Assembly: GCF_000143415.4 (NCBI RefSeq) | Contig: NW_003314262.1 | Span: 5,082,389-5,146,388 of the forward strand | Direction: 5' to 3' | Origin: Selaginella moellendorffii | Lineage: Eukaryota > Plantae > Lycopodiophyta | Length of the DNA stretch: 64,000 nucleotides | Shown: positions 1-64,000 of the stretch, piece after piece | How the letters are laid out: every line of letters starts with the position of its first letter | Position numbering within the stretch: the first letter of the stretch is position 1 | Made by a program: the position numbers and the translations under genes | Notes under the pieces: generated by a model | The model's database searches: none | Seen by the model: the letters and a program-made list of their open reading frames with translations, nothing else | Told to the model about the DNA's origin: nothing

Positions 1-1000
1 AAAAGATTGTTCCAGAACCGGTGACCCTGCAGTTCACAAAAGAAAAACCAGTTCGTTCGCTTTGGTTGGTTCGCTTTTGGGCTGCTAATGCACCAATTCC
101 ACCACAATTCTCAGCAGCAGCGTGTAGATGAGATTTCTGAAAAAAGCGGGTTGAGAAAATTGCTCGAGAACAACAGTAACACTTACGTAGTAATATGAAT
201 GGCCATCTCCGAATATGAAATCTATAGATCCCTCAATGTAGCACTCTCTGAAGTAGTGACGGCCACTGTGATCGTATAGAGTGTCTTGGGATCCCAAGAA
301 ATGACAACCATAAAAAGCAGCTGTGTCACCAGAAATTCTAAGGGCAACAGCTTGTTTCCCTGGTGCTCCAGGAAAAAATACAGCAGAATTCTGCAAAATC
401 CGCATGAAAGATCGAACCATGAACACGACGATTACCTTAAACGTAATGTTCTTAGCAATGAAAAACGACGCGTAAATTCCAACTGTTGCACTCTCAAAGG
501 TTCCCAACGGCTGTCCGCCAGGACCAGGACTGCTTGCTGTATCATTCCAGTCGATGATGGTAAGCCACGCTCCAGAGCCCTGGAGTGTAATGTAAGGCTT
601 CGTTATTGGAACCGTAACTTTTTCTCTGGATACAAATGAAATTGAGAATCGAAAGCAACAAATGAAAGAAATATCACCTGTAGTAGCCGGGATTGATGTG
701 GATGACAATGCGCTCGCCATTGTAGTCAGGTATAGAGTTCAAAGCCGCTTGAACCGTCGTGTAGTCACCCTCCCCAATTGTCTTGCTCACCACAATCGTC
801 CTCGCAACTTTGATCCTGTTCCTAGCTGTCTTTCCGAACATGGAATGCTTGAGGGAACCAATCCAGTTCACCCAGCTGACAAAATCCTTTTCCATTCTCT
901 GCAATGCAGGGCTCGAATCAGTCGCAAGGACTTGAGCTTCACTAGGAACGAGAAACGAGCCAAGCAACAGGACAACTAAAACATTAAACTTTGCAGACAT
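1..1000 (-). CDS. PME: Pectin methylesterase (type II, no PMEI pro-domain); multi-exon, 3' end beyond window start
   Basis: ATG at 1000 with hydrophobic signal peptide. PME motifs [63 protein letters not shown]. Short GT-AG introns (e.g. 677-626). Confidence 0.95.
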
Positions 1001-1872
1001 TGTTCTCTCACTCGTTCACAGGCAAAAGAAGCACGAGGTGGCAAAACTAGACGACATATCTCCGATGTAACTAGCAAACTGGAGATATAAGAGGACATGA
1101 CTGCAAGCACCAGAACACTTGAAGATGATCTAGCAACTTAACAACGCAAGACGTGAAAGAGACAGACAAGCATGCTAATCTGGTCTCCACTACTAGGAAG
1201 CTCGATTAAACAATACAAGCAAATCATAGAGGAACTCACGAGCGTGGCCTGATGATGCACTGAAAATCACCGTACATAGCTTCTTCTGATGATTCTTCCT
1301 GCATTCATCCATAGCTTTCGTCACAAACAACCAAAAAAGAGAATTGCCAAAACCTTCGGCATCTTCTGTAAAGCTCCAGCCCTCTTTCTTTGCCTGACAG
1401 TGTCGGCACCACTCCTCGCGTCACGATCCAGAAGCACTGCAACAAAACAAACGATCTGTGACCGAAGAAAAAGCAAGAAATTCCCCTAGATCAAACCTGC
1501 GGCAATCGATCGCTCCTGACAACCATTCACTGCGCAGCGCACATCGCCGCATTTCCCTTTCAATCGAACAAGCACTGGCGCCTTCGATCGCTCCTCGTGC
1601 ATTGCTCCTCCCACTAGCCCTAGCCTATCCTAGAGGACAAGATATCATCCGAGAGAGAGAGGGAGATTATATGAAGATCGTCATTATATATGACCGGCTC
1701 TATGTTTTTCAGCCGGTTATTCCCTGTCTGTACAAGCGAAAAGAATTCTCATCCTAGAAACCATGGAAACGAAAGAAAGAGAGAAAGAAAAAATTTCTCC
1801 TGACCACTATGAACACCGTAGTAGCTCCTCGCTCGTCTTATTTCCACCACCACCACCAATCGATCCCTTTCA

Positions 1873-3225
1873 TCAGCTCGATTCGATCGCCCTGTTCTTC
1901 CTGCTACCACTCAAGCCGCTCGTCAAACCATAGTAGCTCTCGTACCACTTGACGAACTTCTTGAGCCCCGTGTAGAGATCCGTGCTGGGATTGTAGCGCA
2001 GCTCGTTCCTCGCCAGAGTCACATTCGCGTGAGTGAATGGAACGTCCCCGTTTCTCGGCATCTTGACGAAGTTCTTCTTCGCTTTCACCTTGAGATGCTT
2101 CTCCAGGATGCTAACCAGCTCGGGGACCGTCACCGGGGACGTGTTGCCCAAGTTGTAGACTCGGAGCTGAGCCGGGCCTCGTTTCTTCCCGCCTGTTCCA
2201 GTGCTGAGAAGCGCCGTGTCCAGAGCACCCAAGCACCCCTTGACAATGTCGTCGATGTACGTGAAGTCGCGGGCGAGGTCGGTTTGATCCGGTCCTTGGT
2301 AGATGTTGATCGGCTTTCCCTGTAAGATGTCCTTGGTGAAGGAGAAGTAAGCCATGTCCGGGCGTCCGTAAGGTCCATAGACCGTGAAGAACCTCAAGCC
2401 GGTGATGGAGAGCCCGTATATGTGGTTGTAGCTGTGAGCGATGGCCTCGCCAGCTTTCTTGGTCGCGGCGTACAAGCTCGCCGGCTGGTCGGTCCTGTCC
2501 ATCTCGGAGAACGGAACCTTGGAGTTGAGCCCATAGACGGAGCTCGACGAGGCCCAGACGATCGAAGGCTGCGGATTGGCCGACTTGCAAGCTTCAAACA
2601 GCGTCACCAGTCCAGCGATGTTGGAGTTGACATACGAGGCCGGGTTTTGCATGGCGTATCTGACACCCGCCTGCGCCGCCAGGTGCATGACGTGAGTGAA
2701 CGGAACCATGCTGAAGAGCTTGGCGAGGAGCTCCGAGTTGTTCACGTCCCCGTCGACGATGAAGACCGACTGCTTCTCCAGAAGCTCCTGCCTTGCTCGC
2801 TTGAGTGAAGGGTCGTAGTAGCTGTTGAAGTTGTCCAGTCCGACCACACCGTCACCCCGTTTCTTGAGAGCCAGCGATACGTGAGTGCCGACGAAGCCAG
2901 CAGCGCCTGTGACTAAAACTACCATCCCGTTTTCTCTCTTGGTCCGAGCAGAGTGTCTGACTTGCTTCTCCCATTTCGATCCCCCCCAAGTCAAGGCCCT
3001 GTTCCCGAAGTGCCTGGATTCCAATCCTGTTTGAACTGCCGGTGGAGCCGATATGTGGAAGAACGCGTAGAACATAAGCGCTACCGAAACAAACATCCAG
3101 AAGAAATACCTCCCCGACCCGGAAGAATGCCATCTGTTGGAAACTCGTCCAAAGTAGTTGTTTCTCTCCATCTTCACCTTGCCTGGCGTCGAGGGAAAAA
3201 CATCTTGTACCGCTGACGGTGGCAT
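1873..3225 (-). CDS. GAE: UDP-D-glucuronate 4-epimerase (Golgi type II membrane SDR), intronless CDS
   Basis: ATG at 3225 (MPPSAVQD..TPGKVKMER), N-terminal TM, VLVTGAAGFVG Rossmann motif, HLAAQAGVRYA, SLYAATKK, GLRFFTVYGPYGRPDMAY, MPRNGDVPFTHAN. Confidence 0.96.
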   Translation of the reverse strand: MPPSAVQDVFPSTPGKVKMERNNYFGRVSNRWHSSGSGRYFFWMFVSVALMFYAFFHISAPPAVQTGLESRHFGNRALTWGGSKWEKQVRHSARTKRENGMVVLVTGAAGFVGTHVSLALKKRGDGVVGLDNFNSYYDPSLKRARQELLEKQSVFIVDGDVNNSELLAKLFSMVPFTHVMHLAAQAGVRYAMQNPASYVNSNIAGLVTLFEACKSANPQPSIVWASSSSVYGLNSKVPFSEMDRTDQPASLYAATKKAGEAIAHSYNHIYGLSITGLRFFTVYGPYGRPDMAYFSFTKDILQGKPINIYQGPDQTDLARDFTYIDDIVKGCLGALDTALLSTGTGGKKRGPAQLRVYNLGNTSPVTVPELVSILEKHLKVKAKKNFVKMPRNGDVPFTHANVTLARNELRYNPSTDLYTGLKKFVKWYESYYGLTSGLSGSRKNRAIESS

Positions 3226-4651
3226 CTCGGAGTCTCTTTGAAAAGAATTCTTCCGCGTCTCGTCAGTGAGAACAGCGCGGCAGCTCGATTGTTTCGCAAG
3301 CTGCGTTGGAACGAGTAACACATGGTTAGACAAATACGAGAAAACGAATTCAATAGACAGAGCCTACATTTGAGGAGAAGTCCGCGACAAGCAAAGTTTA
3401 GACAATTCTAGGATGCTCGCAGCATTCATCGCCCAAGATGCCGGAGGAGCTTACAATCCACTCTATGCAAAGCTAAAAAAAGAAGAGCAAATAGGAAAGG
3501 AAGCCCTCAACCCTTTAATTCCCCGAAATAATCTTCCAGCCATACTCACGAAGCACACCAGCATTTCCTTCCGGCTGAGAGGAATCCAGCGCTCCCGAAG
3601 AACATCTGCTTCCTCCAGCCGGAATCAAGCCCGAAATCCACGACTCCACACAAGAATCCGCAAGATAGGCAGGAAGAGAGATAGAATCACTGACCCTGAG
3701 ACGGCAAATCCGGGCGCTGCGCCGAGCGAGTCCGCATTGCCGCGCGCGCGGTCGAGAATTTTGGCGCAAGCAGTATTTCTTGAAGCCGCACACGTGAATC
3801 TCCGGTGGCGATGGCGGCGTGCAATGCTACCCCTTTATGCCGTAGAATATTCGCCCTTTCTCGCGGCCGTCGATATGTTAGAGATCGAACGGCCTCCAGC
3901 GCACACGCCAGCTGGCGTGAATTTAGCCGTCGGTAGTAAACACCGTTGATAAGGACGGTTGGATAAAGCAGACCGTTATCACAGTGATCAACAAACAGAG
4001 CGAGCGACCTTTTGATTTCGTTTCTGTGAATGGATATGGCCTATCAAATGCATCCAACAAGACGACATTTTCTTGGTAGCATCGATTTTCTGGAGATTGT
4101 CACTGAAGTGTACTGCCAGATCTTCCTTTTACATTACATTTTATTCAAAGTTAAGCTTTTTTATGATATTTTACCTCTATACTGTAATAATATTAATGTC
4201 TAAATGTGGTCAACGAGCTGCTGATTTGGGCTAAAATTGAATACTTAGAATTGTAATTAATCTTAAAGTTGCCAAAATAGATGTAATAAAATGTAATATA
4301 ATTTAATAAATAATTTAAGAATCTTCAAGGTAAATAGATATTCTCTATATTATAGTGCATTATACACATAACTCACACCAAACTTGGGACATTTTTGGTG
4401 AAAGTTTCTGATTGATATTTTATAAATTAAAATTTATATATTTTGAAGCTTCTGTCAATTTTAAGGTTTTAATTCTTTCTAAGGTGTGTAGACAATAAAA
4501 AAATCATTTTTAAATAGCCTTACTAATATAAGAATGGAGTCTGCACTTATTCTTCAATCAAAATGCTAGTACCAACAAAATATTTATGCCATAGTGGCCA
4601 TTTCTTTCATTTACTAAGGTAAATTTGAATTTATAATAAAGCTAAAAATAA

Positions 4652-4656
<5 letters not shown>

Positions 4657-4688
<32 letters not shown>
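4657..4688. repeat. (TA)n microsatellite
   Basis: Uninterrupted TA run seen directly. Confidence 0.95.
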
Positions 4689-4692
<4 letters not shown>

Positions 4693-4924
4693 GAATATAG
4701 AAATGGAATACACAATTACCTCAAAACCATAACTTATATAAAAGAGTAAATAGTCCATATTGATGAAACTAATCTAATAGCTGTCAAATCCCACTACACT
4801 AATATTAGTATTTAGTATCATAGTCATATAGTTAAACTGTATATAATCCCTTAGAGGGTTACCATGTTTTACAAAAATGAAAAACATATAATCCCCTAAT
4901 GATTTCACCATATGTAATACCATA

Positions 4925-5086
4925 TATAACACATTTTATCTCTTTCCCCTTAAACCAATTTGAAAAAAAGTAATTATTTGATAAAAGAGCCTTTAGTGGC
5001 TATTTTATCCCTATTTATCCCTTAATATTCCAAAGAATAATAATAACAATATATTTAAATTTAATCATATGATTACATGTGTTACA
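4925..5086 (-). mobile_element. Degenerate solo LTR of the TRIM family at 22455-23116
   Basis: Matches the LTR at 22966-23116 (cccttaa-ccaatt-gaa, agagcc-ttagtggctattttatc-ctattta, acaatatat-taaat) and ends TACA. Confidence 0.7.
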
Positions 5087-6560
5087 AGTAAACTCCACTC
5101 AAATCTATGGAAAAATACACATCAAATACTAATTTTAGGACCTAGCATCGGTAGCTCATAGAAATCACAAAGGTAAATTCAATTTAGTTGGCAATATCGG
5201 ACCATGACTGTATAAAAGTTTACATGGTGAAGCATCAATAGAACTCTATAACTTAGTAATATATGCATACTAAAGAGATGACATCCCAATTCAAATACTG
5301 AAAATTAATATACTTAGCAATCATTCCTTTGAAGGTCCAAATGAACCATTTCATCAAACCATCTATTTATGGATGATAAACACTCATAAATCCCTAATTA
5401 AAACATTAAAATATGAAGTACCTCAACTATAAATATAGGACTATTATCTAAGAGAATTCACTTTAGATTAAATTGTTAGAATACCATCTGATTGAGGAGG
5501 AAATATCTAATAGTAGTCACAAATGCACTAGCAAGAGTATTAACTTCCATCGAGCAAGTCAAAAAAGCAATAATAATCTAGCAATCAACTATGAAAAAGA
5601 CCCATTAAATCAAATGCCATTAACTCAAATTGAAAGGAAATTATAATTAATTTCAATTGTCTTTTTAGAACACAAGAGGGAGTATTATAAATTTGGCATC
5701 AAATACAACTATGCATATACAAAACAATATTGCATTACATTTTTGGCCAATAGAAAGATCTAAGCAACTACTTAGCCATATAACGATGTCTAGGGTCATG
5801 GTAAGTAAAGAGAAAGTATAAAATAAAAATTGAAGGCACCACTAGTTATAAATGATCATCAAAATCAATCCTCACAAAATAAAGAAGATTATTCTTAAAG
5901 TGATATTGAAAATATAAATGCCAAAACAGGAAGTTATTAGCAAGTGATGCAAGATTTTTAAACCCATTATAAAGCATACAGACATACGACTTAACTTTTT
6001 GAGCTTCACAAACTTTGTCAAGCTTTTTCCATACCTTGTGGACATTAAATATCAAGGACAACAACCACCAATAGTATAAAATCCTTGTCCATTGATACTA
6101 GAATAGGAATAAAAGAAAAAAATGAAAAAGGAAAAGAAGTTCAAAAAAGGGTGTTAACATTAACTATAAAACTCCTTAGGCCATTGAAATTATATATTTA
6201 AAATTTTAGAGCTTACCAAACAATACAACCAACTAAGTTCTTTCACTTTAATAATGAAGTAATTATAATATGATCACCATTTAGTAATATCCAAGTGCTA
6301 TACAAATATATATATAAAGCTTCTCAAAACCCCAAATTATTGCTAAACATTTCTCTATTGTGTTTGCAATGTATAGTTGATATATATAATGGGAAAATGT
6401 TAATTAGCCATACTTATGCTCTCTTGCATCAACACACCCTTAAGACCGATATTAAAAGCATCCATATATAAAATGAAAAGTTGAGCGTAGTTAGAATACA
6501 TTAAAACTAGAGGAGTCTATAAGTGAGTAAAATTTTCATTTTATTTTAATCACTTAACCA

Positions 6561-8470
6561 CACCTAGCTTTGTACTTTCACAAAATGAGAGATAGAGCTA
6601 GCAGAGATTGCATTACTAATCCTCGTCTTCCATGATACAGGTACTCCCTGGACACCCAAACCATAGGAGGTGACATAGGAAATGCTTGGAGAAATCGTTT
6701 TAGTCGTGGTCAGTACCGGGTTACCGGGCGGATGATCCTATGCCTCGAACGAATGTACCGAAAATGGCCTAGTCGATCTGCTTAACCAAAAGTACCTGTG
6801 AGGGATAGCCGTGCCAAGGTGTGATACCTGGCTGTCAATACAAAACACCACACAATCCACTCCTACTTTCCCGCTGAATCGGATATGGACTTATGTGTGG
6901 CTTTTCAGGATTTTTGGCTACCCGAGATGACAGTGTACGTGAACACTGATGATTTTGTGGCTCCCGTCCCAGCTGTGCAGTAGTTTTTACTACTCTTAGC
7001 CGCCAAGGAAACAGAGCACTTACAAGAGATCTTTGTATATGAGAAGAAGATCGTGAATAAGCTGCTCATGGTGCCAAAATCAGAGGTGGTTGGCAAGAAC
7101 AAGTGTCAGCTCTGCCTCTTCCAGTAGGTTGAAACCAAAGAATGGTGGTGCCTGATCTGGACACTCCTTACCGATCGGGTGAATGATAACCAAGCTTGAC
7201 TACGACAGTGGATGGCAGATATGGAAAAAGAACTTGTTAATTTCTCCTCTGCCGAACCAAGGATTACTTGGAAAATGCTCCAATGGTCCCAAGAGTACAA
7301 TTGGGTCACAGGGTATAAAGGCTCATACAGGAAAGGCATTGATATGGGGAAACCACAGATTGACCTTAGTGATGGTTTTGAGTTCCTAAGACAAAATGCA
7401 TATTCACTCATGACTGGACTCATCCCGTCGCAGCTAGACACCTTGGAAGGAGAAAACATGGACCGTATTGATAATGGTCGTATCATGTTTGACCTGTTGG
7501 AGAATTTGAGTGGATAGAAGTTCCCCTTTGCCACCACACGAGTTCTTGATGCAACCTCCCACCGCCTTCCAGAACTGCATAAGTTCTGGATACTCATGAA
7601 TCCTCTAGGATGGATGTCCCCCTTGGAGGCATCCAACTAGATCCAGATGGCGGGTTTGTTACAACTGGATGCAATACAGTGGTCAAAATAGACACTAGAG
7701 GTGTCATACAGACATGCAACACTGGGGAACTATGCTTATAAACTAGCTATCCCATTCCAAAAGACCATGGATGAGGTTTTCAAGCTTGCTACTTTCCATG
7801 GATGCTATGATGGTGATGCCTTTTTGAATACAAAAAGCTGGAACCTATCACAAGGAGATCAACGTACTTGGAATCAGCTTCAACTGTACTACCACTGCGA
7901 TTGCCAGGGATGTGAAGGAGGAATTGTCTGGCTTGACTCCTCGTTCTGGTACATGCTTAACAACTAGGACAAGTACTGGCCAAACTCAAGCTTGATGTTG
8001 TTAGACTGCCTCACCATCTTCCTATCCCTACTCATGGCTAATCTGTAGGTGATCCTCAAGATAGCTGCCTTCCTTCAAATCCGAGAATGGATGCAAGCAG
8101 CTGCTATCGAGGTGGCAAAAAAGCCAGCTAACCCGGATCTAGAGTTCATCCCGCATGGACAGACTAAGATGAACATATGTAAGTTCATCTCTATCCAACA
8201 GTACAAGTCCCTAACGTCCTCATGATGTGATAGTAGTGAAAGTAATGGAGCTTTCTCACCGACACCATCCTCACAACACACGCCAGTAAGGTCTCGAGGC
8301 TTACCACTGAATCGGAAACGTGATCGTCCCGACGGACAAACGTCCATGGGACTGGCATCATAGGAGATGGGCACACCACTATCAATCTCCAAGACCTCTG
8401 AGGCCAATGCAAGCTCGAACAAACAGAAGCTACGCAAAAGGCTTGGTGCAAGAAAGTAGTGATAAATAAA
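6561..8470 (+). pseudogene. 3' part of a large unknown ORF of a Penelope-like element (upstream, 5'-truncated copy)
   Basis: One reading frame of ~630 codons (includes ORF fragments 7212-7517 and 7701-7967) broken only by scattered stops explainable as CAG/CAA/CGA/TGG transitions. Ends TAG TGA TAA at 8457-8465 followed by AATAAA. First ~225 bp are repeated at 19041-19251. Confidence 0.65.
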
Positions 8471-8502
8471 TTTATGTTTTCTTCTTCCATGATTGGTAGC
8501 TA

Positions 8503-10626
8503 ATGAAAATGCTCTCGTGATTGCTTCCATAGTGTACTTTACACTATATCCATCATTTGGCCATATAAAAATGGCTGGTCAAAGAGGGAACGGAGAGCAA
8601 ACGAAAATTCATACACCTCTGATATGTCACTGCCGGATTCGAAAAGATCAATATCCGCACTCTCATGAGGGAGTGCCTGGAAATGATTGGCTTAGACGTG
8701 GAACTTTTGGATCCCATTGTATTTGGCTGGAGGTATGAACCCCAAATAGAACACGACTTTTATAAACCCAAAGAGGTTTTTTGTAATTAGAACACTCTTG
8801 AGCCTCTTGTTTGTGAGTGCAAACAGTGGCTATGGGTGACCTACCTCGACGAGATTGGCCATGTGCGAACATTGGATCCAAAGATCCTTGGTTCATGCAT
8901 ACTTATGGCTATCATCGAGAAAGGCCTCAATCACATCACCCCAAAACCACTCCAAATAGCAAAAATTATTACTAAAATCTGTGAAGCTTGGGATCGGATT
9001 GCCAGTATAATCCCAAATGTTTACATCTGCAACTGGCCAAGTAACGAAGCTGCTGTTAAACAGCACATCAACTACCGGGTCCGAATGGTAGTACAAAATT
9101 CCCAAACCACCCCAACTGTAGAGGTGATGACCACCCCCGAGGCACAACGGCAACTGGAGTGGGTACATAAACACCTATACATCAGTGATGCTGATAAAGT
9201 GGCTAACACACCCACCTTCTTTTGCAAAATGTTAGCCCACGGGGAAGCACTTGGGTAGATGAATAGCGACGACTTCTCACTCTCTGTCTCGGAAAATAAT
9301 GTCCTTGAAACGCCCGAGAAAGTTGTAGAAAAACTGCTCAATGACCCATTTCTATAGGAATTTCTGCCTTAGCAACCAGATCTCCCCTACCTCATGGGAA
9401 TCTATAAAGCGCACAAGAACAAAATGCACTGGTTGACGAATGCGGATGGATATGTCTTCTCAGAAATCACAATCTGCCTAATAGCTATCCTAACAGGGAT
9501 ACAGGAGGCGCTACAAAATGTAGCTGATGATTTCTACACACAGGCAAATTTCTTTGGAGGAAAGATGAATGTGTGCTGGATCCTTGGATCCACACAAGAG
9601 TTCGCGATTAATCTCCTAAACAGGATCACCACGATCTACATGGGAGATATCACCAAGTGCTATGAGGCCATCCCCCTTGAGGGAGACCAAAGCCTTACGA
9701 TGGTTATGACACATTTAGTCAATTTAGCCTTCGTGCACCAAAATCACCTCAAAAAAGACTTTTTTTTTATTCAAAAAAAGAATGGTGAGCTTGAGGCCAA
9801 ATGGAAACCTCTATGCCACTCATCAATAAAGGCTACTAGAATGGATCCAACAAAAGTTATCGAGCCAAATAACTTTATCATCCAGAAAACATGTGTTTAG
9901 TTGGGCAATAGAGTATGGAGACAAGTCTGAAGAATTCCCATAGGCTTCTCATGGTCACTTTTGTGGTGTAACCTGTACCTTTTCTACTTCGAGTACAATT
10001 TTCTTACTCGACTTACACGTCTAAGCCAGTATAATTTACTTTGCCTCTTCAAGCACACTTTCAGGTACATGGACGATCTTGTTTCAATGAACAACCCCAT
10101 GATCCTCCGCTTCCTTGACCCTGATCAAGTCAAATCTGAAGGGAATCCGTTCTAGATATATCCACTATGATTCCTTGCCATGCAAAATGAGATGGACAAT
10201 CCATTCATAGATACGGACGGCTCGCTAGTGAACCTGTCTGCTCATTTCCTAAGCCTATAGATCCAGATCATACAGGTTGACAGTACTTTTTTAACCACAA
10301 AGTATGATGAATGCCGATCACTTCCATTCAAAGTCTCGCTGTATATTTATCGAGATTCAATTCGACCCATGATAAACTCATCCAAAGTAATCCTGGGACA
10401 AGTCTTTGCACTTTTCTATCTGATTAACACTGCCGGTGGTATCGTCCTTGAGATTGATAATCTCATTGAATGCTTCATGGAAAAAGGATTCCATTGCTAT
10501 GCATTAAGACAACTCATCCTTCGTGGTCTGGATTGCATTATTCTGACCAGCCCCTTATCACCAGTGCAAGTAGTGCTTGATATTCTCTTTGGCATTTGGA
10601 GAGAGCCAGCCAATCACCCACTATAG
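8503..10626 (+). mobile_element. Decayed Penelope-like retroelement reverse transcriptase (Chlamys/Naiad-type)
   Basis: ORF pieces 8836, 9394, 9961 and 10369 share one frame. Motifs CEC..GHVRTLD..KGLN, ADKVANT..FCK, LPYLMGIYKAHK, GDITKCYEAIP, WRQV*RIPIGFSWSLLWCNLYL, FRYMDD, IYPL, HFLSL, KYD..RSLPF match the PLE RT of the Naiad/Chlamys clade. No GIY-YIG endonuclease recognised. Confidence 0.85.
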
Positions 10627-10630
10627 CTCG

Positions 10631-13600
10631 ATGACTCAGCAAACTCAAGTTGAGGGCCAAGGATTCTATCTTTTAGACAATATTATCCATCATTTGGGCA
10701 TCATATTGAAACATAATAGATTTGGTGTCTATGCCCTTTTGGACTGTGAGCAACAAAAGAACAATTCCCCCAAACTTACCATGAAGTCTTTGGTTACGCT
10801 CTGAACAAAATGTGTAGGTGAACCATCAATTACATTTGTGTTTTTATTAGATAAATGGAAAATACAACACAAGTTCTGCTCACAGATCCCATGCCTAGAT
10901 AACAAAAAGGTTTCTTTAAAAATAATTTTTAAAGAAAATCTTGTTTACAGAAAACTTTGTTTTCCCATTGACAAGTTAATGGGACACATGAGTAGATGTG
11001 GCATGGTAAAAAACAAAAGCTTGGATTTTTCATAGAATCTTACGCTGAGAGATATTGTAGCGCACGTGGTTTTGACCCTTTATCCTACGGGGATTTACCA
11101 TAGGATAACACCACGAAGCGGAACCTAAACCCTCTTTGTGCCACGTGACAGATGCCACGTGTCACATGCCACGTGTCCATGCCACGTGTCCATAAGAACC
11201 CGAGGTTCAGGGCCTTGGGCCACTGAACGAACGAACGGTGCCAAACTCCCAAGCATAGAGCCAAGGAGTGATGGAACCGAACCACGGAGCAACTTTCGAG
11301 CATATAGCCCAAAGAGTGAAGGGACAAGGGCCCGGAGCGACTTGGAACAATCTTGGAGCAACCAGCATCCCAATGCCAGGACTAGCATGCAAAACGGAGC
11401 CAAACGGAGTCTGGTGCTATTTCGGCATACCGGTGGCCTAACGCGAGGATATGGGTACTCCACCAACTAGCATGGAATGGAACTTGGGCTTAGACCCAAG
11501 CCGGACGCAGAACAAGGACAGGCACGCAAGCGGGAGCTAGACTATGCCTCATGTTGGTCGGCCATGCCCGACCTACCCACTATCCCTACTATACATTTGG
11601 AACCCCCCATAGCCCCCCCCCCCCCTTGAGGAACACACGCTTTGGGCTTTCACCCCAAGCCTCCCATAGTATCAGGAGTTAGTCTCTGGGACAAGCTCAA
11701 AACTTACTAAATATGGAATGTCCCTAGATTGCGAATTTGGACACGGGACGAACACCATTGTGTTCAAGACGATTTCTACATTCCGTAGATATGCCAAATG
11801 AGCAAATCTGGACACTTTCCATAAATAGCATCTGGGACGAATTGAGACTAACACAAAGGGCATGATAGTGAGGGTGTTTGGCAGACACGGTAAGCTATCA
11901 TGTAGTGATATTGAGGGACCAATCTCAATACGCAAGGGTTCTTGTCAAGCTAGTGCAAGACAGAGCGAAAGAGAACTAACAAGCCGGGCCAAGTATGCTC
12001 AGCTAAATAGACACTTAGGAATTCCTTCCTTATGCTCATCCGGCCAAGTACAGATGCAAAGTCCAGTTTACTAACACTTGAACAAGAGGGACTAATAAAG
12101 GGTCAAGCAATACCGACCTCCTGCCATCGTGGCAGTAAGGTAAGAGTGTCCGTAAGGACTAGCCGACAGGTAACTTTCGATACCTGAAGTCACATTCGCG
12201 ACACTCTCCCCCCCTTGGGAAGATCGACGTCCTCGTCGATGCATACTCGAGTCTAGAATACCACCAAGGAAACAACTCCAGAAAAAGTTCACGGTACTCA
12301 CACTATGTGAGAAATGCACCAACTTAAATGAGTTAGGGGGTAACCTCTTTGTCTAACGCGGATGCGCTACTAGCTCAGACACCTTCCGGCCGTCGCCGAC
12401 AAGGAAATGACCAACAGAGTCAGCCACCCTTGTTGCTCTGGGTGTCACCCAGCTACAAAAGTGTGATACGCCCTGCCCGCAGGGACATAGAGAGAGAAGC
12501 CAGAGGCCCCAACCCTCCTGAGCAAAGAAACCAAACCCGTCGGTAAGGTTTGGATAGACTACTGTAAACAGGCAGTTAGAGTTGTTTACACGGTCACGCC
12601 CTTTCAACAGAATAAGGAACATCGACAGAGAGGCGGGTGATGTGACCAGTCGACTGTAGCTACCCCATGACTAGAGATTTCAACATGCACACGAAGTGCC
12701 GAAGCCAGTCTGCCTATACTGGCCCAAACTCAAAGATCAAGATATAGGGACTGTATCAAAGTCAGAGACAATGATATCTGAGAAGCTTAATTACTAGTGA
12801 TTATATCTTAGAGTAGAACACAAAAGTATTCTAAGCAAGTTATCATTCGATAAACCAGTAGTATTGTAGATAGGAACCACCAAGATCACTATAATTGGTA
12901 AACATAGGAATCACCATCCAACAACATTCAATAGCTAGTATATCATCAAGGAAACTCAATGATGAAACTTAACTACCGAAGATAGTAGACAGTAAGCCAA
13001 CAACTTACTAAAGAGAACTCAAAGAACACAAAGTATCATTGACTAACAAGCACAATGCTCGCGAATGTATCACCCGAAGGAAATAACATCCTAATCTATA
13101 AGAACTAACTCTGGCAATAATCAACAGAACAAAATGAATGTTGCAAAGCAAGCAAATATAGTGTTCATGCCAATCATTGCACTAGCCAATCCAGATAGAT
13201 CCCAGCCAATAACACCAAGGAACTCAAGTTGCCTAAGCAAGTGTCAGCAACATCCTACTGATGTCTCAATCCCAAGAGACCAAACCAGAGCAAACCACAA
13301 ATAACATGTGGTATTGCGAAAAGCCATAAGCTATCAAAGATAAAAACTAACCATCATGAAAGATCATCAATTATCCCATCAATAAAGAGATGCATAATCA
13401 CCATCTAAGAAGGAATCCACCATCCTGAGGAACAACAAACCATTCTATACCAACAATAATTAAGCAAAACCTTTTTGACAAGGATAATCAACTATCCCAG
13501 ATAATAGTCAATCATCACCAATGATTGCTAGATGCAAAAGCCAACTTCAACATCGAAGCTAATAAGCCAAAATGCTTTCCCCAACAACTTCTAACAAATG

Positions 13601-16600
13601 GAACAATGAGCATAAAACTCAAAGAACCAAAGCTTGAAGAAGCCTATAGCCAAGTCTTGCTTAATAATGATCACGAGTCTCATAGAAGCTAACTTCAATG
13701 CTAAAGAAGAAATTATGGTGCAACCCACAATGTCTTCTTCAACACATCCATAAGCCAAACTTCATAATGCCAAAGCTAATGAAGAGCATTTCTGCATCAA
13801 TCCAAAAGCTAAGCACAATGGAGCTATGCTCAACAAGTGATCACTAAACGATCCTCCATGAATCCATCTATAGCAAGACATAACTCACTTCATAACAAGC
13901 CCAAAAAGAATCATTAATGATTGCTATATCCCGAACTTAAATCTAGCAAGGACTCAACATTCTAATATCGATCACTAACTCTTCTTCTCGTATAGTTAGC
14001 ATAGTCCACGACTGAATCACTTTTCAAGGAAAAGCTAAAGCTCAACCCTCTACTAAATAATCTCGTCTAGAACACAACTAACTCAACTTGCCACTCAGTT
14101 CAACGTCAACACAGTTGCTAACTAGCAAATGCACGAATGCCAACAACACAAAGCTATAGCCAAATCATCAACACTATATTCATCAAAACTAATGAAACTC
14201 AATATCAATCCTTGGAAGGATATCTCATTTCACTCAGATCTCAATATCAACAATGTCAATGACAAAGCATCACTTCAATGCCATCAACACCAAAACAAAG
14301 CTAGAAGAAAGCATGAGTGAATCACCACTCAAAACTCTCTAGCAACCAAGCTAACCAAAGTCGAAGATACTTTAGTCCGTATCCAAGACCAATCCTCCAA
14401 TAAAACTCAGTTACAGATAACACTTCATCAAGGAGTGATTCACCACATCTAAGACTCAATGAAATCTAACACTACAGACTAAATGTAACCAAATGATATC
14501 AACAGAGGTAGAGTCGACATGCCAACATGAAAAACTCATGTAAGTCTAACGACACGATCCTCCGCAACACCATCCGGTAAAGCAAGCCCATCACTGCTAA
14601 ATCATCATCGAGCAAAGCAAGTGTTAACAGTCCTTGACGAAGTCTACAAGTAATCACTAGTTGCAAAGCAACTAACAATCACTCCTCAACTTACCTTCAC
14701 AAGACCCAAACACTAAACTCATACCATTGAATCATATACTTGTCCAACATGAACATAATACCCCAGGCACGAGATAAAGGTTCATGGACAAGCACAAATT
14801 AAATGACCACTCAAATCCAACTCAACCGTAATAAGCTCATCAACACGTCTAGTCAATAGCTCCGAGCATGCCTTGAAGAGGCTAGCTACACATGATCAAC
14901 ACTAAGTCGAAACTCAAGTGAAGACCATGAGATGGACTCATATCGGTACACAACCTCCTCATAGACAAAGCTATAGTACGGGTACCAACATCTCAACCTC
15001 AAACAACTAAGTTGGACATCACCATCCTTAGCCAAGGCGCAGGGCCACCAAGACCAAGTCAAGATCAGTGAGAGCTCACTACTCTTATAGAGTTTTAACA
15101 AAATGCAAGGTGCAACCCACCACCGAGCATAATGCTACAAAAGAAAAGCACAAGGGTCACCCTTCTTAGAAAAGTGCCACTTTTCTATATCAACTCTAGA
15201 CTCTATCCAACTCAATTGTTTTAGCCCCAAAAGTTAGCATCCCTTTCGGGCCGCATTATACAAACTACCTATCAAGGTCTAAGCTAACCAAAGTCAACTC
15301 CAACCCCTTCACTAGTTTGTACTGACTTACGAAAATGGAAAGGTTTTCGGACAAAGTGATCAACGGATCAGCTATTGGAAAAGCCTAAGAAAATTTGTGG
15401 AAAATTTCCATCCTAGAGAAAGAATGACTCTCAGTCCAGGATTGCAAACTTTCAAGACTCAACCAACTTCATCCTACAAACAACTTCACATAGGTTCACC
15501 TCGACACAGATTCTTATGACCCAATAGCATGCTTAAGCATCGAACATCTTTGCCCATATAACCGACATCGAACACTAACATCCGCAAAGTGCAAAATGAA
15601 CATCCAAGGCTTGATCACGAAGACCACATCTTCGGATATCCATATTGCACTAACACCCTTCTTCAATCACCTTCAAGATCCAATGTGAAGCCAAAACACT
15701 AACAAGAAAAATGACATGGAAAAATCAAGGTCCAAGGAAAATTCCTCATCACTTGAAATAACAATGCCACTTCCACTAACACAAGTGCTAGTGATGTCAA
15801 TGCCCCAACTATACATCTTCTCCATCCAACAATCTACTCCAAGTGCTAACGGATCAACCGACAAGCTATAGCAAATGAATGCTACAACCCTTTCCAACAC
15901 CTAACAGGCAAACTCAAGGAAACAAGGTACCAACTTAAGCTTAGCATAATGGACCACCATCGAGAATCTAGTCAAAGCTACTACAATGCTACTTCGTGCA
16001 AGTAGACTAGCTTCTCCATCAACCACTTTGGGGTTGATCATCATTTAACCAAGCAACTTCGTAAACACATTGCTCATTATCACATGGATATGATATAGAA
16101 ATCACAATAACTTGATCATCAATTGAGCAATACCACGAGTAATGCCAATGTCATTACTTTAAAGGTTTATGTGAGTATCAAGTGCTAACTCAATTTGACA
16201 AAATGCAACATAAATGCCACACTCCACCGATAGAGATTTACAACACCCAACATCACTAACTTTTGTTCACAACACGGACAAGCTCATGCCACTCTCTTTC
16301 CGACCAAACTCAACACTAATCCAACACCAAGCTACTCAAGGAGCAATAGCAAGGTTCCCCGAAAAAGAATTGAGCATTGCAACCCCAGTCTTCCATAGCA
16401 AGCCTAGACAAAATGGTATAACGTTTCACCGCTATCCATTCCACAACTCACCATTTGTAAGACCATCACTTCCAACATGCATCAAGATAGGGACTCTTGA
16501 TTGCATGATGTGAACACAAGTAATGAGTTAACACCTCGTTGCAGATCATCTCTCCAAGAAGAGAAAATGATTTATGTATTTGATCCTCCGTCCCCGATGA

Positions 16601-19251
16601 CTCTCTTTTCAGTTTCATCTTTGACTAAACCTCAAACTTGCTTTCGCACTGCCTTCAGTTCAATCCAAGAAAAGTTTATGAGAGAGCACGGCCATGACTA
16701 CTTGAACCAATAGACTAATCCCTATAGTCTTGATTGATCCACTTATAATCATGCCTAGGAAGGATCCACTAGTGCCGTGCTAAACAGCTACGGACCAGCC
16801 TATTTGCCACTCATAGCAAACCCAGGGAAGTTTGCGTTCACCCATGGTACATGGAACAACTCATGGATCCACCGATAGGCTAACATTAATCCTGCCAACT
16901 CAAAGTGTAACCTCAAGTTGCTAATGCGCCTCACTCACGAGCCCAAGCGCAAACTCGTGTAACATAACAACTTAGTCCACCCTATGAGCCCAAGAGCAAG
17001 CTCACATATTATGAAACACAGAGGTAACCAAAACCTATCCCAAGGAACCAATGCGAAGTCTTTGCACCAAAACGTGTACCCACTCGGATCATCGTTTTCA
17101 TCTCTGCGTATGCAACGAGACTAGTTGCCCAATCTCATTGGATAGTTCTCGCCGAGACTCTATCTCTGATACCAAATGTAGTGCACGTGGTTTTGACCCT
17201 TTATCCTACGGTGATTTACCATAGGATAACACCACAAAGCGGAACCTAAACCCTCTTTGTGCCACGTGACAGATGCCACGTGTCACATGCCACGTGTCCA
17301 TAGGAACCCGAGGTTCAGGGCCTTGGGCCACTGAACGAACGAACGGTGCCAAACTCCCAAGCATAGAGCCAAGGAGTGATGGAACCGAACCATGGAGCAA
17401 CTCTCGAGCATATAGCCCAAAGAGTGAAGGGACAAGGGCCCCAAGCGACTTGGAACAATCCTGGAGCAACCAGCATCCCAATGCCAGGACTAGCATGCAA
17501 AACGGAGCCAAACGGAGTCTGGCGCTATTTCGGCATACCGGTGGCCTAACGCGAGGATATGGGTACTCCACCAACTAGCATGGAATGGAACTTGGGCTTA
17601 GACTCAAGCCGGATGCAGAACAAGGACAGGCACGCAAGCGGGAGCTAGACTATGCCTCATGTTGGTCGGCCATGCCCGACCTACCCACTATCCCTACTAT
17701 ACATTTGGAACCCCCCATAGCCCCCCCCCCCTTGAGGAACACACGCTTTGGGCTTTCACCCCAAGCCTCCCTTAGTATCAGGAGTTAGTCTCTGGGACAA
17801 GCTCAAAACTTACTAAATATGGAATGTCCCTAGATTGCGAATTTGGACACGGGACGAACACCATTGTGTTCAAAACGATCTCTACATTCCATAGATATGC
17901 CAAATGAGCAAATCTGGACACTTTCCATAAATAGCATCTGGGACGAATTGAGACTAACACAAAGGGCATGATAGCGAGGGTGTTTGGCAGACACAGTAAG
18001 CTATCATGTAGCGATATTGAGGGACCAATCTCAATACGCAAGGGTTCTTGTCAAGCCAGTGCAAGACAGAGCAAAAGAGAACTAACAAGCCGGGCCAAGT
18101 ATGCTCAACTAAATAGACACTTAGGAATTCCTTCCTTATGCTCATCCGGCCAAGTACAGATGCAAAGTCCAGTTTACTAACACTTGAACAAGAGGGACTA
18201 ATAAAGGGTCCAGCAATACCGACCTCCTGCCATCGTGGCAGTAAGGTAAGAGTGTCCGTAAGGACTAGCCGACAGGTAACTTTCGATACCTGAAGTCACA
18301 TTCGCGACAGATATGCCATACGGATAAGCAAACCTAATTACAAGCTATAACTATTGGACTTCATGGCTGCGGGCACTGGATTTTCTCACATCGAAAGGTA
18401 TGAAGCGATGGGAAAAACCCTAACATTAGGGTTTCTTGCTTGCATCCATTGCCGCCGCATTCTCCAGGAGCACATCCACAAGCAGAGCAAGGTTGGGCTG
18501 TTGCAAGGCTATGTGCTAGCACAACCACGCATATTCCCTGCCCACTCCAGGATCAACAGCCACTTTATTGCACACTACAAGAATGAGTAGTGCCAACGAA
18601 GTGTTTGCTTGGGTATACCTCAAAACAAGCTTACACCCACCACTAAGGTCACAAGGAATCTCACTACTGCATTCCTGGCCACGCAAAAATGGGTAAAACA
18701 ATTTGGTTTCTTCATTTCTCTTCACCCCTGGCTTGTAGGAACTTTTTCTGGCTAGAACACCGGAACTTAGTGCCATGGCAGCACAAGGGGTGTTCATTGA
18801 CTCTGCCCAGGTAGTGCTTGTGAATCAACTATTCCAGTTTCTAATCATCCCCTTAGAAAAAAGACAGGATGACAGTGACTAGACTAGACGACGAGATCCA
18901 TAAGTCAATAGATAGCGATCAGATTGAGCATGTTCCCTAGTTCTAGTCTCTAGAAGTTACTTTTGATGTGTGGCCCGGGCATGTACCTAAGTACATTGGC
19001 TTGCGAGCATTAGTCGTGCAAATCTCAGTTCATTCTTGAAACCTAGCTTCCTACTTTCACAAAATGAGAGACAGAGCTAGCAAAGATTGCATTACTAATC
19101 CTCATACCCCCCAAACACCCAAACCATAGGAGGTGACATAAGAAATGCTTAGAGAAATCATTTTGGTCGTGGTCAGTACCAGGTTACCGAGCGGATGATC
19201 CTATGCCTCAGACGAATATATTGAAAATGGCCTAGTCGATTTGCTTAACCA
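10631..19251 (+). pseudogene. 5' part of the large second ORF of the Penelope-like element (10631-11055 joined to 18315-19251 across the LTR insertion)
   Basis: ATG 4 nt after the RT stop. Removing the LTR element and one GATAT copy gives continuous reading (..FFIESYAERYAIRISKPNYK..LDFMAAGTGFSH..). The end of this segment aligns to 6561-6788. Confidence 0.55.
11056..18309 (-). mobile_element. Intact non-autonomous LTR retrotransposon (family A, LARD-like, Ty3/Gypsy-derived)
   Basis: LTRs 11056-12203 and 17177-18309 (TG..CA, ~98% identical by eye). TSD GATAT at 11051-11055 and 18310-18314. tRNA-iMet PBS (TGGTATCAGAG on minus) at ~17164-17174. PPT at 12204-12218. The ~5 kb interior has no long ORF. 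Confidence 0.95.
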
Positions 19252-19254
19252 TAA

Positions 19255-20140
19255 AAGGCTTCTTTTAAACACCACTAGACACTTCTCATCCCAATCATGA
19301 CTAGTGGCATGTTTTTATATGTTTTGGAGAAAATTGGTCAAGGGAGTAGCAATCTCTAAGAAGTCCTTCATAAATCATTACAAAACTCTAGCCATACCAA
19401 GGAAATTATAGAGATCATACATAGTCAAAGTGTTCGATAGGTTGGGAAAGGCAAAATACTTCTCAAGGATTGACATAAGGTTAACATATTACCAAATTAG
19501 GGTAACAAGGGAAGATGTCAAGAAGACAACCTATCAAATAAGATATAGAAGCTTTGAGTTTTTGGTGATGCCCTTTTGACTATACAATTCATCGACAACA
19601 TTCTCGGCATTGATAAATTACATTTTTGTACCTTATTTGAATTACAATAAGACAATCTTTGCCTTGATATCCAATCTTGTAGTAATGAGAATAATAACCC
19701 TCCACCTTGTCATTCTTTTATTGGTTCAAATGAAGTTTCTTGGCCTCATTACCATCTCTATTCTTCGAGTCATGATATAGTAATGGTTTTTTCTTCACCA
19801 AATATGGAGCATTGGCTAGTTGGTCATTATATTAACTACCCTATAGACCATCCTATTGAACAAATTTGACTAATTTGATTGACAATTTTGGTGAAAAGAT
19901 TTGAGCCTTAGTGATAGCATGACCTATAAGTTTTATCACAAAAAGTCAATCTTTACCTTGTCCTCATAACAGTTGTAACCCCAACTTTGCCATGATTCCA
20001 ATCAACAATCAATTTCATAGCTATTATAAATATTTGGTGACAATTTTTATTCCATGATACTATAATCCTTGGCATATTTTACGTACCAATAGTATTCATA
20101 GACACAACATTGATTCAACCCTTGATGTGAAGCAGAAAAT
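19255..20140. mobile_element. Scrambled Ty3/Gypsy pol fragments (RT on +, RT/RNase H-like on -)
   Basis: Plus strand ~19430-19640 reads FDRLGKAKYFSRIDI..YYQIRV..EDVKKT..RYRSFEFLVMPF*L. Minus strand ~19255-19420 reads FLGMA..FMKDFLEIATPLTNFL. Confidence 0.7.
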
Positions 20141-20141
20141 T

Positions 20142-22454
20142 TGTAATACATGTTGTTTTCACCCTTTACCCTATAGTGTTTTACCAAAGGATAACCATAA
20201 AGTGGAACTCTAGCTTTTGGATACATAGGCCAAGGGTAGTGGAATAAAACTTGAGTTCAAGGCCTTGAGCTACTAAACTAAAAGACAGAGCTAAACTTTT
20301 GAGCATATAGACAAGGAGTGAAAGAGTTATAACACAAAATGACTTTTGAACATTCAACTCAAGGAGTGAAGGAATAGGAGTATGGAGCAACTCCCAAACG
20401 TACAACCTAAAGAGCGAAGAGATAGGGGCATGAAGTGATGTTAAAATAGTCTTAGAGCTTCTAACATCTCAATATCAACACTAGCACGCAAAATGGAGTT
20501 AAATGGAGTCTAGTGTTATTTTAGCATACTGGTGGTCTAATACAAGGATATAGATACTCCACTAGCTAACATGGTATGCTTATGCTTAAACCCAAGTCGA
20601 ATGTAGAATAAAGATAAGCATGCAAGTAGGAGCTAGACTATGCCTCAAGTTAGTCAGCCATGCCTGACCTACCTATTATCCCTACTATACATTTAGAACC
20701 CCTCATAATCCTATTATAAGTAATTAAAGAAAATTACCTGAAAAATGATCCATAAAGTTCAAATATAGAGAGAAAAGGCCCATAAATAAAAGTGCATCCT
20801 CTTTTTCAAACAATTAAGGGATTTAGGAACTTAGGGTTAAAAATCCTCGGGTTTAAATAGTACTAGACTAGGTGACCTTTCGAGAAGTCCAAACTCAAGA
20901 GGTTACATTTCGTATCAGAAGGGGTCTCTCGCGTCCAACTTTATTGGTTGGCTAGAGGAATTACATCACATGTTGATTGACATTTAGCAAATCCAGTTTG
21001 CTCCTGTTAGGCTTAACCTGAAGAGTGGGGTGTCAAGAGAGTATGGCTCTCGAGAGAGCTACAACTCTTAGCTTCCATTCATAAGGGCGTGAATTTGTAG
21101 GGAAGCATAGTGAATTGTAAACAACCAAAAACTTAAGAGATAATACATAAAGTTCAAATATAGAGTGCACCCTTTATTTCAATCAGTTAAGGGTTGTATG
21201 ATACTTAGGATTAAATGTCCTTAGATTTGAATAGTATTAGGTTGGGTGACTTTCTGGGAAGTCCAAATGCAGGAGCTTACACCTACCCTATAGTGTTTTA
21301 TAATAGAATAATCATGAAACGAAACTTTAACCCTTGGACACATGGGCCAAGGGTAATGGAGCAAAACCCAGGTTTAGGGCTTTGAGCCATGGAACGAAGA
21401 CACAGAGCAAAACTCTCAAGTATATAACTAAGGAGTGAAAGAATTAGAGTAAAGATGACTTATAAGCATTCAACTTAAGGAGTGAAGGAGCAAGAATATG
21501 GAGTGACTTTTGAACATACAACCTAAAGAATGAAGGGATAGAGGCACGGAACTAAAGCATGGATAACTCATGAGCATTCAACTTAAGGAGTGGAGCAAGA
21601 GTATGGAGTGACTCTCAAATATACAACCCAAGGAGCAAAGGGATAAAGGCATGGAGTGATGTTGAAATAGTCCTAGAGTTTCCAACATCCTAATGTCAAG
21701 ACCAACATGTAAAATAGAACCAAATGGACTTTGGTGCTATTTTAACATATTAGAAGCCTAATGCAAGGATATAAGTACTCCACTAGATAGTATAGTATGG
21801 AGATTGGGGCATAGACCCAAGCCAAATATAGAACAAAAACAAGTACTCAAGCAGAAGCTATATTATACCTCAAGTTGGTCAACCATGCCCAACCTACCCA
21901 CTATCACTATTATATATTTGGAAGCCCCATGGCCCTACCCTATGGTGTTTTATCATAGGATAATTATGATGTGGAACTTTAACCTTTGGACACGTAGGCC
22001 AAGGGTTGTTGAGCAAAACTTGAGTTTAGGGCGTTAAAACACTTAAAGAAGAGATAGAGACATACTCCCAAGCATACAATCAAAGAGCAAATAAATTAGA
22101 GTATGGATGACTTCTAAGTTCAATTTAAAGAGGGAAGGAGTAGAAGCATGGATTAACTCCCCAACATATAGCCCAATGAACAAAGGAATAGGAGCATATA
22201 ATGATGTTGAAATAGTCCTAAAGCTTTTAACACCCCAATGTCAGAACTAACACACAAAATAGAACCAAATAGAGTTTAGTGTTATTTCAATATATTGGCG
22301 GCCTAACACAAGGATATGAATACCCCACTAGCTAGCATAATATAGAGCTTGGGCTTAAACCCAAGCTGAATACAAAACAAGGACAAGTATGCAAGTGGGT
22401 GCTAGACTATGCCTCAAGTTAGTCAATCATGCCTGACCTACCCACTATCTCTAT
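20142..22454. repeat. Three tandem ~520-650 bp units derived from a family-A-like LTR segment
   Basis: Units start ccctat(a/g)gtgtttta at ~20170, ~21287 and ~21938 and end ..cctacccactatc..tatacattt. The first begins with a TGTA LTR-end-like sequence. Degenerate match to 11056-11610. Confidence 0.75.
20715..21281 (+). mobile_element. Old degenerate Cassandra-type TRIM
   Basis: LTRs ~20715-20907 and ~21116-21281, decayed 5S core (tagtactagactaggtgacc..gaagtcc), PBS relic tcgtatcaga, TSD CCTAT/CCTAC. Collinear with 24446-25038. Confidence 0.8.
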
Positions 22455-23116
22455 TGTAATGCATCTTATTTTTCTCCCCATAAGCCAATTGAAAAATAGG
22501 CAATTGCTTAATAAGAAAACCCTTCGTGGCTATTTTATCCTCATTTATCCCCCAATGTTCTAAGGATCTATAATGACAATATATCTAAATCTCATCCCAT
22601 GATCACGTACACTACACTCACCCCCTTTTTAGAGATGTCAATGTCCTCATTGACTATTGACTAACAACTTCTACTAAGCCAAGGGGAACTAGCACCACCA
22701 TTTCCGCACTAAATTTACCAATTCTTCCATTGTGTAGACCAACTATTTTATGTAAGGCAATTAGTCATCCACTCGTACCGCAGTCCCACGGTGGATACCT
22801 TCATCTGTGGATGCTCCACCAAGAGGAAGGATGTATGCATGGATGCCCAATACATACGATTTCAAATTTAGGGGTAAGAATATACCTTGCTCAAGGGTAT
22901 ATTATACTTTTAAGTAGCCACTAATCAATGGGAATCAAACCTGTGCCATTTCCTCTGATACCACATGTAACGCACCCTATCTTTTTCCCCTTAAGCCAAT
23001 TGAATTGATTAATAAGAGAGCCTTAGTGGCTATTTTATCTCTATTTATTCCCCAAGGTTCTAAAGATTCATGGTGACAATATATCTAAATCTCATCCCAT
23101 AATCACATGCGCTACA
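22455..23116 (-). mobile_element. TRIM (non-Cassandra), ~660 bp
   Basis: LTRs 22455-22616 and 22966-23116 (TGTA..TACA). iMet PBS ctctgatacca next to the right LTR, PPT ctcacccccttttt next to the left LTR. TSD TCTAT/CCTAT. Confidence 0.85.
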
Positions 23117-23139
23117 CCTATTATACATATTATATATTT

Positions 23140-26095
23140 GGACATGGCTAAAGACGTCTAAAACTATGTAAAGACATGTCCAATATATTAGTAGGTCAAA
23201 GCCATGATTAAGGCAAGTGGGGGCTTATTACAAAGCCTCCCAATTCTAGATCTTCCATAAAAATGTCTTATCACGGGATTCCCCCCAAGTGAGGGGTTGA
23301 TGCAATATTCATGATGGTGGACTGATTTTCAAAAATAGCATATTTTATACCCACCACAATGGAAGTGGATGCAAAAAGTGTGGCAAAGCTATTTTTTTAA
23401 CAAGTGGTTTGAGTGCGGGGAAGGCCAAAAGAGATTATCTCAAATCGAGATAATATTTTCACTAGGTATTGGGTATTAAGTCAAGTTTAATGGCATTAAC
23501 ACTTCTTGATAGATGGACAAATGGAAAGGGTGAATAGATAATTAGAGGATTATTTGCAATGTTATATCTTCGAAGACCAGACTTATTGGGTTTATTTAGA
23601 ACTTGTGAAAATGTGTTATAACAATTCACCACATTTAAATATTGGGGTGAGTCCATGGGAAGTCATCAATGGGTGAACTATTGAAGGTCCTATGAAACTC
23701 GGCATAGCTGAGTATCATGGAGAGTTACTTGCAATGGAGGTGTTCACGGCAGAAAGACTCAACATTTAGAATCTAATGAGGGATTCCTTGGAATGGGCTT
23801 AACAAAGGCAAATTAAATACGTAAACCAAAAATGCTGGGATGTAAAGTTTTAACTTAGGGATAAAGTGTAGCTGAACACTAAGAACCTAAGGTTACCAAG
23901 TGGGATCAACTGGAAGTTAACCTAAAGATAAAATGCATGTATTTCTGGAAATGAACTGATCTTGAGTTCCTTAAACAGGTTTATGGGGCCTTATGAAATT
24001 CAGGCTTGAATTAGTAAAATGGCTTACCGCCTCTGACTTCCTCAGAAGATAGGGAAGATGCGCCCTATGTTTCACGTGAACTTACTTAAGCCGTACTTTC
24101 TTTAAGGACCCACTTCTCAAGGACCAAGTAAGACATATACCTAAAGTTATCCAAGGGAAAGAAGAATACGAAGTCAAGGCCATCCTCAATGTGTGCAAGA
24201 GCAAGTGATAAGAACGAAAGGTGAGGGAGTTCCATGTGAAGTGGAAAAGATTTTCACACTATGAAGTAACATGGGAATTGAAGGAAAACCTTACAAATGC
24301 ATGAGATCTAGTGAAGGAATTTTTACAAAGTAGAACTATATGTACTTATGCAAAATTTAATTAAAGAATCTATTTGAGAAATTGAGCAATGTCATATGTT
24401 GGGACCCAAAGGCATGCCGAAAGTAAGCTAATTAGCATATGTTAGTGTAAGCAACCAAAGGGAACGATTCGAGAGACGATCCATGGGGTTCAAATATAGA
24501 GGGAAAGGGCCCATGAACAAGAGTGCACCCCCTTTTCCAATCGGTCAAGGGTCTTGGGATAGTTGGAGTTAAGCGTCTTTGGGTTTGAGTAGTACTGGGA
24601 TAGGTGACCTCCCGGGAAGTCCAAACTCAGGAGCTTACATTTGGTATCAGAGGGGTCTCGGGTCCGACTCTGTTGGTTGGCTAGGGGAATCACACCACAT
24701 GTTGATTGACATCTGGCTAGTCCAGTTTGCTCCCACTGGGCTCGACCCGAGGGGTAGGGTGTCAAGAGAGCGAGGCTCTCGGGAGAGTTGCGGCTCTCAG
24801 CTTCCGTTCACGAGGGCGTGAACTTGCAGGGAAGCGTGGTGGATTGTAAGCAACCAAAGGGAACGATTCGAGAGATGATCCATGGGGTTCAAATATAGAG
24901 GGAAAGGGCCCATGAACAAGAGTGCACCCCCTTTTCCAATTGGACAAGGGTCTTGGGATAGTTGGAGTTAAGCGTCTTTGGGTTTGAGTAGTACTGGGAT
25001 GGGTGACCTCCCGGGAAGTCCAAACTCAGGAGCTTACAGTTAGCTAGGTTGACCAAGCATAAAGAATTATACCTGACTCCTTATGGGGATGTCAAATCCG
25101 TAAACGTATTCTACAAAGGTTGGGTTTGAGTCCCAACCCTTTAGTAAAGCAAGGTTGGGTTCAAATCCCTACCCTATACTCCCCAAAGTGTTGTAAACTA
25201 AAGGATCCACAAAAGCATGACCAAAATGATAAAGAGTTCATCAGACAAGACTGAGTCTGAGATCAAGTCCAAGACTGATTTTGAGACCGAGTCCGTGATC
25301 CGAGATTAAGTTCGAAACCAAGTCTAAGACCGAGTCCGAAATCGAGTCTGAAACAAAGTCTGAAGTTGGGTCCAAGATCAAGTATAAGACCAAGTCTGAG
25401 GTCACGTCTGAAATTGAGTTTGAGATTGAGTTCGAGATTGAGTCTAAATACTAATATAGGTAGTGGAATGAAAGCCCAAAGCGTGTGTCTCCCAGAGGGG
25501 GTTGTAAAGTATAGTAAAGATAATGAGGTCCAAGAATCAATTTTCAAAGAACTCTCACTTGAGGTTGAGCCTGAGGCTTATAAGCCTTGGGTGGGAATGA
25601 GTATGGATTCAGGTGGTGCTAAAGGGGCTACCCAAGGAAGTTCTTAAGAGCAACTCCCACTTCTAGAAGGGAAACCAATTGTCGTACTCCTGGCTCATGT
25701 GGAGTGGTGCCCCATTTGAGTACTTTGCAACTCATTGCCCCTCACCCTTTTTAGAGGCTTGGGCCTTTCCTTTGGGATGGAAGTGGGGTAATAGGGGTAC
25801 CCATTAAGCCATAGGGTTTCCCTTTAGTGTCCCAAAGCAAGTGTTGTAGCCAAAGTTTAAGATTTAGAGGGTTCCATGATCAAATTTTGTTGTACCAAGA
25901 GATATTAGGAACCTAGAGGTTTGGTATACTTGGTTGCTTGTGTTTGCAGGGAGTGTAACCAAACCTTAAGTCTAGTTTAACCTAGGGAGGGGGATTGGGA
26001 GAGAACTTCAGAATTCATAGATGGATGGCTAAACCTCTATTGTTTGTGTAGTGAGTTGTTAAAACCAAGTAAAACCAAGTAAAAGCTAGTACAAT
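23140..26095 (+). mobile_element. Decayed chromovirus (Ty3/Gypsy) 3' relic: integrase, chromodomain, 3' UTR and probable LTR
   Basis: YVKTCP, GLLQSLP, VD*FSKIAYFIP, GRPKEIISNRD, GPYEI, FHVNLLKPY, chromodomain EEYEVKAIL..FHVKWKRF..TWELKENL. Degenerate hexamer repeats at 25250-25450 resemble family-B LTRs. Right boundary uncertain. Confidence 0.75.
24446..25038 (+). mobile_element. Intact Cassandra-type TRIM with 5S rRNA-derived promoter segment in both LTRs
   Basis: 194-bp LTRs 24446-24639 and 24845-25038 (4 mismatches counted). TSD GTTAG. PBS TGGTATCAGAG at 24642. PPT before 24845. LTR core GAGTTAAGCGT..GAGTAGTACTGGGATGGGTGACCTCCCGGGAAGTCC matches the plant 5S rRNA A-box/IE/C-box region. Confidence 0.95.
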
Positions 26096-28568
26096 AAATG
26101 AGAACTTTGGTAAGGGATTTTAACTAAGGTTAAGGCCATAATGGTCGGATAGTCATGGTAAATTTACAAATTAGAAAGGAAAAATTTATAACTTACAGCT
26201 ATGCTATATTTTGGGAGTATGGCAATTTGAAGGTTATGCCCCATACATATATGGTATACCCCATGAAAAAATATTATATACATAATCATATTTTGATTGC
26301 TTATATAGCAATTTCAATTGATAGTATACATAATAATTTTGCATGCAACTTAAAAATAATTTATATAATACTCCATAGGTAATTACATAATTATGACCAT
26401 AAATAAAACTCTAAAAAATTATAGTAATAAGATAATTGATTATTTCTCATAATAAAATTTAAAAAAATGCATTAATAATTCTTAAATTTCACATGTAGTA
26501 TATATATGTTGAAATTGATTAAACATTTCTTTTATAGTTTTAGTGTTATGTAGCACTCTTTATTACTCAAATCATGTTATTATTTACCTTTGTACTTTCT
26601 TTAATTTTATGTAAAAATAATTAGAAAATTATATAGTAACTTATCCACACATAAATTTATTTTAAAAATTAAATTTATAATTTTTATTTGTAAAAATATT
26701 AAAATAAATTAAATATTTTAAAAAGTTTAAGTTAAAATAAGCTTTTTTTTATTCAACCTTAATAGAATTTCACACATAACTCTTAATTTATATTTTTTAA
26801 TCTTCACAAACAATCATCATACAATGAGATATTTCCCCACTGTAAGTGGGTATAAACTTTTGATTAAAATTTCTTAGTTACTTTAATATGATATATAAAT
26901 ACAACACTCACTTTTCAAATTCTTTAAGTTTTTTCTTAACTTCTTTGATATGAATGAGTTTTAGAATAACATAATCATAGTTTATAACTTTTGGTAGGAA
27001 CAAGAAAATATTGTTTTTTTAATAAAAAAAATATTTTAGCCTTTAGCAAATACTACATTGTGTAATTCATTGTCAAATATAGTAATATAAGAGGATTTTG
27101 TGAATGAACATTGTTTCATATTTGTTATTTATTTCTGAAATTGTTGGAGCCATAATTGTTAAACTTATATTATATTATACGACACACATTGATTTTAATA
27201 TAAAAATAGAAAATTCATGCAATAAGAATATTGGTCATATATAGTCATATTTTAAAAAATGCTTTTATGTGCCATAAATTCCTTACACATAATTGTATTG
27301 TAATTGTAATACTTGATATCAAAACCAAATTCACTTTGTATTAGTTGGATATAATATCAAAGTTGTGTAGTTGATGAGACTAACAAAATTTAGCAGCTTC
27401 ATATGGGTAATTTCTAAAATTTAAAAGCAATGGCTGGACATCCAAACTACTATGGCAGGGTGATGTAATTAATATTCAAGTCTCTTCATAATTTTTATGG
27501 TATGTTATTGACTCCTTAATTACAAAATTCTGCTCATCATAATCAAGATTCTCACAAAGTTGTAATTTCATGTTAACTTTCAATATCCAAACATAAAACT
27601 AGGGAAAGCATCACAAAGTTGACTTTATCATATATAATTTCTATTTCCAGCTAGCATTATTGTGTTATTCTAATGTGAATATATCCCATTAGGTATAGCA
27701 TTAAAATATTATATTGTCAAAGCTATCACTATAAATGTTTTTTGTTGTAATAATTGTTATAATTGTTTTCATTTCTTCCCATAAACAAATTCATATCCTA
27801 GGAGACTTATGTAGATTTCTCTAGTGCTTTTAAACTTTTAACTAATCTTTATGTTTATGTTTGATTATATTGTGTATATTATTATAGTTGAATTTTGATA
27901 TTGATCTATCAAAAAAGCTAATAAATACATTTATAATGTGAAATACTTAGCTTTGGTTTATTTTTATGATAATTGTTATTTTTATTAGTTCAATAAAATT
28001 AATATTACAAAATGTTTTTATAACTAAAATTATCAAAGTAACCTAACTCTAATATTATACTATTTAAATATTTGTATCCTTAACCTGGAGCAAATGTATG
28101 ATAACAAACAATAGTTCTTGCTCAAGGTCAAGGAAAAGGACCTTTTGGACATGCCTTGCTATACTTACTTTGTGTGGATTGGATGCTTTGGAAATCGTGT
28201 GGGCAATGGGGTGGTACTATGACAACCATGTAGATATGTTTATTAATTTCAAGCAATTCAATTTTGCTGCTGTCCCCTCTAGAGACCAAGTTCAAGAAAC
28301 TGGCTAGGCATGCTCTTGGATGCTATTACATGCTTGGCAAATGCAAGTGCCCTGCTCTAGCTCTAGGTCACAACATTCTATGTTTCATGCACATTAGCTA
28401 CAATCGTGCACACAGGAGGAGTGAAAAGCTAAGATTACAAAAAAGATTAGATTAAACCAATAAAAATACATGCTTTTCTATGGAAATAGAATACAGAAAC
28501 ATTTAACTCAAAAACTCTAATTTATATAAAAGCATAATTCAATATTTATTAAAATCCCACTACTCTAA

Positions 28569-29929
28569 TCTATATATATAAAGCGATAGTGGGGAGGCCT
28601 GGATTCTAGGCCCAGGCTGGGGTTGGTAGCCATGGTTTTTGTAAAAGGTTTGCACTAGCCAATTAGAGGTTGGCACACTTTGGCTAACAATTGGCTAGTG
28701 CAAAAAAAAGAGAAATGTGACACGTGTTGCATCCCCCTTAACTCAATGCAATTTATAGTGGAGCTCCCTTGCTTCAGGGTGCTTGCATTGCACCAGGCTA
28801 TGCCGTACCTCCATATCTCCTGGAAAAATTTTCACCCCTACCTGCTCTATCCTATGGCACTGTAGGCCACAATAATAAAGAAGAATGTAAATCCAAGTTT
28901 GCAAAAGATCTCCACCACCTTGGCTACATTGTCTTTGGTAGTTATAGCCTACTATCATTGTGTTCCATAAAACCGTCCTTGGATATCATGGGGAAATAAA
29001 AAATGTGCTGAGCAGTGGCTATAATTCCACACTTGCCATAAGCATTTGTGACACTGCTCCCTCTTGTGGATCCTAGCATTGAATTCCCTTCCAGTTCTAA
29101 ATCCACCAAAGTCTCACAAGCCATCAGTAGCACTGCTGCAAATATTGGAAGTGTTTCTTCCAGCCTTATGCATTCAAAAACTTTAAAACCATCTTGCTCT
29201 CCCCTATCTTAGTGTATCCCAGTACAGTATGATACAGTATGATGCTTCATCCAATTGAACACTACTTGAGGGTCTAGCATGCTCTTACACTTTGTGGAAG
29301 TGTCAACCAGGGTGTTGGACCCTCAGGGATCAAAGCCCACTAGCCAATTAGTGATCATGGAGAGCAAATTCCAAGCCATAATGCTTTTGGCTACCATGGA
29401 ATCAGAGTTATGCTGACTTTCTTAATTGTGAAATTATCATAGCTTATAAGCTCACTTTCTTAAAGTGAGCTAACATTGAACTCTGGAGGCTCTTGACAGG
29501 ATGGAGGATTAGATGTTTTTCTCCTGCCTAGGATACAGCAAGCAAGCAAGTTTAAAGCAAATTGTCTAGCAATCATCAGATCAGCATTGACATGGTTGCC
29601 AACAGTAGCTATAGCTACATGGCAACAACTTACATGAGCGACAGCCAAAGGTATGTGTTATTTTCTTCTCCCTACCAAAGAAATTTTAGGCTACTAGGTG
29701 GGCTCAACAATAAATCCTTGAATCATTTACTAACTATGATAGGTTGTCCAAGAGAACTTTAGCTTCAAGACTTTTTTTGTAAAGTTCTTTCTTCTATATT
29801 TTGAGAGCTATCTTTAAACACTTTAGCAATTTAGGAGTTAATAAAGCAGCAAACATAGCGAAGCTCAGCAAATCTCTTGAAATGGCATGAAATTTGCCAA
29901 CCACCCAGCATTTGCTGGGCAATTGCTAG
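28569..29929 (+). mobile_element. Non-autonomous Helitron
   Basis: 5' TCTATATATATAAAG preceded by A. 3' hairpin CCCAGCA-TT-TGCTGGG (29904-29919) followed by CTAG and then T. No TSD. Confidence 0.8.
28740..29420 (-). pseudogene. Decayed PLS-class PPR gene fragments inside the Helitron
   Basis: Minus-strand pieces NTLVDTSTKCKSMLDPQVVFNWM, LLMACETL, VTNAYGKCGIIATAQHIF, VLWNTMIVGY, with frameshifts and stops. Confidence 0.65.
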
Positions 29930-30083
29930 TATTAATATATGGCATCATAGTGAGCCTCATAAAGCTTTATTTTTTACAGGTTTGTTAATGGAAATGTTTT
30001 ATTTGAAACAATGTCGTAATAATTTTAATAAAGTAATTTAAATTAAAGCACGGTTTAGGGCTTATCGTGGAGATTTTAGGGCA

Positions 30084-33000
30084 ATGGGGGGCGAGGCGCG
30101 AGGCGACCAGGACGAAGCGGAGGACGAGGACGAGGAAGACGATGTCGATTTTGATCCTTCGCTGCCAGGTATTGCGTCCGGTGTGGCCGGCAGTGAAGAA
30201 GAAGGATGTGTCGTGGTGGATCACGATAATGCGGATGACAAGGAGGAAGATCAGGGGTTTCTCGAGTTGGGAAGCGACGAGGAGGCGATTCTCGACTACC
30301 TGAGCGATGCCGAATGCTCGTCGCCGCACGAGGATGAACTCATGGGCAATGCGCTGGAGGCTCTTCCCGAGCTCCACAGCCCGGCTCACGAGGAGAACAA
30401 GTACGCGCTCGAGAGCGGGGTGGCATCTACCAGCGCCGAGGACGAAGAGACCGTAATGGATGCTATATCGAAGCGAACGCGAGCTCACTACTCGCTGGCG
30501 GACATGACAATGGATCAGCTGGAGACTTTCTTGCAAGAGTCGGACGAGGACGACTACTTCCACAATGTGGATGACGAGGAGGAGTACCGGAAGTTCCTTG
30601 CGGCAGTGGCCCAGCCAGACGAGGGAGAAGGGACGCAGGTTGTCAAGGACGACGAAGATGAAGATGATGAGGACTTTGAGCTTGAGATCGAGGAGATGCT
30701 GGAGAGTGATACCGAGCAGTCTCAAAAGGATAAGCTTGTGGAAAGAAGGCCAGAAACGAGGGAGAAGAGACGCGAAAAGATGCGAAACAGGGAGCGGCCT
30801 CTCGGTTTCACCAAGAACCCGCTAAGGCCGCTGGTTCCTTACCATGTTGTTTCTTCGGACGTGGCTGGGGAGAGCTCGAGCGCCCGGCGGCCCGAAAGCT
30901 GCTTCTCAGCCGCTCAGATCGGACAACTCCACTCCCTTATTCACGAGCATGTCCAGCTGCTGGTTCAAGTATTCTCGCTATGCATATTGGAACCATCTCG
31001 GCAGCAAGTAGCGATCGATACCCATCGAATGCTGATGGAGCTTGTCAACAGGCGCTCCGCTTCGTTTCGCAAGCTTCCGTTCCCGGACTTTTGTTTCCAT
31101 CCTCCTTTTATTCGCCCGTCTGTGGACGATCGACAGCTGGAAGAGCAGAGCATCACAGGAGTGAGAGTTTGGTGTCCTTTTATTGCTGGGCCAGTTCACT
31201 CGGTACTCTCTGTTGCTCCGCTTGATCACGTCAAAGAGTTTCTGGACGAAGTTGCAGTCGGTAAGTCGTTTCTGCAAATTCAAAAATCGATTCTAACCTT
31301 TCTTATCGATCAGCTGTTCAGGAATTTAGGCAGCGGCACGTCCAAACAGGCGCTTCTAACACCCGTTGTGTTAGAGAGCCGTTGTTTCCACTCCCTGATA
31401 ATTTGCAACCGAAAAACAGTTCAAGGCCTTCAAATCAGTCTCAAGTGAAGAAGTCACTGGCGGCACTACTTGTCGAGAACACTAAAAAGCAGGTTATTGC
31501 TCTAGTTCCTAAAGGCATTGTGGCAGCTGCTCAAAGGTTTCTTCCGTTCTTTAATCCTGCTCTGTATCCTCATAAGCCGCCACCTGCTGCAACGGCCAAC
31601 CGTTTGCTCTTCACGGACGCAGAAGACGAGTTAGTGTTTTCTTGGTTGAAGTATTTGGTCGGACTAACAACTCTCTGTTTTGCTGTTTCAAGACTACTTG
31701 CTATGGGGCTTATGGCTTTCAACACTGATTGGAATGCCATACAGCAACGTTTTCTTCCTACGAAGACCAATCACCAGGTCTGCTCATGTGCATTGTTTCC
31801 TTTTTAACTTAAAAAGATCTTACAGATTTTTGTAAGACAAAAAAATCGGAGCTCATCGAGAGCTCCAGAAAACTCTATCAAGGTATGGTTTTCATTGAGC
31901 TTAATAAAGGCAAGCTGATTTTTTTTCAGGCCGTTAGGAGGATGAAAAATTCTTCGCTAACAGTAGAAGAGAAAGAGACTATCCAGGAGGTGAGGGTGGA
32001 CTACCATCTTTCTTCATGGCATTGACGTAGTTTAATGCTTTAGGCCTTAAAATGTTTTAAGTACGACTGGAATAAGGTGTGGCAACATGCTGTTCCTCAT
32101 CGCGATCCTGCTCTTTTGCCGCGCCAATGGCGAACAGCAATCGGGACGCAGAAGTCCTACAAAAGCGATGAAGCATCTAAAACCAAACGGCGGCTACATG
32201 AAGCGAGCAAGCGTCGAATGAGAGCGTTGCAAAAGAACGCAGCAGAATCGCAAGAGGTACTTTCTTCCATGTACATATTAAGCTTGTCTTGAATCTATGA
32301 AGGCTTTCAGGATGGAACGGATGCACTTGGGGAGGTTACTAACAGTGACGACGATGGTGGAGATTGCGATGACACTCATATTCATCAAGCTTTTATATAC
32401 GACTGGAGAGTGGATGCGAGAGTGATAGATAGTCCGGCAACACAAGGCCATTCTGGTGACGCAGCAGTGCATCCTTTACTGACAGGAACAGGGACTCCAT
32501 CTGGTGGCTGCAGTTCGAGGAAGCGGTCCCGAGCACAGACCATCAGACTTGCTCCTGGACTTCCATCACTTAATCTTCCTCCTCACGTAAGGGTGATATC
32601 TCGGTCAAGTATGCATTCGGATGCACAACCGGGAAATTCTCGAGCAGGCCAACATACAAACAGTATTCATCCCCTTCTACTTCAGCCGACCGAGAAGCAG
32701 TTACCAGCTGCCATCAGGCCTTTTCCAAGCTACCCCCAAACGGCTTTCCATCCTTTTTTTGGAGCAAAGTCGTCTGGATCATCAGAAAGCGGAAGTGCGT
32801 CTCAGGCGATTAACGTTCATCCTCTTCTACGACAACCTCACGTACCACCAAGGGCCAGAGATAAAAGTGGTGAGATTCTCAACAACGATCTCGGCCAGGG
32901 AAAACAGTCGGGTGCTAGGATGGAGAAGGTTGACAGCTGCTTGGATAAGGAGAACAGCAAAGACATTTTCATGAACCAGGAAGAACTTAGCGACTCGAAA

Positions 33001-33444
33001 GACGAGACTGAGGACTGCCGGGTGCAATTTGAATGCGAGGAAATGGGCGATTCGGACAAAGAGTGCTCCGAAGCTGTGGAAGAAAAGGTGCGTGTTATCT
33101 TTCAAGTTTAGTTTTCTCATCTGTTTTCATCCATGGTAAATGTAGCAGAAAGAAGAGATCGAGTTTGAGGTGGAAGATATTGACAGTGAATCTGAAAGCA
33201 TGAGCGAACCAGCTCGAGCGAAAGAATCGTCGTCTTCTGCTGCTACGAATGTGGTGCATGAGGCCGCAGTTCCGAAACTTCATTTCTTAAGGCAATTTGG
33301 CAAAGACAATGGTAAGGCACTCTGATCATTACTTTCGCTTAACGCTTTCTATGATGTGCAGAGATCGACACGACTGCTATGGAGGCGGCACATGTTTTAG
33401 CGGTGATCCACCAAAATGCTCCCGAATTCAGGAAACCTTTTTGA
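30084..33444 (+). CDS. DUO3: DUO POLLEN 3-like homeodomain-like protein (GON4L-related), multi-exon
   Basis: Acidic N-terminus. DAISKRTRAHYSL..QLETFLQESDE..NVDDEEEYRKFLAAV, QIGQLHSLIHEHVQLLVQVFS, LLFTDAEDE, NTDWNAIQQRFLP, IFVRQKNRSSSRAPEN, VPHRDPALLPRQWRTAIGTQKSYK. Last exons and stop at 33444 inferred from splice signals. Confidence 0.88.
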
Positions 33445-34661
33445 CGAGTAAGACGCGTCGACAGCTGTACGTGTGCTCGGCATTAAGGTACTTCTCGCTT
33501 ATGTACGACATTTTTTTTAGAATGTATATATAGCTACTGAGCTCGAGAGACGTGTCTGTGATCGGTCTTACGCCGTATACGCGGTTTGCAGGCAACATAT
33601 GCCAAAATCTCTTGGCACGTCGTTTTACATTTCTGGTGCCAGTTTTCTAATATGTCTGTTTTCCGCCTCAGAAGAAGAAAAACTAGCGTCTGGAAGATTA
33701 TGGACTTGGTTCTTCTACTTCTTCTTCGCCGTCGTCTTACCTTCCCGTCGTCTTCAACTTTTGTAAGCTTGGCAGTTTCTACCAGTAAAGGGCTTGCATG
33801 TTACTAATACTGTGCATTCTGCTAACTTTTTTCTCTATAAGACAATCGAAGTGTTCACACCTGATGCGGTGATGGTATGCTTTCGTTCGCTTTGAACTAA
33901 ACTGACAGGTTACTTGATCAAATGCAGCGCAGAGGCATTGCTTTTAACAAGGAGACCATTGTTATCGAATCTCCTGCAGCAAGTTCTTCCACACGACAGT
34001 TTTAAAAAAGGTGAATAACTGATTAAAAAATTGGATCTTATTTCTGCGTTTTTCACTTACGCTTCTAGAGATTCTGCTGGACCACTCTAGTGTTGAAGAA
34101 GTAAGTTGCCAAGTAAAACTGTCCAGCTTGAGCACGTGATTGGTCGTATCGCTGCCGCTTGGCCAAGACAAAAATGCGTCACTCTCAGTCTATCATCAGG
34201 TACAAGAGTTTCCAAATAATTTCTGCTTTTTATATCGTCGTTGATAGGTGTAAAAGCTCGGGAGTCGCAATCGCGAGATTAGAAAACATCCTTTTGCTCC
34301 CGAGAGAATTGAACACTGGACGGTATTCCTTTGTACGTGTCCCTCTTCGACGCTCTGCTGCTTTCCTGCGCGTGTTGATTGCTGCGTCTTCCTAGATAAA
34401 GAAACAAGATAGAACGAGATGAACTTGAGCCCATTAGTGTTGGGTCCTTCTCTCTGCTTCTTCCAGAGATTTCGATTTCGTGCATTTCTCTTTTGCATTT
34501 AATAGCGCACTGCTGAGATTCGCGCTGCTCTGTCTGAAAGCTCTAGAACAGATCAAAGATTTCCTGGAAGCGTGAAGAACTTGCTAGAACTAGAAAAGGA
34601 GCACTGGCTTGTGGCTTTTAGGCGGTCGTTTCTTCTCCAGCAAAAAATGCAGAGCTGAATC

Positions 34662-36030
34662 ATGGATGCTCTTGGTCACAAGGCGTGCAATTTTGCGGAC
34701 GTCGAATACTTTTGTCAGGTATGGCTGAATGGTTCTTGAAAACAAGCGTGGTTTTCTTCTCTCTTTTTTCGCAGGAGCTGCCGCATTACAGCGATTGGGA
34801 ATCAAATTCATTTCTTCCCTTGAATTTTCCGGATCCTTCCTCCGTTCCAACTCTTTGTCACAATTTGGCCAGTTCTCTTCCACATTGCAGCAGCAGCAGC
34901 AGCAGCCTTGTCTTGGCCAACCAGGAACTCTTGAGGTCTGAAGTTCCCAACGGTTTCCAGGATTTGGGATTTTTTGGTAGTTTTTTAACGACTATAGGCT
35001 CCGAGGCTAATCACTTCACAGGAGCCACTAGCAACCACTTGACAACGCCCTCTGGGAACTGTTGGAACGCATGCGCCGCACAGCTCCCTTATGAAACGGC
35101 GAGCAGCTCAATCTCATCTGAAGGACTTGTTCTAGATCCGGATTCTTCCGATGGCAACTTACCAAGACAACGTGAAGCAGCCGGTGAAGCTGACGATTCG
35201 TATAAGAAGCTGTCAACAAATGCAGAAGAACAGGCTGTAAGCAGTGTCCTCGAACGCAAAGACGTCTTAGATGGCGGCGCCGCCGAGTTTACCGAAAGGG
35301 ACAATACCGGGTACAAGACAACAGGATTCCACGGAGGGAAGAGAGGACTACCCGCGAAGAACCTCATGGCGGAACGAAGACGGAGGAAGAAACTCAACGA
35401 TAGGCTCTACACACTCCGCTCGATTGTTCCCAAGATCAGCAAGGTAAAGTCAGTCAGCCTTTCGTTTTTCTTTCATTATCTCAGTTTCGTGGGTGTAACA
35501 GATGGATCGGACCTCAATCCTGGGGGATGCCATTGACTATCTGAAGGAACTGCAGCAGAGAATAGAGACCGTCTACACCGATCTCCAAAGTCCCGTTATG
35601 AGCTTTGCAAGCAAGCAGAAGCTTTTGTTCGAGGAAGAGCTTCAAACCAGCGTGACGTTTCCAATGGAGGTAAGCAAACTTTTTTCTTCCATGGATTTAT
35701 AGTGTTGGGAACCCCAGGTTGACGTTCAGACGAGCGGTGCCAATGCTATAAGCATACACATGTTTTGTGAGCAACGGCCTGGTCTGTTGCTGTCCACAAT
35801 GCGCGCTCTCGATGGACTGGGAGTCGACGTGCAAGAGGCCGACATCAAGTTCACGAATGGCTTCCAACTGGAAATTTATGCCGAGGTGATGAAACCGCAA
35901 CTTTTCTAATATTTCTGATGTTCTCTCTTCTGGCTTGCAGCAATCAACGAAAAAACTAGCTAGCCCCGAAGAGATCAAAGCTGTGCTAATGCACACTGCG
36001 GGCTACTTCAATCCAGTGATGCCGTGCTAG
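34662..36030 (+). CDS. ICE1/SCREAM-like bHLH transcription factor with C-terminal ACT-like domain
   Basis: [33 protein letters not shown]|[60 protein letters not shown]. Start at 34662 inferred (19-codon first exon, phase-0 intron). Confidence 0.88.
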
Positions 36031-36199
36031 CTTTGCACTTCTAACATATAAAACCAAAACCCAAGGTAACATCTCAATACAATTCTAATGCTTGTTTATT
36101 CTAGTTTACTAGAGCTCGAAATCTAGCCAGCAAGCAAGAAAGTATTCAAGTTTCGGAGCTTTCTTTCTCGAAAAGCTTGCAAACTTTCTTCTCGATCAC

Positions 36200-37428
36200 T
36201 CAGAGCTCGGAGCACGTCGCTGGCGCAAACGAGATGGTGGAACCCGGGTTGTCGAAAAGAATGTGATAGTCGCGTTGCATCAGACTGCCAATGACGCTCA
36301 CATCTCCCGGATCACGCATCGCAGTGGCCACACAAGCCCAGCCGGATCCATTCGACAAGATGTAGTTCTTTTGGCTGAGAACCATCCGAGCGCTCTCAGG
36401 GTGGAGCTCCATGGATGGAAACTTGTAGCTCGGATCCAGCGCCGTGCTGTAGCACAGCTCCAAGTTCTAGGCAGCGAGACCTGAGGATAGAAGGCATTCT
36501 GGTAATGGAGATCGGAAGATACGTGGAAAGAGTGGCCGAGTCGAACATCACGGCATGGCCACCATCCCCCCCGAGCTCACAGCGTCAGAGTCGTTTCGAG
36601 CGATGGCGATGACGCTGAATCCAACCGTGATCGCGCGGAGCTCGGCGAAGTAGTAGTGCCCATGGCCGGGGCTCGACAGCATTGGAATCGTCTGGACGCC
36701 CTCGCCGGGGATGCGAGCACGGCCCAGGAAGAGCATAGACGAGAGACAGTAGGAGAACTTGTTCTCCGTGATCTCGGAGTAGTACGAGTGGCGGGAATTG
36801 TGAGCTGCGACACCAGCGAGAGCGCGCCTCGCCCCAGCCCGATCACTCCCGAGAGACCTTCGGTTTTTCTCTCGCAGCCAAAGAGGGTGTCGGGGACGGG
36901 GATCCTTTCCGTCCAGCGACCTCTGGCGTAAACGAGGGTGACGGTCTCGGTGGCGAGGCGGCCACCGCGCCCGGCGTGGCCGATCGCGCTGGAGGGATAG
37001 TAGATGCAAGTGTTGCTGCCATCGGAGCAATGAGAAGGCGTGAGGCGGCAGCGCGAGTCACTGCAGCTTACGTTCTTGAAGCTGGAAGATCGTTCCTCGA
37101 CCTGCGCCCACACGAGATCCAGCGCCGTGTCGATGATCGCTAGGATCTCTTGCTCGGGCGTTCCGAGGTGGAAGATCGTCCAGCAGCTTTCGTCCCAGGT
37201 GGACAGGGAGAAATTGGCAGGGCGCGAGCTCGAGGAGGATGATGATGATGATGATGATGATGATCCGGACAAGAACTTGACGCGCGAGTGGCTGCTCTGG
37301 ATGGACGATGCCAATTCCCGAGATGGTCGCTTGCGTAGCTCGACTCGGATGCCTTCGATCGAGTCTAGGCGAGCAGCAGCGACGAGGAAGAGTGCTGTGG
37401 AAGTGATCGTCAAAACAGGGGACACCAT
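36200..37428 (-). pseudogene. A1-family (nepenthesin/CDR1-like) aspartic protease, frameshifted
   Basis: Signal peptide, LGTPEQEILAIIDTALDLVW, GVIGLGRGALSLVSQL, KFSYCL, FDSAT, VIGSLMQRDYHILFD..ISFAPATC. The motifs lie in changing frames (three shifts near 36790, 36550 and 36480). Confidence 0.8.
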
Positions 37429-37739
37429 TTGGGATGTGTTCTTGGATCCGGAGAGCTCTTCCAAGAGAGATCGTTGATCAAAATTCTCGACTTCTACGCG
37501 CAATTTCCTTGATATATAGCATGGATTCGTCGTGTGAGCATGCCAAGAATATGCATTCGCTAAGGACAACGCATTTTTGCCTTGAGTTGCAAAGATTCCT
37601 CTGCTGTGAGATCGATTCTAGGAATCCGCAGTGGCGGAATTTCTTTCCCGCTCTAAAACCCTAGCTAGTGATTCGCGCCATCTCTCAAGCCCTAACCAGT
37701 GAGGGAGAAGGGGGAATATCCCCTTCTCCCAATCTCCGT

Positions 37740-39416
37740 ATGAGCCTAGCTAGAAGGGCAAGATCGGTGGTCACTTCCTTCGTCTATACCCTAGGGTTCT
37801 CGGTGGCGATCGATCAGCTCCTGTGCGGGCGCGTCCAGGTCGATAAGGCCGATCTCCTCTACCTCATCAAGCAATGCGGCTACGAGCGCGCGCTGGGCAG
37901 CGGCCAGCGCCTCGCCGCCTACATCGATCGCGGCCTCTACCGCAGCGACCGGTACGTGCTCAATCTCCTGGTGGACATGTATGGCAAGTGCTGCCAGATC
38001 CGCGACGCGCGCCTCGTCTTCGATCGCATCGCGCCCAAGAACGAGTTCTCCTGGACCCAGATCGTCAAGGCGTATGCCCACAATGGGCATTTGCTCGAGG
38101 CCATACTGTTCTTCCGCAAGTCCCTCCTGGAAGGCATGGATCCCTCCGACTACGCTTGCAGCATCGTTATCGGCGTGTGCTGCAGCCTGGGATCGCTCCA
38201 GGATGGGCGATTCGTGCACGCGGTGGTGAGAGATCGAGGCTACGAATCCGATCCCCACGTCGCGGCGGGATTGATCCACATGTATAGCAGCTGTGGATGC
38301 ATGGACGAGGCGAGCACAGCCTTCCGGAGGACGAGCCACCGGGATCGATTCATCTACACGGCGATGATCGGTGGATTCGCGCAGGCCGGGCAGTGCCGCG
38401 AGGCGGTCGTCCTCTTCCGGGAGATGGATCTGGATGGGATCACCGGCGACAACATCACGTTCGTGAGCGCGATCGGGGCTTTCCAGGACTTGGGCGATCC
38501 GCGGCAGTGCCGGGCGATCCACGAGTGCGCTGCGCAGGCCGGGGTGGAGTCGGACTGCCTCGTCCAGACGGCGCTGCTCAACATGTACTCGCAGTGTGGA
38601 TTCGCGGAGGAGGCGCTCCAGGTCTTCGGGGAGATGGCGGAGAGAGACAGGGTGGCGTGGAGCTCCACCATCGCGGCGTGCGCTCGCCACGGCTATGGAC
38701 GCCAGGCCATGGAGCTCTTCCGCCGGATGGAGCTCGAGGGGATCAAGCCCGACATCGTGGTGCTCTCCAGCCTCCTGGACGCGTGCTCCAGCGTCGAGGC
38801 GCTGGCCGAGGGGGCGATGATCCACGCCAGGATCATCGCCGGGGGCTTCCACCGCGACCGCATCCTCGACGCCGCCATCCTCAACATGTACGCCAAGTGT
38901 GGCAGCGCCGCCAGCGCCAGGCGCGCCTTCGACGAGCAGTCCCCGGACGATCCAGTCTCGTGGAACGTGATGATCGGGGCGTGCGCAAAGGCGGGCCTGG
39001 ATCTCGAGGCGATCGAGAGCTACCGGCAGATGCAAGCGCTCGGGATAGATCCCACGCCCGTCACCTTCATCACTGTTCTAGCGGCGTGCAGCCACTCCGG
39101 CTTCCTGGCCGAGGCCAGGATCCAGTTCCTGTCGATGATCCAGGACTTTGGGATCGCTCCCGACGTGGATTGCTACTGCTGCCTGGTGGATCTGCTGGCC
39201 AGGACGGGGGATCTGGAGGCCGGGGAGGAGCTCATGCTCAGCATGCCGTTTGAGCCGTTTGAGGCCGGGTGGACGAGCTTGCTGAGCGCTTGCGGCGTCC
39301 ATGGTGATCGAGGCCGAGCCACGCGTATCGCTGGAGCTGGAGCGAGCATCGCCCCCGAGACGTCTGCGCATTACGTGCTCCTCTCCAACATGAAGAGGGA
39401 GGAAGAATGTCTATAA
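37740..39416 (+). CDS. PLS-class PPR protein with E domain, no DYW; intronless
   Basis: Repeated LVDMYGKC / LLNMYSQCG / VSWNVMIGAC motifs, TFITVLAACSHSG, YCCLVDLLARTG, MPFEP..WTSLLSAC, HYVLLSN then stop. Confidence 0.92.
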   Translation: MSLARRARSVVTSFVYTLGFSVAIDQLLCGRVQVDKADLLYLIKQCGYERALGSGQRLAAYIDRGLYRSDRYVLNLLVDMYGKCCQIRDARLVFDRIAPKNEFSWTQIVKAYAHNGHLLEAILFFRKSLLEGMDPSDYACSIVIGVCCSLGSLQDGRFVHAVVRDRGYESDPHVAAGLIHMYSSCGCMDEASTAFRRTSHRDRFIYTAMIGGFAQAGQCREAVVLFREMDLDGITGDNITFVSAIGAFQDLGDPRQCRAIHECAAQAGVESDCLVQTALLNMYSQCGFAEEALQVFGEMAERDRVAWSSTIAACARHGYGRQAMELFRRMELEGIKPDIVVLSSLLDACSSVEALAEGAMIHARIIAGGFHRDRILDAAILNMYAKCGSAASARRAFDEQSPDDPVSWNVMIGACAKAGLDLEAIESYRQMQALGIDPTPVTFITVLAACSHSGFLAEARIQFLSMIQDFGIAPDVDCYCCLVDLLARTGDLEAGEELMLSMPFEPFEAGWTSLLSACGVHGDRGRATRIAGAGASIAPETSAHYVLLSNMKREEECL

Positions 39417-39417
39417 T

Positions 39418-39610
39418 CTATGCTACTCTCTCCCAAAACAAAAGAGTTCCAATCCCAAGAAGTGTTGTTCTTCCAAGTCTTCCACGTTTGAGTTTGTTTG
39501 ACTTGAAATGCTGCTTGGACTTTTTCTTCTTGGACTTCAAGGTGGTGGTCACTATTTTATTTTTCCCATGGTTTAGCCTTGAGATTAGACTTGTTAGAAA
39601 GTGGTAGAGT
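39418..39610 (-). CDS. Putative exon of a small Lys-rich protein (paralog of 42263-42586)
   Basis: Open frame LTSLISRLNHGKNKIV..KSKKKKSKQHFKSNK..TTLLGIGTLLFWERVA*. No in-frame ATG; possible acceptor ttgttatag near 39612. Confidence 0.45.
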
Positions 39611-39775
39611 CCTATAACAACACTAATACAGTGTTAAAATTATACGAAGCGAGCTCGAGAGAGAAAAAAATATATCTTTGCCTGAAGTCAGCCTAGCGTC
39701 TAGCCCAGATGTGTAGAAATGTGAGCAGTGATTCTATAGCGCAAAAGGGCATCGATCGATCATTCTTCCAATCCG

Positions 39776-39879
39776 ATGAAGGTACCGGCTTTGCTCCTCT
39801 CTGCCGGCGGCAATTCCACCACGAATGTGCTGCTGGTCGGGACAATCTTCCTCCTCGCCTCCCTGCTCGTCATCCTCGG

Positions 39880-39910
<31 letters not shown>

Positions 39911-41375
39911 GTCGAATTCGTGATGCCCATCACACAGTCCTGCGAGAATTCGTCGTCCAACTTGTCAGTGTCCACGAATTTCGGCCCAGCTGCGGCGATT
40001 GATCCAATTCCTGCGCCAGAGGAGCAGGGGACCGGGATACACTCCACCGTCCGGCATCTCCATCCATTCGGCATCGCCTCCTACACATTCGTCCTCACCG
40101 GCGGCTATAGAACCCAGCGCAGATCCTTCGCGGTCGTGGGCCTCGCCGCCAAGTCTCTACACGTCTTTGGCAAGCCCAATTTCGCGTGCGAATGGGTGCC
40201 CGACTCCACCACCTCGGACTCTCCTTCCATCTTTGGCAGCGCAAGAAAAATCTTGCCCGACTGGGGCTATGGCCGCGTCTACACCGTGGTAGTCGTCCAC
40301 TGCTACTTCAAATCCTCCGTGGGCGAGGACGGCAGCGGCGGGCGATTGATCCTCCATGCCGGCGAGAAGGGATCTCCCTCGCCGCCCTCCAAGATCACCG
40401 CTCTCGTGGAAGCACCCGGATCATACTCTCCCTCCCAGTTCCTCCCAAAGTACGACTACCTCTACTGCGGCTCCTCGCTGTTTGGCGACGTCAATCCACA
40501 GCGGCTTCGCGAGTGGATCGCATACCACGCCTGGCTGTTCGGACCGAGATCGCATTTCGTGCTCCACGACGCCGGCGGCGCGCGATCCAAGGGCGTGAGA
40601 TTGGTGCTGGAGCCTTGGGTCCGATCGGGGCGAGTGACCGTCCAGGATTTTCGCGAGCAAGCGCGCTTCGATGGCTACTACCATAACCAGTTCCTGGTCG
40701 TGAACGATTGCTTGTTTCGCTACAAGCACGCCGCCAATTGGACCTTCTTCTTCGACGTGGACGAGTACGTACACGTTCCCGGCCCATCCACGTTGGATTC
40801 CGTGCTGAACGAGCTTGGCCAAAAGTACTCTCAGATCATCTTTAAGCAGACCCCCATGGGCCACAATGTGTGCATCGACAGCAATCGTACGAACTTATCT
40901 AGGTGACTCTCTCTCTTTCTGTGTGTGTGTGTGTGTGTGTGTGATTGTTTAGAGCTAGAGTTCCTTTTAGATTGCCTTGGTGTTTCTTCTATATCTTACG
41001 GTCGCTTGATCTTCTTCTTCCAGGCAATGGGGATTTGAGAAGCTGGTTTTCATCAACGTCAACGTCCAAAAAACGTTGCATCTCGAGCGAAAGTACGTGT
41101 TGCGAGCGCCACTGGCAGATTCCGCAGGAGTCCATCTCTCGCAGAATTTAAGAGGGAAGAGCATCTACTCGAAAGACCACATTTCTTACTACCACTTCCA
41201 CAACACCATCAGCGAACACCAGGAGAATTGCCGAGAGTTTGTCAAGGTTCCCAAGCACAAGACCTCCAAAGTGTGGCTCAACAAAGTCCCGTACCTTTAC
41301 GACGATAGATTGAGCTCTTTGGCTGATAAGGTGAAGGAGTTTGAGCTACAAACCATTGGTCCAGTAACACTGTAG
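39776..41375 (+). CDS. GALS: Galactan beta-1,4-galactosyltransferase (GT92/DUF23), copy 1
   Basis: N-terminal TM, KILPDWGYGRVYTVVVV, YDYLYCGSSLFG, REWIAYHAWLFGPRSHFVLHDAGG, FDGYYHNQFLVVNDCL, FFDVDEY, intron 40903-41023, QWGFEKLVF. Confidence 0.94.
40907..40943. repeat. (CT)n/(GT)n microsatellite in the GALS copy 1 intron
   Basis: Seen directly; the GT run is absent from the copy 2 intron. Confidence 0.85.
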
Positions 41376-41689
41376 AGAAAAAAGATTAAACAGGTCAGAG
41401 CCATTCTTTGTAAAGAACTAGAAACTTATATGATACCCGAGGCATACAGGATTTCCAACTGACAGAATGTTTATTGCTGATCAAATGCGTGCACGTACAT
41501 GGCATTTTCCTGTAGGAAGCAAATTAACTTCACAACACTGACTGGATTTGCCGCTATGGAGCCGTGGTTAAACTAGAATATAAAAAGGGATTTAGTACCT
41601 GTTAAGGAGGGAGATCTTGGTTCTCCTCTATCAGAGCAAGTGTTGTCCTGGAAAGCTGAAGATCGGGTGGATATGGTGAAAAGAGTAGA

Positions 41690-41835
41690 TAAGAACATCA
41701 TCATGCGATTCGGCTGCCACCTTGAGTTCGTGAGCGATTTAGGTACGCAGTTTATTAATACGGTTATTGCAGACACCGTATCCTCCTTAGCAAATTGCGA
41801 AGTTGAGCGGACAAACAAGACGCTATATGCACTAT
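41690..41835 (+). mobile_element. Small Ty3/Gypsy integrase fragment
   Basis: NIIMRFGCHLEFVSDLGTQFIN...ANCEVERTNKTL resembles the rve core (D..E) with an internal deletion. Confidence 0.6.
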
Positions 41836-41984
41836 GACTAAGATTTGCAACGCTGGGACTTGAAACACTAGCGGTGCAAATCTTAGTCAGAGTGTCACAT
41901 AGTCTCTTGTTTGCCACTCAACTATTGTGCAGAGAGTCGATGAGTTGGGCATGAGAGCTGCCTCTACCTCAATCAGGCAGCCAA

Positions 41985-42290
41985 AGTCTTCAGGGAGACT
42001 CGCCACAGCTTCCTGCCATGGACCTATTCTGTCAGATGGAGCTCGCTTGACATCGTAGTCCTCTTGAATGGAAAGGTCATCTCGATCGCCTCTAGATCCA
42101 GGCCCGCCTCTACTAAAGCGCAGATCACCACATTCCAAGAGACTGGACTTCTAGTCAACAATGGTGTCAAAGGATTCAATTGTGGTGGAAGCGGTGATGA
42201 TGATTATCGCCCTCTCGACTAGAGCCTCGATGCTGATGCAAGCTCTCGGGATAGATCCCACGCTATGTAGTTGTTCTAGCACTGCTGCCG
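41985..42290. pseudogene. Eroded and partly inverted remnants of the PPR gene at 37740-39416
   Basis: 42235-42263 matches 39029-39057 (1 mismatch). Minus strand 42078-42147 matches ~38952-39020. Short blocks in 41985-42065 match ~38620-38770. Confidence 0.75.
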
Positions 42291-42586
42291 CTGGCCATAT
42301 TTTGAGTTTGTAACTTATAAGCAAAAGGCAAGATTGAACCTTTCGTTTTATATTTCTCAAATATTAAACCAGAGAAGGAGCCGAGAACTCCAATCCAAAG
42401 GAATATTGTTGTTGCTAAGTCTTCACCCACGCCTTGAGCTTTTCTCGACTTGAACTTCTGGGACTTTAGGCTTTGGATCTTCTTCTTCTTCGCCACCATT
42501 TCTTCCAAGTAGTTCATGATTTTGTTCTTCCCATTTTCAACGCCTCTCCATGATCTGCTCAGCAGTGAAGTTAGATCCATGTCCAT
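42263..42586 (-). CDS. Putative small Lys-rich protein with hydrophobic segment (107 aa)
   Basis: ATG-initiated ORF. Amino-acid conservation through synonymous codon changes relative to 39418-39610. Confidence 0.5.
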   Translation of the reverse strand: MDMDLTSLLSRSWRGVENGKNKIMNYLEEMVAKKKKIQSLKSQKFKSRKAQGVGEDLATTIFLWIGVLGSFSGLIFEKYKTKGSILPFAYKLQTQNMASGSSARTTT

Positions 42587-43160
42587 GATCTGCCGGGGAG
42601 TGTAAGTTTGTGTCCTGACGTGAAAAGGATACCATTATACGTGAAAAGGAAACTATTATAATAACCGCTAATGTGGATTCCATGCTTGCAAGACGCATTC
42701 CAACTTACAAAACCTCGACTTTACTTTCATTTGAAGCGGCGAGGACCGAAAAACTCGAAAAAATCTGAAAACGATTAATTAAAACAATGGCTTTGCGAGT
42801 AAGTATATAAAATTGAGAAAAGCGTCCGAGAGAATCGCCAAAAGCACCACACCAGTGGTGGGATGGAATTGAAGCACTAGCAACCACGATAACGATATGA
42901 CCTCGTCCGTACGAGACGGCGGGTGTGCCGTACGCCTCACAATGGGCCACGCGAACGAGAGAAATAGAAGAGAAAAGAAGCTATCTATTTCTATGCCGTA
43001 AGTCAGAAGGCGTCTGCGAGGAGCCCAGCCGTGTAGAAATGTGAGAATCGACCACTACAGCGCAAAAGGGCATTGATCGATCGTTCTCCCAATCCAGAAT
43101 TCTCAAGAATTCCATTCCATGCCACATTCCAGAATCGGATCGATCGATCCAGCTTTCCAG

Positions 43161-44843
43161 ATGAAGGCACCGGTTGCAGCGCCGGGTCTGCTCCTCCTCC
43201 ACGCCTCCGCCAGCGGCAAATCCACCGCGAATGTGCTGCTGGTCGGGACAATCTTCCTCGTTGCCTCCCTGCTCGTCATCCTCGGATCCTTCACGACCAA
43301 GAGCAGCGGCAGCAGCAGCAGCAGCGTCGAATTCGTGATGCCCGTCACGCAGTCCTGCGAGAAATCGTCGCCCAGCTCGTCAATGTCCAAGAATTTCGTC
43401 CCCGCTGAGGCAATTGATCCAATTCTTGCGCTCGAAGAACAGGGGACCGGGATACACTCCAATGTCCGCCATCTCCATCCAATCGGCGTCGCCGCCCACA
43501 CATTCGTCCTCACTGGAGGCTATAGAACAGAGAAGAGGTCCTTCGCGGTCGTGGGCCTCGCCTCCAAGCCCCTCCACGTCTTTGGCAAGCCCGAGTTCTC
43601 GTGTGAATGGGTGCCCACCACCTCGGCCTCCCAGCCCACCTCGGACTCTCCTTCTTCTTCTTCCATCTTTGGCCGCGCAAAGAGAATCTTGCCCGACTGG
43701 GGCTATGGCCGCGTCTACACCGTGGTAGTCGTCCACTGCTACTTCAAGTCCTCCGTGGGCGAGAACGGCAGCGGCGGGCGATTGATCCTCCATGCCGGCG
43801 AGAAGGGATCCGCCACGCCGCCCTCCAAGATCACCGCGCTTGTGGAAGCGCCCGGATCATACTCTCCCTCCCAGTTCCTCCCAAAGTACGACTACCTCTA
43901 CTGCGGCTCCTCGCTGTTTGGCGACATCAATCCACAGCGGCTGCGCGAGTGGATCGCGTACCACGCCTGGCTGTTCGGACCAAGATCGCATTTCGTGCTC
44001 CACGACGTCGGCGGCGCGCGATCCAAGGGAGTGAGATCAGTGCTGGAGCCTTGGATCCGATCCGGGCGAGTGACCGTCCAGGATTTTCGCGAGCAAGCGC
44101 GGTTCGATGGCTACTACTATAACCAGTTCCTGGTCGTGAACGATTGCTTGTTTCGCTACAAGCACGCCGCCAATTGGACCTTCTTCTTCGACGTGGACGA
44201 GTACGTAAACGTTCCCGGCCCATCCACGCTAGATTCCGTGCTGGACGAGCTTGGCCAGAACTACTCGCAGATCATGTTTGAGCAGAACCTCATGGGCCAC
44301 AATGTGTGTGTAAATAGCAATCGTACGGACAGATCCAGGTGAGAACCTCTCTCCCTCTCATCGCAGAAAAAATTCGTAGAAAGATCGTCTCTCTGGTCGT
44401 AGACGTAGAAAGATCGTTTAGAGCTTTCAAGTTTCCAGAGTTCTCTTTGATCCTAGATCGTCCTTCAAGTTCTTACGATCGCTTGATCTTCTTCCAGGCA
44501 ATGGGGATTCGAGAAGCTTGTTTTCATCAACGTCCAAAAATCGGTGCGTCTCGATCGAAAGTACGTGCTGCGAGCGCCGCTGGCGGATTCAGCAGGAGTC
44601 CATCTCTCGGAGAACGTAAGAGGGAAGAGCCTCTACTCGAGAGGCCAGATTTCCTACTTCCACTTCCACAACACCATCACCGAGCACCAGGAAAATTGCC
44701 GAGAGTTTGTCAAGGTTCCCAAGAACAGGACCTCCAAAGTGTGGCTCAACAAAGTCCCGTACCTATACGACGATAAATTGAGCACCTTGGCTGATGAGGT
44801 GAAACAGTTTGAGCTCCAAACCATCGGTCCAGTTACACTGTAG
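43161..44843 (+). CDS. GALS: Galactan beta-1,4-galactosyltransferase (GT92/DUF23), copy 2
   Basis: Same motifs as copy 1 and highly similar to it; intron 44339-44497 at the same position. Confidence 0.94.
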
Positions 44844-45507
44844 AGAAAGAAGATTAGACACATTCTTTGTAGAGAACTAAAAACTTGTATAGTATTTTGT
44901 GATACCGCGGCAGGAATCAGGATACATCCAGGATTTCCAGCTGATAGAATGTTTAGTGCTGATCAAATGCGTACATAGAAACGAAAGCTTACGTTCCACG
45001 ACGAAACCAGCTGTTGCATCCAGCCTTTCAAGCTGACGTTTCAGATGTCCTGTAAGTCTCAAAGGAAAAGAAAAAAGGAAAAGATTGAAAGTGAATACTA
45101 ACTTGAGCAGTGTAGACTGCGCGTCGGTTGGATCCAATGCAAAATTGACAGACGCCGACGAGTGTGAGAAAATTTTGGCCTGTTTCTTCGTACCAGAGGC
45201 CCGCGTGTGTTAGAACAAACTTATAAAAATCTGGTGGTCACCTTGCAGAAGTTGACAAACTTGGATGTTGACGCAGAAACCGCAACGCTGCCTCGCGTTG
45301 CCAGTGAACACGGGCACAAGAAAGAATTTCTGTTTGAATCACTTCTGTTGGTAACAATAATCATAATATCACACAAAAAATATATGATTCAACTAACTTG
45401 CTCAGAGAGATGTGCCTGCACAGAGGAAGAACAAGATCAGTCGCAAATATCACGTTTTTTTTCTCTCTCTCTTTACCGTCAAGCTATGAGATCAGAGATG
45501 GTTTTGG

Positions 45508-46793
45508 TCAATCGAGACGTCGCAGAAGGTATTCGACTTGGACGTCCTTTGTCAAAGGCATCACCCAATCTCCGTAGAGGCGAGCAACGAGCTTGGGTTC
45601 TACTTTGTAAAGTGGAGTCGGCTTGGTTCCATTTGCGTCAATCTCTTGCCCGTAAGTTCTTGCTTTGTGCTCCACGCGCTTTTGCACGCTCGCCTCTACG
45701 CTCTCAAACGTGACCAGCTTCATTAATTCTTGCGGGTCCTGGTGAGAGAAAGGCTAGAAGTCAAGACACGTCTTGAAAGAAACTGTAAACACCTGTGCTC
45801 GGATATGAGGTTCGAATAGATGTGGTGACTCACGAAACTTGGCCTCGGCAACGAACTTCCCGTAGTGTATTCTCTTCGAGAGGGCCTGAAAAGGAAAAAG
45901 AAAAGAAAAGGTCGTTGAAGGAAATCTCGACTTTGTGCCGCGAAAGTACAAACCTGGAGACACTTCACGTCACAGACCGCTGTTGAGCCATAATTGCCAT
46001 CATCCCCGTCAGATACAAAGGAAGGCAGCAAGTTGCTATAGTACATTTTCCAGATCCTGGTGTTAATGTTGACGGCTTTGGCCGCTTGATGGAGCACCTG
46101 CACAAAAACAAGCTTTCATTGCTTGGATCCCAGATATGGCCCATGTCTCACACCTTGGGATACTCGAGTGGAGGAAGTATAGGCTCCGGCAAATCATCTG
46201 GGAAAAAAGCGTGTTCATCAGGGGCGCAGTATCTTCGAACCTGCCAAACGAAAAAGAAAGAAGACTTCACAAAGTTATCTCATGGTGATCATAAAAGAAA
46301 CGAATAGACAAAGAGAGAAACAAAGAGAAGACAAAAAGCTTGCCTTGGCATGGAGGCACTCGGTTTCTTTGAGCATGAACTCCACCAGTGAGCCATCAAA
46401 GCCAGGAATGCGAAACCTGTTAGGATCATACGTCCGCGTATTCATCTTGTACTGCGCTCGCTCGATCAAGCTAAAGATAATATTATCCTCTTGTTGGATC
46501 AACGAGTCCCGGATGGCATCCAGGGTCAAATTCTCGCTCTCGTCCTTGACACCACCTTCCACGATCCTAAAACACTCCATTATCACTCGAAAACTAGGAG
46601 CGCGAGGCACATACCCGAGAGAAGCGCTGGCCCTGGGATGGATGAGCGAAATCAGTGGCGCGCACTGCCGCATTGTCCTCCCGAAGCTCGCTCTGGCTGG
46701 AATTTCGATTCTCTGGCGAGGCGCGACGAATCCAGCTCTGGCGCTCGGCGGCGACCTAGAGAGGAGTCCCTGTTGAGCCATAGAAAGATCCAA
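45508..46793 (-). CDS. CM: Chorismate mutase (AroQ eukaryotic type) with probable plastid transit peptide, multi-exon
   Basis: [45 protein letters not shown]|[39 protein letters not shown]. Confidence 0.95.
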
Positions 46794-47014
46794 GTGAGAA
46801 AAAACCTAGCCGCGCTTTCGCTCTCTATTCCAACCAGTCAAACGAAACTCCAAGAAGAAAACTTGCCACGTTTTATTACGAGGAAGATGAAGACCAAAAG
46901 TAAATCTGGAGAGAACCAAAGGGTCCCGGATTAAAGGCACAGACCTCAAAAAGTTCTTCCCTCTTGTTCTTCTTACACGTAGAGACCATGATGTGTCGAT
47001 GGAACAATTTACTT

Positions 47015-47824
47015 CTAGCCTCGCGACTGCCCAGCTCGGGATGAAAGAATGATCCCCACGATCAATCCGTAGAGAGCCAGCGCCTCGGCGAAGATGAGGA
47101 TCAAGATCATGCCCACGAAGAGCTTTGGCTGTTGAGCGTTGGCCCTGTGAAAACGATGGAAAGTGAGAAAGCCAGAGAAGAAAACAGAGTGGAGTTTCCA
47201 GCAGGGAAATCTTGTGAGGACCAAGCTCGCGATCTTCAAATGATTCGAAGATCATTGAGCCCAGTCCAGAGATCGCTCTGGCTTATAGTTTAGTTGAGCT
47301 AAAGCTGGAGATAGTCAGCAGACACTCGACCGTCTACAAGCGTGAACTATTCGAAGCAGCAAAACGAAGAAAGAGTTTGGAAACTTGACCTCACTCCAGC
47401 GTCTCCAACAATTCCAATCGCCATCCCAGCCGAGAGGCCAGCAAGCCCGCAAGCCAATCCGGAAGAGAGATGCGCGTAGCCATCGAAGAGGTAGTAGGAT
47501 TTCGCCTTGGGATTGATCCCAGTGCTGATAATCACCGCGATGATAAGGCCGTAGATGCCGAGAACTCCAGCCATCACCACCGGGACGATCGATTTCATCA
47601 CGAGCTCCGGTCTCATGACGCCCATGGACGCCACGCCCACGCCGCTCTTGGCAGTGCCATAGGCAGCTCCCATGCCTGTAATCGATTGATCCATCGCATT
47701 GCGATTAGATCAAAGAGGAAAAAGAATCTGGCTTACAAGAGAAGACGAGAGCTGCGGCAGCGCCGATGAATCCAAAGAAGGGCGCCGTCTCATCGCCACT
47801 GAAGGCGTCCATGCCCGACGACAT
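47015..47824 (-). CDS. VHA-c: V-type H+-ATPase 16 kDa proteolipid subunit c, 3 exons
   Basis: [105 protein letters not shown]. Confidence 0.97.
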
Positions 47825-47930
47825 TATTGCGAGCACGAAACCCTAGCTCGCATAAACCCTAATTTCTCCTATATCAAAATCTTTCCAAATTTTCGCGCCC
47901 AAATGGCTTAGCTAGGGTTCTTGTTGGCTC
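47825..47930. promoter_or_regulatory. Putative compact bidirectional promoter/5'UTR with telo-boxes
   Basis: 106 bp between divergent ATGs; AAACCCTA at ~47838 and ~47854, TAGGGTT at ~47913. Confidence 0.55.
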
Positions 47931-50193
47931 ATGGCTTCTTCTTCCACGATCGCCATAGGTTTGCTTCGATTCCGGGCGGCATTTAGTTTCTCATGATCTC
48001 GTTCTGTGTGCAGGCAACTGCTCGGTGGAGATTTCCGGCGACATCGATTACGAGAAGAATGGGAGGAGGGTTTCTTTCAGCATTCCTGGATTGGGGACTG
48101 TTCGTGTGAGCGCTGCCGGTAAGTTGCTAAGGCTAATCCTGCAGTTAAAGCGCACGGATTCCGGTTTTCTTACAGATTCAACCAGCATTGTTCCTGTCAA
48201 TCCCAATGCTCTTGACAGTGGTTAGTTCTATAGACTAAATGTTAGTTCTTGTGAGCATCGTGTGTTCATCCATCGTCTTACAGCTCGAACCAGCATTGTT
48301 CCTGTCCATCCTAATGCCCTTGACAGTGGTCAGCTCTATAGACTAAATGTTTGTTCTTGTGAGCATCGTGTGTTGTTCTTACAGCTCCAACCAGCATTGT
48401 TCCTCTCAATCCCGTAGCTCTTGATACCACAGGGCAGCAGCTCCTGGAGGTATGCTTCCTTTCGTTTTAACGCCCTAGTTAACTTGGATCCATCTTCTCA
48501 AACGGCAGGACGCTCTCGACCTTTACACCAGCGAATTTTCTACGTCGTGCGGTGCTTACATTTTTGGATGTGTGAAAGATGGAAAGAACGTCACTCTGGT
48601 CCTCGCGGAACACCAACACGCAAGTCACCAAACTCTAAGAGTTATTGATGCTTATGCTTTGTTTTCCTTTACAGGTAGTCGCCGCAATGACTTACCAAAT
48701 ATCTTTCTCAGACGAGCTTTGTGCTGTGGTTTTACTATCTGCCGTACGAAGTAGTCACCAACGGAAGGCATGTTTCCTATATTCTTTGCGGTAGTCTTTT
48801 AGCTTTTTAATTGTCGTTCTCTCATTCTATAGGGGTTAGGGACACGTTTGTGCATCGAGTTCCAGAGAAGGCTGTGTGATATAGGCGTATCAACAGTGTA
48901 CTGTTTTGCTGGCAGGTCCGAGTCCTTCTGGTCTAAACAGGCAATCTCTTCTGAAAAATATGTGGATATGTATTCATTGCTATGTTTGAAGCAGGGATTT
49001 AAACCGTTGGCTGATGGTAGCACGAAACCAAAGTTTGCTGAACCGCTAGCGTCGTTTTTTACAAGTGATACCAAAGTGATGATTTTTGAGAAGTTTCCTC
49101 GAGCAGTTCAAGGTTCAACTAAACCATCTTCAACGCAGCAACATGCAATGCAACAACATACTGGTAAAACTTGCGGTTCGTAGTTGTTTTTCTTTACGGG
49201 ATGCTTTCAGATCCCCCCGGGACTTCAAAGGCCGTAAGGAAAAAGGGCACTAGCAAAAGAAAACGGAACGAAAAGGGTGATCCCTCCTGCCAACCGTTAC
49301 TTGCATTTTCTCAGCCACCTCGTGATTCTCCAGACACTGCAGCTGGAAAGAATGTGGAACCAATCCAGACATGCGGGGAAAGAAGTCCAGTGGTTTTGTT
49401 TATGAATATGGCTGACGAGCAGCGCAAGCGACAACTAACCAAGGTGCAAAGCTACCGGTTTACAAGCTTTGAATCAAGAGGTATCTGTTTGCAGTTTGTC
49501 GAAACGCTTGGAGGGCAAGTTACAGATACAGGAAGCAAGTGCACTCACGTCTTGACAGGCCAAGTTCGACGAACTATGAACTTCTGTGCAGCTGTTTCTG
49601 TCGGGTAAATTGTAATTGTTTTTCTCTAAATTGTGTGAAATGTCTATGTGATAGAGCCTGGATTTTATCGCCAGAATGGTTACGATCAAGTGTCGAAGCT
49701 AAAACATTCGTAGGTAAGAACTTTGGAAAGAACATTTTTTGATCGATAAACTTTGATGATCAGATCCTATTCCTTTCGTTCTGGAGGATGCTGACTTCAA
49801 GGCAAACTATAACACTGACGTCGCAAGCGTGATCAAACGCGCAAGAGCGAAGCCACTGTTTCAAGGATTACAAGCTTGTCTGACCCCTCATATCGATCAA
49901 GTTCTCCGTGAGCTTATCGAATCTGGCTGTGGCAAGGTATGCTTTTTCCTAGCTTCATGGGAAACGAATATGATCGTTTTCATTTGCAGGTCGTGTCCCG
50001 GATTGAGGAGCTTACTATGCCAGTGTCAAAATCATTCGTCATCTCTTGCAAAGCCGATGCCATGCAAGCTAGAAACGCTTCAAGCGTCGGGCTTCGAGTC
50101 TTTGACACGGAATGGCTGATTCGCTCTGTAATGAAACAAGAGCTGGATATTGAGGTCAAGGACGACCTGACGATTGTCACCACGGTTACTTAG
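47931..50193 (+). CDS. GNAT N-acetyltransferase plus tandem BRCT domain protein (At2g41450-like), multi-exon
   Basis: KGLGTRLCIEFQRRLCDIGVSTVYCFAGRSESFWSKQ (GNAT). VLFMNMADE, CTHVLTGQVRRTMNFCAAVSVG, AWILSPEWLRSS, FDTEWLIRSVMKQELD (BRCT). 3' end uncertain. Confidence 0.8.
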
Positions 50194-52191
50194 CTACGAA
50201 GCGTCATCCTTTTTTTCGTTCGGGGATTTTTTAAGCTCTTTTTCCCATTTTTCTCTCAGTGTTTGATTTTATTTGCAAGTAATAAATTCACCAACAAGAA
50301 GATTGTATCAAGTAGCAGAATATTATGAAGAAAAGAAAAAATATCTTACAGTCCACATTAGAAACTCAAGATTATTACTCTTGAAGTTTGACAGCCGAGT
50401 TCAACACAGTGGAAGGATCAAAGGCACGAAAAATGATATATAGTATAGTATAGTATGGATTTTGGTTAAGGCTTGATTGAGGTAGCATTTCATTAAGTTC
50501 TTATAGATTTATGTATGAATTAAAAAATAATAATTAATAATAATAATAATAGTTATTTAGTCATTGTAATGCAAAAGTATATATTTTTGCATTAGAATTA
50601 CTCCTAAATCATAAAGTACCTAAATGGCAAATCACGTGTCTTTGGACCTCATAAATAGTGTCATCCCAATAAACATTAAAACTACAATCATAAATTCTTT
50701 TCTATATTATAAATTATTATTTTATAAATTATGAATTATTTCCTATAGGGCATATATGTTCTAATTCTTGTTATCTACTTTTTAATTTTAAATTATAGGT
50801 AGTAAGTCTTTCTGAATATCCAACTATTGTCTTTCAAATAAGAGAAAGAAAAATAAATTATTCATTACTTTTCCAAAAACAGTGTAACTGTTGTATTTGA
50901 GGCAACAACCAGGCTATTAGTGTGTTTCAGAACCTTAGGACAAACAAGAAATAAGGGGGGGAAGGGTGATTATTTTACTAATCAACATTATTAACCAATC
51001 AGTTAATCAACCTTAATCCATACCTATTAACTTCCTCTTAGAATATTTCTAAATAATGTCTTTAATATTTTGTTGCATTAATCTGCATAATTTTAACTAT
51101 TATATCTACATTTGAAAATGTGGTGCAAACTCTTGAACTATTATTAGATTTGAATTTGATTGGAAATGAATTTGTTGGTAGACAACACATTCCCTACTAC
51201 TACAAACCAATTAACACCAGCTGAACAAGTATTTTATCTTATGGTCTTTAGTACATATTGTAGCAAATGCATCAAAAGGGAAGGCTCAAAAGTAGTGATT
51301 GAGAGGACAAAAGAAATAGCTAAAAAAATTAAGATTGAGTGGAAACACCAAAAGGAAGTCACTGATAAGAAAGTGTATTTATTTGAGAACTTAGAGCCAG
51401 GGAGGTGGTGAATGCTAAAACTGAGGCTCATGTGCCAAACAATAGCAGCTAAATTACCAAAAAAAAATTAAAAAAATTAAAAAAATGAATATATACAAAT
51501 AGTTGAGAGGTTGATTGTGAGTGACACATGCTAGAAGGAATTCATTTTTGGTCATGAAATAAATAATTACTAAAATAGTGAGAAGATAATACACATAATT
51601 GGATAGGAGTAATATTTCCTAATAAGCTTAGACAAGGATCTATTCATCTAGAACAAAGGGAAAATATATGTCCTTTAGAAAAGATTTGTTTTTATATTAT
51701 AGAAATTTTCATATATCTTAGTGCTTTCTTTGATGGGGATAAGGAATATCATGGATAGATATTCCTTTCTCTGGGGTAGGCCTTCCCTTAAAATCTTGCT
51801 AGTATGGCATATAAAAATTTTCTCTAAGCAATGTAAAACTTAAAAGAAAAGAAAAGAAAGGGTAAATACTTTAAAAGTAATATTAGATGACCTAGGTAAT
51901 TTGGAAGCAATTAGGGCATTTCTTTTTCTCTCTCACTCGCTTTATGCCTACGCCTCTATCAAGATGTGCTAACACTCCAAGCGTAGCTCTAAAGTTATGT
52001 ACAATAGCTTAAACATCACCTAGGGTTGTGCAAGAACAAATGCCATTGCTACCTTCTACTAGATCAAGCACACCCTCAATTGGGTGGAGTGATCTTGTCC
52101 TCACACCACTGCCATAAACTGTCGACTCCACTTTCAAAGCATTATTGACACAAGATTCCACTTGGGCATCTCCGTTGGCACTGCACTCTAT

Positions 52192-53562
52192 TGTGAGACA
52201 CAAAATCCCTAGGCCCCAAAGTGGAGTTGGAAGGGTGCCATGTGGTAGTGGCTGAAGCGAAAACCAAACAAGCGTAACACGTTTGGACTAAAAGCTCCAA
52301 TTTGAAAGGTCGAGAGTGGGAGTGGAACTCTCAACGAAGTGCTCAAGGAACAAGCACGAAGCAAGCAATAAGTGAGTCTCTAGAAAAGGGACACTAGAGG
52401 ACCAACACATGACACGTGGTAGAGTCCGAGATGGAGTTCAAGATGGAGTCCGAGATGGAGTTCGAGATGGAGTCCGAGATGGACCCAAGATGGAGTCCGA
52501 GATGGACCCAAGATGGAGTCCGAGATGGACCGAGACGGAGTCCGAGATGGAGTCCGAGATGGACCTGAGATGGAATCCAAGATGGAGTCCGAGAAGGACC
52601 CGAGATGGAGTCTGAAGTCAAGACTAAGACAGGGACCGAGACCGGGACTGAGACCGAGACCGAGACCAAGGCCGAGACTGAGGCCAAGGCTAAGGCCGAG
52701 ACCGAGCCCGAGCCCAAGTCCGAGTCCAAGTCCGAGTTCGAGTCTGAGAGGGTGAAAACCCAAAGTGTTTGTCTCCCAGACCCTAGGGGGTTTGGTGAGC
52801 TCCAAAACTATAGTAGGGGGAGGACTGTAGTGGAGCTAGTGTTTGGCCAGGAAAGGCCAGTTCGGCCCAAGAAGGCTGTACCCAATGTTGGGTGATGAGC
52901 TGCCCATTGGAAAGTCCAAGACTAGAGTGAACACGGACTGACAAGGGGGGTAGCTTAGTGAAGTGTTCAAGAGCTGGCTCTAGTTCCCCCGGGAGATCGA
53001 CTAGCTGATGCTCCCAGTCCAAGTGTGGGTGGCACTACCTACTTGGATACCAGGTGTGGCTCAACGAAACCTCACTCTAAGCCCATGGCTAGAGCACACA
53101 AAAGCGGAAGGCGGGGAGAGTACCCAGGAGGCCCGCATAGGGCCGCAGTGTTTCAAAATGTTGTCCCAAAGTCTCAGACTATGGAAAGGAAGATGAGTAG
53201 CCCTCTAGTGCGGTGACCAAGGGCATAGTCACATGGTGAGGAAGTCCCAAAGGACCATGGGACTTAGTGGTCAAGCCTATGAGCCTTGATCCAATGGCAG
53301 TATTGGCGAGCATGGCCATGGACAGAAAGGGACTTGGTGAGGACCGGAAAGGGGATATTGGGGAAGGCTATTCCCCATGTTTGTAAGCATCTTAAAGATG
53401 CTAAGGAGTGGATCTGGGATGACCACTCATGGACAGAAGGCCTAGTCTTGGAGACACAGGGTTGCAATACAAGTGGTGTTGGACCACCAATGTGACCAAG
53501 GTGAATGGGCATGGCCTAGTGTAACGGACTGGTATATTGATGGTATCTTGGGTGTCGGTCAT
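52192..53562 (+). mobile_element. Family-B LTR, interrupted by a family-A element
   Basis: Starts TGTGAGACACAAAAT (reverse complement of the 58587 end); collinear with the minus strand of ~57045-58587. Confidence 0.85.
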
Positions 53563-56069
53563 TGTAGCGCATGTGGTTTTGACCCTTTATTCTATGGTGA
53601 TTTACCATAGGATAACACCACAAAGCAGAACCTAAACCCTCTTTATGCCACGTGTTATATGCCACGTGTCCAAAGGACAGTGGTGTGGAACCCGAGGTTC
53701 AGGGCCTTGGGCCATTGAGTGAAGGAACGGTGCCAAACTCCCAAGCTTGGAGCCAAGGAGTGATGGAACCGAACCACGGAGCAACTCCCGAGCATACAGC
53801 CCAAGGAGCCAAGGGACAGGAGCCTGGAGCGACTTGGAACAGTCCTGGAGCAACCAGCATCCTAATGCCAGGACTAGCACACAAAACGGAGCCAAACGGA
53901 GTCTGGCGCTATTTCGGCATACCGGTGGCCTAATGTGAGGATATGGGTACTCCACCAGCTAGCATGGAATGGAACTTGGGCTTAGACCCAAGCCGGACGC
54001 AGAACAAGGACAGGCACGCAAGCGGGAGCTAGACTATGCCTTAGGTTGGTCAGCCATGCCCCACCTACCTACTATCCCTACTATACATTTGGTCCTCCCC
54101 CCCCCCCCCCCCCCCTTGAGGAACACACGCTTTGGGCTTTCACCCGAAGCCTCCTTTAGTATCAGGAGTTAGTCTTTGGGACAAGCTCAAAACTTACTAA
54201 ATATGGAATGTCTCTAGATTGCGAATTTGGACACGGGATGAACACCATTGTGTTCAGAATGATCTCTACATTCCGTAGATATGCCAAATGAGCAAATCTG
54301 GACACTTTCCATAAATAGCATCTGGGACGAATTGAGACTAACACAAAGGGCATGATAGCGAGGGTGTTTGGCAGACACGGTAAGCTATCATCTAGCGATA
54401 TTGAGGGACCAATCTCAATATCGCGGGGGTTCTTGATACTAGCAAGTGCAAGCCAATAACAGGAGTTTCTCAAACCGGGCTGAGTATGCTCAGCAAGAAA
54501 CACATAGGGTTCCTACCTTATGTTTATTCGATATAAGTACACGGTCATTGACCAGTTTTTTAACTAGCTCAAGTGGGAAACTGATAATGGGCCCAGCAAT
54601 ACCGACCTCCTGCCATCGTGGCAGTAAAGAAAGAATATCTAAAAGAACTAGCCGACAGGTAACTTTCGATACCCGAAGTCACATTTGCGACACTCTCCCC
54701 CCCTTGGGAAGATCGACATCCTCGTCGATACATACTCGAGTCTAGAATACCGCCAAGTAAACAACTCCAGAAAAAGTTCACGGTACTCACACTATGTGAG
54801 AAATGCACCAACTTAAATGAGTTAGGGGGCAACCTCTTTGTCTAACGTGGATGCGCTACCAACTCAGACACCTTCCGGCCGTCGCCGACAAGGAAATGAC
54901 CAACGGAGTCAACCACCCTTGTTGCTTTGGGTGTCACCCAGCTACAAAAGTGTGATACGCCCTTGCCTGCAGAGACATAGAGAGAGAAGCTAGAGGCCCT
55001 AACCCTCCTGAGCAAAGAAACCAAACCCGTCGGCAAGGTTTAGATAGACTACTGTAAACAGGCAGTTAGAGTTGTTTACACGGTCACGCCCTTTCAACGG
55101 AATAAGGAACATTGACAGAGAGGCGGGTTATGTGACCAGTCAACAGTAGCTACCCCATGACTAGAGATTTCACCATGCACACGAAGTGCCGAAGCTAGTT
55201 TGCTTATACTGGCCCAAACTCAAAGATCAATATATGGACTATATCAAAGTCATAGACAATGATATCATAGAGTCGTAATTATCAGTGAATAAAGCGTAAA
55301 TTAGAACACAAAAGTATTCCAAGTAAGTTATCATCCAATAAACCAATATTACAGTATAGGAACCACCAAGATCATTATAATTGGTAAACATAGGAATCAC
55401 CATCCAACAAAATTCAATAGCAAGTATATCATCAATGAAACTCAATGATGAAACTTAACTACCGAAGATGGCAGACAGCATGCCAAACAACTTACCAAAG
55501 ATAACTCAAAGAACACAAAGTATCATCAACTGGCAAGCAAGATGCTCGCGAATGTATCACCCAAAGGAAATAACATCATAATCTATCAGAACTTAACCCG
55601 AGCAATAATCAACTAAATAGAATGAATGTGGCAAGACTAACAAACACTTATTCATGCCAACTATCACACTAGCCAATCCGAATAGATCCCAGCCAACAAC
55701 ACCAAGGGACTTAAAGTGCCTAAGCAAGTGTTAGCAACATCCTAGTGATGTCTCAACCCAAGAGACCAATCCAAAGCAAATCACAAAGAACATGTGAAAT
55801 TGGGAAAAACCGTAAGCCATCAAAGAGAATAATTAACCATCATGAAAGATCATTAATCATTCCATCAATAGAGAAAATGCATAATCGTCATCGAAGAAAG
55901 AATCCACCATCCCGAAGAATGGCAAATCATTCTAGATCAACGATAATCAAGCAAAACCTTTGACAAGGATAATCAACTACCCTAGATGATAGTCAATCAT
56001 CACTAATGATTGTTAGATGCAACGACCAACTTCAATATCGAAGCTAATGAGCCAAAATGCCTTCCCCAA
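53563..56069 (-). mobile_element. Family-A LTR element: 3' LTR (53563-54692), PPT and 1.4 kb of interior
   Basis: Collinear with 11056-~13583. Confidence 0.9.
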
Positions 56070-56859
56070 TGTTGTGAATGTGACTTTGGGTATCGAAAGT
56101 TACCTGTCGACTAGTCCTTACGGACACTCTTACCTTACTGCCACGATGGCAGGAGGTCGGTATTGCTGGACCCGTTATCAGTCTCCGCCTAAGCTAGTTG
56201 AGAAACTAGTCCTCGCGTGTGCACTTGACCAGATGAGCATAAGGAAGGAATTCCTAAGTGTTTATTTAGTCAAGCATACTTGACCTGGTTAGAGAAACTC
56301 ATTCGTTGACTTGCACTTGCTAGTGTTGGGAACTCCCGCGATATTAAGCTTGGTCCCTCAATATTGCTAGATGATAGCTTACCGTGTCTGCCAAACACCC
56401 TCGCTATCATGCCCTTTGTGTTAGTCTCATTTCGGTCCCAAATGCTATTTATGGAAAGTGTCCAAATTTTCTCATTTGGCATATCTATGGAATGTAGAGA
56501 TTGGCCTGAACACAATGGTGTTCGTCCCGTATCCAAATTCGCAATTTAAGGACATTCCATATTTAGTAAGTTTCAAGCTTGTCCCAAAGACTAACTCCTG
56601 ATACTAAGGGAGGCTTGGGGTGAAAGCCCAAAGCGTGTGTTCCTCAAGCACTGTGGGGGGTTCCAAATGTATAGTAGGGATAGTGGGTAGGTTGGGCATG
56701 GCCGACCAACCTGAGGCATAGTCTAGCTCCCGCTTGCATGCTTGTCCTTGTTCTACGTTCGGCTTGGGTTTAAGCCCAAGTTCCATTCCATGCTAGCTGG
56801 TGGAGTACCCATATCCTCATGTTAGGCCATCGGTATGCCGAAATAGCACTAGACTTTAT
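56070..56859 (+). mobile_element. Family-A LTR in opposite orientation, interrupted by a family-B element
   Basis: Begins TGTTGTGAATGTGAC, the reverse complement of the family-A LTR end; matches ~11410-12203 on the other strand. Confidence 0.88.
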
Positions 56860-57979
56860 TGTAAACGACTAATTTTTCCATTCTACTTTAGTCACTTAAC
56901 CACACCTTCGACCACTTGGAGGGGTCTCACTCACCACCTCCTTAAGTCCAATTCAGGACTTGGGACTTGTTAGCCCCGAGAATGGCATCCATGCCACTCA
57001 TCCCTTGCACTTAGTCCAAGTGCTCTACGTGTCCGGTCCCAAGACCAACACCCCAAGGTACCACCAACATACTAGCCCGTTACGCTAAGGCCATGCCCCT
57101 TTACCTTGGTCATACCGGTAGTCTAACACCACCTGCATCACAATCCCGTCTCTCAAGGACTGGACCATCCGTCCATGAGTGATCATTCCAGATCCACTCC
57201 TTAGCATCCTTAGGATGCCCGCAGACGTGGGGAATAGCCTTCCCCAATATCCCTTTTCTGGTCCCCACCAAGTCCCTTTCTGCCTATGGCCGTGTTCACC
57301 AACACTACCACTGGATCGAGGCCCACAGGCCCGACCACTAAGTCCCACGGTCCTCTGGGACTTCCTCACCACACGACTGTGTCCTTGGTCACTACCCCAG
57401 AGGACTACTCTTCTTCCTTTCCACAGTCTGGGCCTTTGGGACAACATTTCGGAACACTGTGGCCTTGCGCGAGCCACTTGGGTACTCTCCCCACCTTTCG
57501 CCTTTAGGTGCTCTAGCCATGGGCTTAGAGCGAGGTTCCGTTGAGCCACACCTGGTATCCAAGTAGGTAGTGCCACCCACACTTGGACTGGGAGCATCGG
57601 CCAGTCGATCTCCTAGGGGAACTAGAGCCGGCTCTTGAACACTTCACCAAGCTACCCCGCTTGTCGGTCCATATTCACTCTAGTCTTGGACTTCCCAGTG
57701 GTCAGTTCATCACCCAACACTGGGTCTGGCCTTCCTGGGCCAAACTGGCTCCACTGCAGTCCTCCCCCTTACTATACTTTTGGAGCTCACCAAACCCCCC
57801 AGGGTCTGGGAGACAAACGCTTTGGGCTTTCACCCTCTCAGACTCGAACTCGGACTCGGACTCGGACTCAGACTCGGACTTGGACTCGAACTCGGACTCG
57901 AGCTCGGGCTCAGTCTCAGCCTCGGCCTCGGTCTCGGTCTCGGTCCCGGTCCCGGTCCCGGTCTCGGTCCCGGTCTCGA

Positions 57980-58013
<34 letters not shown>

Positions 58014-61000
58014 AGTCCCGGTCTCGGTCTCGACCTCAGACTCCATCTCGGGTCCTTCTCGGACTCCATCTCGGACTCCATCTCGGACTCCGTCTCGGTC
58101 CATCTCGGACTCCATCTCGGACTTCGTCTCGGTCCATCTCGGACTCCATCTCGGGTCCATCTCGAACTCCATCTCAGACTCCATCTCGGGTCTATCTCGG
58201 ACTCCATCTTGGACTCCATCTCGGACTCCATCTCGGGTCCATCTCGGACTCCATCTCGGGTCCATCTCGAACTCCATCTTGGTCCACCTCGGACTCCATC
58301 TCAGACTCCATCTCGGACTCCATCTCGGGTCCATCTCGGACTCCATCTCGGACACTTCCATGTGTCATGTGTTGATCCTTTTTGGGTCCCTTTTTGGAGC
58401 CTTGCTTATTGCTTGCTTCGTGCTCGCTCCTTGAGCACTTTGTTGAGAGTTCCACTCCCACTCTCAACCTTCCAAGTTAAAGCTTTTAGTCCAAACGTGT
58501 TACACTCATTTGGGCTTTCGTTTCGGCCACTACCATGTGGCACCCTTTCCGGCTCCACTTTGGGGCCTAGCGATTTTGTGTCTCACAACTCCACCACCCA
58601 TAGACGAAGTTCAATGTCCTCATCGAACAGTAAACCATTTTATAAAGTAACACCCGCATGTGTTACCATTTCCATCCTTGGCACCTAGCCAATATTTGTC
58701 AATGGTTTGACATTGAAGGCTCACCATGCCTTTTCCATATTCGTCAATGGTTTGACACCAAAGGCTCACCATGCCTTGCCCATCCTCTAAGGAGGATAGT
58801 CTCTCCAACTTAGAGACTCATTTGACCACCTAGGGTGGTTTGCTCCTTTTTATTGGTTCAGTTCTCGCTAAACCCGTTAGAGACACCCTCTCTAACTCAA
58901 TTCCACTACTCATTCTTGAGTAGTCACAGATTCCATTGATCTACCTTTGCACTTTGGAACGTTTACTTTTGACTTCTTGAAGTCAATTTCCTAGGTGTCT
59001 CCGACACCTTGCCTTGCACATTTTGTGCAACTCCACTTCCCCTCCTAGAAAGTTCTCTACTCGAGGGCACCCTCATCCTCTTTTCCATTTTTGTGCCACC
59101 ATTGGCATTATGTTCCATTTATCATTATTTGTGCTAGGGTTGTCCATAGCCCTATTTTTTGGCTACTTAGTTGCTCCCTCATTTGGAGCCTTTCCTTTGC
59201 CAAATTGGAGCACTTGGGAATCCATCCTTGGAAGTCCACTTCTTTTTCCGCAATCTGTTAGCATCAAACACATGAGTGTTCCTTGGCTAACTTTGCCACT
59301 TGGATTCTTTCCAATGGATTCCACGGCCCTATCATGGGCACTCGTCTTTTGCTCCTATCCTTGGATTGTTGCACTAAGCAACATAGGATCATTACCTCCC
59401 TCTTTGAGGTAATCTTTTGGTTCCATAGTAAAGGATCTGCTTTGCCCAGACTAGGGTGTTCACCCCTAGTAAGTCTCCCCAACTATTCTAGGCTCTCTTC
59501 CCAGCCCAACCTTGTGACCCACCCATGGGCCTGTCTCTGGAGACTATTTTCTTGAACTCATAATACTATTGTATTGTAGTAGTTCATTTCCCTTAGATGT
59601 CTTTCCCACTTAGTCACCTTGACTAAGCCACACCTTTATCAATAGTTCAAATCAACACTTTGAACTAGGAATCATATTCCTTAACCCAAACAAAGACCTT
59701 ATCTTTGTTTAACTATAAGATCACCTAGTAATCTCATCTTGACCCCTTAATAGGTCTACCAATAGGAATTAGGTCTTCCAGACCTTACTAAGTTGTTGAC
59801 TATGACCCCGGGGGCATCCCCCACACTTGGCGGTGCGCCCAAGCTAGCCCTTCCGGCCAAGGATCCATAGCAACTGAAACTAGGTGTCCCCATCTCATTC
59901 ACCACGTCCTTGGTGCCCTTTGCACCAAAGTGTTCAAGTTATATATGCCGAGCTTTCACTCTAAGGAATCTAACCGTGCATCACGACTCCGGGGCATCCC
60001 CCGCTTGGCGGTGTGCCCAAGCCAATCTCCTCATTGAGAGTCTATGACCACCGAAATATGAGTGTCCTCATATTCCAAACCATCACCACGCCCTAGTGAT
60101 TTGGGACTCGAACCCAAGCACTAGAGGGTCGGGACTCGAACCCAACCTCCAAATATGCATCTACGGACGGCATCCCCCAGGATGCCTGGCGTGACTCTCC
60201 ACGCTGGTGCACCAACTTTTACTCAAAGCGCGCTATAAATCACAGCTTAGGAACCTAGTTCCTCCACACTGCCAAGTCCTCTCACTTGACAAGTCTGTGA
60301 TCATGCATGGACTCCTCCATGCTTGGCCCCATGGCCCACCCCTTTTGAAGTTATCACCTTCAACTAGGGTATTTGTTCCTCTGACTTGCCAATCTCACTT
60401 GGCAAGTCTTCCGACCACTGTAACATGGTTCCTGCACAAGCGTGAAAGCCCTTGATCATCAACTTTCGTTCAAAGCCCTCTCTTTGAACACTCGGGAACT
60501 ATTTCCCTAACCTTAATAGCCTTGCCTCATGGCAAGCTTTAAGACCACGCTTCTGCTGCGCCACTCTAATTTCATGCTTTCCTTGAACCATTTACGCTTA
60601 GCCTTTCTAGGTACTAAGCTACCTAGAATCGTCTTTGGGAACCTTGAAGGAACTCTGTCCCTTAGCTTGCTAAGGCTTCCCTTTTCGCAAGCTTTCTAGT
60701 TATTATATAGTCTAATATGGACTATTCCATATTTTAGACTCTCCATGGCATCACGGTTGCTAGCAACAACACCCTCGAGCCCCCATTTGATTCTCCATTC
60801 CCAACTGGCATAACTACTCTTGGTTATGCCCTTCGATTCCTATGGTTTGGTTCTATCCCCTTACTACTTGCTTTTGGCTTCACACCTTTCCTTCGGTCAT
60901 TCTCCTCCCGACTAGAAGGATAGCTTTGCACTTCCTATCATGCCTTAGCAAGTATTTTTAGGGATGAACCTACCTGATAGCCTAGGGAGTGGTTCCTCAA

Positions 61001-63764
61001 TCCAAGTATGCTCACCCTATAATCCCACACACCGGGATTACATTGTTGCTTATGGGCCCTTACATGCCCATCACTAGCCTTGCCAAAATTCCATTTTTGG
61101 CTTTGTCCAATTCGAGTAGACAATCTTCTTTTGTCTCCGCCACCTTGGACATTTGGATAACACCTTCTATCCATCATTCGTTAGGGACTTAGTCCCTTGG
61201 GCCTTATCTATTGCCCTTGCCACATCAAACACCACCTCCTGGTGTTCTAGAGTGTTCGGGTGTCCTAATGATGGCTTCCTTGACAATGAGTATTTCCTTT
61301 TATGACATTGACTTACTATATCGCAACATAAGCAACTTATCCCCCGTAAGGGTATATCCAACTTCCCTATGCCATTAAGAAGGCTTGGGTAGCTACCTTC
61401 TACCCATTTAACCAATTATTTTGCACCTCTCGCTTAGTTGCCTCATAGTTGTCAAGTCCTACAACTCATTGCTGGTGCTTCCACACCTCCATCATTATCT
61501 GTTGCACCACACTCTAATTGCATGCTCTGCAGCTTAGGCTATGCCATTCCCATTTCCATTGGGATTCCTTTGGCAAGGGGTTCTCATGAACCCACCAACA
61601 TAGCCTCAAGGTATCACACCTTGGCACATTTGGTGTCTCCACACCATCGGCTCCACGAGCCTACCTCTATAACACTTTTTTTTTGTGTCTAAGTCTTTGC
61701 CAAGACCAATACCGCTCTTTCTCATGCCAACCATCTGTTAACACGGCACTATAGAGGTCATACACAACTTTGTGTCAAAGTTGTTTCCTTTGCCATCGAT
61801 GAGATACCCTCTGTTCTCATCCTTGGATCCTATGATCCCCCCCCCCCCCCATCCTTCGTGGGGTACAACACACCTCAGTCCAAATGCTCCTATCAATCCT
61901 TTTAGGACCATTCCTTGACTCTACTTGAGTCATCCAGCAGTTTTGGACTTGGTTAATCCACAGATCCGTAAGGTCCTACTTGTGAGGCACTAACTCACTG
62001 GAATGCACTTTTTGCATTCCTGTCTTACTCAAAAGGACTATTTTCACAAGTGTTACTCTGACACTTGATTTTGTTCTCTGGGGGAAACCTTTGCCCCTTA
62101 GGACTACTTTGTCCATGTGATGAGAATACCAACTCATCTCTAAGTACACCCCCCAACTCCTTGGGTTGTTCCAACATTTATTAAAGGTAGCCCCGGCTAC
62201 CATTTCAAGGACTTGCGTCCTCTTCCATATTTGACCTCCCACGATTATTACTTCTGGTCTCACATTCATGAGCACCAACCTCAATTATATGAGGATAATC
62301 TTGTGACTCCTTTATTGTTTTGGAGTCTACATCTTTCCCATGATCCCAGCTATAGTTGTTTACCACAACTACCTGAGCTAGTTTGCTGAGTCAAACGCTC
62401 ATCCGGATCACATCCTCAACTCTTTGAGGGAAACCTTATACCATTCCCAAGATCCTGAAGTCGTTCCCTTACTGGCCCTTTTCCATCCACCACATCGCGC
62501 ACAAGTTCACACATGAACTTGAGCGGAGAGTCATGTCCTCTCGACATGCTACTCGTCGAGGATAGGTCCACATTTAGGACCTTCCAATTCCAATACAAGT
62601 GGTGATATACTTGGCCACCAATAATAGTCGGACTAAGGAACAGCTCCGATACCAAGTTGTAAGAGACTAATTTTTCCATTCTACTTTAGTCACTTAACCA
62701 CACCTTCGACCACTTGGAGGGTCTCACTCACCACCTCCTTAAGTCCAATTCAGGACTTGGACTTGCTAGCCCCGAGAATGGCATCCATGCCACTCATCCC
62801 TTACACTTAATCCAAGTGCTCCACGTGTCCGGTCCCAAGATCGACACCCCAAGGTACCACCGACATATTAGCCCGTTACGCTAAGGCCATGCCCCTTTAC
62901 CTTGGTCATACCGGTGGTCTAACACCACCTGCATCACAATCCCGTCTCTCAAGGACTGGACCATCTGTCCATGAGTGATCATTCCAGATCCACTCCTTAG
63001 CATCCTTAGGATGCCCGCAGACGTGGGGAATAGCCTTCCCCAATATCCCTCTGTCAGTCCCCACTAAGTCCCTTTCTGCCCCTGGTCGTGTTTGCCAACA
63101 CTACCACTGGATCGAGGCCCATAGGCCCGACCACTAAGTCCCACGGTCCTCTGGGACTTCCTCACCACACGACTGTGTCCTTGGTCACTACCCTAGAGGA
63201 CTGCTCCTCTTCCTTTCCACAGTCTGGGCCTTTGGGACAACATTTCGGAACACTGTGGCCTTACGCGAGCCACCTGGGTACTCTCCTCGCCTTCTGCCCT
63301 TGGGTGCTCTAGCCATGGGCTTAGAGCGGGTTCCGTTGAGCCACACTAGGTATCCAAGTAGGTAGTGCCACCCACACTTGGACTGGGAGCATCGGCCAGT
63401 CGATCTCCCGGGGGAACTAGAGCCGGCTCTTGAACACTTCACCAAGCTACCCCGCTTGTCGGTCCGTGTTCACTCTAGTCTTGGACTTCCCAGTGGGCAG
63501 CTCATCACCCAACACTGGGTCCGGCCTTCCTGGGCCAAACTGGCCTTTCCTGGCCAAACTGGCTCCACTGCAGTCCTCCCCCTTACTATACTTTTGGAGC
63601 TCACCAAACCCCCCAGGGTCTGGGAGACGAACGCTTTGGGCTTTCACCCTCTCAGGCTCCGGACTCGGACTTGGACTCGGACTCGGACTCGGACTCGGAC
63701 TCGGATTCGGACTCGGACTCGGGCTCGGGCTCGGTCTCGGCCTCGGCCTCGGTCTCGGTCCCGA

Positions 63765-63802
<38 letters not shown>

Positions 63803-64000
63803 CCGGTCTCGGTCTCGACTTCGGACTCCATCTCAGACTCCATCTCGGACTCCATCTCAGACTCCATCTTGGGTCCATCTCGGGTCCATCTCGGACTCCA
63901 TCTCGGACTCCATCTCGGGTCCATCTCGGACTCCAACTCGGGTCCATCTCGGGTCCACCTCGGACTCCATCTCGGACTCCACTTCGGACTCCAACTCGGG
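56860..64000 (-). mobile_element. Non-autonomous family-B LTR retrotransposon (5' LTR runs off the window)
   Basis: LTRs 56860-58587 and 62658->64000. iMet PBS (TGGTATCGGAGC on minus) at 62643-62654. PPT-like actccaccaccca at 58588. The ~4 kb interior has no long ORF. Confidence 0.9.
57840..58352. repeat. Compound hexamer/11-12mer tandem array inside the family-B LTR (also 52421-52745 and 63655-64000)
   Basis: (GACTCG)n, (GTCTCG)n, then GGACTCCATCTC / GGGTCCATCTC units. Confidence 0.95.

What the first reader, a model, noticed from the sequence alone, without database searches (positions are those of the whole stretch)
6561..19251. Penelope-like retroelement with no visible endonuclease and a ~1000-codon unknown ORF downstream of RT, in partial tandem
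Seen: a Chlamys/Naiad-type PLE RT frame (8503-10626) is followed 4 nt later by an ATG at 10631. Removing the LTR element at the GATAT TSD joins 10631-11055 to 18315-19251. The last ~210 bp of that join are ~90% identical to 6561-6788, and that frame then runs ~630 more codons to stops plus AATAAA at ~8460. Established: PLEs often insert as a 5'-truncated copy followed by a full copy (pseudo-LTR), and Chlamys elements normally carry an N-terminal GIY-YIG. Inference: the unit is RT followed by a large second ORF with Cys motifs (CIHC, HCDCQGC). The window would hold a 1.9-kb upstream pseudo-LTR plus a second, 3'-broken copy. The alternative order (ORF1 then RT, head-to-tail or circularly permuted) is also possible. 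I cannot assign the second protein to any family, so it is the best candidate for a novel component here.
Basis: partly seen in the sequence, partly recalled or inferred. Interest (0 to 1): 0.85.

Follow-up and report, generated by a model that had tools for sequence, protein, structure and literature searches.

The report
Dead copy of known spikemoss PLE-X
This is a long-dead, stray copy of a published endonuclease-free Penelope-like retrotransposon of the spikemoss Selaginella ("PLE-X"). Its live copies sit in the 28S rRNA genes. The "unknown second ORF" is the family's known N-terminal extension, which lies in front of the reverse transcriptase, not behind it.

Summary
The sequence features are real, but the proposed architecture is wrong and the element is already described.

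**What the window holds**
- A 232-bp 5'-truncated leader copy at 6562-6793.
- One complete 5.2-kb unit at 6794-19256.
- An LTR retrotransposon splitting that unit at 11056-18310, with a GATAT target-site duplication.

**Comparison with intact copies.** Intact copies in Selaginella moellendorffii (84-87% identical) form head-to-tail arrays with a 5237-bp period inside 28S rDNA. They give the gene order 5'UTR, ORFX (about 512-522 codons), RT (about 710 codons), then a 1.4-kb non-coding 3' region.

**ORFX**
- It is homologous to the N-terminal extension fused to the RT in a second S. moellendorffii family and in Chara braunii proteins.
- It carries the CxCX1-8C motif.
- Together with the CxC motif, the absence of GIY-YIG and the 28S targeting, this matches the "PLE-X" group of Craig et al. 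2021 (PMC8557442).

**The stretch after the RT is not coding**
- It has indels between copies and no codon-position bias.
- "CIHC" reads CIRRRR in intact copies.

**The window copy is a fossil outside rDNA**
- It has 25 in-frame stops.
- Its changes are mostly C>T/G>A.

**Weak new leads**
- The CxCX1-8C core may be a GRF-like zinc ribbon.
- Every copy ends in a 17-nt 28S-like tail.

The parts
6562..6793 (+). Upstream 5'-truncated leader copy (pseudo-LTR): the last 232 bp of the unit, ending in the 28S-like tail TCTGCTTAACCAAAAGT (6777-6793).
   Evidence: It matches 19041-19256. It matches L001 13135-13366 at 93.5-93.9% identity. The 5' junction with an unrelated repeat shows ACCT microhomology.
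6794..19256 (+). One full-length PLE-X unit, 5.2 kb without the LTR insert.
   Evidence: It is collinear with the intact 5237-bp unit L001 8130-13366 over its whole length. It has the same 3' terminus as the copies in L001, L003, L007 and L008.
6927..8465 (+). ORFX, the N-terminal-extension ORF, decayed. The open frame is equivalent to L001 8233-9801 and starts at 6897; the first ATG is at 6927. It has 12 in-frame stops and no indels.
   Evidence: The intact 522-codon ORF is in L001. Differences fall 49/50/107 by codon position, p=1e-7. It is homologous to the N-terminal parts of P0003, P0045 and P0039.
7782..8156 (+). Conserved core of ORFX (ORFX residues 296-420). It has the CxCX1-8C motif (CDCQGC, 7896-7913) followed by a helical hairpin. 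It may be a GRF-like zinc ribbon.
   Evidence: A core HMM hits window pieces at E 4e-18 and 2e-9. The AF2 model has pLDDT 61. Weak fold matches point to the GRF zinc fingers of NEIL3 and APE2. Pfam Zn_ribbon_GRF_2 scores E 6e-4 in the Chara homologue.
8466..8520 (+). Spacer between ORFX and the RT frame, with stops in the ORFX and RT frames, AATAAA and a pyrimidine tract. It is probably the 3' part of an intron whose acceptor AG is at 8531-8532.
   Evidence: The RT-frame residues upstream of the first Met are conserved with P0003 and Chara P0056.
8521..10653 (+). PLE reverse-transcriptase ORF, decayed, with 13 in-frame stops and no indels. CxC motif (CEC) at 8812-8820; YMDD at 10066-10077.
   Evidence: It is 83% identical to the intact 662-aa P0001. 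RVT_1 hits P0001 below threshold. Differences fall 88/60/200 by codon position, p=3e-21.
10654..11055 (+). First part of the non-coding 3' region, cut by the LTR insertion.
   Evidence: It is 75% identical to L001, with one 13-nt and three 1-nt indels. There is no long ORF here in intact copies.
11056..18310 (+). Nested LTR retrotransposon, not part of the PLE. LTRs are about 1.15 kb. TSD GATAT at 11051-11055 and 18311-18315.
   Evidence: The empty site is seen in the paralogous copy L007.
18316..19256 (+). Rest of the non-coding 3' region. It includes a non-conserved 145-codon 'ORFa' (ATG at 18363) and the terminal 28S-like tail TTTGCTTAACCATAAAA (19240-19256).
   Evidence: ORFa shows no codon-position bias (33/24/23, p=0.32; 10 synonymous and 46 non-synonymous codon changes). 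The tail is shared by all copies.

Best explanation
**What it is.** The locus is a fossil, non-rDNA copy of the endonuclease-free Chlamys-clade Penelope-like retrotransposon family 'PLE-X' of Selaginella. Live copies of this family form head-to-tail arrays at one site of the 28S rRNA gene, antisense to the rRNA.

**Unit layout.** One unit reads as follows.
- A short 5' UTR.
- ORFX, about 520 codons: the family's N-terminal extension, carrying a CxCX1-8C zinc motif.
- A short spacer or intron.
- The RT, about 710 codons, with a CxC motif and no GIY-YIG.
- A 1.4-kb non-coding 3' region ending in a 17-nt tail that copies the 28S target.

**Layout in the window.** It shows the usual PLE arrangement: a 5'-truncated leader (232 bp) followed by one full unit. 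That unit was later split by an LTR retrotransposon and inactivated by 25 mostly C>T/G>A stop mutations.

**Inferred, not shown.**
- ORFX and the RT are joined into one protein by splicing.
- Lacking a nuclease, the element primes reverse transcription from pre-existing 3'-OH ends that pair with its 28S-like tail.
- The ORFX zinc module helps hold the DNA.
For: **Collinearity**
- The window is collinear with the intact S. moellendorffii unit at 84-87% identity.
- Arrays have a 5237-bp period.

**28S context**
- 28S rRNA flanks the arrays on both sides, on the opposite strand, at about position 1140-1150 of the Rfam LSU model.
- All six copy ends examined share the same 3' terminus and tail. 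The 5' ends vary.

**Coding evidence**
- ORFX and the RT show third-position-biased divergence and zero indels.
- The post-RT region has 7 indels and no codon bias.

**ORFX homology**
- ORFX is homologous to the N-terminal part of fused N-extension+RT proteins of S. moellendorffii (phmmer 2e-22) and Chara braunii (6e-14 and 2e-7).

**Other family features**
- No nuclease domain is found.
- The RT-frame residues upstream of the first Met are conserved across families (3e-8 and 4e-7).
- The published description of PLE-X matches on distribution, the CxC motif, the lack of EN, the CxCX1-8C extension and the 28S target.
Against: - No canonical hammerhead ribozyme was found by Rfam or by a core-motif scan in the window, the intact unit or two relatives. 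The paper says these families have them.
- The window copy is not in 28S and has no recognisable 28S flank.
- The splice joining ORFX to the RT has no RNA evidence.
- No canonical GT donor near the ORFX stop is phase-compatible with the best acceptor.
- I could not compare directly with the published PLE-X consensus sequences, because the supplement is not held.
- I built no labelled RT tree.
Confidence: 0.9

Rival explanations
1. The unit is RT followed by a ~1000-codon second ORF that starts at 10631, crosses the LTR insertion and continues into 6561-8460. The window would then hold a 1.9-kb pseudo-LTR plus a 3'-broken second copy.
For: The frame at 18351-18587 and the 6636-8360 frame look open-ish in the window. 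JGI gene models P0091 and P0092 splice small exons from the post-RT region into ORFX.
Against: - Intact copies have no long ORF between the RT stop and ORFX.
- That region has frame-breaking indels between copies and no codon-position bias.
- The RT ORF runs 24 nt past the window's premature stop (10624-10626), across the proposed ATG at 10631.
- All copies end at the position equivalent to 19256, so that point is the terminus and not a break.
- In Chara and in a second Selaginella family the homologous domain is N-terminal to the RT in the same gene model.
Confidence: 0.03
2. The element and gene order are as in the best explanation, but ORFX is a separate ORF1-type protein with its own stop and the AATAAA at 8461-8470. 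The RT is then translated on its own from the Met at about 8665, with no fusion.
For: - ORFX has its own ATG and stop codon.
- The spacer has stops in the ORFX and RT frames and carries AATAAA.
- NCBI models call the RT alone from that Met (P0001).
- No clean phase-compatible GT donor lies near the ORFX end.
Against: - The 38 codons upstream of the Met in the RT frame are conserved with P0003 and Chara P0056 and have no ATG of their own.
- A strong acceptor (pyrimidine tract plus AG) lies 12 nt into the open RT frame.
- Gene models in two other families fuse the two parts across an intron.
- The paper infers an intron.
Confidence: 0.2
3. ORFX is a captured host gene or a piece of another transposon that lies next to the RT by chance.
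For: It has no Pfam family and no homologues outside Selaginella and Chara.
Against: - It recurs with the RT at a fixed 5237-bp period in at least three arrays.
- It occurs together with the RT in the two old dispersed copies that extend far enough 5' to reach it, the window and L007.
- Every detectable homologue is fused or adjacent to a PLE RT.
Confidence: 0.02

Closest known systems
PLE-X families of the Chlamys clade of Penelope-like elements (Craig, Yushenova, Rodriguez & Arkhipova 2021, Mol Biol Evol 38:5005; PMC8557442), described from S. moellendorffii, S. tamariscina and Chara braunii
   Same: - The hosts are Selaginella and Chara.
- The RT has the CxC motif and there is no GIY-YIG.
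- The N-terminal extension carries CxCX1-8C and is separated from the RT by a presumed intron.
- Intact copies insert at one site of 28S rDNA.
- Copies form partial tandems (pseudo-LTRs).
   Different: - The window copy is a dead, dispersed copy outside rDNA.
- I found no canonical hammerhead ribozyme in this family.
- The Selaginella extension carries about 300 extra N-terminal residues that the Chara proteins lack.
Athena/Coprina endonuclease-deficient PLEs (Gladyshev & Arkhipova 2007, cited in PMC8557442)
   Same: They lack an endonuclease. Their 3' end carries a short stretch matching the attachment site, which suggests priming by base-pairing to an exposed DNA end.
   Different: - Those elements attach to telomeric overhangs through reverse-complement telomeric repeats next to hammerheads.
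- Here there are no telomeric repeats, the matching stretch is 28S sequence, and the RT belongs to the Chlamys side (CxC motif).
R2/R1-type rDNA-specific non-LTR retrotransposons
   Same: They also insert site-specifically into the 28S gene and show variable 5' junctions.
   Different: - They have a different RT clade and encode their own endonuclease.
- They insert in the sense orientation, whereas this element lies antisense to the rRNA and forms multi-unit tandem arrays.
GRF-type zinc ribbons (Pfam PF06839/PF23549; APE2, NEIL3, TOP3A)
   Same: The domain is small and Cys-rich with three strands. The Chara homologues have a G-R-x-[FY]-x-x-C spacing. The best, though weak, fold matches are to the GRF fingers of NEIL3 and APE2.
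   Different: - All scores are below the usual thresholds (Z 3.4-4.0; Pfam 19.9 bits against a cut-off of 27).
- The GR motif is absent in the Selaginella sequences.
- The model has low confidence (pLDDT 61).

Membership tests
Penelope-like elements, Chlamys clade, PLE-X type | PLE-type RT: DK(G) motif, LPxxxGxxKxHK motif 1/2, YxDD, and nearest relatives that are PLE RTs | tested here: met
   - Window pieces and the intact P0001 show ADKAA, LPYLMGIYKAHK, DITKCYEAIP, GIPMGFSCSP and YMDD.
- The best library hits are S. moellendorffii and Chara braunii proteins with the PLE-X architecture.
- RVT_1 scores below threshold.
- No labelled phylogeny was built.
Penelope-like elements, Chlamys clade, PLE-X type | CxC motif just N-terminal of the RT core | tested here: met
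   VCECKQW at window 8809-8829, and VCECKRW in P0001.
Penelope-like elements, Chlamys clade, PLE-X type | No GIY-YIG endonuclease | tested here: met
   Pfam finds none in the window pieces or in the intact ORFX, ORFa or RT. No GIY...YIG pattern occurs in any relative.
Penelope-like elements, Chlamys clade, PLE-X type | Unique N-terminal extension with a conserved CxCX1-8C motif | tested here: met
   CDCQGC at window 7896-7913. ORFX is homologous to the extension of P0003 (CVCSCFNERPGC), P0045 (CACLGC) and P0039 (CSCKPSDEDKDC).
Penelope-like elements, Chlamys clade, PLE-X type | Extension joined to the RT across an intron | tested here: inconclusive
   - The two parts are in different frames with stops between them.
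- The start of the RT ORF is conserved and has no ATG.
- There is a good acceptor.
- Gene models in L002 and L005 splice the two parts.
Penelope-like elements, Chlamys clade, PLE-X type | Targeted insertion at one site of the 28S rRNA gene (spikemoss families) | tested here: met
   This is met for the family. The arrays in L001, L003 and L004 are flanked by 28S at the same site. It is not met for the window copy or for L007 and L008, which are dispersed relics.
Penelope-like elements, Chlamys clade, PLE-X type | Partial tandem or pseudo-LTR organisation with variable 5' truncation | tested here: met
   Leader copies start at unit positions of about 5006 (window), 4830 (L004) and 1856 (L003), each followed by full units. 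L007 and L008 are single 5'-truncated copies.
Penelope-like elements, Chlamys clade, PLE-X type | Canonical hammerhead ribozyme | tested here: inconclusive
   - Rfam found no hammerhead at E up to 5-10 in window 5000-21000, L001 7000-13600, L002 or L005.
- The CUGANGA...GAAA scan gave two hits without a convincing helix II.
- The relatives meant as a positive control also gave nothing, so the method may miss minimal PLE hammerheads.
Penelope-like elements, Chlamys clade, PLE-X type | Insertion-in-fingers domain between RT motifs A and B | tested here: inconclusive
   About 90 residues separate DITKCYEAIP from GIPMGFSCSP in P0001, which is long enough for an IFD. No alignment to TERT or Naiad IFDs was made.
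GRF-type zinc ribbon (PF06839/PF23549) | Significant profile or fold match with four zinc ligands and the GRxF motif | tested here: inconclusive
   - Pfam Zn_ribbon_GRF_2 scores E 6e-4 (19.9 bits, cut-off 27) in one of seven members.
- VIA scores Z 4.0 for NEIL3 GRF and Z 3.4 for APE2 GRF.
- Foldseek gives E >= 0.4.
- The Atlas search gives TM 0.37-0.45.
- The model has pLDDT 61.
- The GR motif is present only in the Chara sequences.
Athena/Coprina telomeric EN-deficient PLEs | Reverse-complement telomeric repeats at the 3' end | tested here: not met
   There are no telomeric repeats in or near the element. The 3' end is the 28S-like tail instead.

The most novel reading that the evidence does not exclude
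The conserved CxCX1-8C core of the PLE-X N-terminal extension is a GRF-type single-stranded-DNA-binding zinc ribbon. It would work together with the 17-nt 28S-matching tail that every copy carries at its 3' end. The two would let an endonuclease-free Penelope-like element capture pre-existing 3'-OH ends in the 28S gene (nicks, stalled forks or R-loops) and prime reverse transcription there. That would answer the question Craig et al. left open, of how this group integrates without a nuclease.
Probability: 0.22. Interest if true: 0.6.

Novelty: already known. Interest (0 to 1): 0.2.

Why it matters
As a discovery it matters little. The family, its missing endonuclease, its odd N-terminal extension and its 28S target were all published in 2021, and this copy is a fossil.

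Three points may still be useful.
- **Annotation.** The unit order is ORFX then RT. The 3' 1.4 kb is non-coding, and the S. moellendorffii gene models for this element are fragmentary or chimeric.
- **Purifying selection.** ORFX has clearly been under purifying selection, so it is a real protein.
- **How PLE-X may integrate without a nuclease.** There are two modest leads: a possible GRF-like ssDNA-binding zinc ribbon, and a target-matching 3' tail kept even by dispersed copies.

Tried and rejected
- **Pfam on ten window ORF pieces:** nothing, because the copy is too decayed.
- **PDB sequence searches** with an RT piece, the intact RT and the ORFX profile: nothing usable.
- **Word-based protein search with the 91-aa motif piece:** no candidates. 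With intact ORFX and with a five-sequence profile it returned only S. moellendorffii gene models.
- **ESM Atlas feature search of ORFX:** no usable hit.
- **AF2 of the whole of ORFX:** pLDDT 32, unusable.
- **Hammerhead searches:** negative.
- **Apparent Rfam extension of 28S into the terminal 230 bp:** checked and rejected. Beyond the 17-nt tail there is no similarity to the 28S on the other side of the site.
- **28S remnant in the window's 3' flank:** only about 13 of 21 matches, so not claimed.
- **Shared CTTAACCA / CCACTTGGAG strings** between the window's 5'-flank repeat and the 28S target: noted, but the 3' flank does not continue that repeat, so no secondary-target claim is made.
- **ORFa (145 codons) as a coding exon:** rejected, because it shows no codon bias.
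- **Paper supplement with the PLE-X consensus sequences:** not held.
- **Steps deliberately not taken:** Exon-joining was only enumerated for frame compatibility inside one script.


Full report
**1. What is in the window.**

- Three-frame translation shows a stop-riddled frame from about 6897 to 8465. A second stop-riddled frame runs from about 8521 to 10653 and carries reverse-transcriptase motifs: LPYLMGIYKAHK, DITKCYEAIP, IPIGFSWS and YMDD.
- An LTR retrotransposon occupies 11056-18310. Its LTRs are about 1.15 kb and 92-98% identical, and it is flanked by GATAT on both sides.
- 6562-6791 is repeated at 19041-19254. Identity is 83% with one 16-nt gap.
- No other copy lies in the window.
- Pfam sees nothing in the broken pieces. 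Rfam finds no rRNA and no ribozyme.

**2. Intact relatives fix the architecture.**

An exhaustive HMMER search with the 175-aa RT piece found an intact 662-aa protein, 83% identical, in Selaginella moellendorffii. It also found a 967-aa S. moellendorffii protein and many Chara braunii proteins.

The locus of the 662-aa protein (L001, GL377659.1) holds a head-to-tail array with a 5237-bp period. The window aligns to it end to end:
- 6562-11040 matches L001 7898-12392.
- 18319-19259 matches L001 12412-13369. This confirms that removing the LTR element restores the sequence.

Two other loci give the same unit:
- L004 has a leader copy followed by at least three full units.
- L003 has a similar array plus an older, diverged copy.

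The unit (L001 8130-13366) contains:
- ORFX, 522 codons (8233-9801).
- A 55-nt spacer.
- The RT ORF, 710 codons (9857-11989).
- 1.38 kb with no ORF longer than 145 codons.

In window coordinates the layout is:
- leader copy, 6562-6793
- full unit, 6794-19256
- ORFX, 6897/6927-8465
- RT, 8521-10653
- 3' region, 10654-11055 plus 18316-19256

All six copy ends examined stop at the same terminus: two live arrays, one old 28S copy, and the three dispersed copies L007, L008 and the window. The position near 19256 is therefore the element's true 3' end, not a break. The 5' ends vary, at unit positions of about 5006, 4830, 2481, 1856 and 905. This is the classical PLE pattern of a 5'-truncated copy in front of a full one, but the leader here is 232 bp, not 1.9 kb.

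**3. What is coding.**

Between the window copy and L001:
- ORFX and the RT have no indels at all across 3.7 kb.
- Their substitutions concentrate at third codon positions. ORFX shows 49/50/107 (p=1e-7) and the RT shows 88/60/200 (p=3e-21).
- The post-RT region has seven indels.
- Its 145-codon ORFa shows no position bias (33/24/23) and 46 non-synonymous against 10 synonymous codon changes.

ORFX is therefore a real, selected protein, and the stretch after the RT is non-coding.

- The ATG at 10631 sits out of frame inside the last RT codons. The window's stop at 10624-10626 is a mutated Gln codon, and intact copies end ...DDSANSS*.
- 'CIHC' reads CIRRRR in intact copies.
- The window copy has 12 stops in ORFX and 13 in the RT. 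Its differences are dominated by C>T/G>A, as expected for an old, methylated repeat.

**4. What ORFX is.**

Window pieces of ORFX align collinearly with the N-terminal 300 residues of the 967-aa S. moellendorffii protein P0003. Intact ORFX matches several proteins:
- P0003, phmmer E 2e-22
- Chara P0045, E 6e-14
- Chara P0039, E 2e-7

In each of them the homologous part lies N-terminal to the RT.

The shared core is about 125 residues (ORFX 296-420). It contains C-x-C-x(1-8)-C followed by W-x-D, an aromatic helix and a long helical hairpin. Gene models in L002 and L005 place an intron between this part and the RT exon.

All of the following match the 'PLE-X' type that Craig et al. 2021 described from Chara braunii and two spikemosses:
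- the hosts
- the CxC motif before the RT
- the absence of GIY-YIG
- the extension with CxCX1-8C
- the presumed intron

**5. The 28S connection.**

In L001, L003 and L004 the arrays are flanked by 28S rRNA on the opposite strand, with 5.8S and 18S beyond in L001. The interruption is at about position 1140-1150 of the Rfam LSU model. The junction sequences show two things:
- The 28S antisense strand reads ...CCAGTTCTGC TTACCAAAAAT GGCCCACTTGG...
- Every unit ends ...GTCGA TCTGCTTAACCAAAAAT. This is 17 nt identical to the target apart from one extra A.

The tail is present at every internal unit junction and also in the three dispersed copies, so it belongs to the template and not to the flank. 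Beyond the tail there is no 28S similarity.

The window copy itself is not in rDNA:
- Its 5' flank is a fragment of another repeat, joined with ACCT microhomology.
- Its 3' flank is unrelated sequence followed by gypsy-type debris.

**6. How it probably works (inference).**

*Expression.* Five observations bear on it:
- ORFX has an ATG (window 6927).
- The RT frame has none until 48 codons in.
- The 38 codons before that Met are conserved with P0003 (E 3e-8) and Chara P0056 (E 4e-7).
- The spacer has stops in the ORFX and RT frames.
- A pyrimidine tract plus AG lies 12 nt into the RT frame.

Splicing that fuses ORFX to the RT is therefore the most likely route (about 70%). A separate ORF1 plus an internally initiated RT is the alternative. 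Phase-compatible GT donors for that acceptor lie well inside ORFX (L001 9385, 9448 and 9529); gene model P0095 uses 9385. A GC donor at 9745 is also compatible. I could not decide among these without RNA data.

*Integration.* There is no nuclease, every copy has a target-matching 3' tail, and the 5' junctions are variable and microhomologous. The simplest model is priming from pre-existing 3'-OH ends that pair with the last 8 or so nt of the tail. The extra A is always copied, so priming must start downstream of it. This parallels how telomeric EN-deficient PLEs use reverse-complement telomeric repeats.

**7. Structure of ORFX.**

- AF2 on the whole protein failed (pLDDT 32).
- The core alone gave a modest model (pLDDT 61): three short strands around the Cys motif, then a helical hairpin.

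Four weak, independent pointers agree on a GRF- or recombinase-type zinc ribbon:

| Method | Result |
|---|---|
| VIA-align | NEIL3 GRF fingers, Z 4.0, rmsd 2.1 Å over 40 residues; APE2 Zf-GRF, Z 3.4 |
| Foldseek | Large-serine-recombinase zinc ribbon and NEIL3 GRF, E 0.4-4 |
| ESM Atlas | Clusters with Zn_ribbon_recom or Zn_ribbon_GRF, TM 0.37-0.45 |
| Pfam | Zn_ribbon_GRF_2, E 6e-4, in Chara P0045 residues 73-95 (GRPYLKCACLGCEKNFTWFDH) |

All are below the usual thresholds, and the GR motif is missing in the Selaginella sequences. I treat this as a lead at roughly 35% for the fold assignment, not as a result.

**8. Discrepancies and limits.**

- No canonical hammerhead was found in this family or in two relatives, although the paper reports them for these families. 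Minimal PLE hammerheads may escape the Rfam models.
- I could not align to the published consensus.
- I built no reference RT tree.

**9. Verdict.**

The element is an already described family, and this locus is a dead, dispersed copy of it. Interest is low.

The earlier scan note on a telomere-attached PLE in this genome concerns a different element. It only supplied the lead that the genome is a Selaginella. The scan index holds no prior note on this family.

Noticed in passing
window 11056-18310: A fairly young LTR retrotransposon sits inside the PLE. Its LTRs are about 1.15 kb and 92-98% identical, and it has a GATAT TSD. Copies of the same family lie next to PLE-X copies in L007 (92% identical) and appear as fragments in L001 and L003.
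   Followed up: partly
window 6520-6565, 56859-57081, 62587-62877; L001 21524-21816: A repeat family of about 290 bp. In S. moellendorffii it also lies about 240 bp from the 5S gene in the rDNA spacer. It contains CTTAACCA...CCACTTGGAG, strings also found at the PLE-X 28S target. The PLE leader copy abuts it, and this may be chance.
   Followed up: partly
window 24567-24639 and 24966-25038: Two short stretches are 84-88% similar to both the 5S rRNA region (L001 21180-21237) and an ITS-side segment (L001 14950-15019). They may be a 5S-derived SINE or rDNA debris. Rfam reports no 5S at its gathering score.
   Followed up: no
window 19412-19576 and 20360-20707: A gypsy-type RT fragment and an LTR fragment lie directly downstream of the PLE 3' end. 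The locus is a mosaic of transposon debris.
   Followed up: no
L001 13367-21286 (GL377659.1): The S. moellendorffii rDNA unit carries the 5S gene about 4.2 kb upstream of 18S on the same strand (a linked arrangement). The PLE-X arrays lie antisense to the rRNA.
   Followed up: partly
L003 18963-20852: An older PLE-X copy, 70-75% identical to the live family, still abuts a decayed 28S fragment and keeps the same tail. This site has therefore been used over a long period.
   Followed up: partly
L002 10200-13930 (GL377639.1): A second, divergent S. moellendorffii PLE-X family (P0003; RT 42% identical) lies at a locus with no rRNA nearby. Its unspliced extension ORF ends in an RGG-rich tail.
   Followed up: partly
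L001, L003, L004 gene models: The NCBI/JGI gene models for this element (SELMODRAFT_427747, 421256, 430131 and others) disagree with each other. They splice out conserved parts of ORFX or add non-coding 'exons', so they are unreliable annotations.
   Followed up: partly
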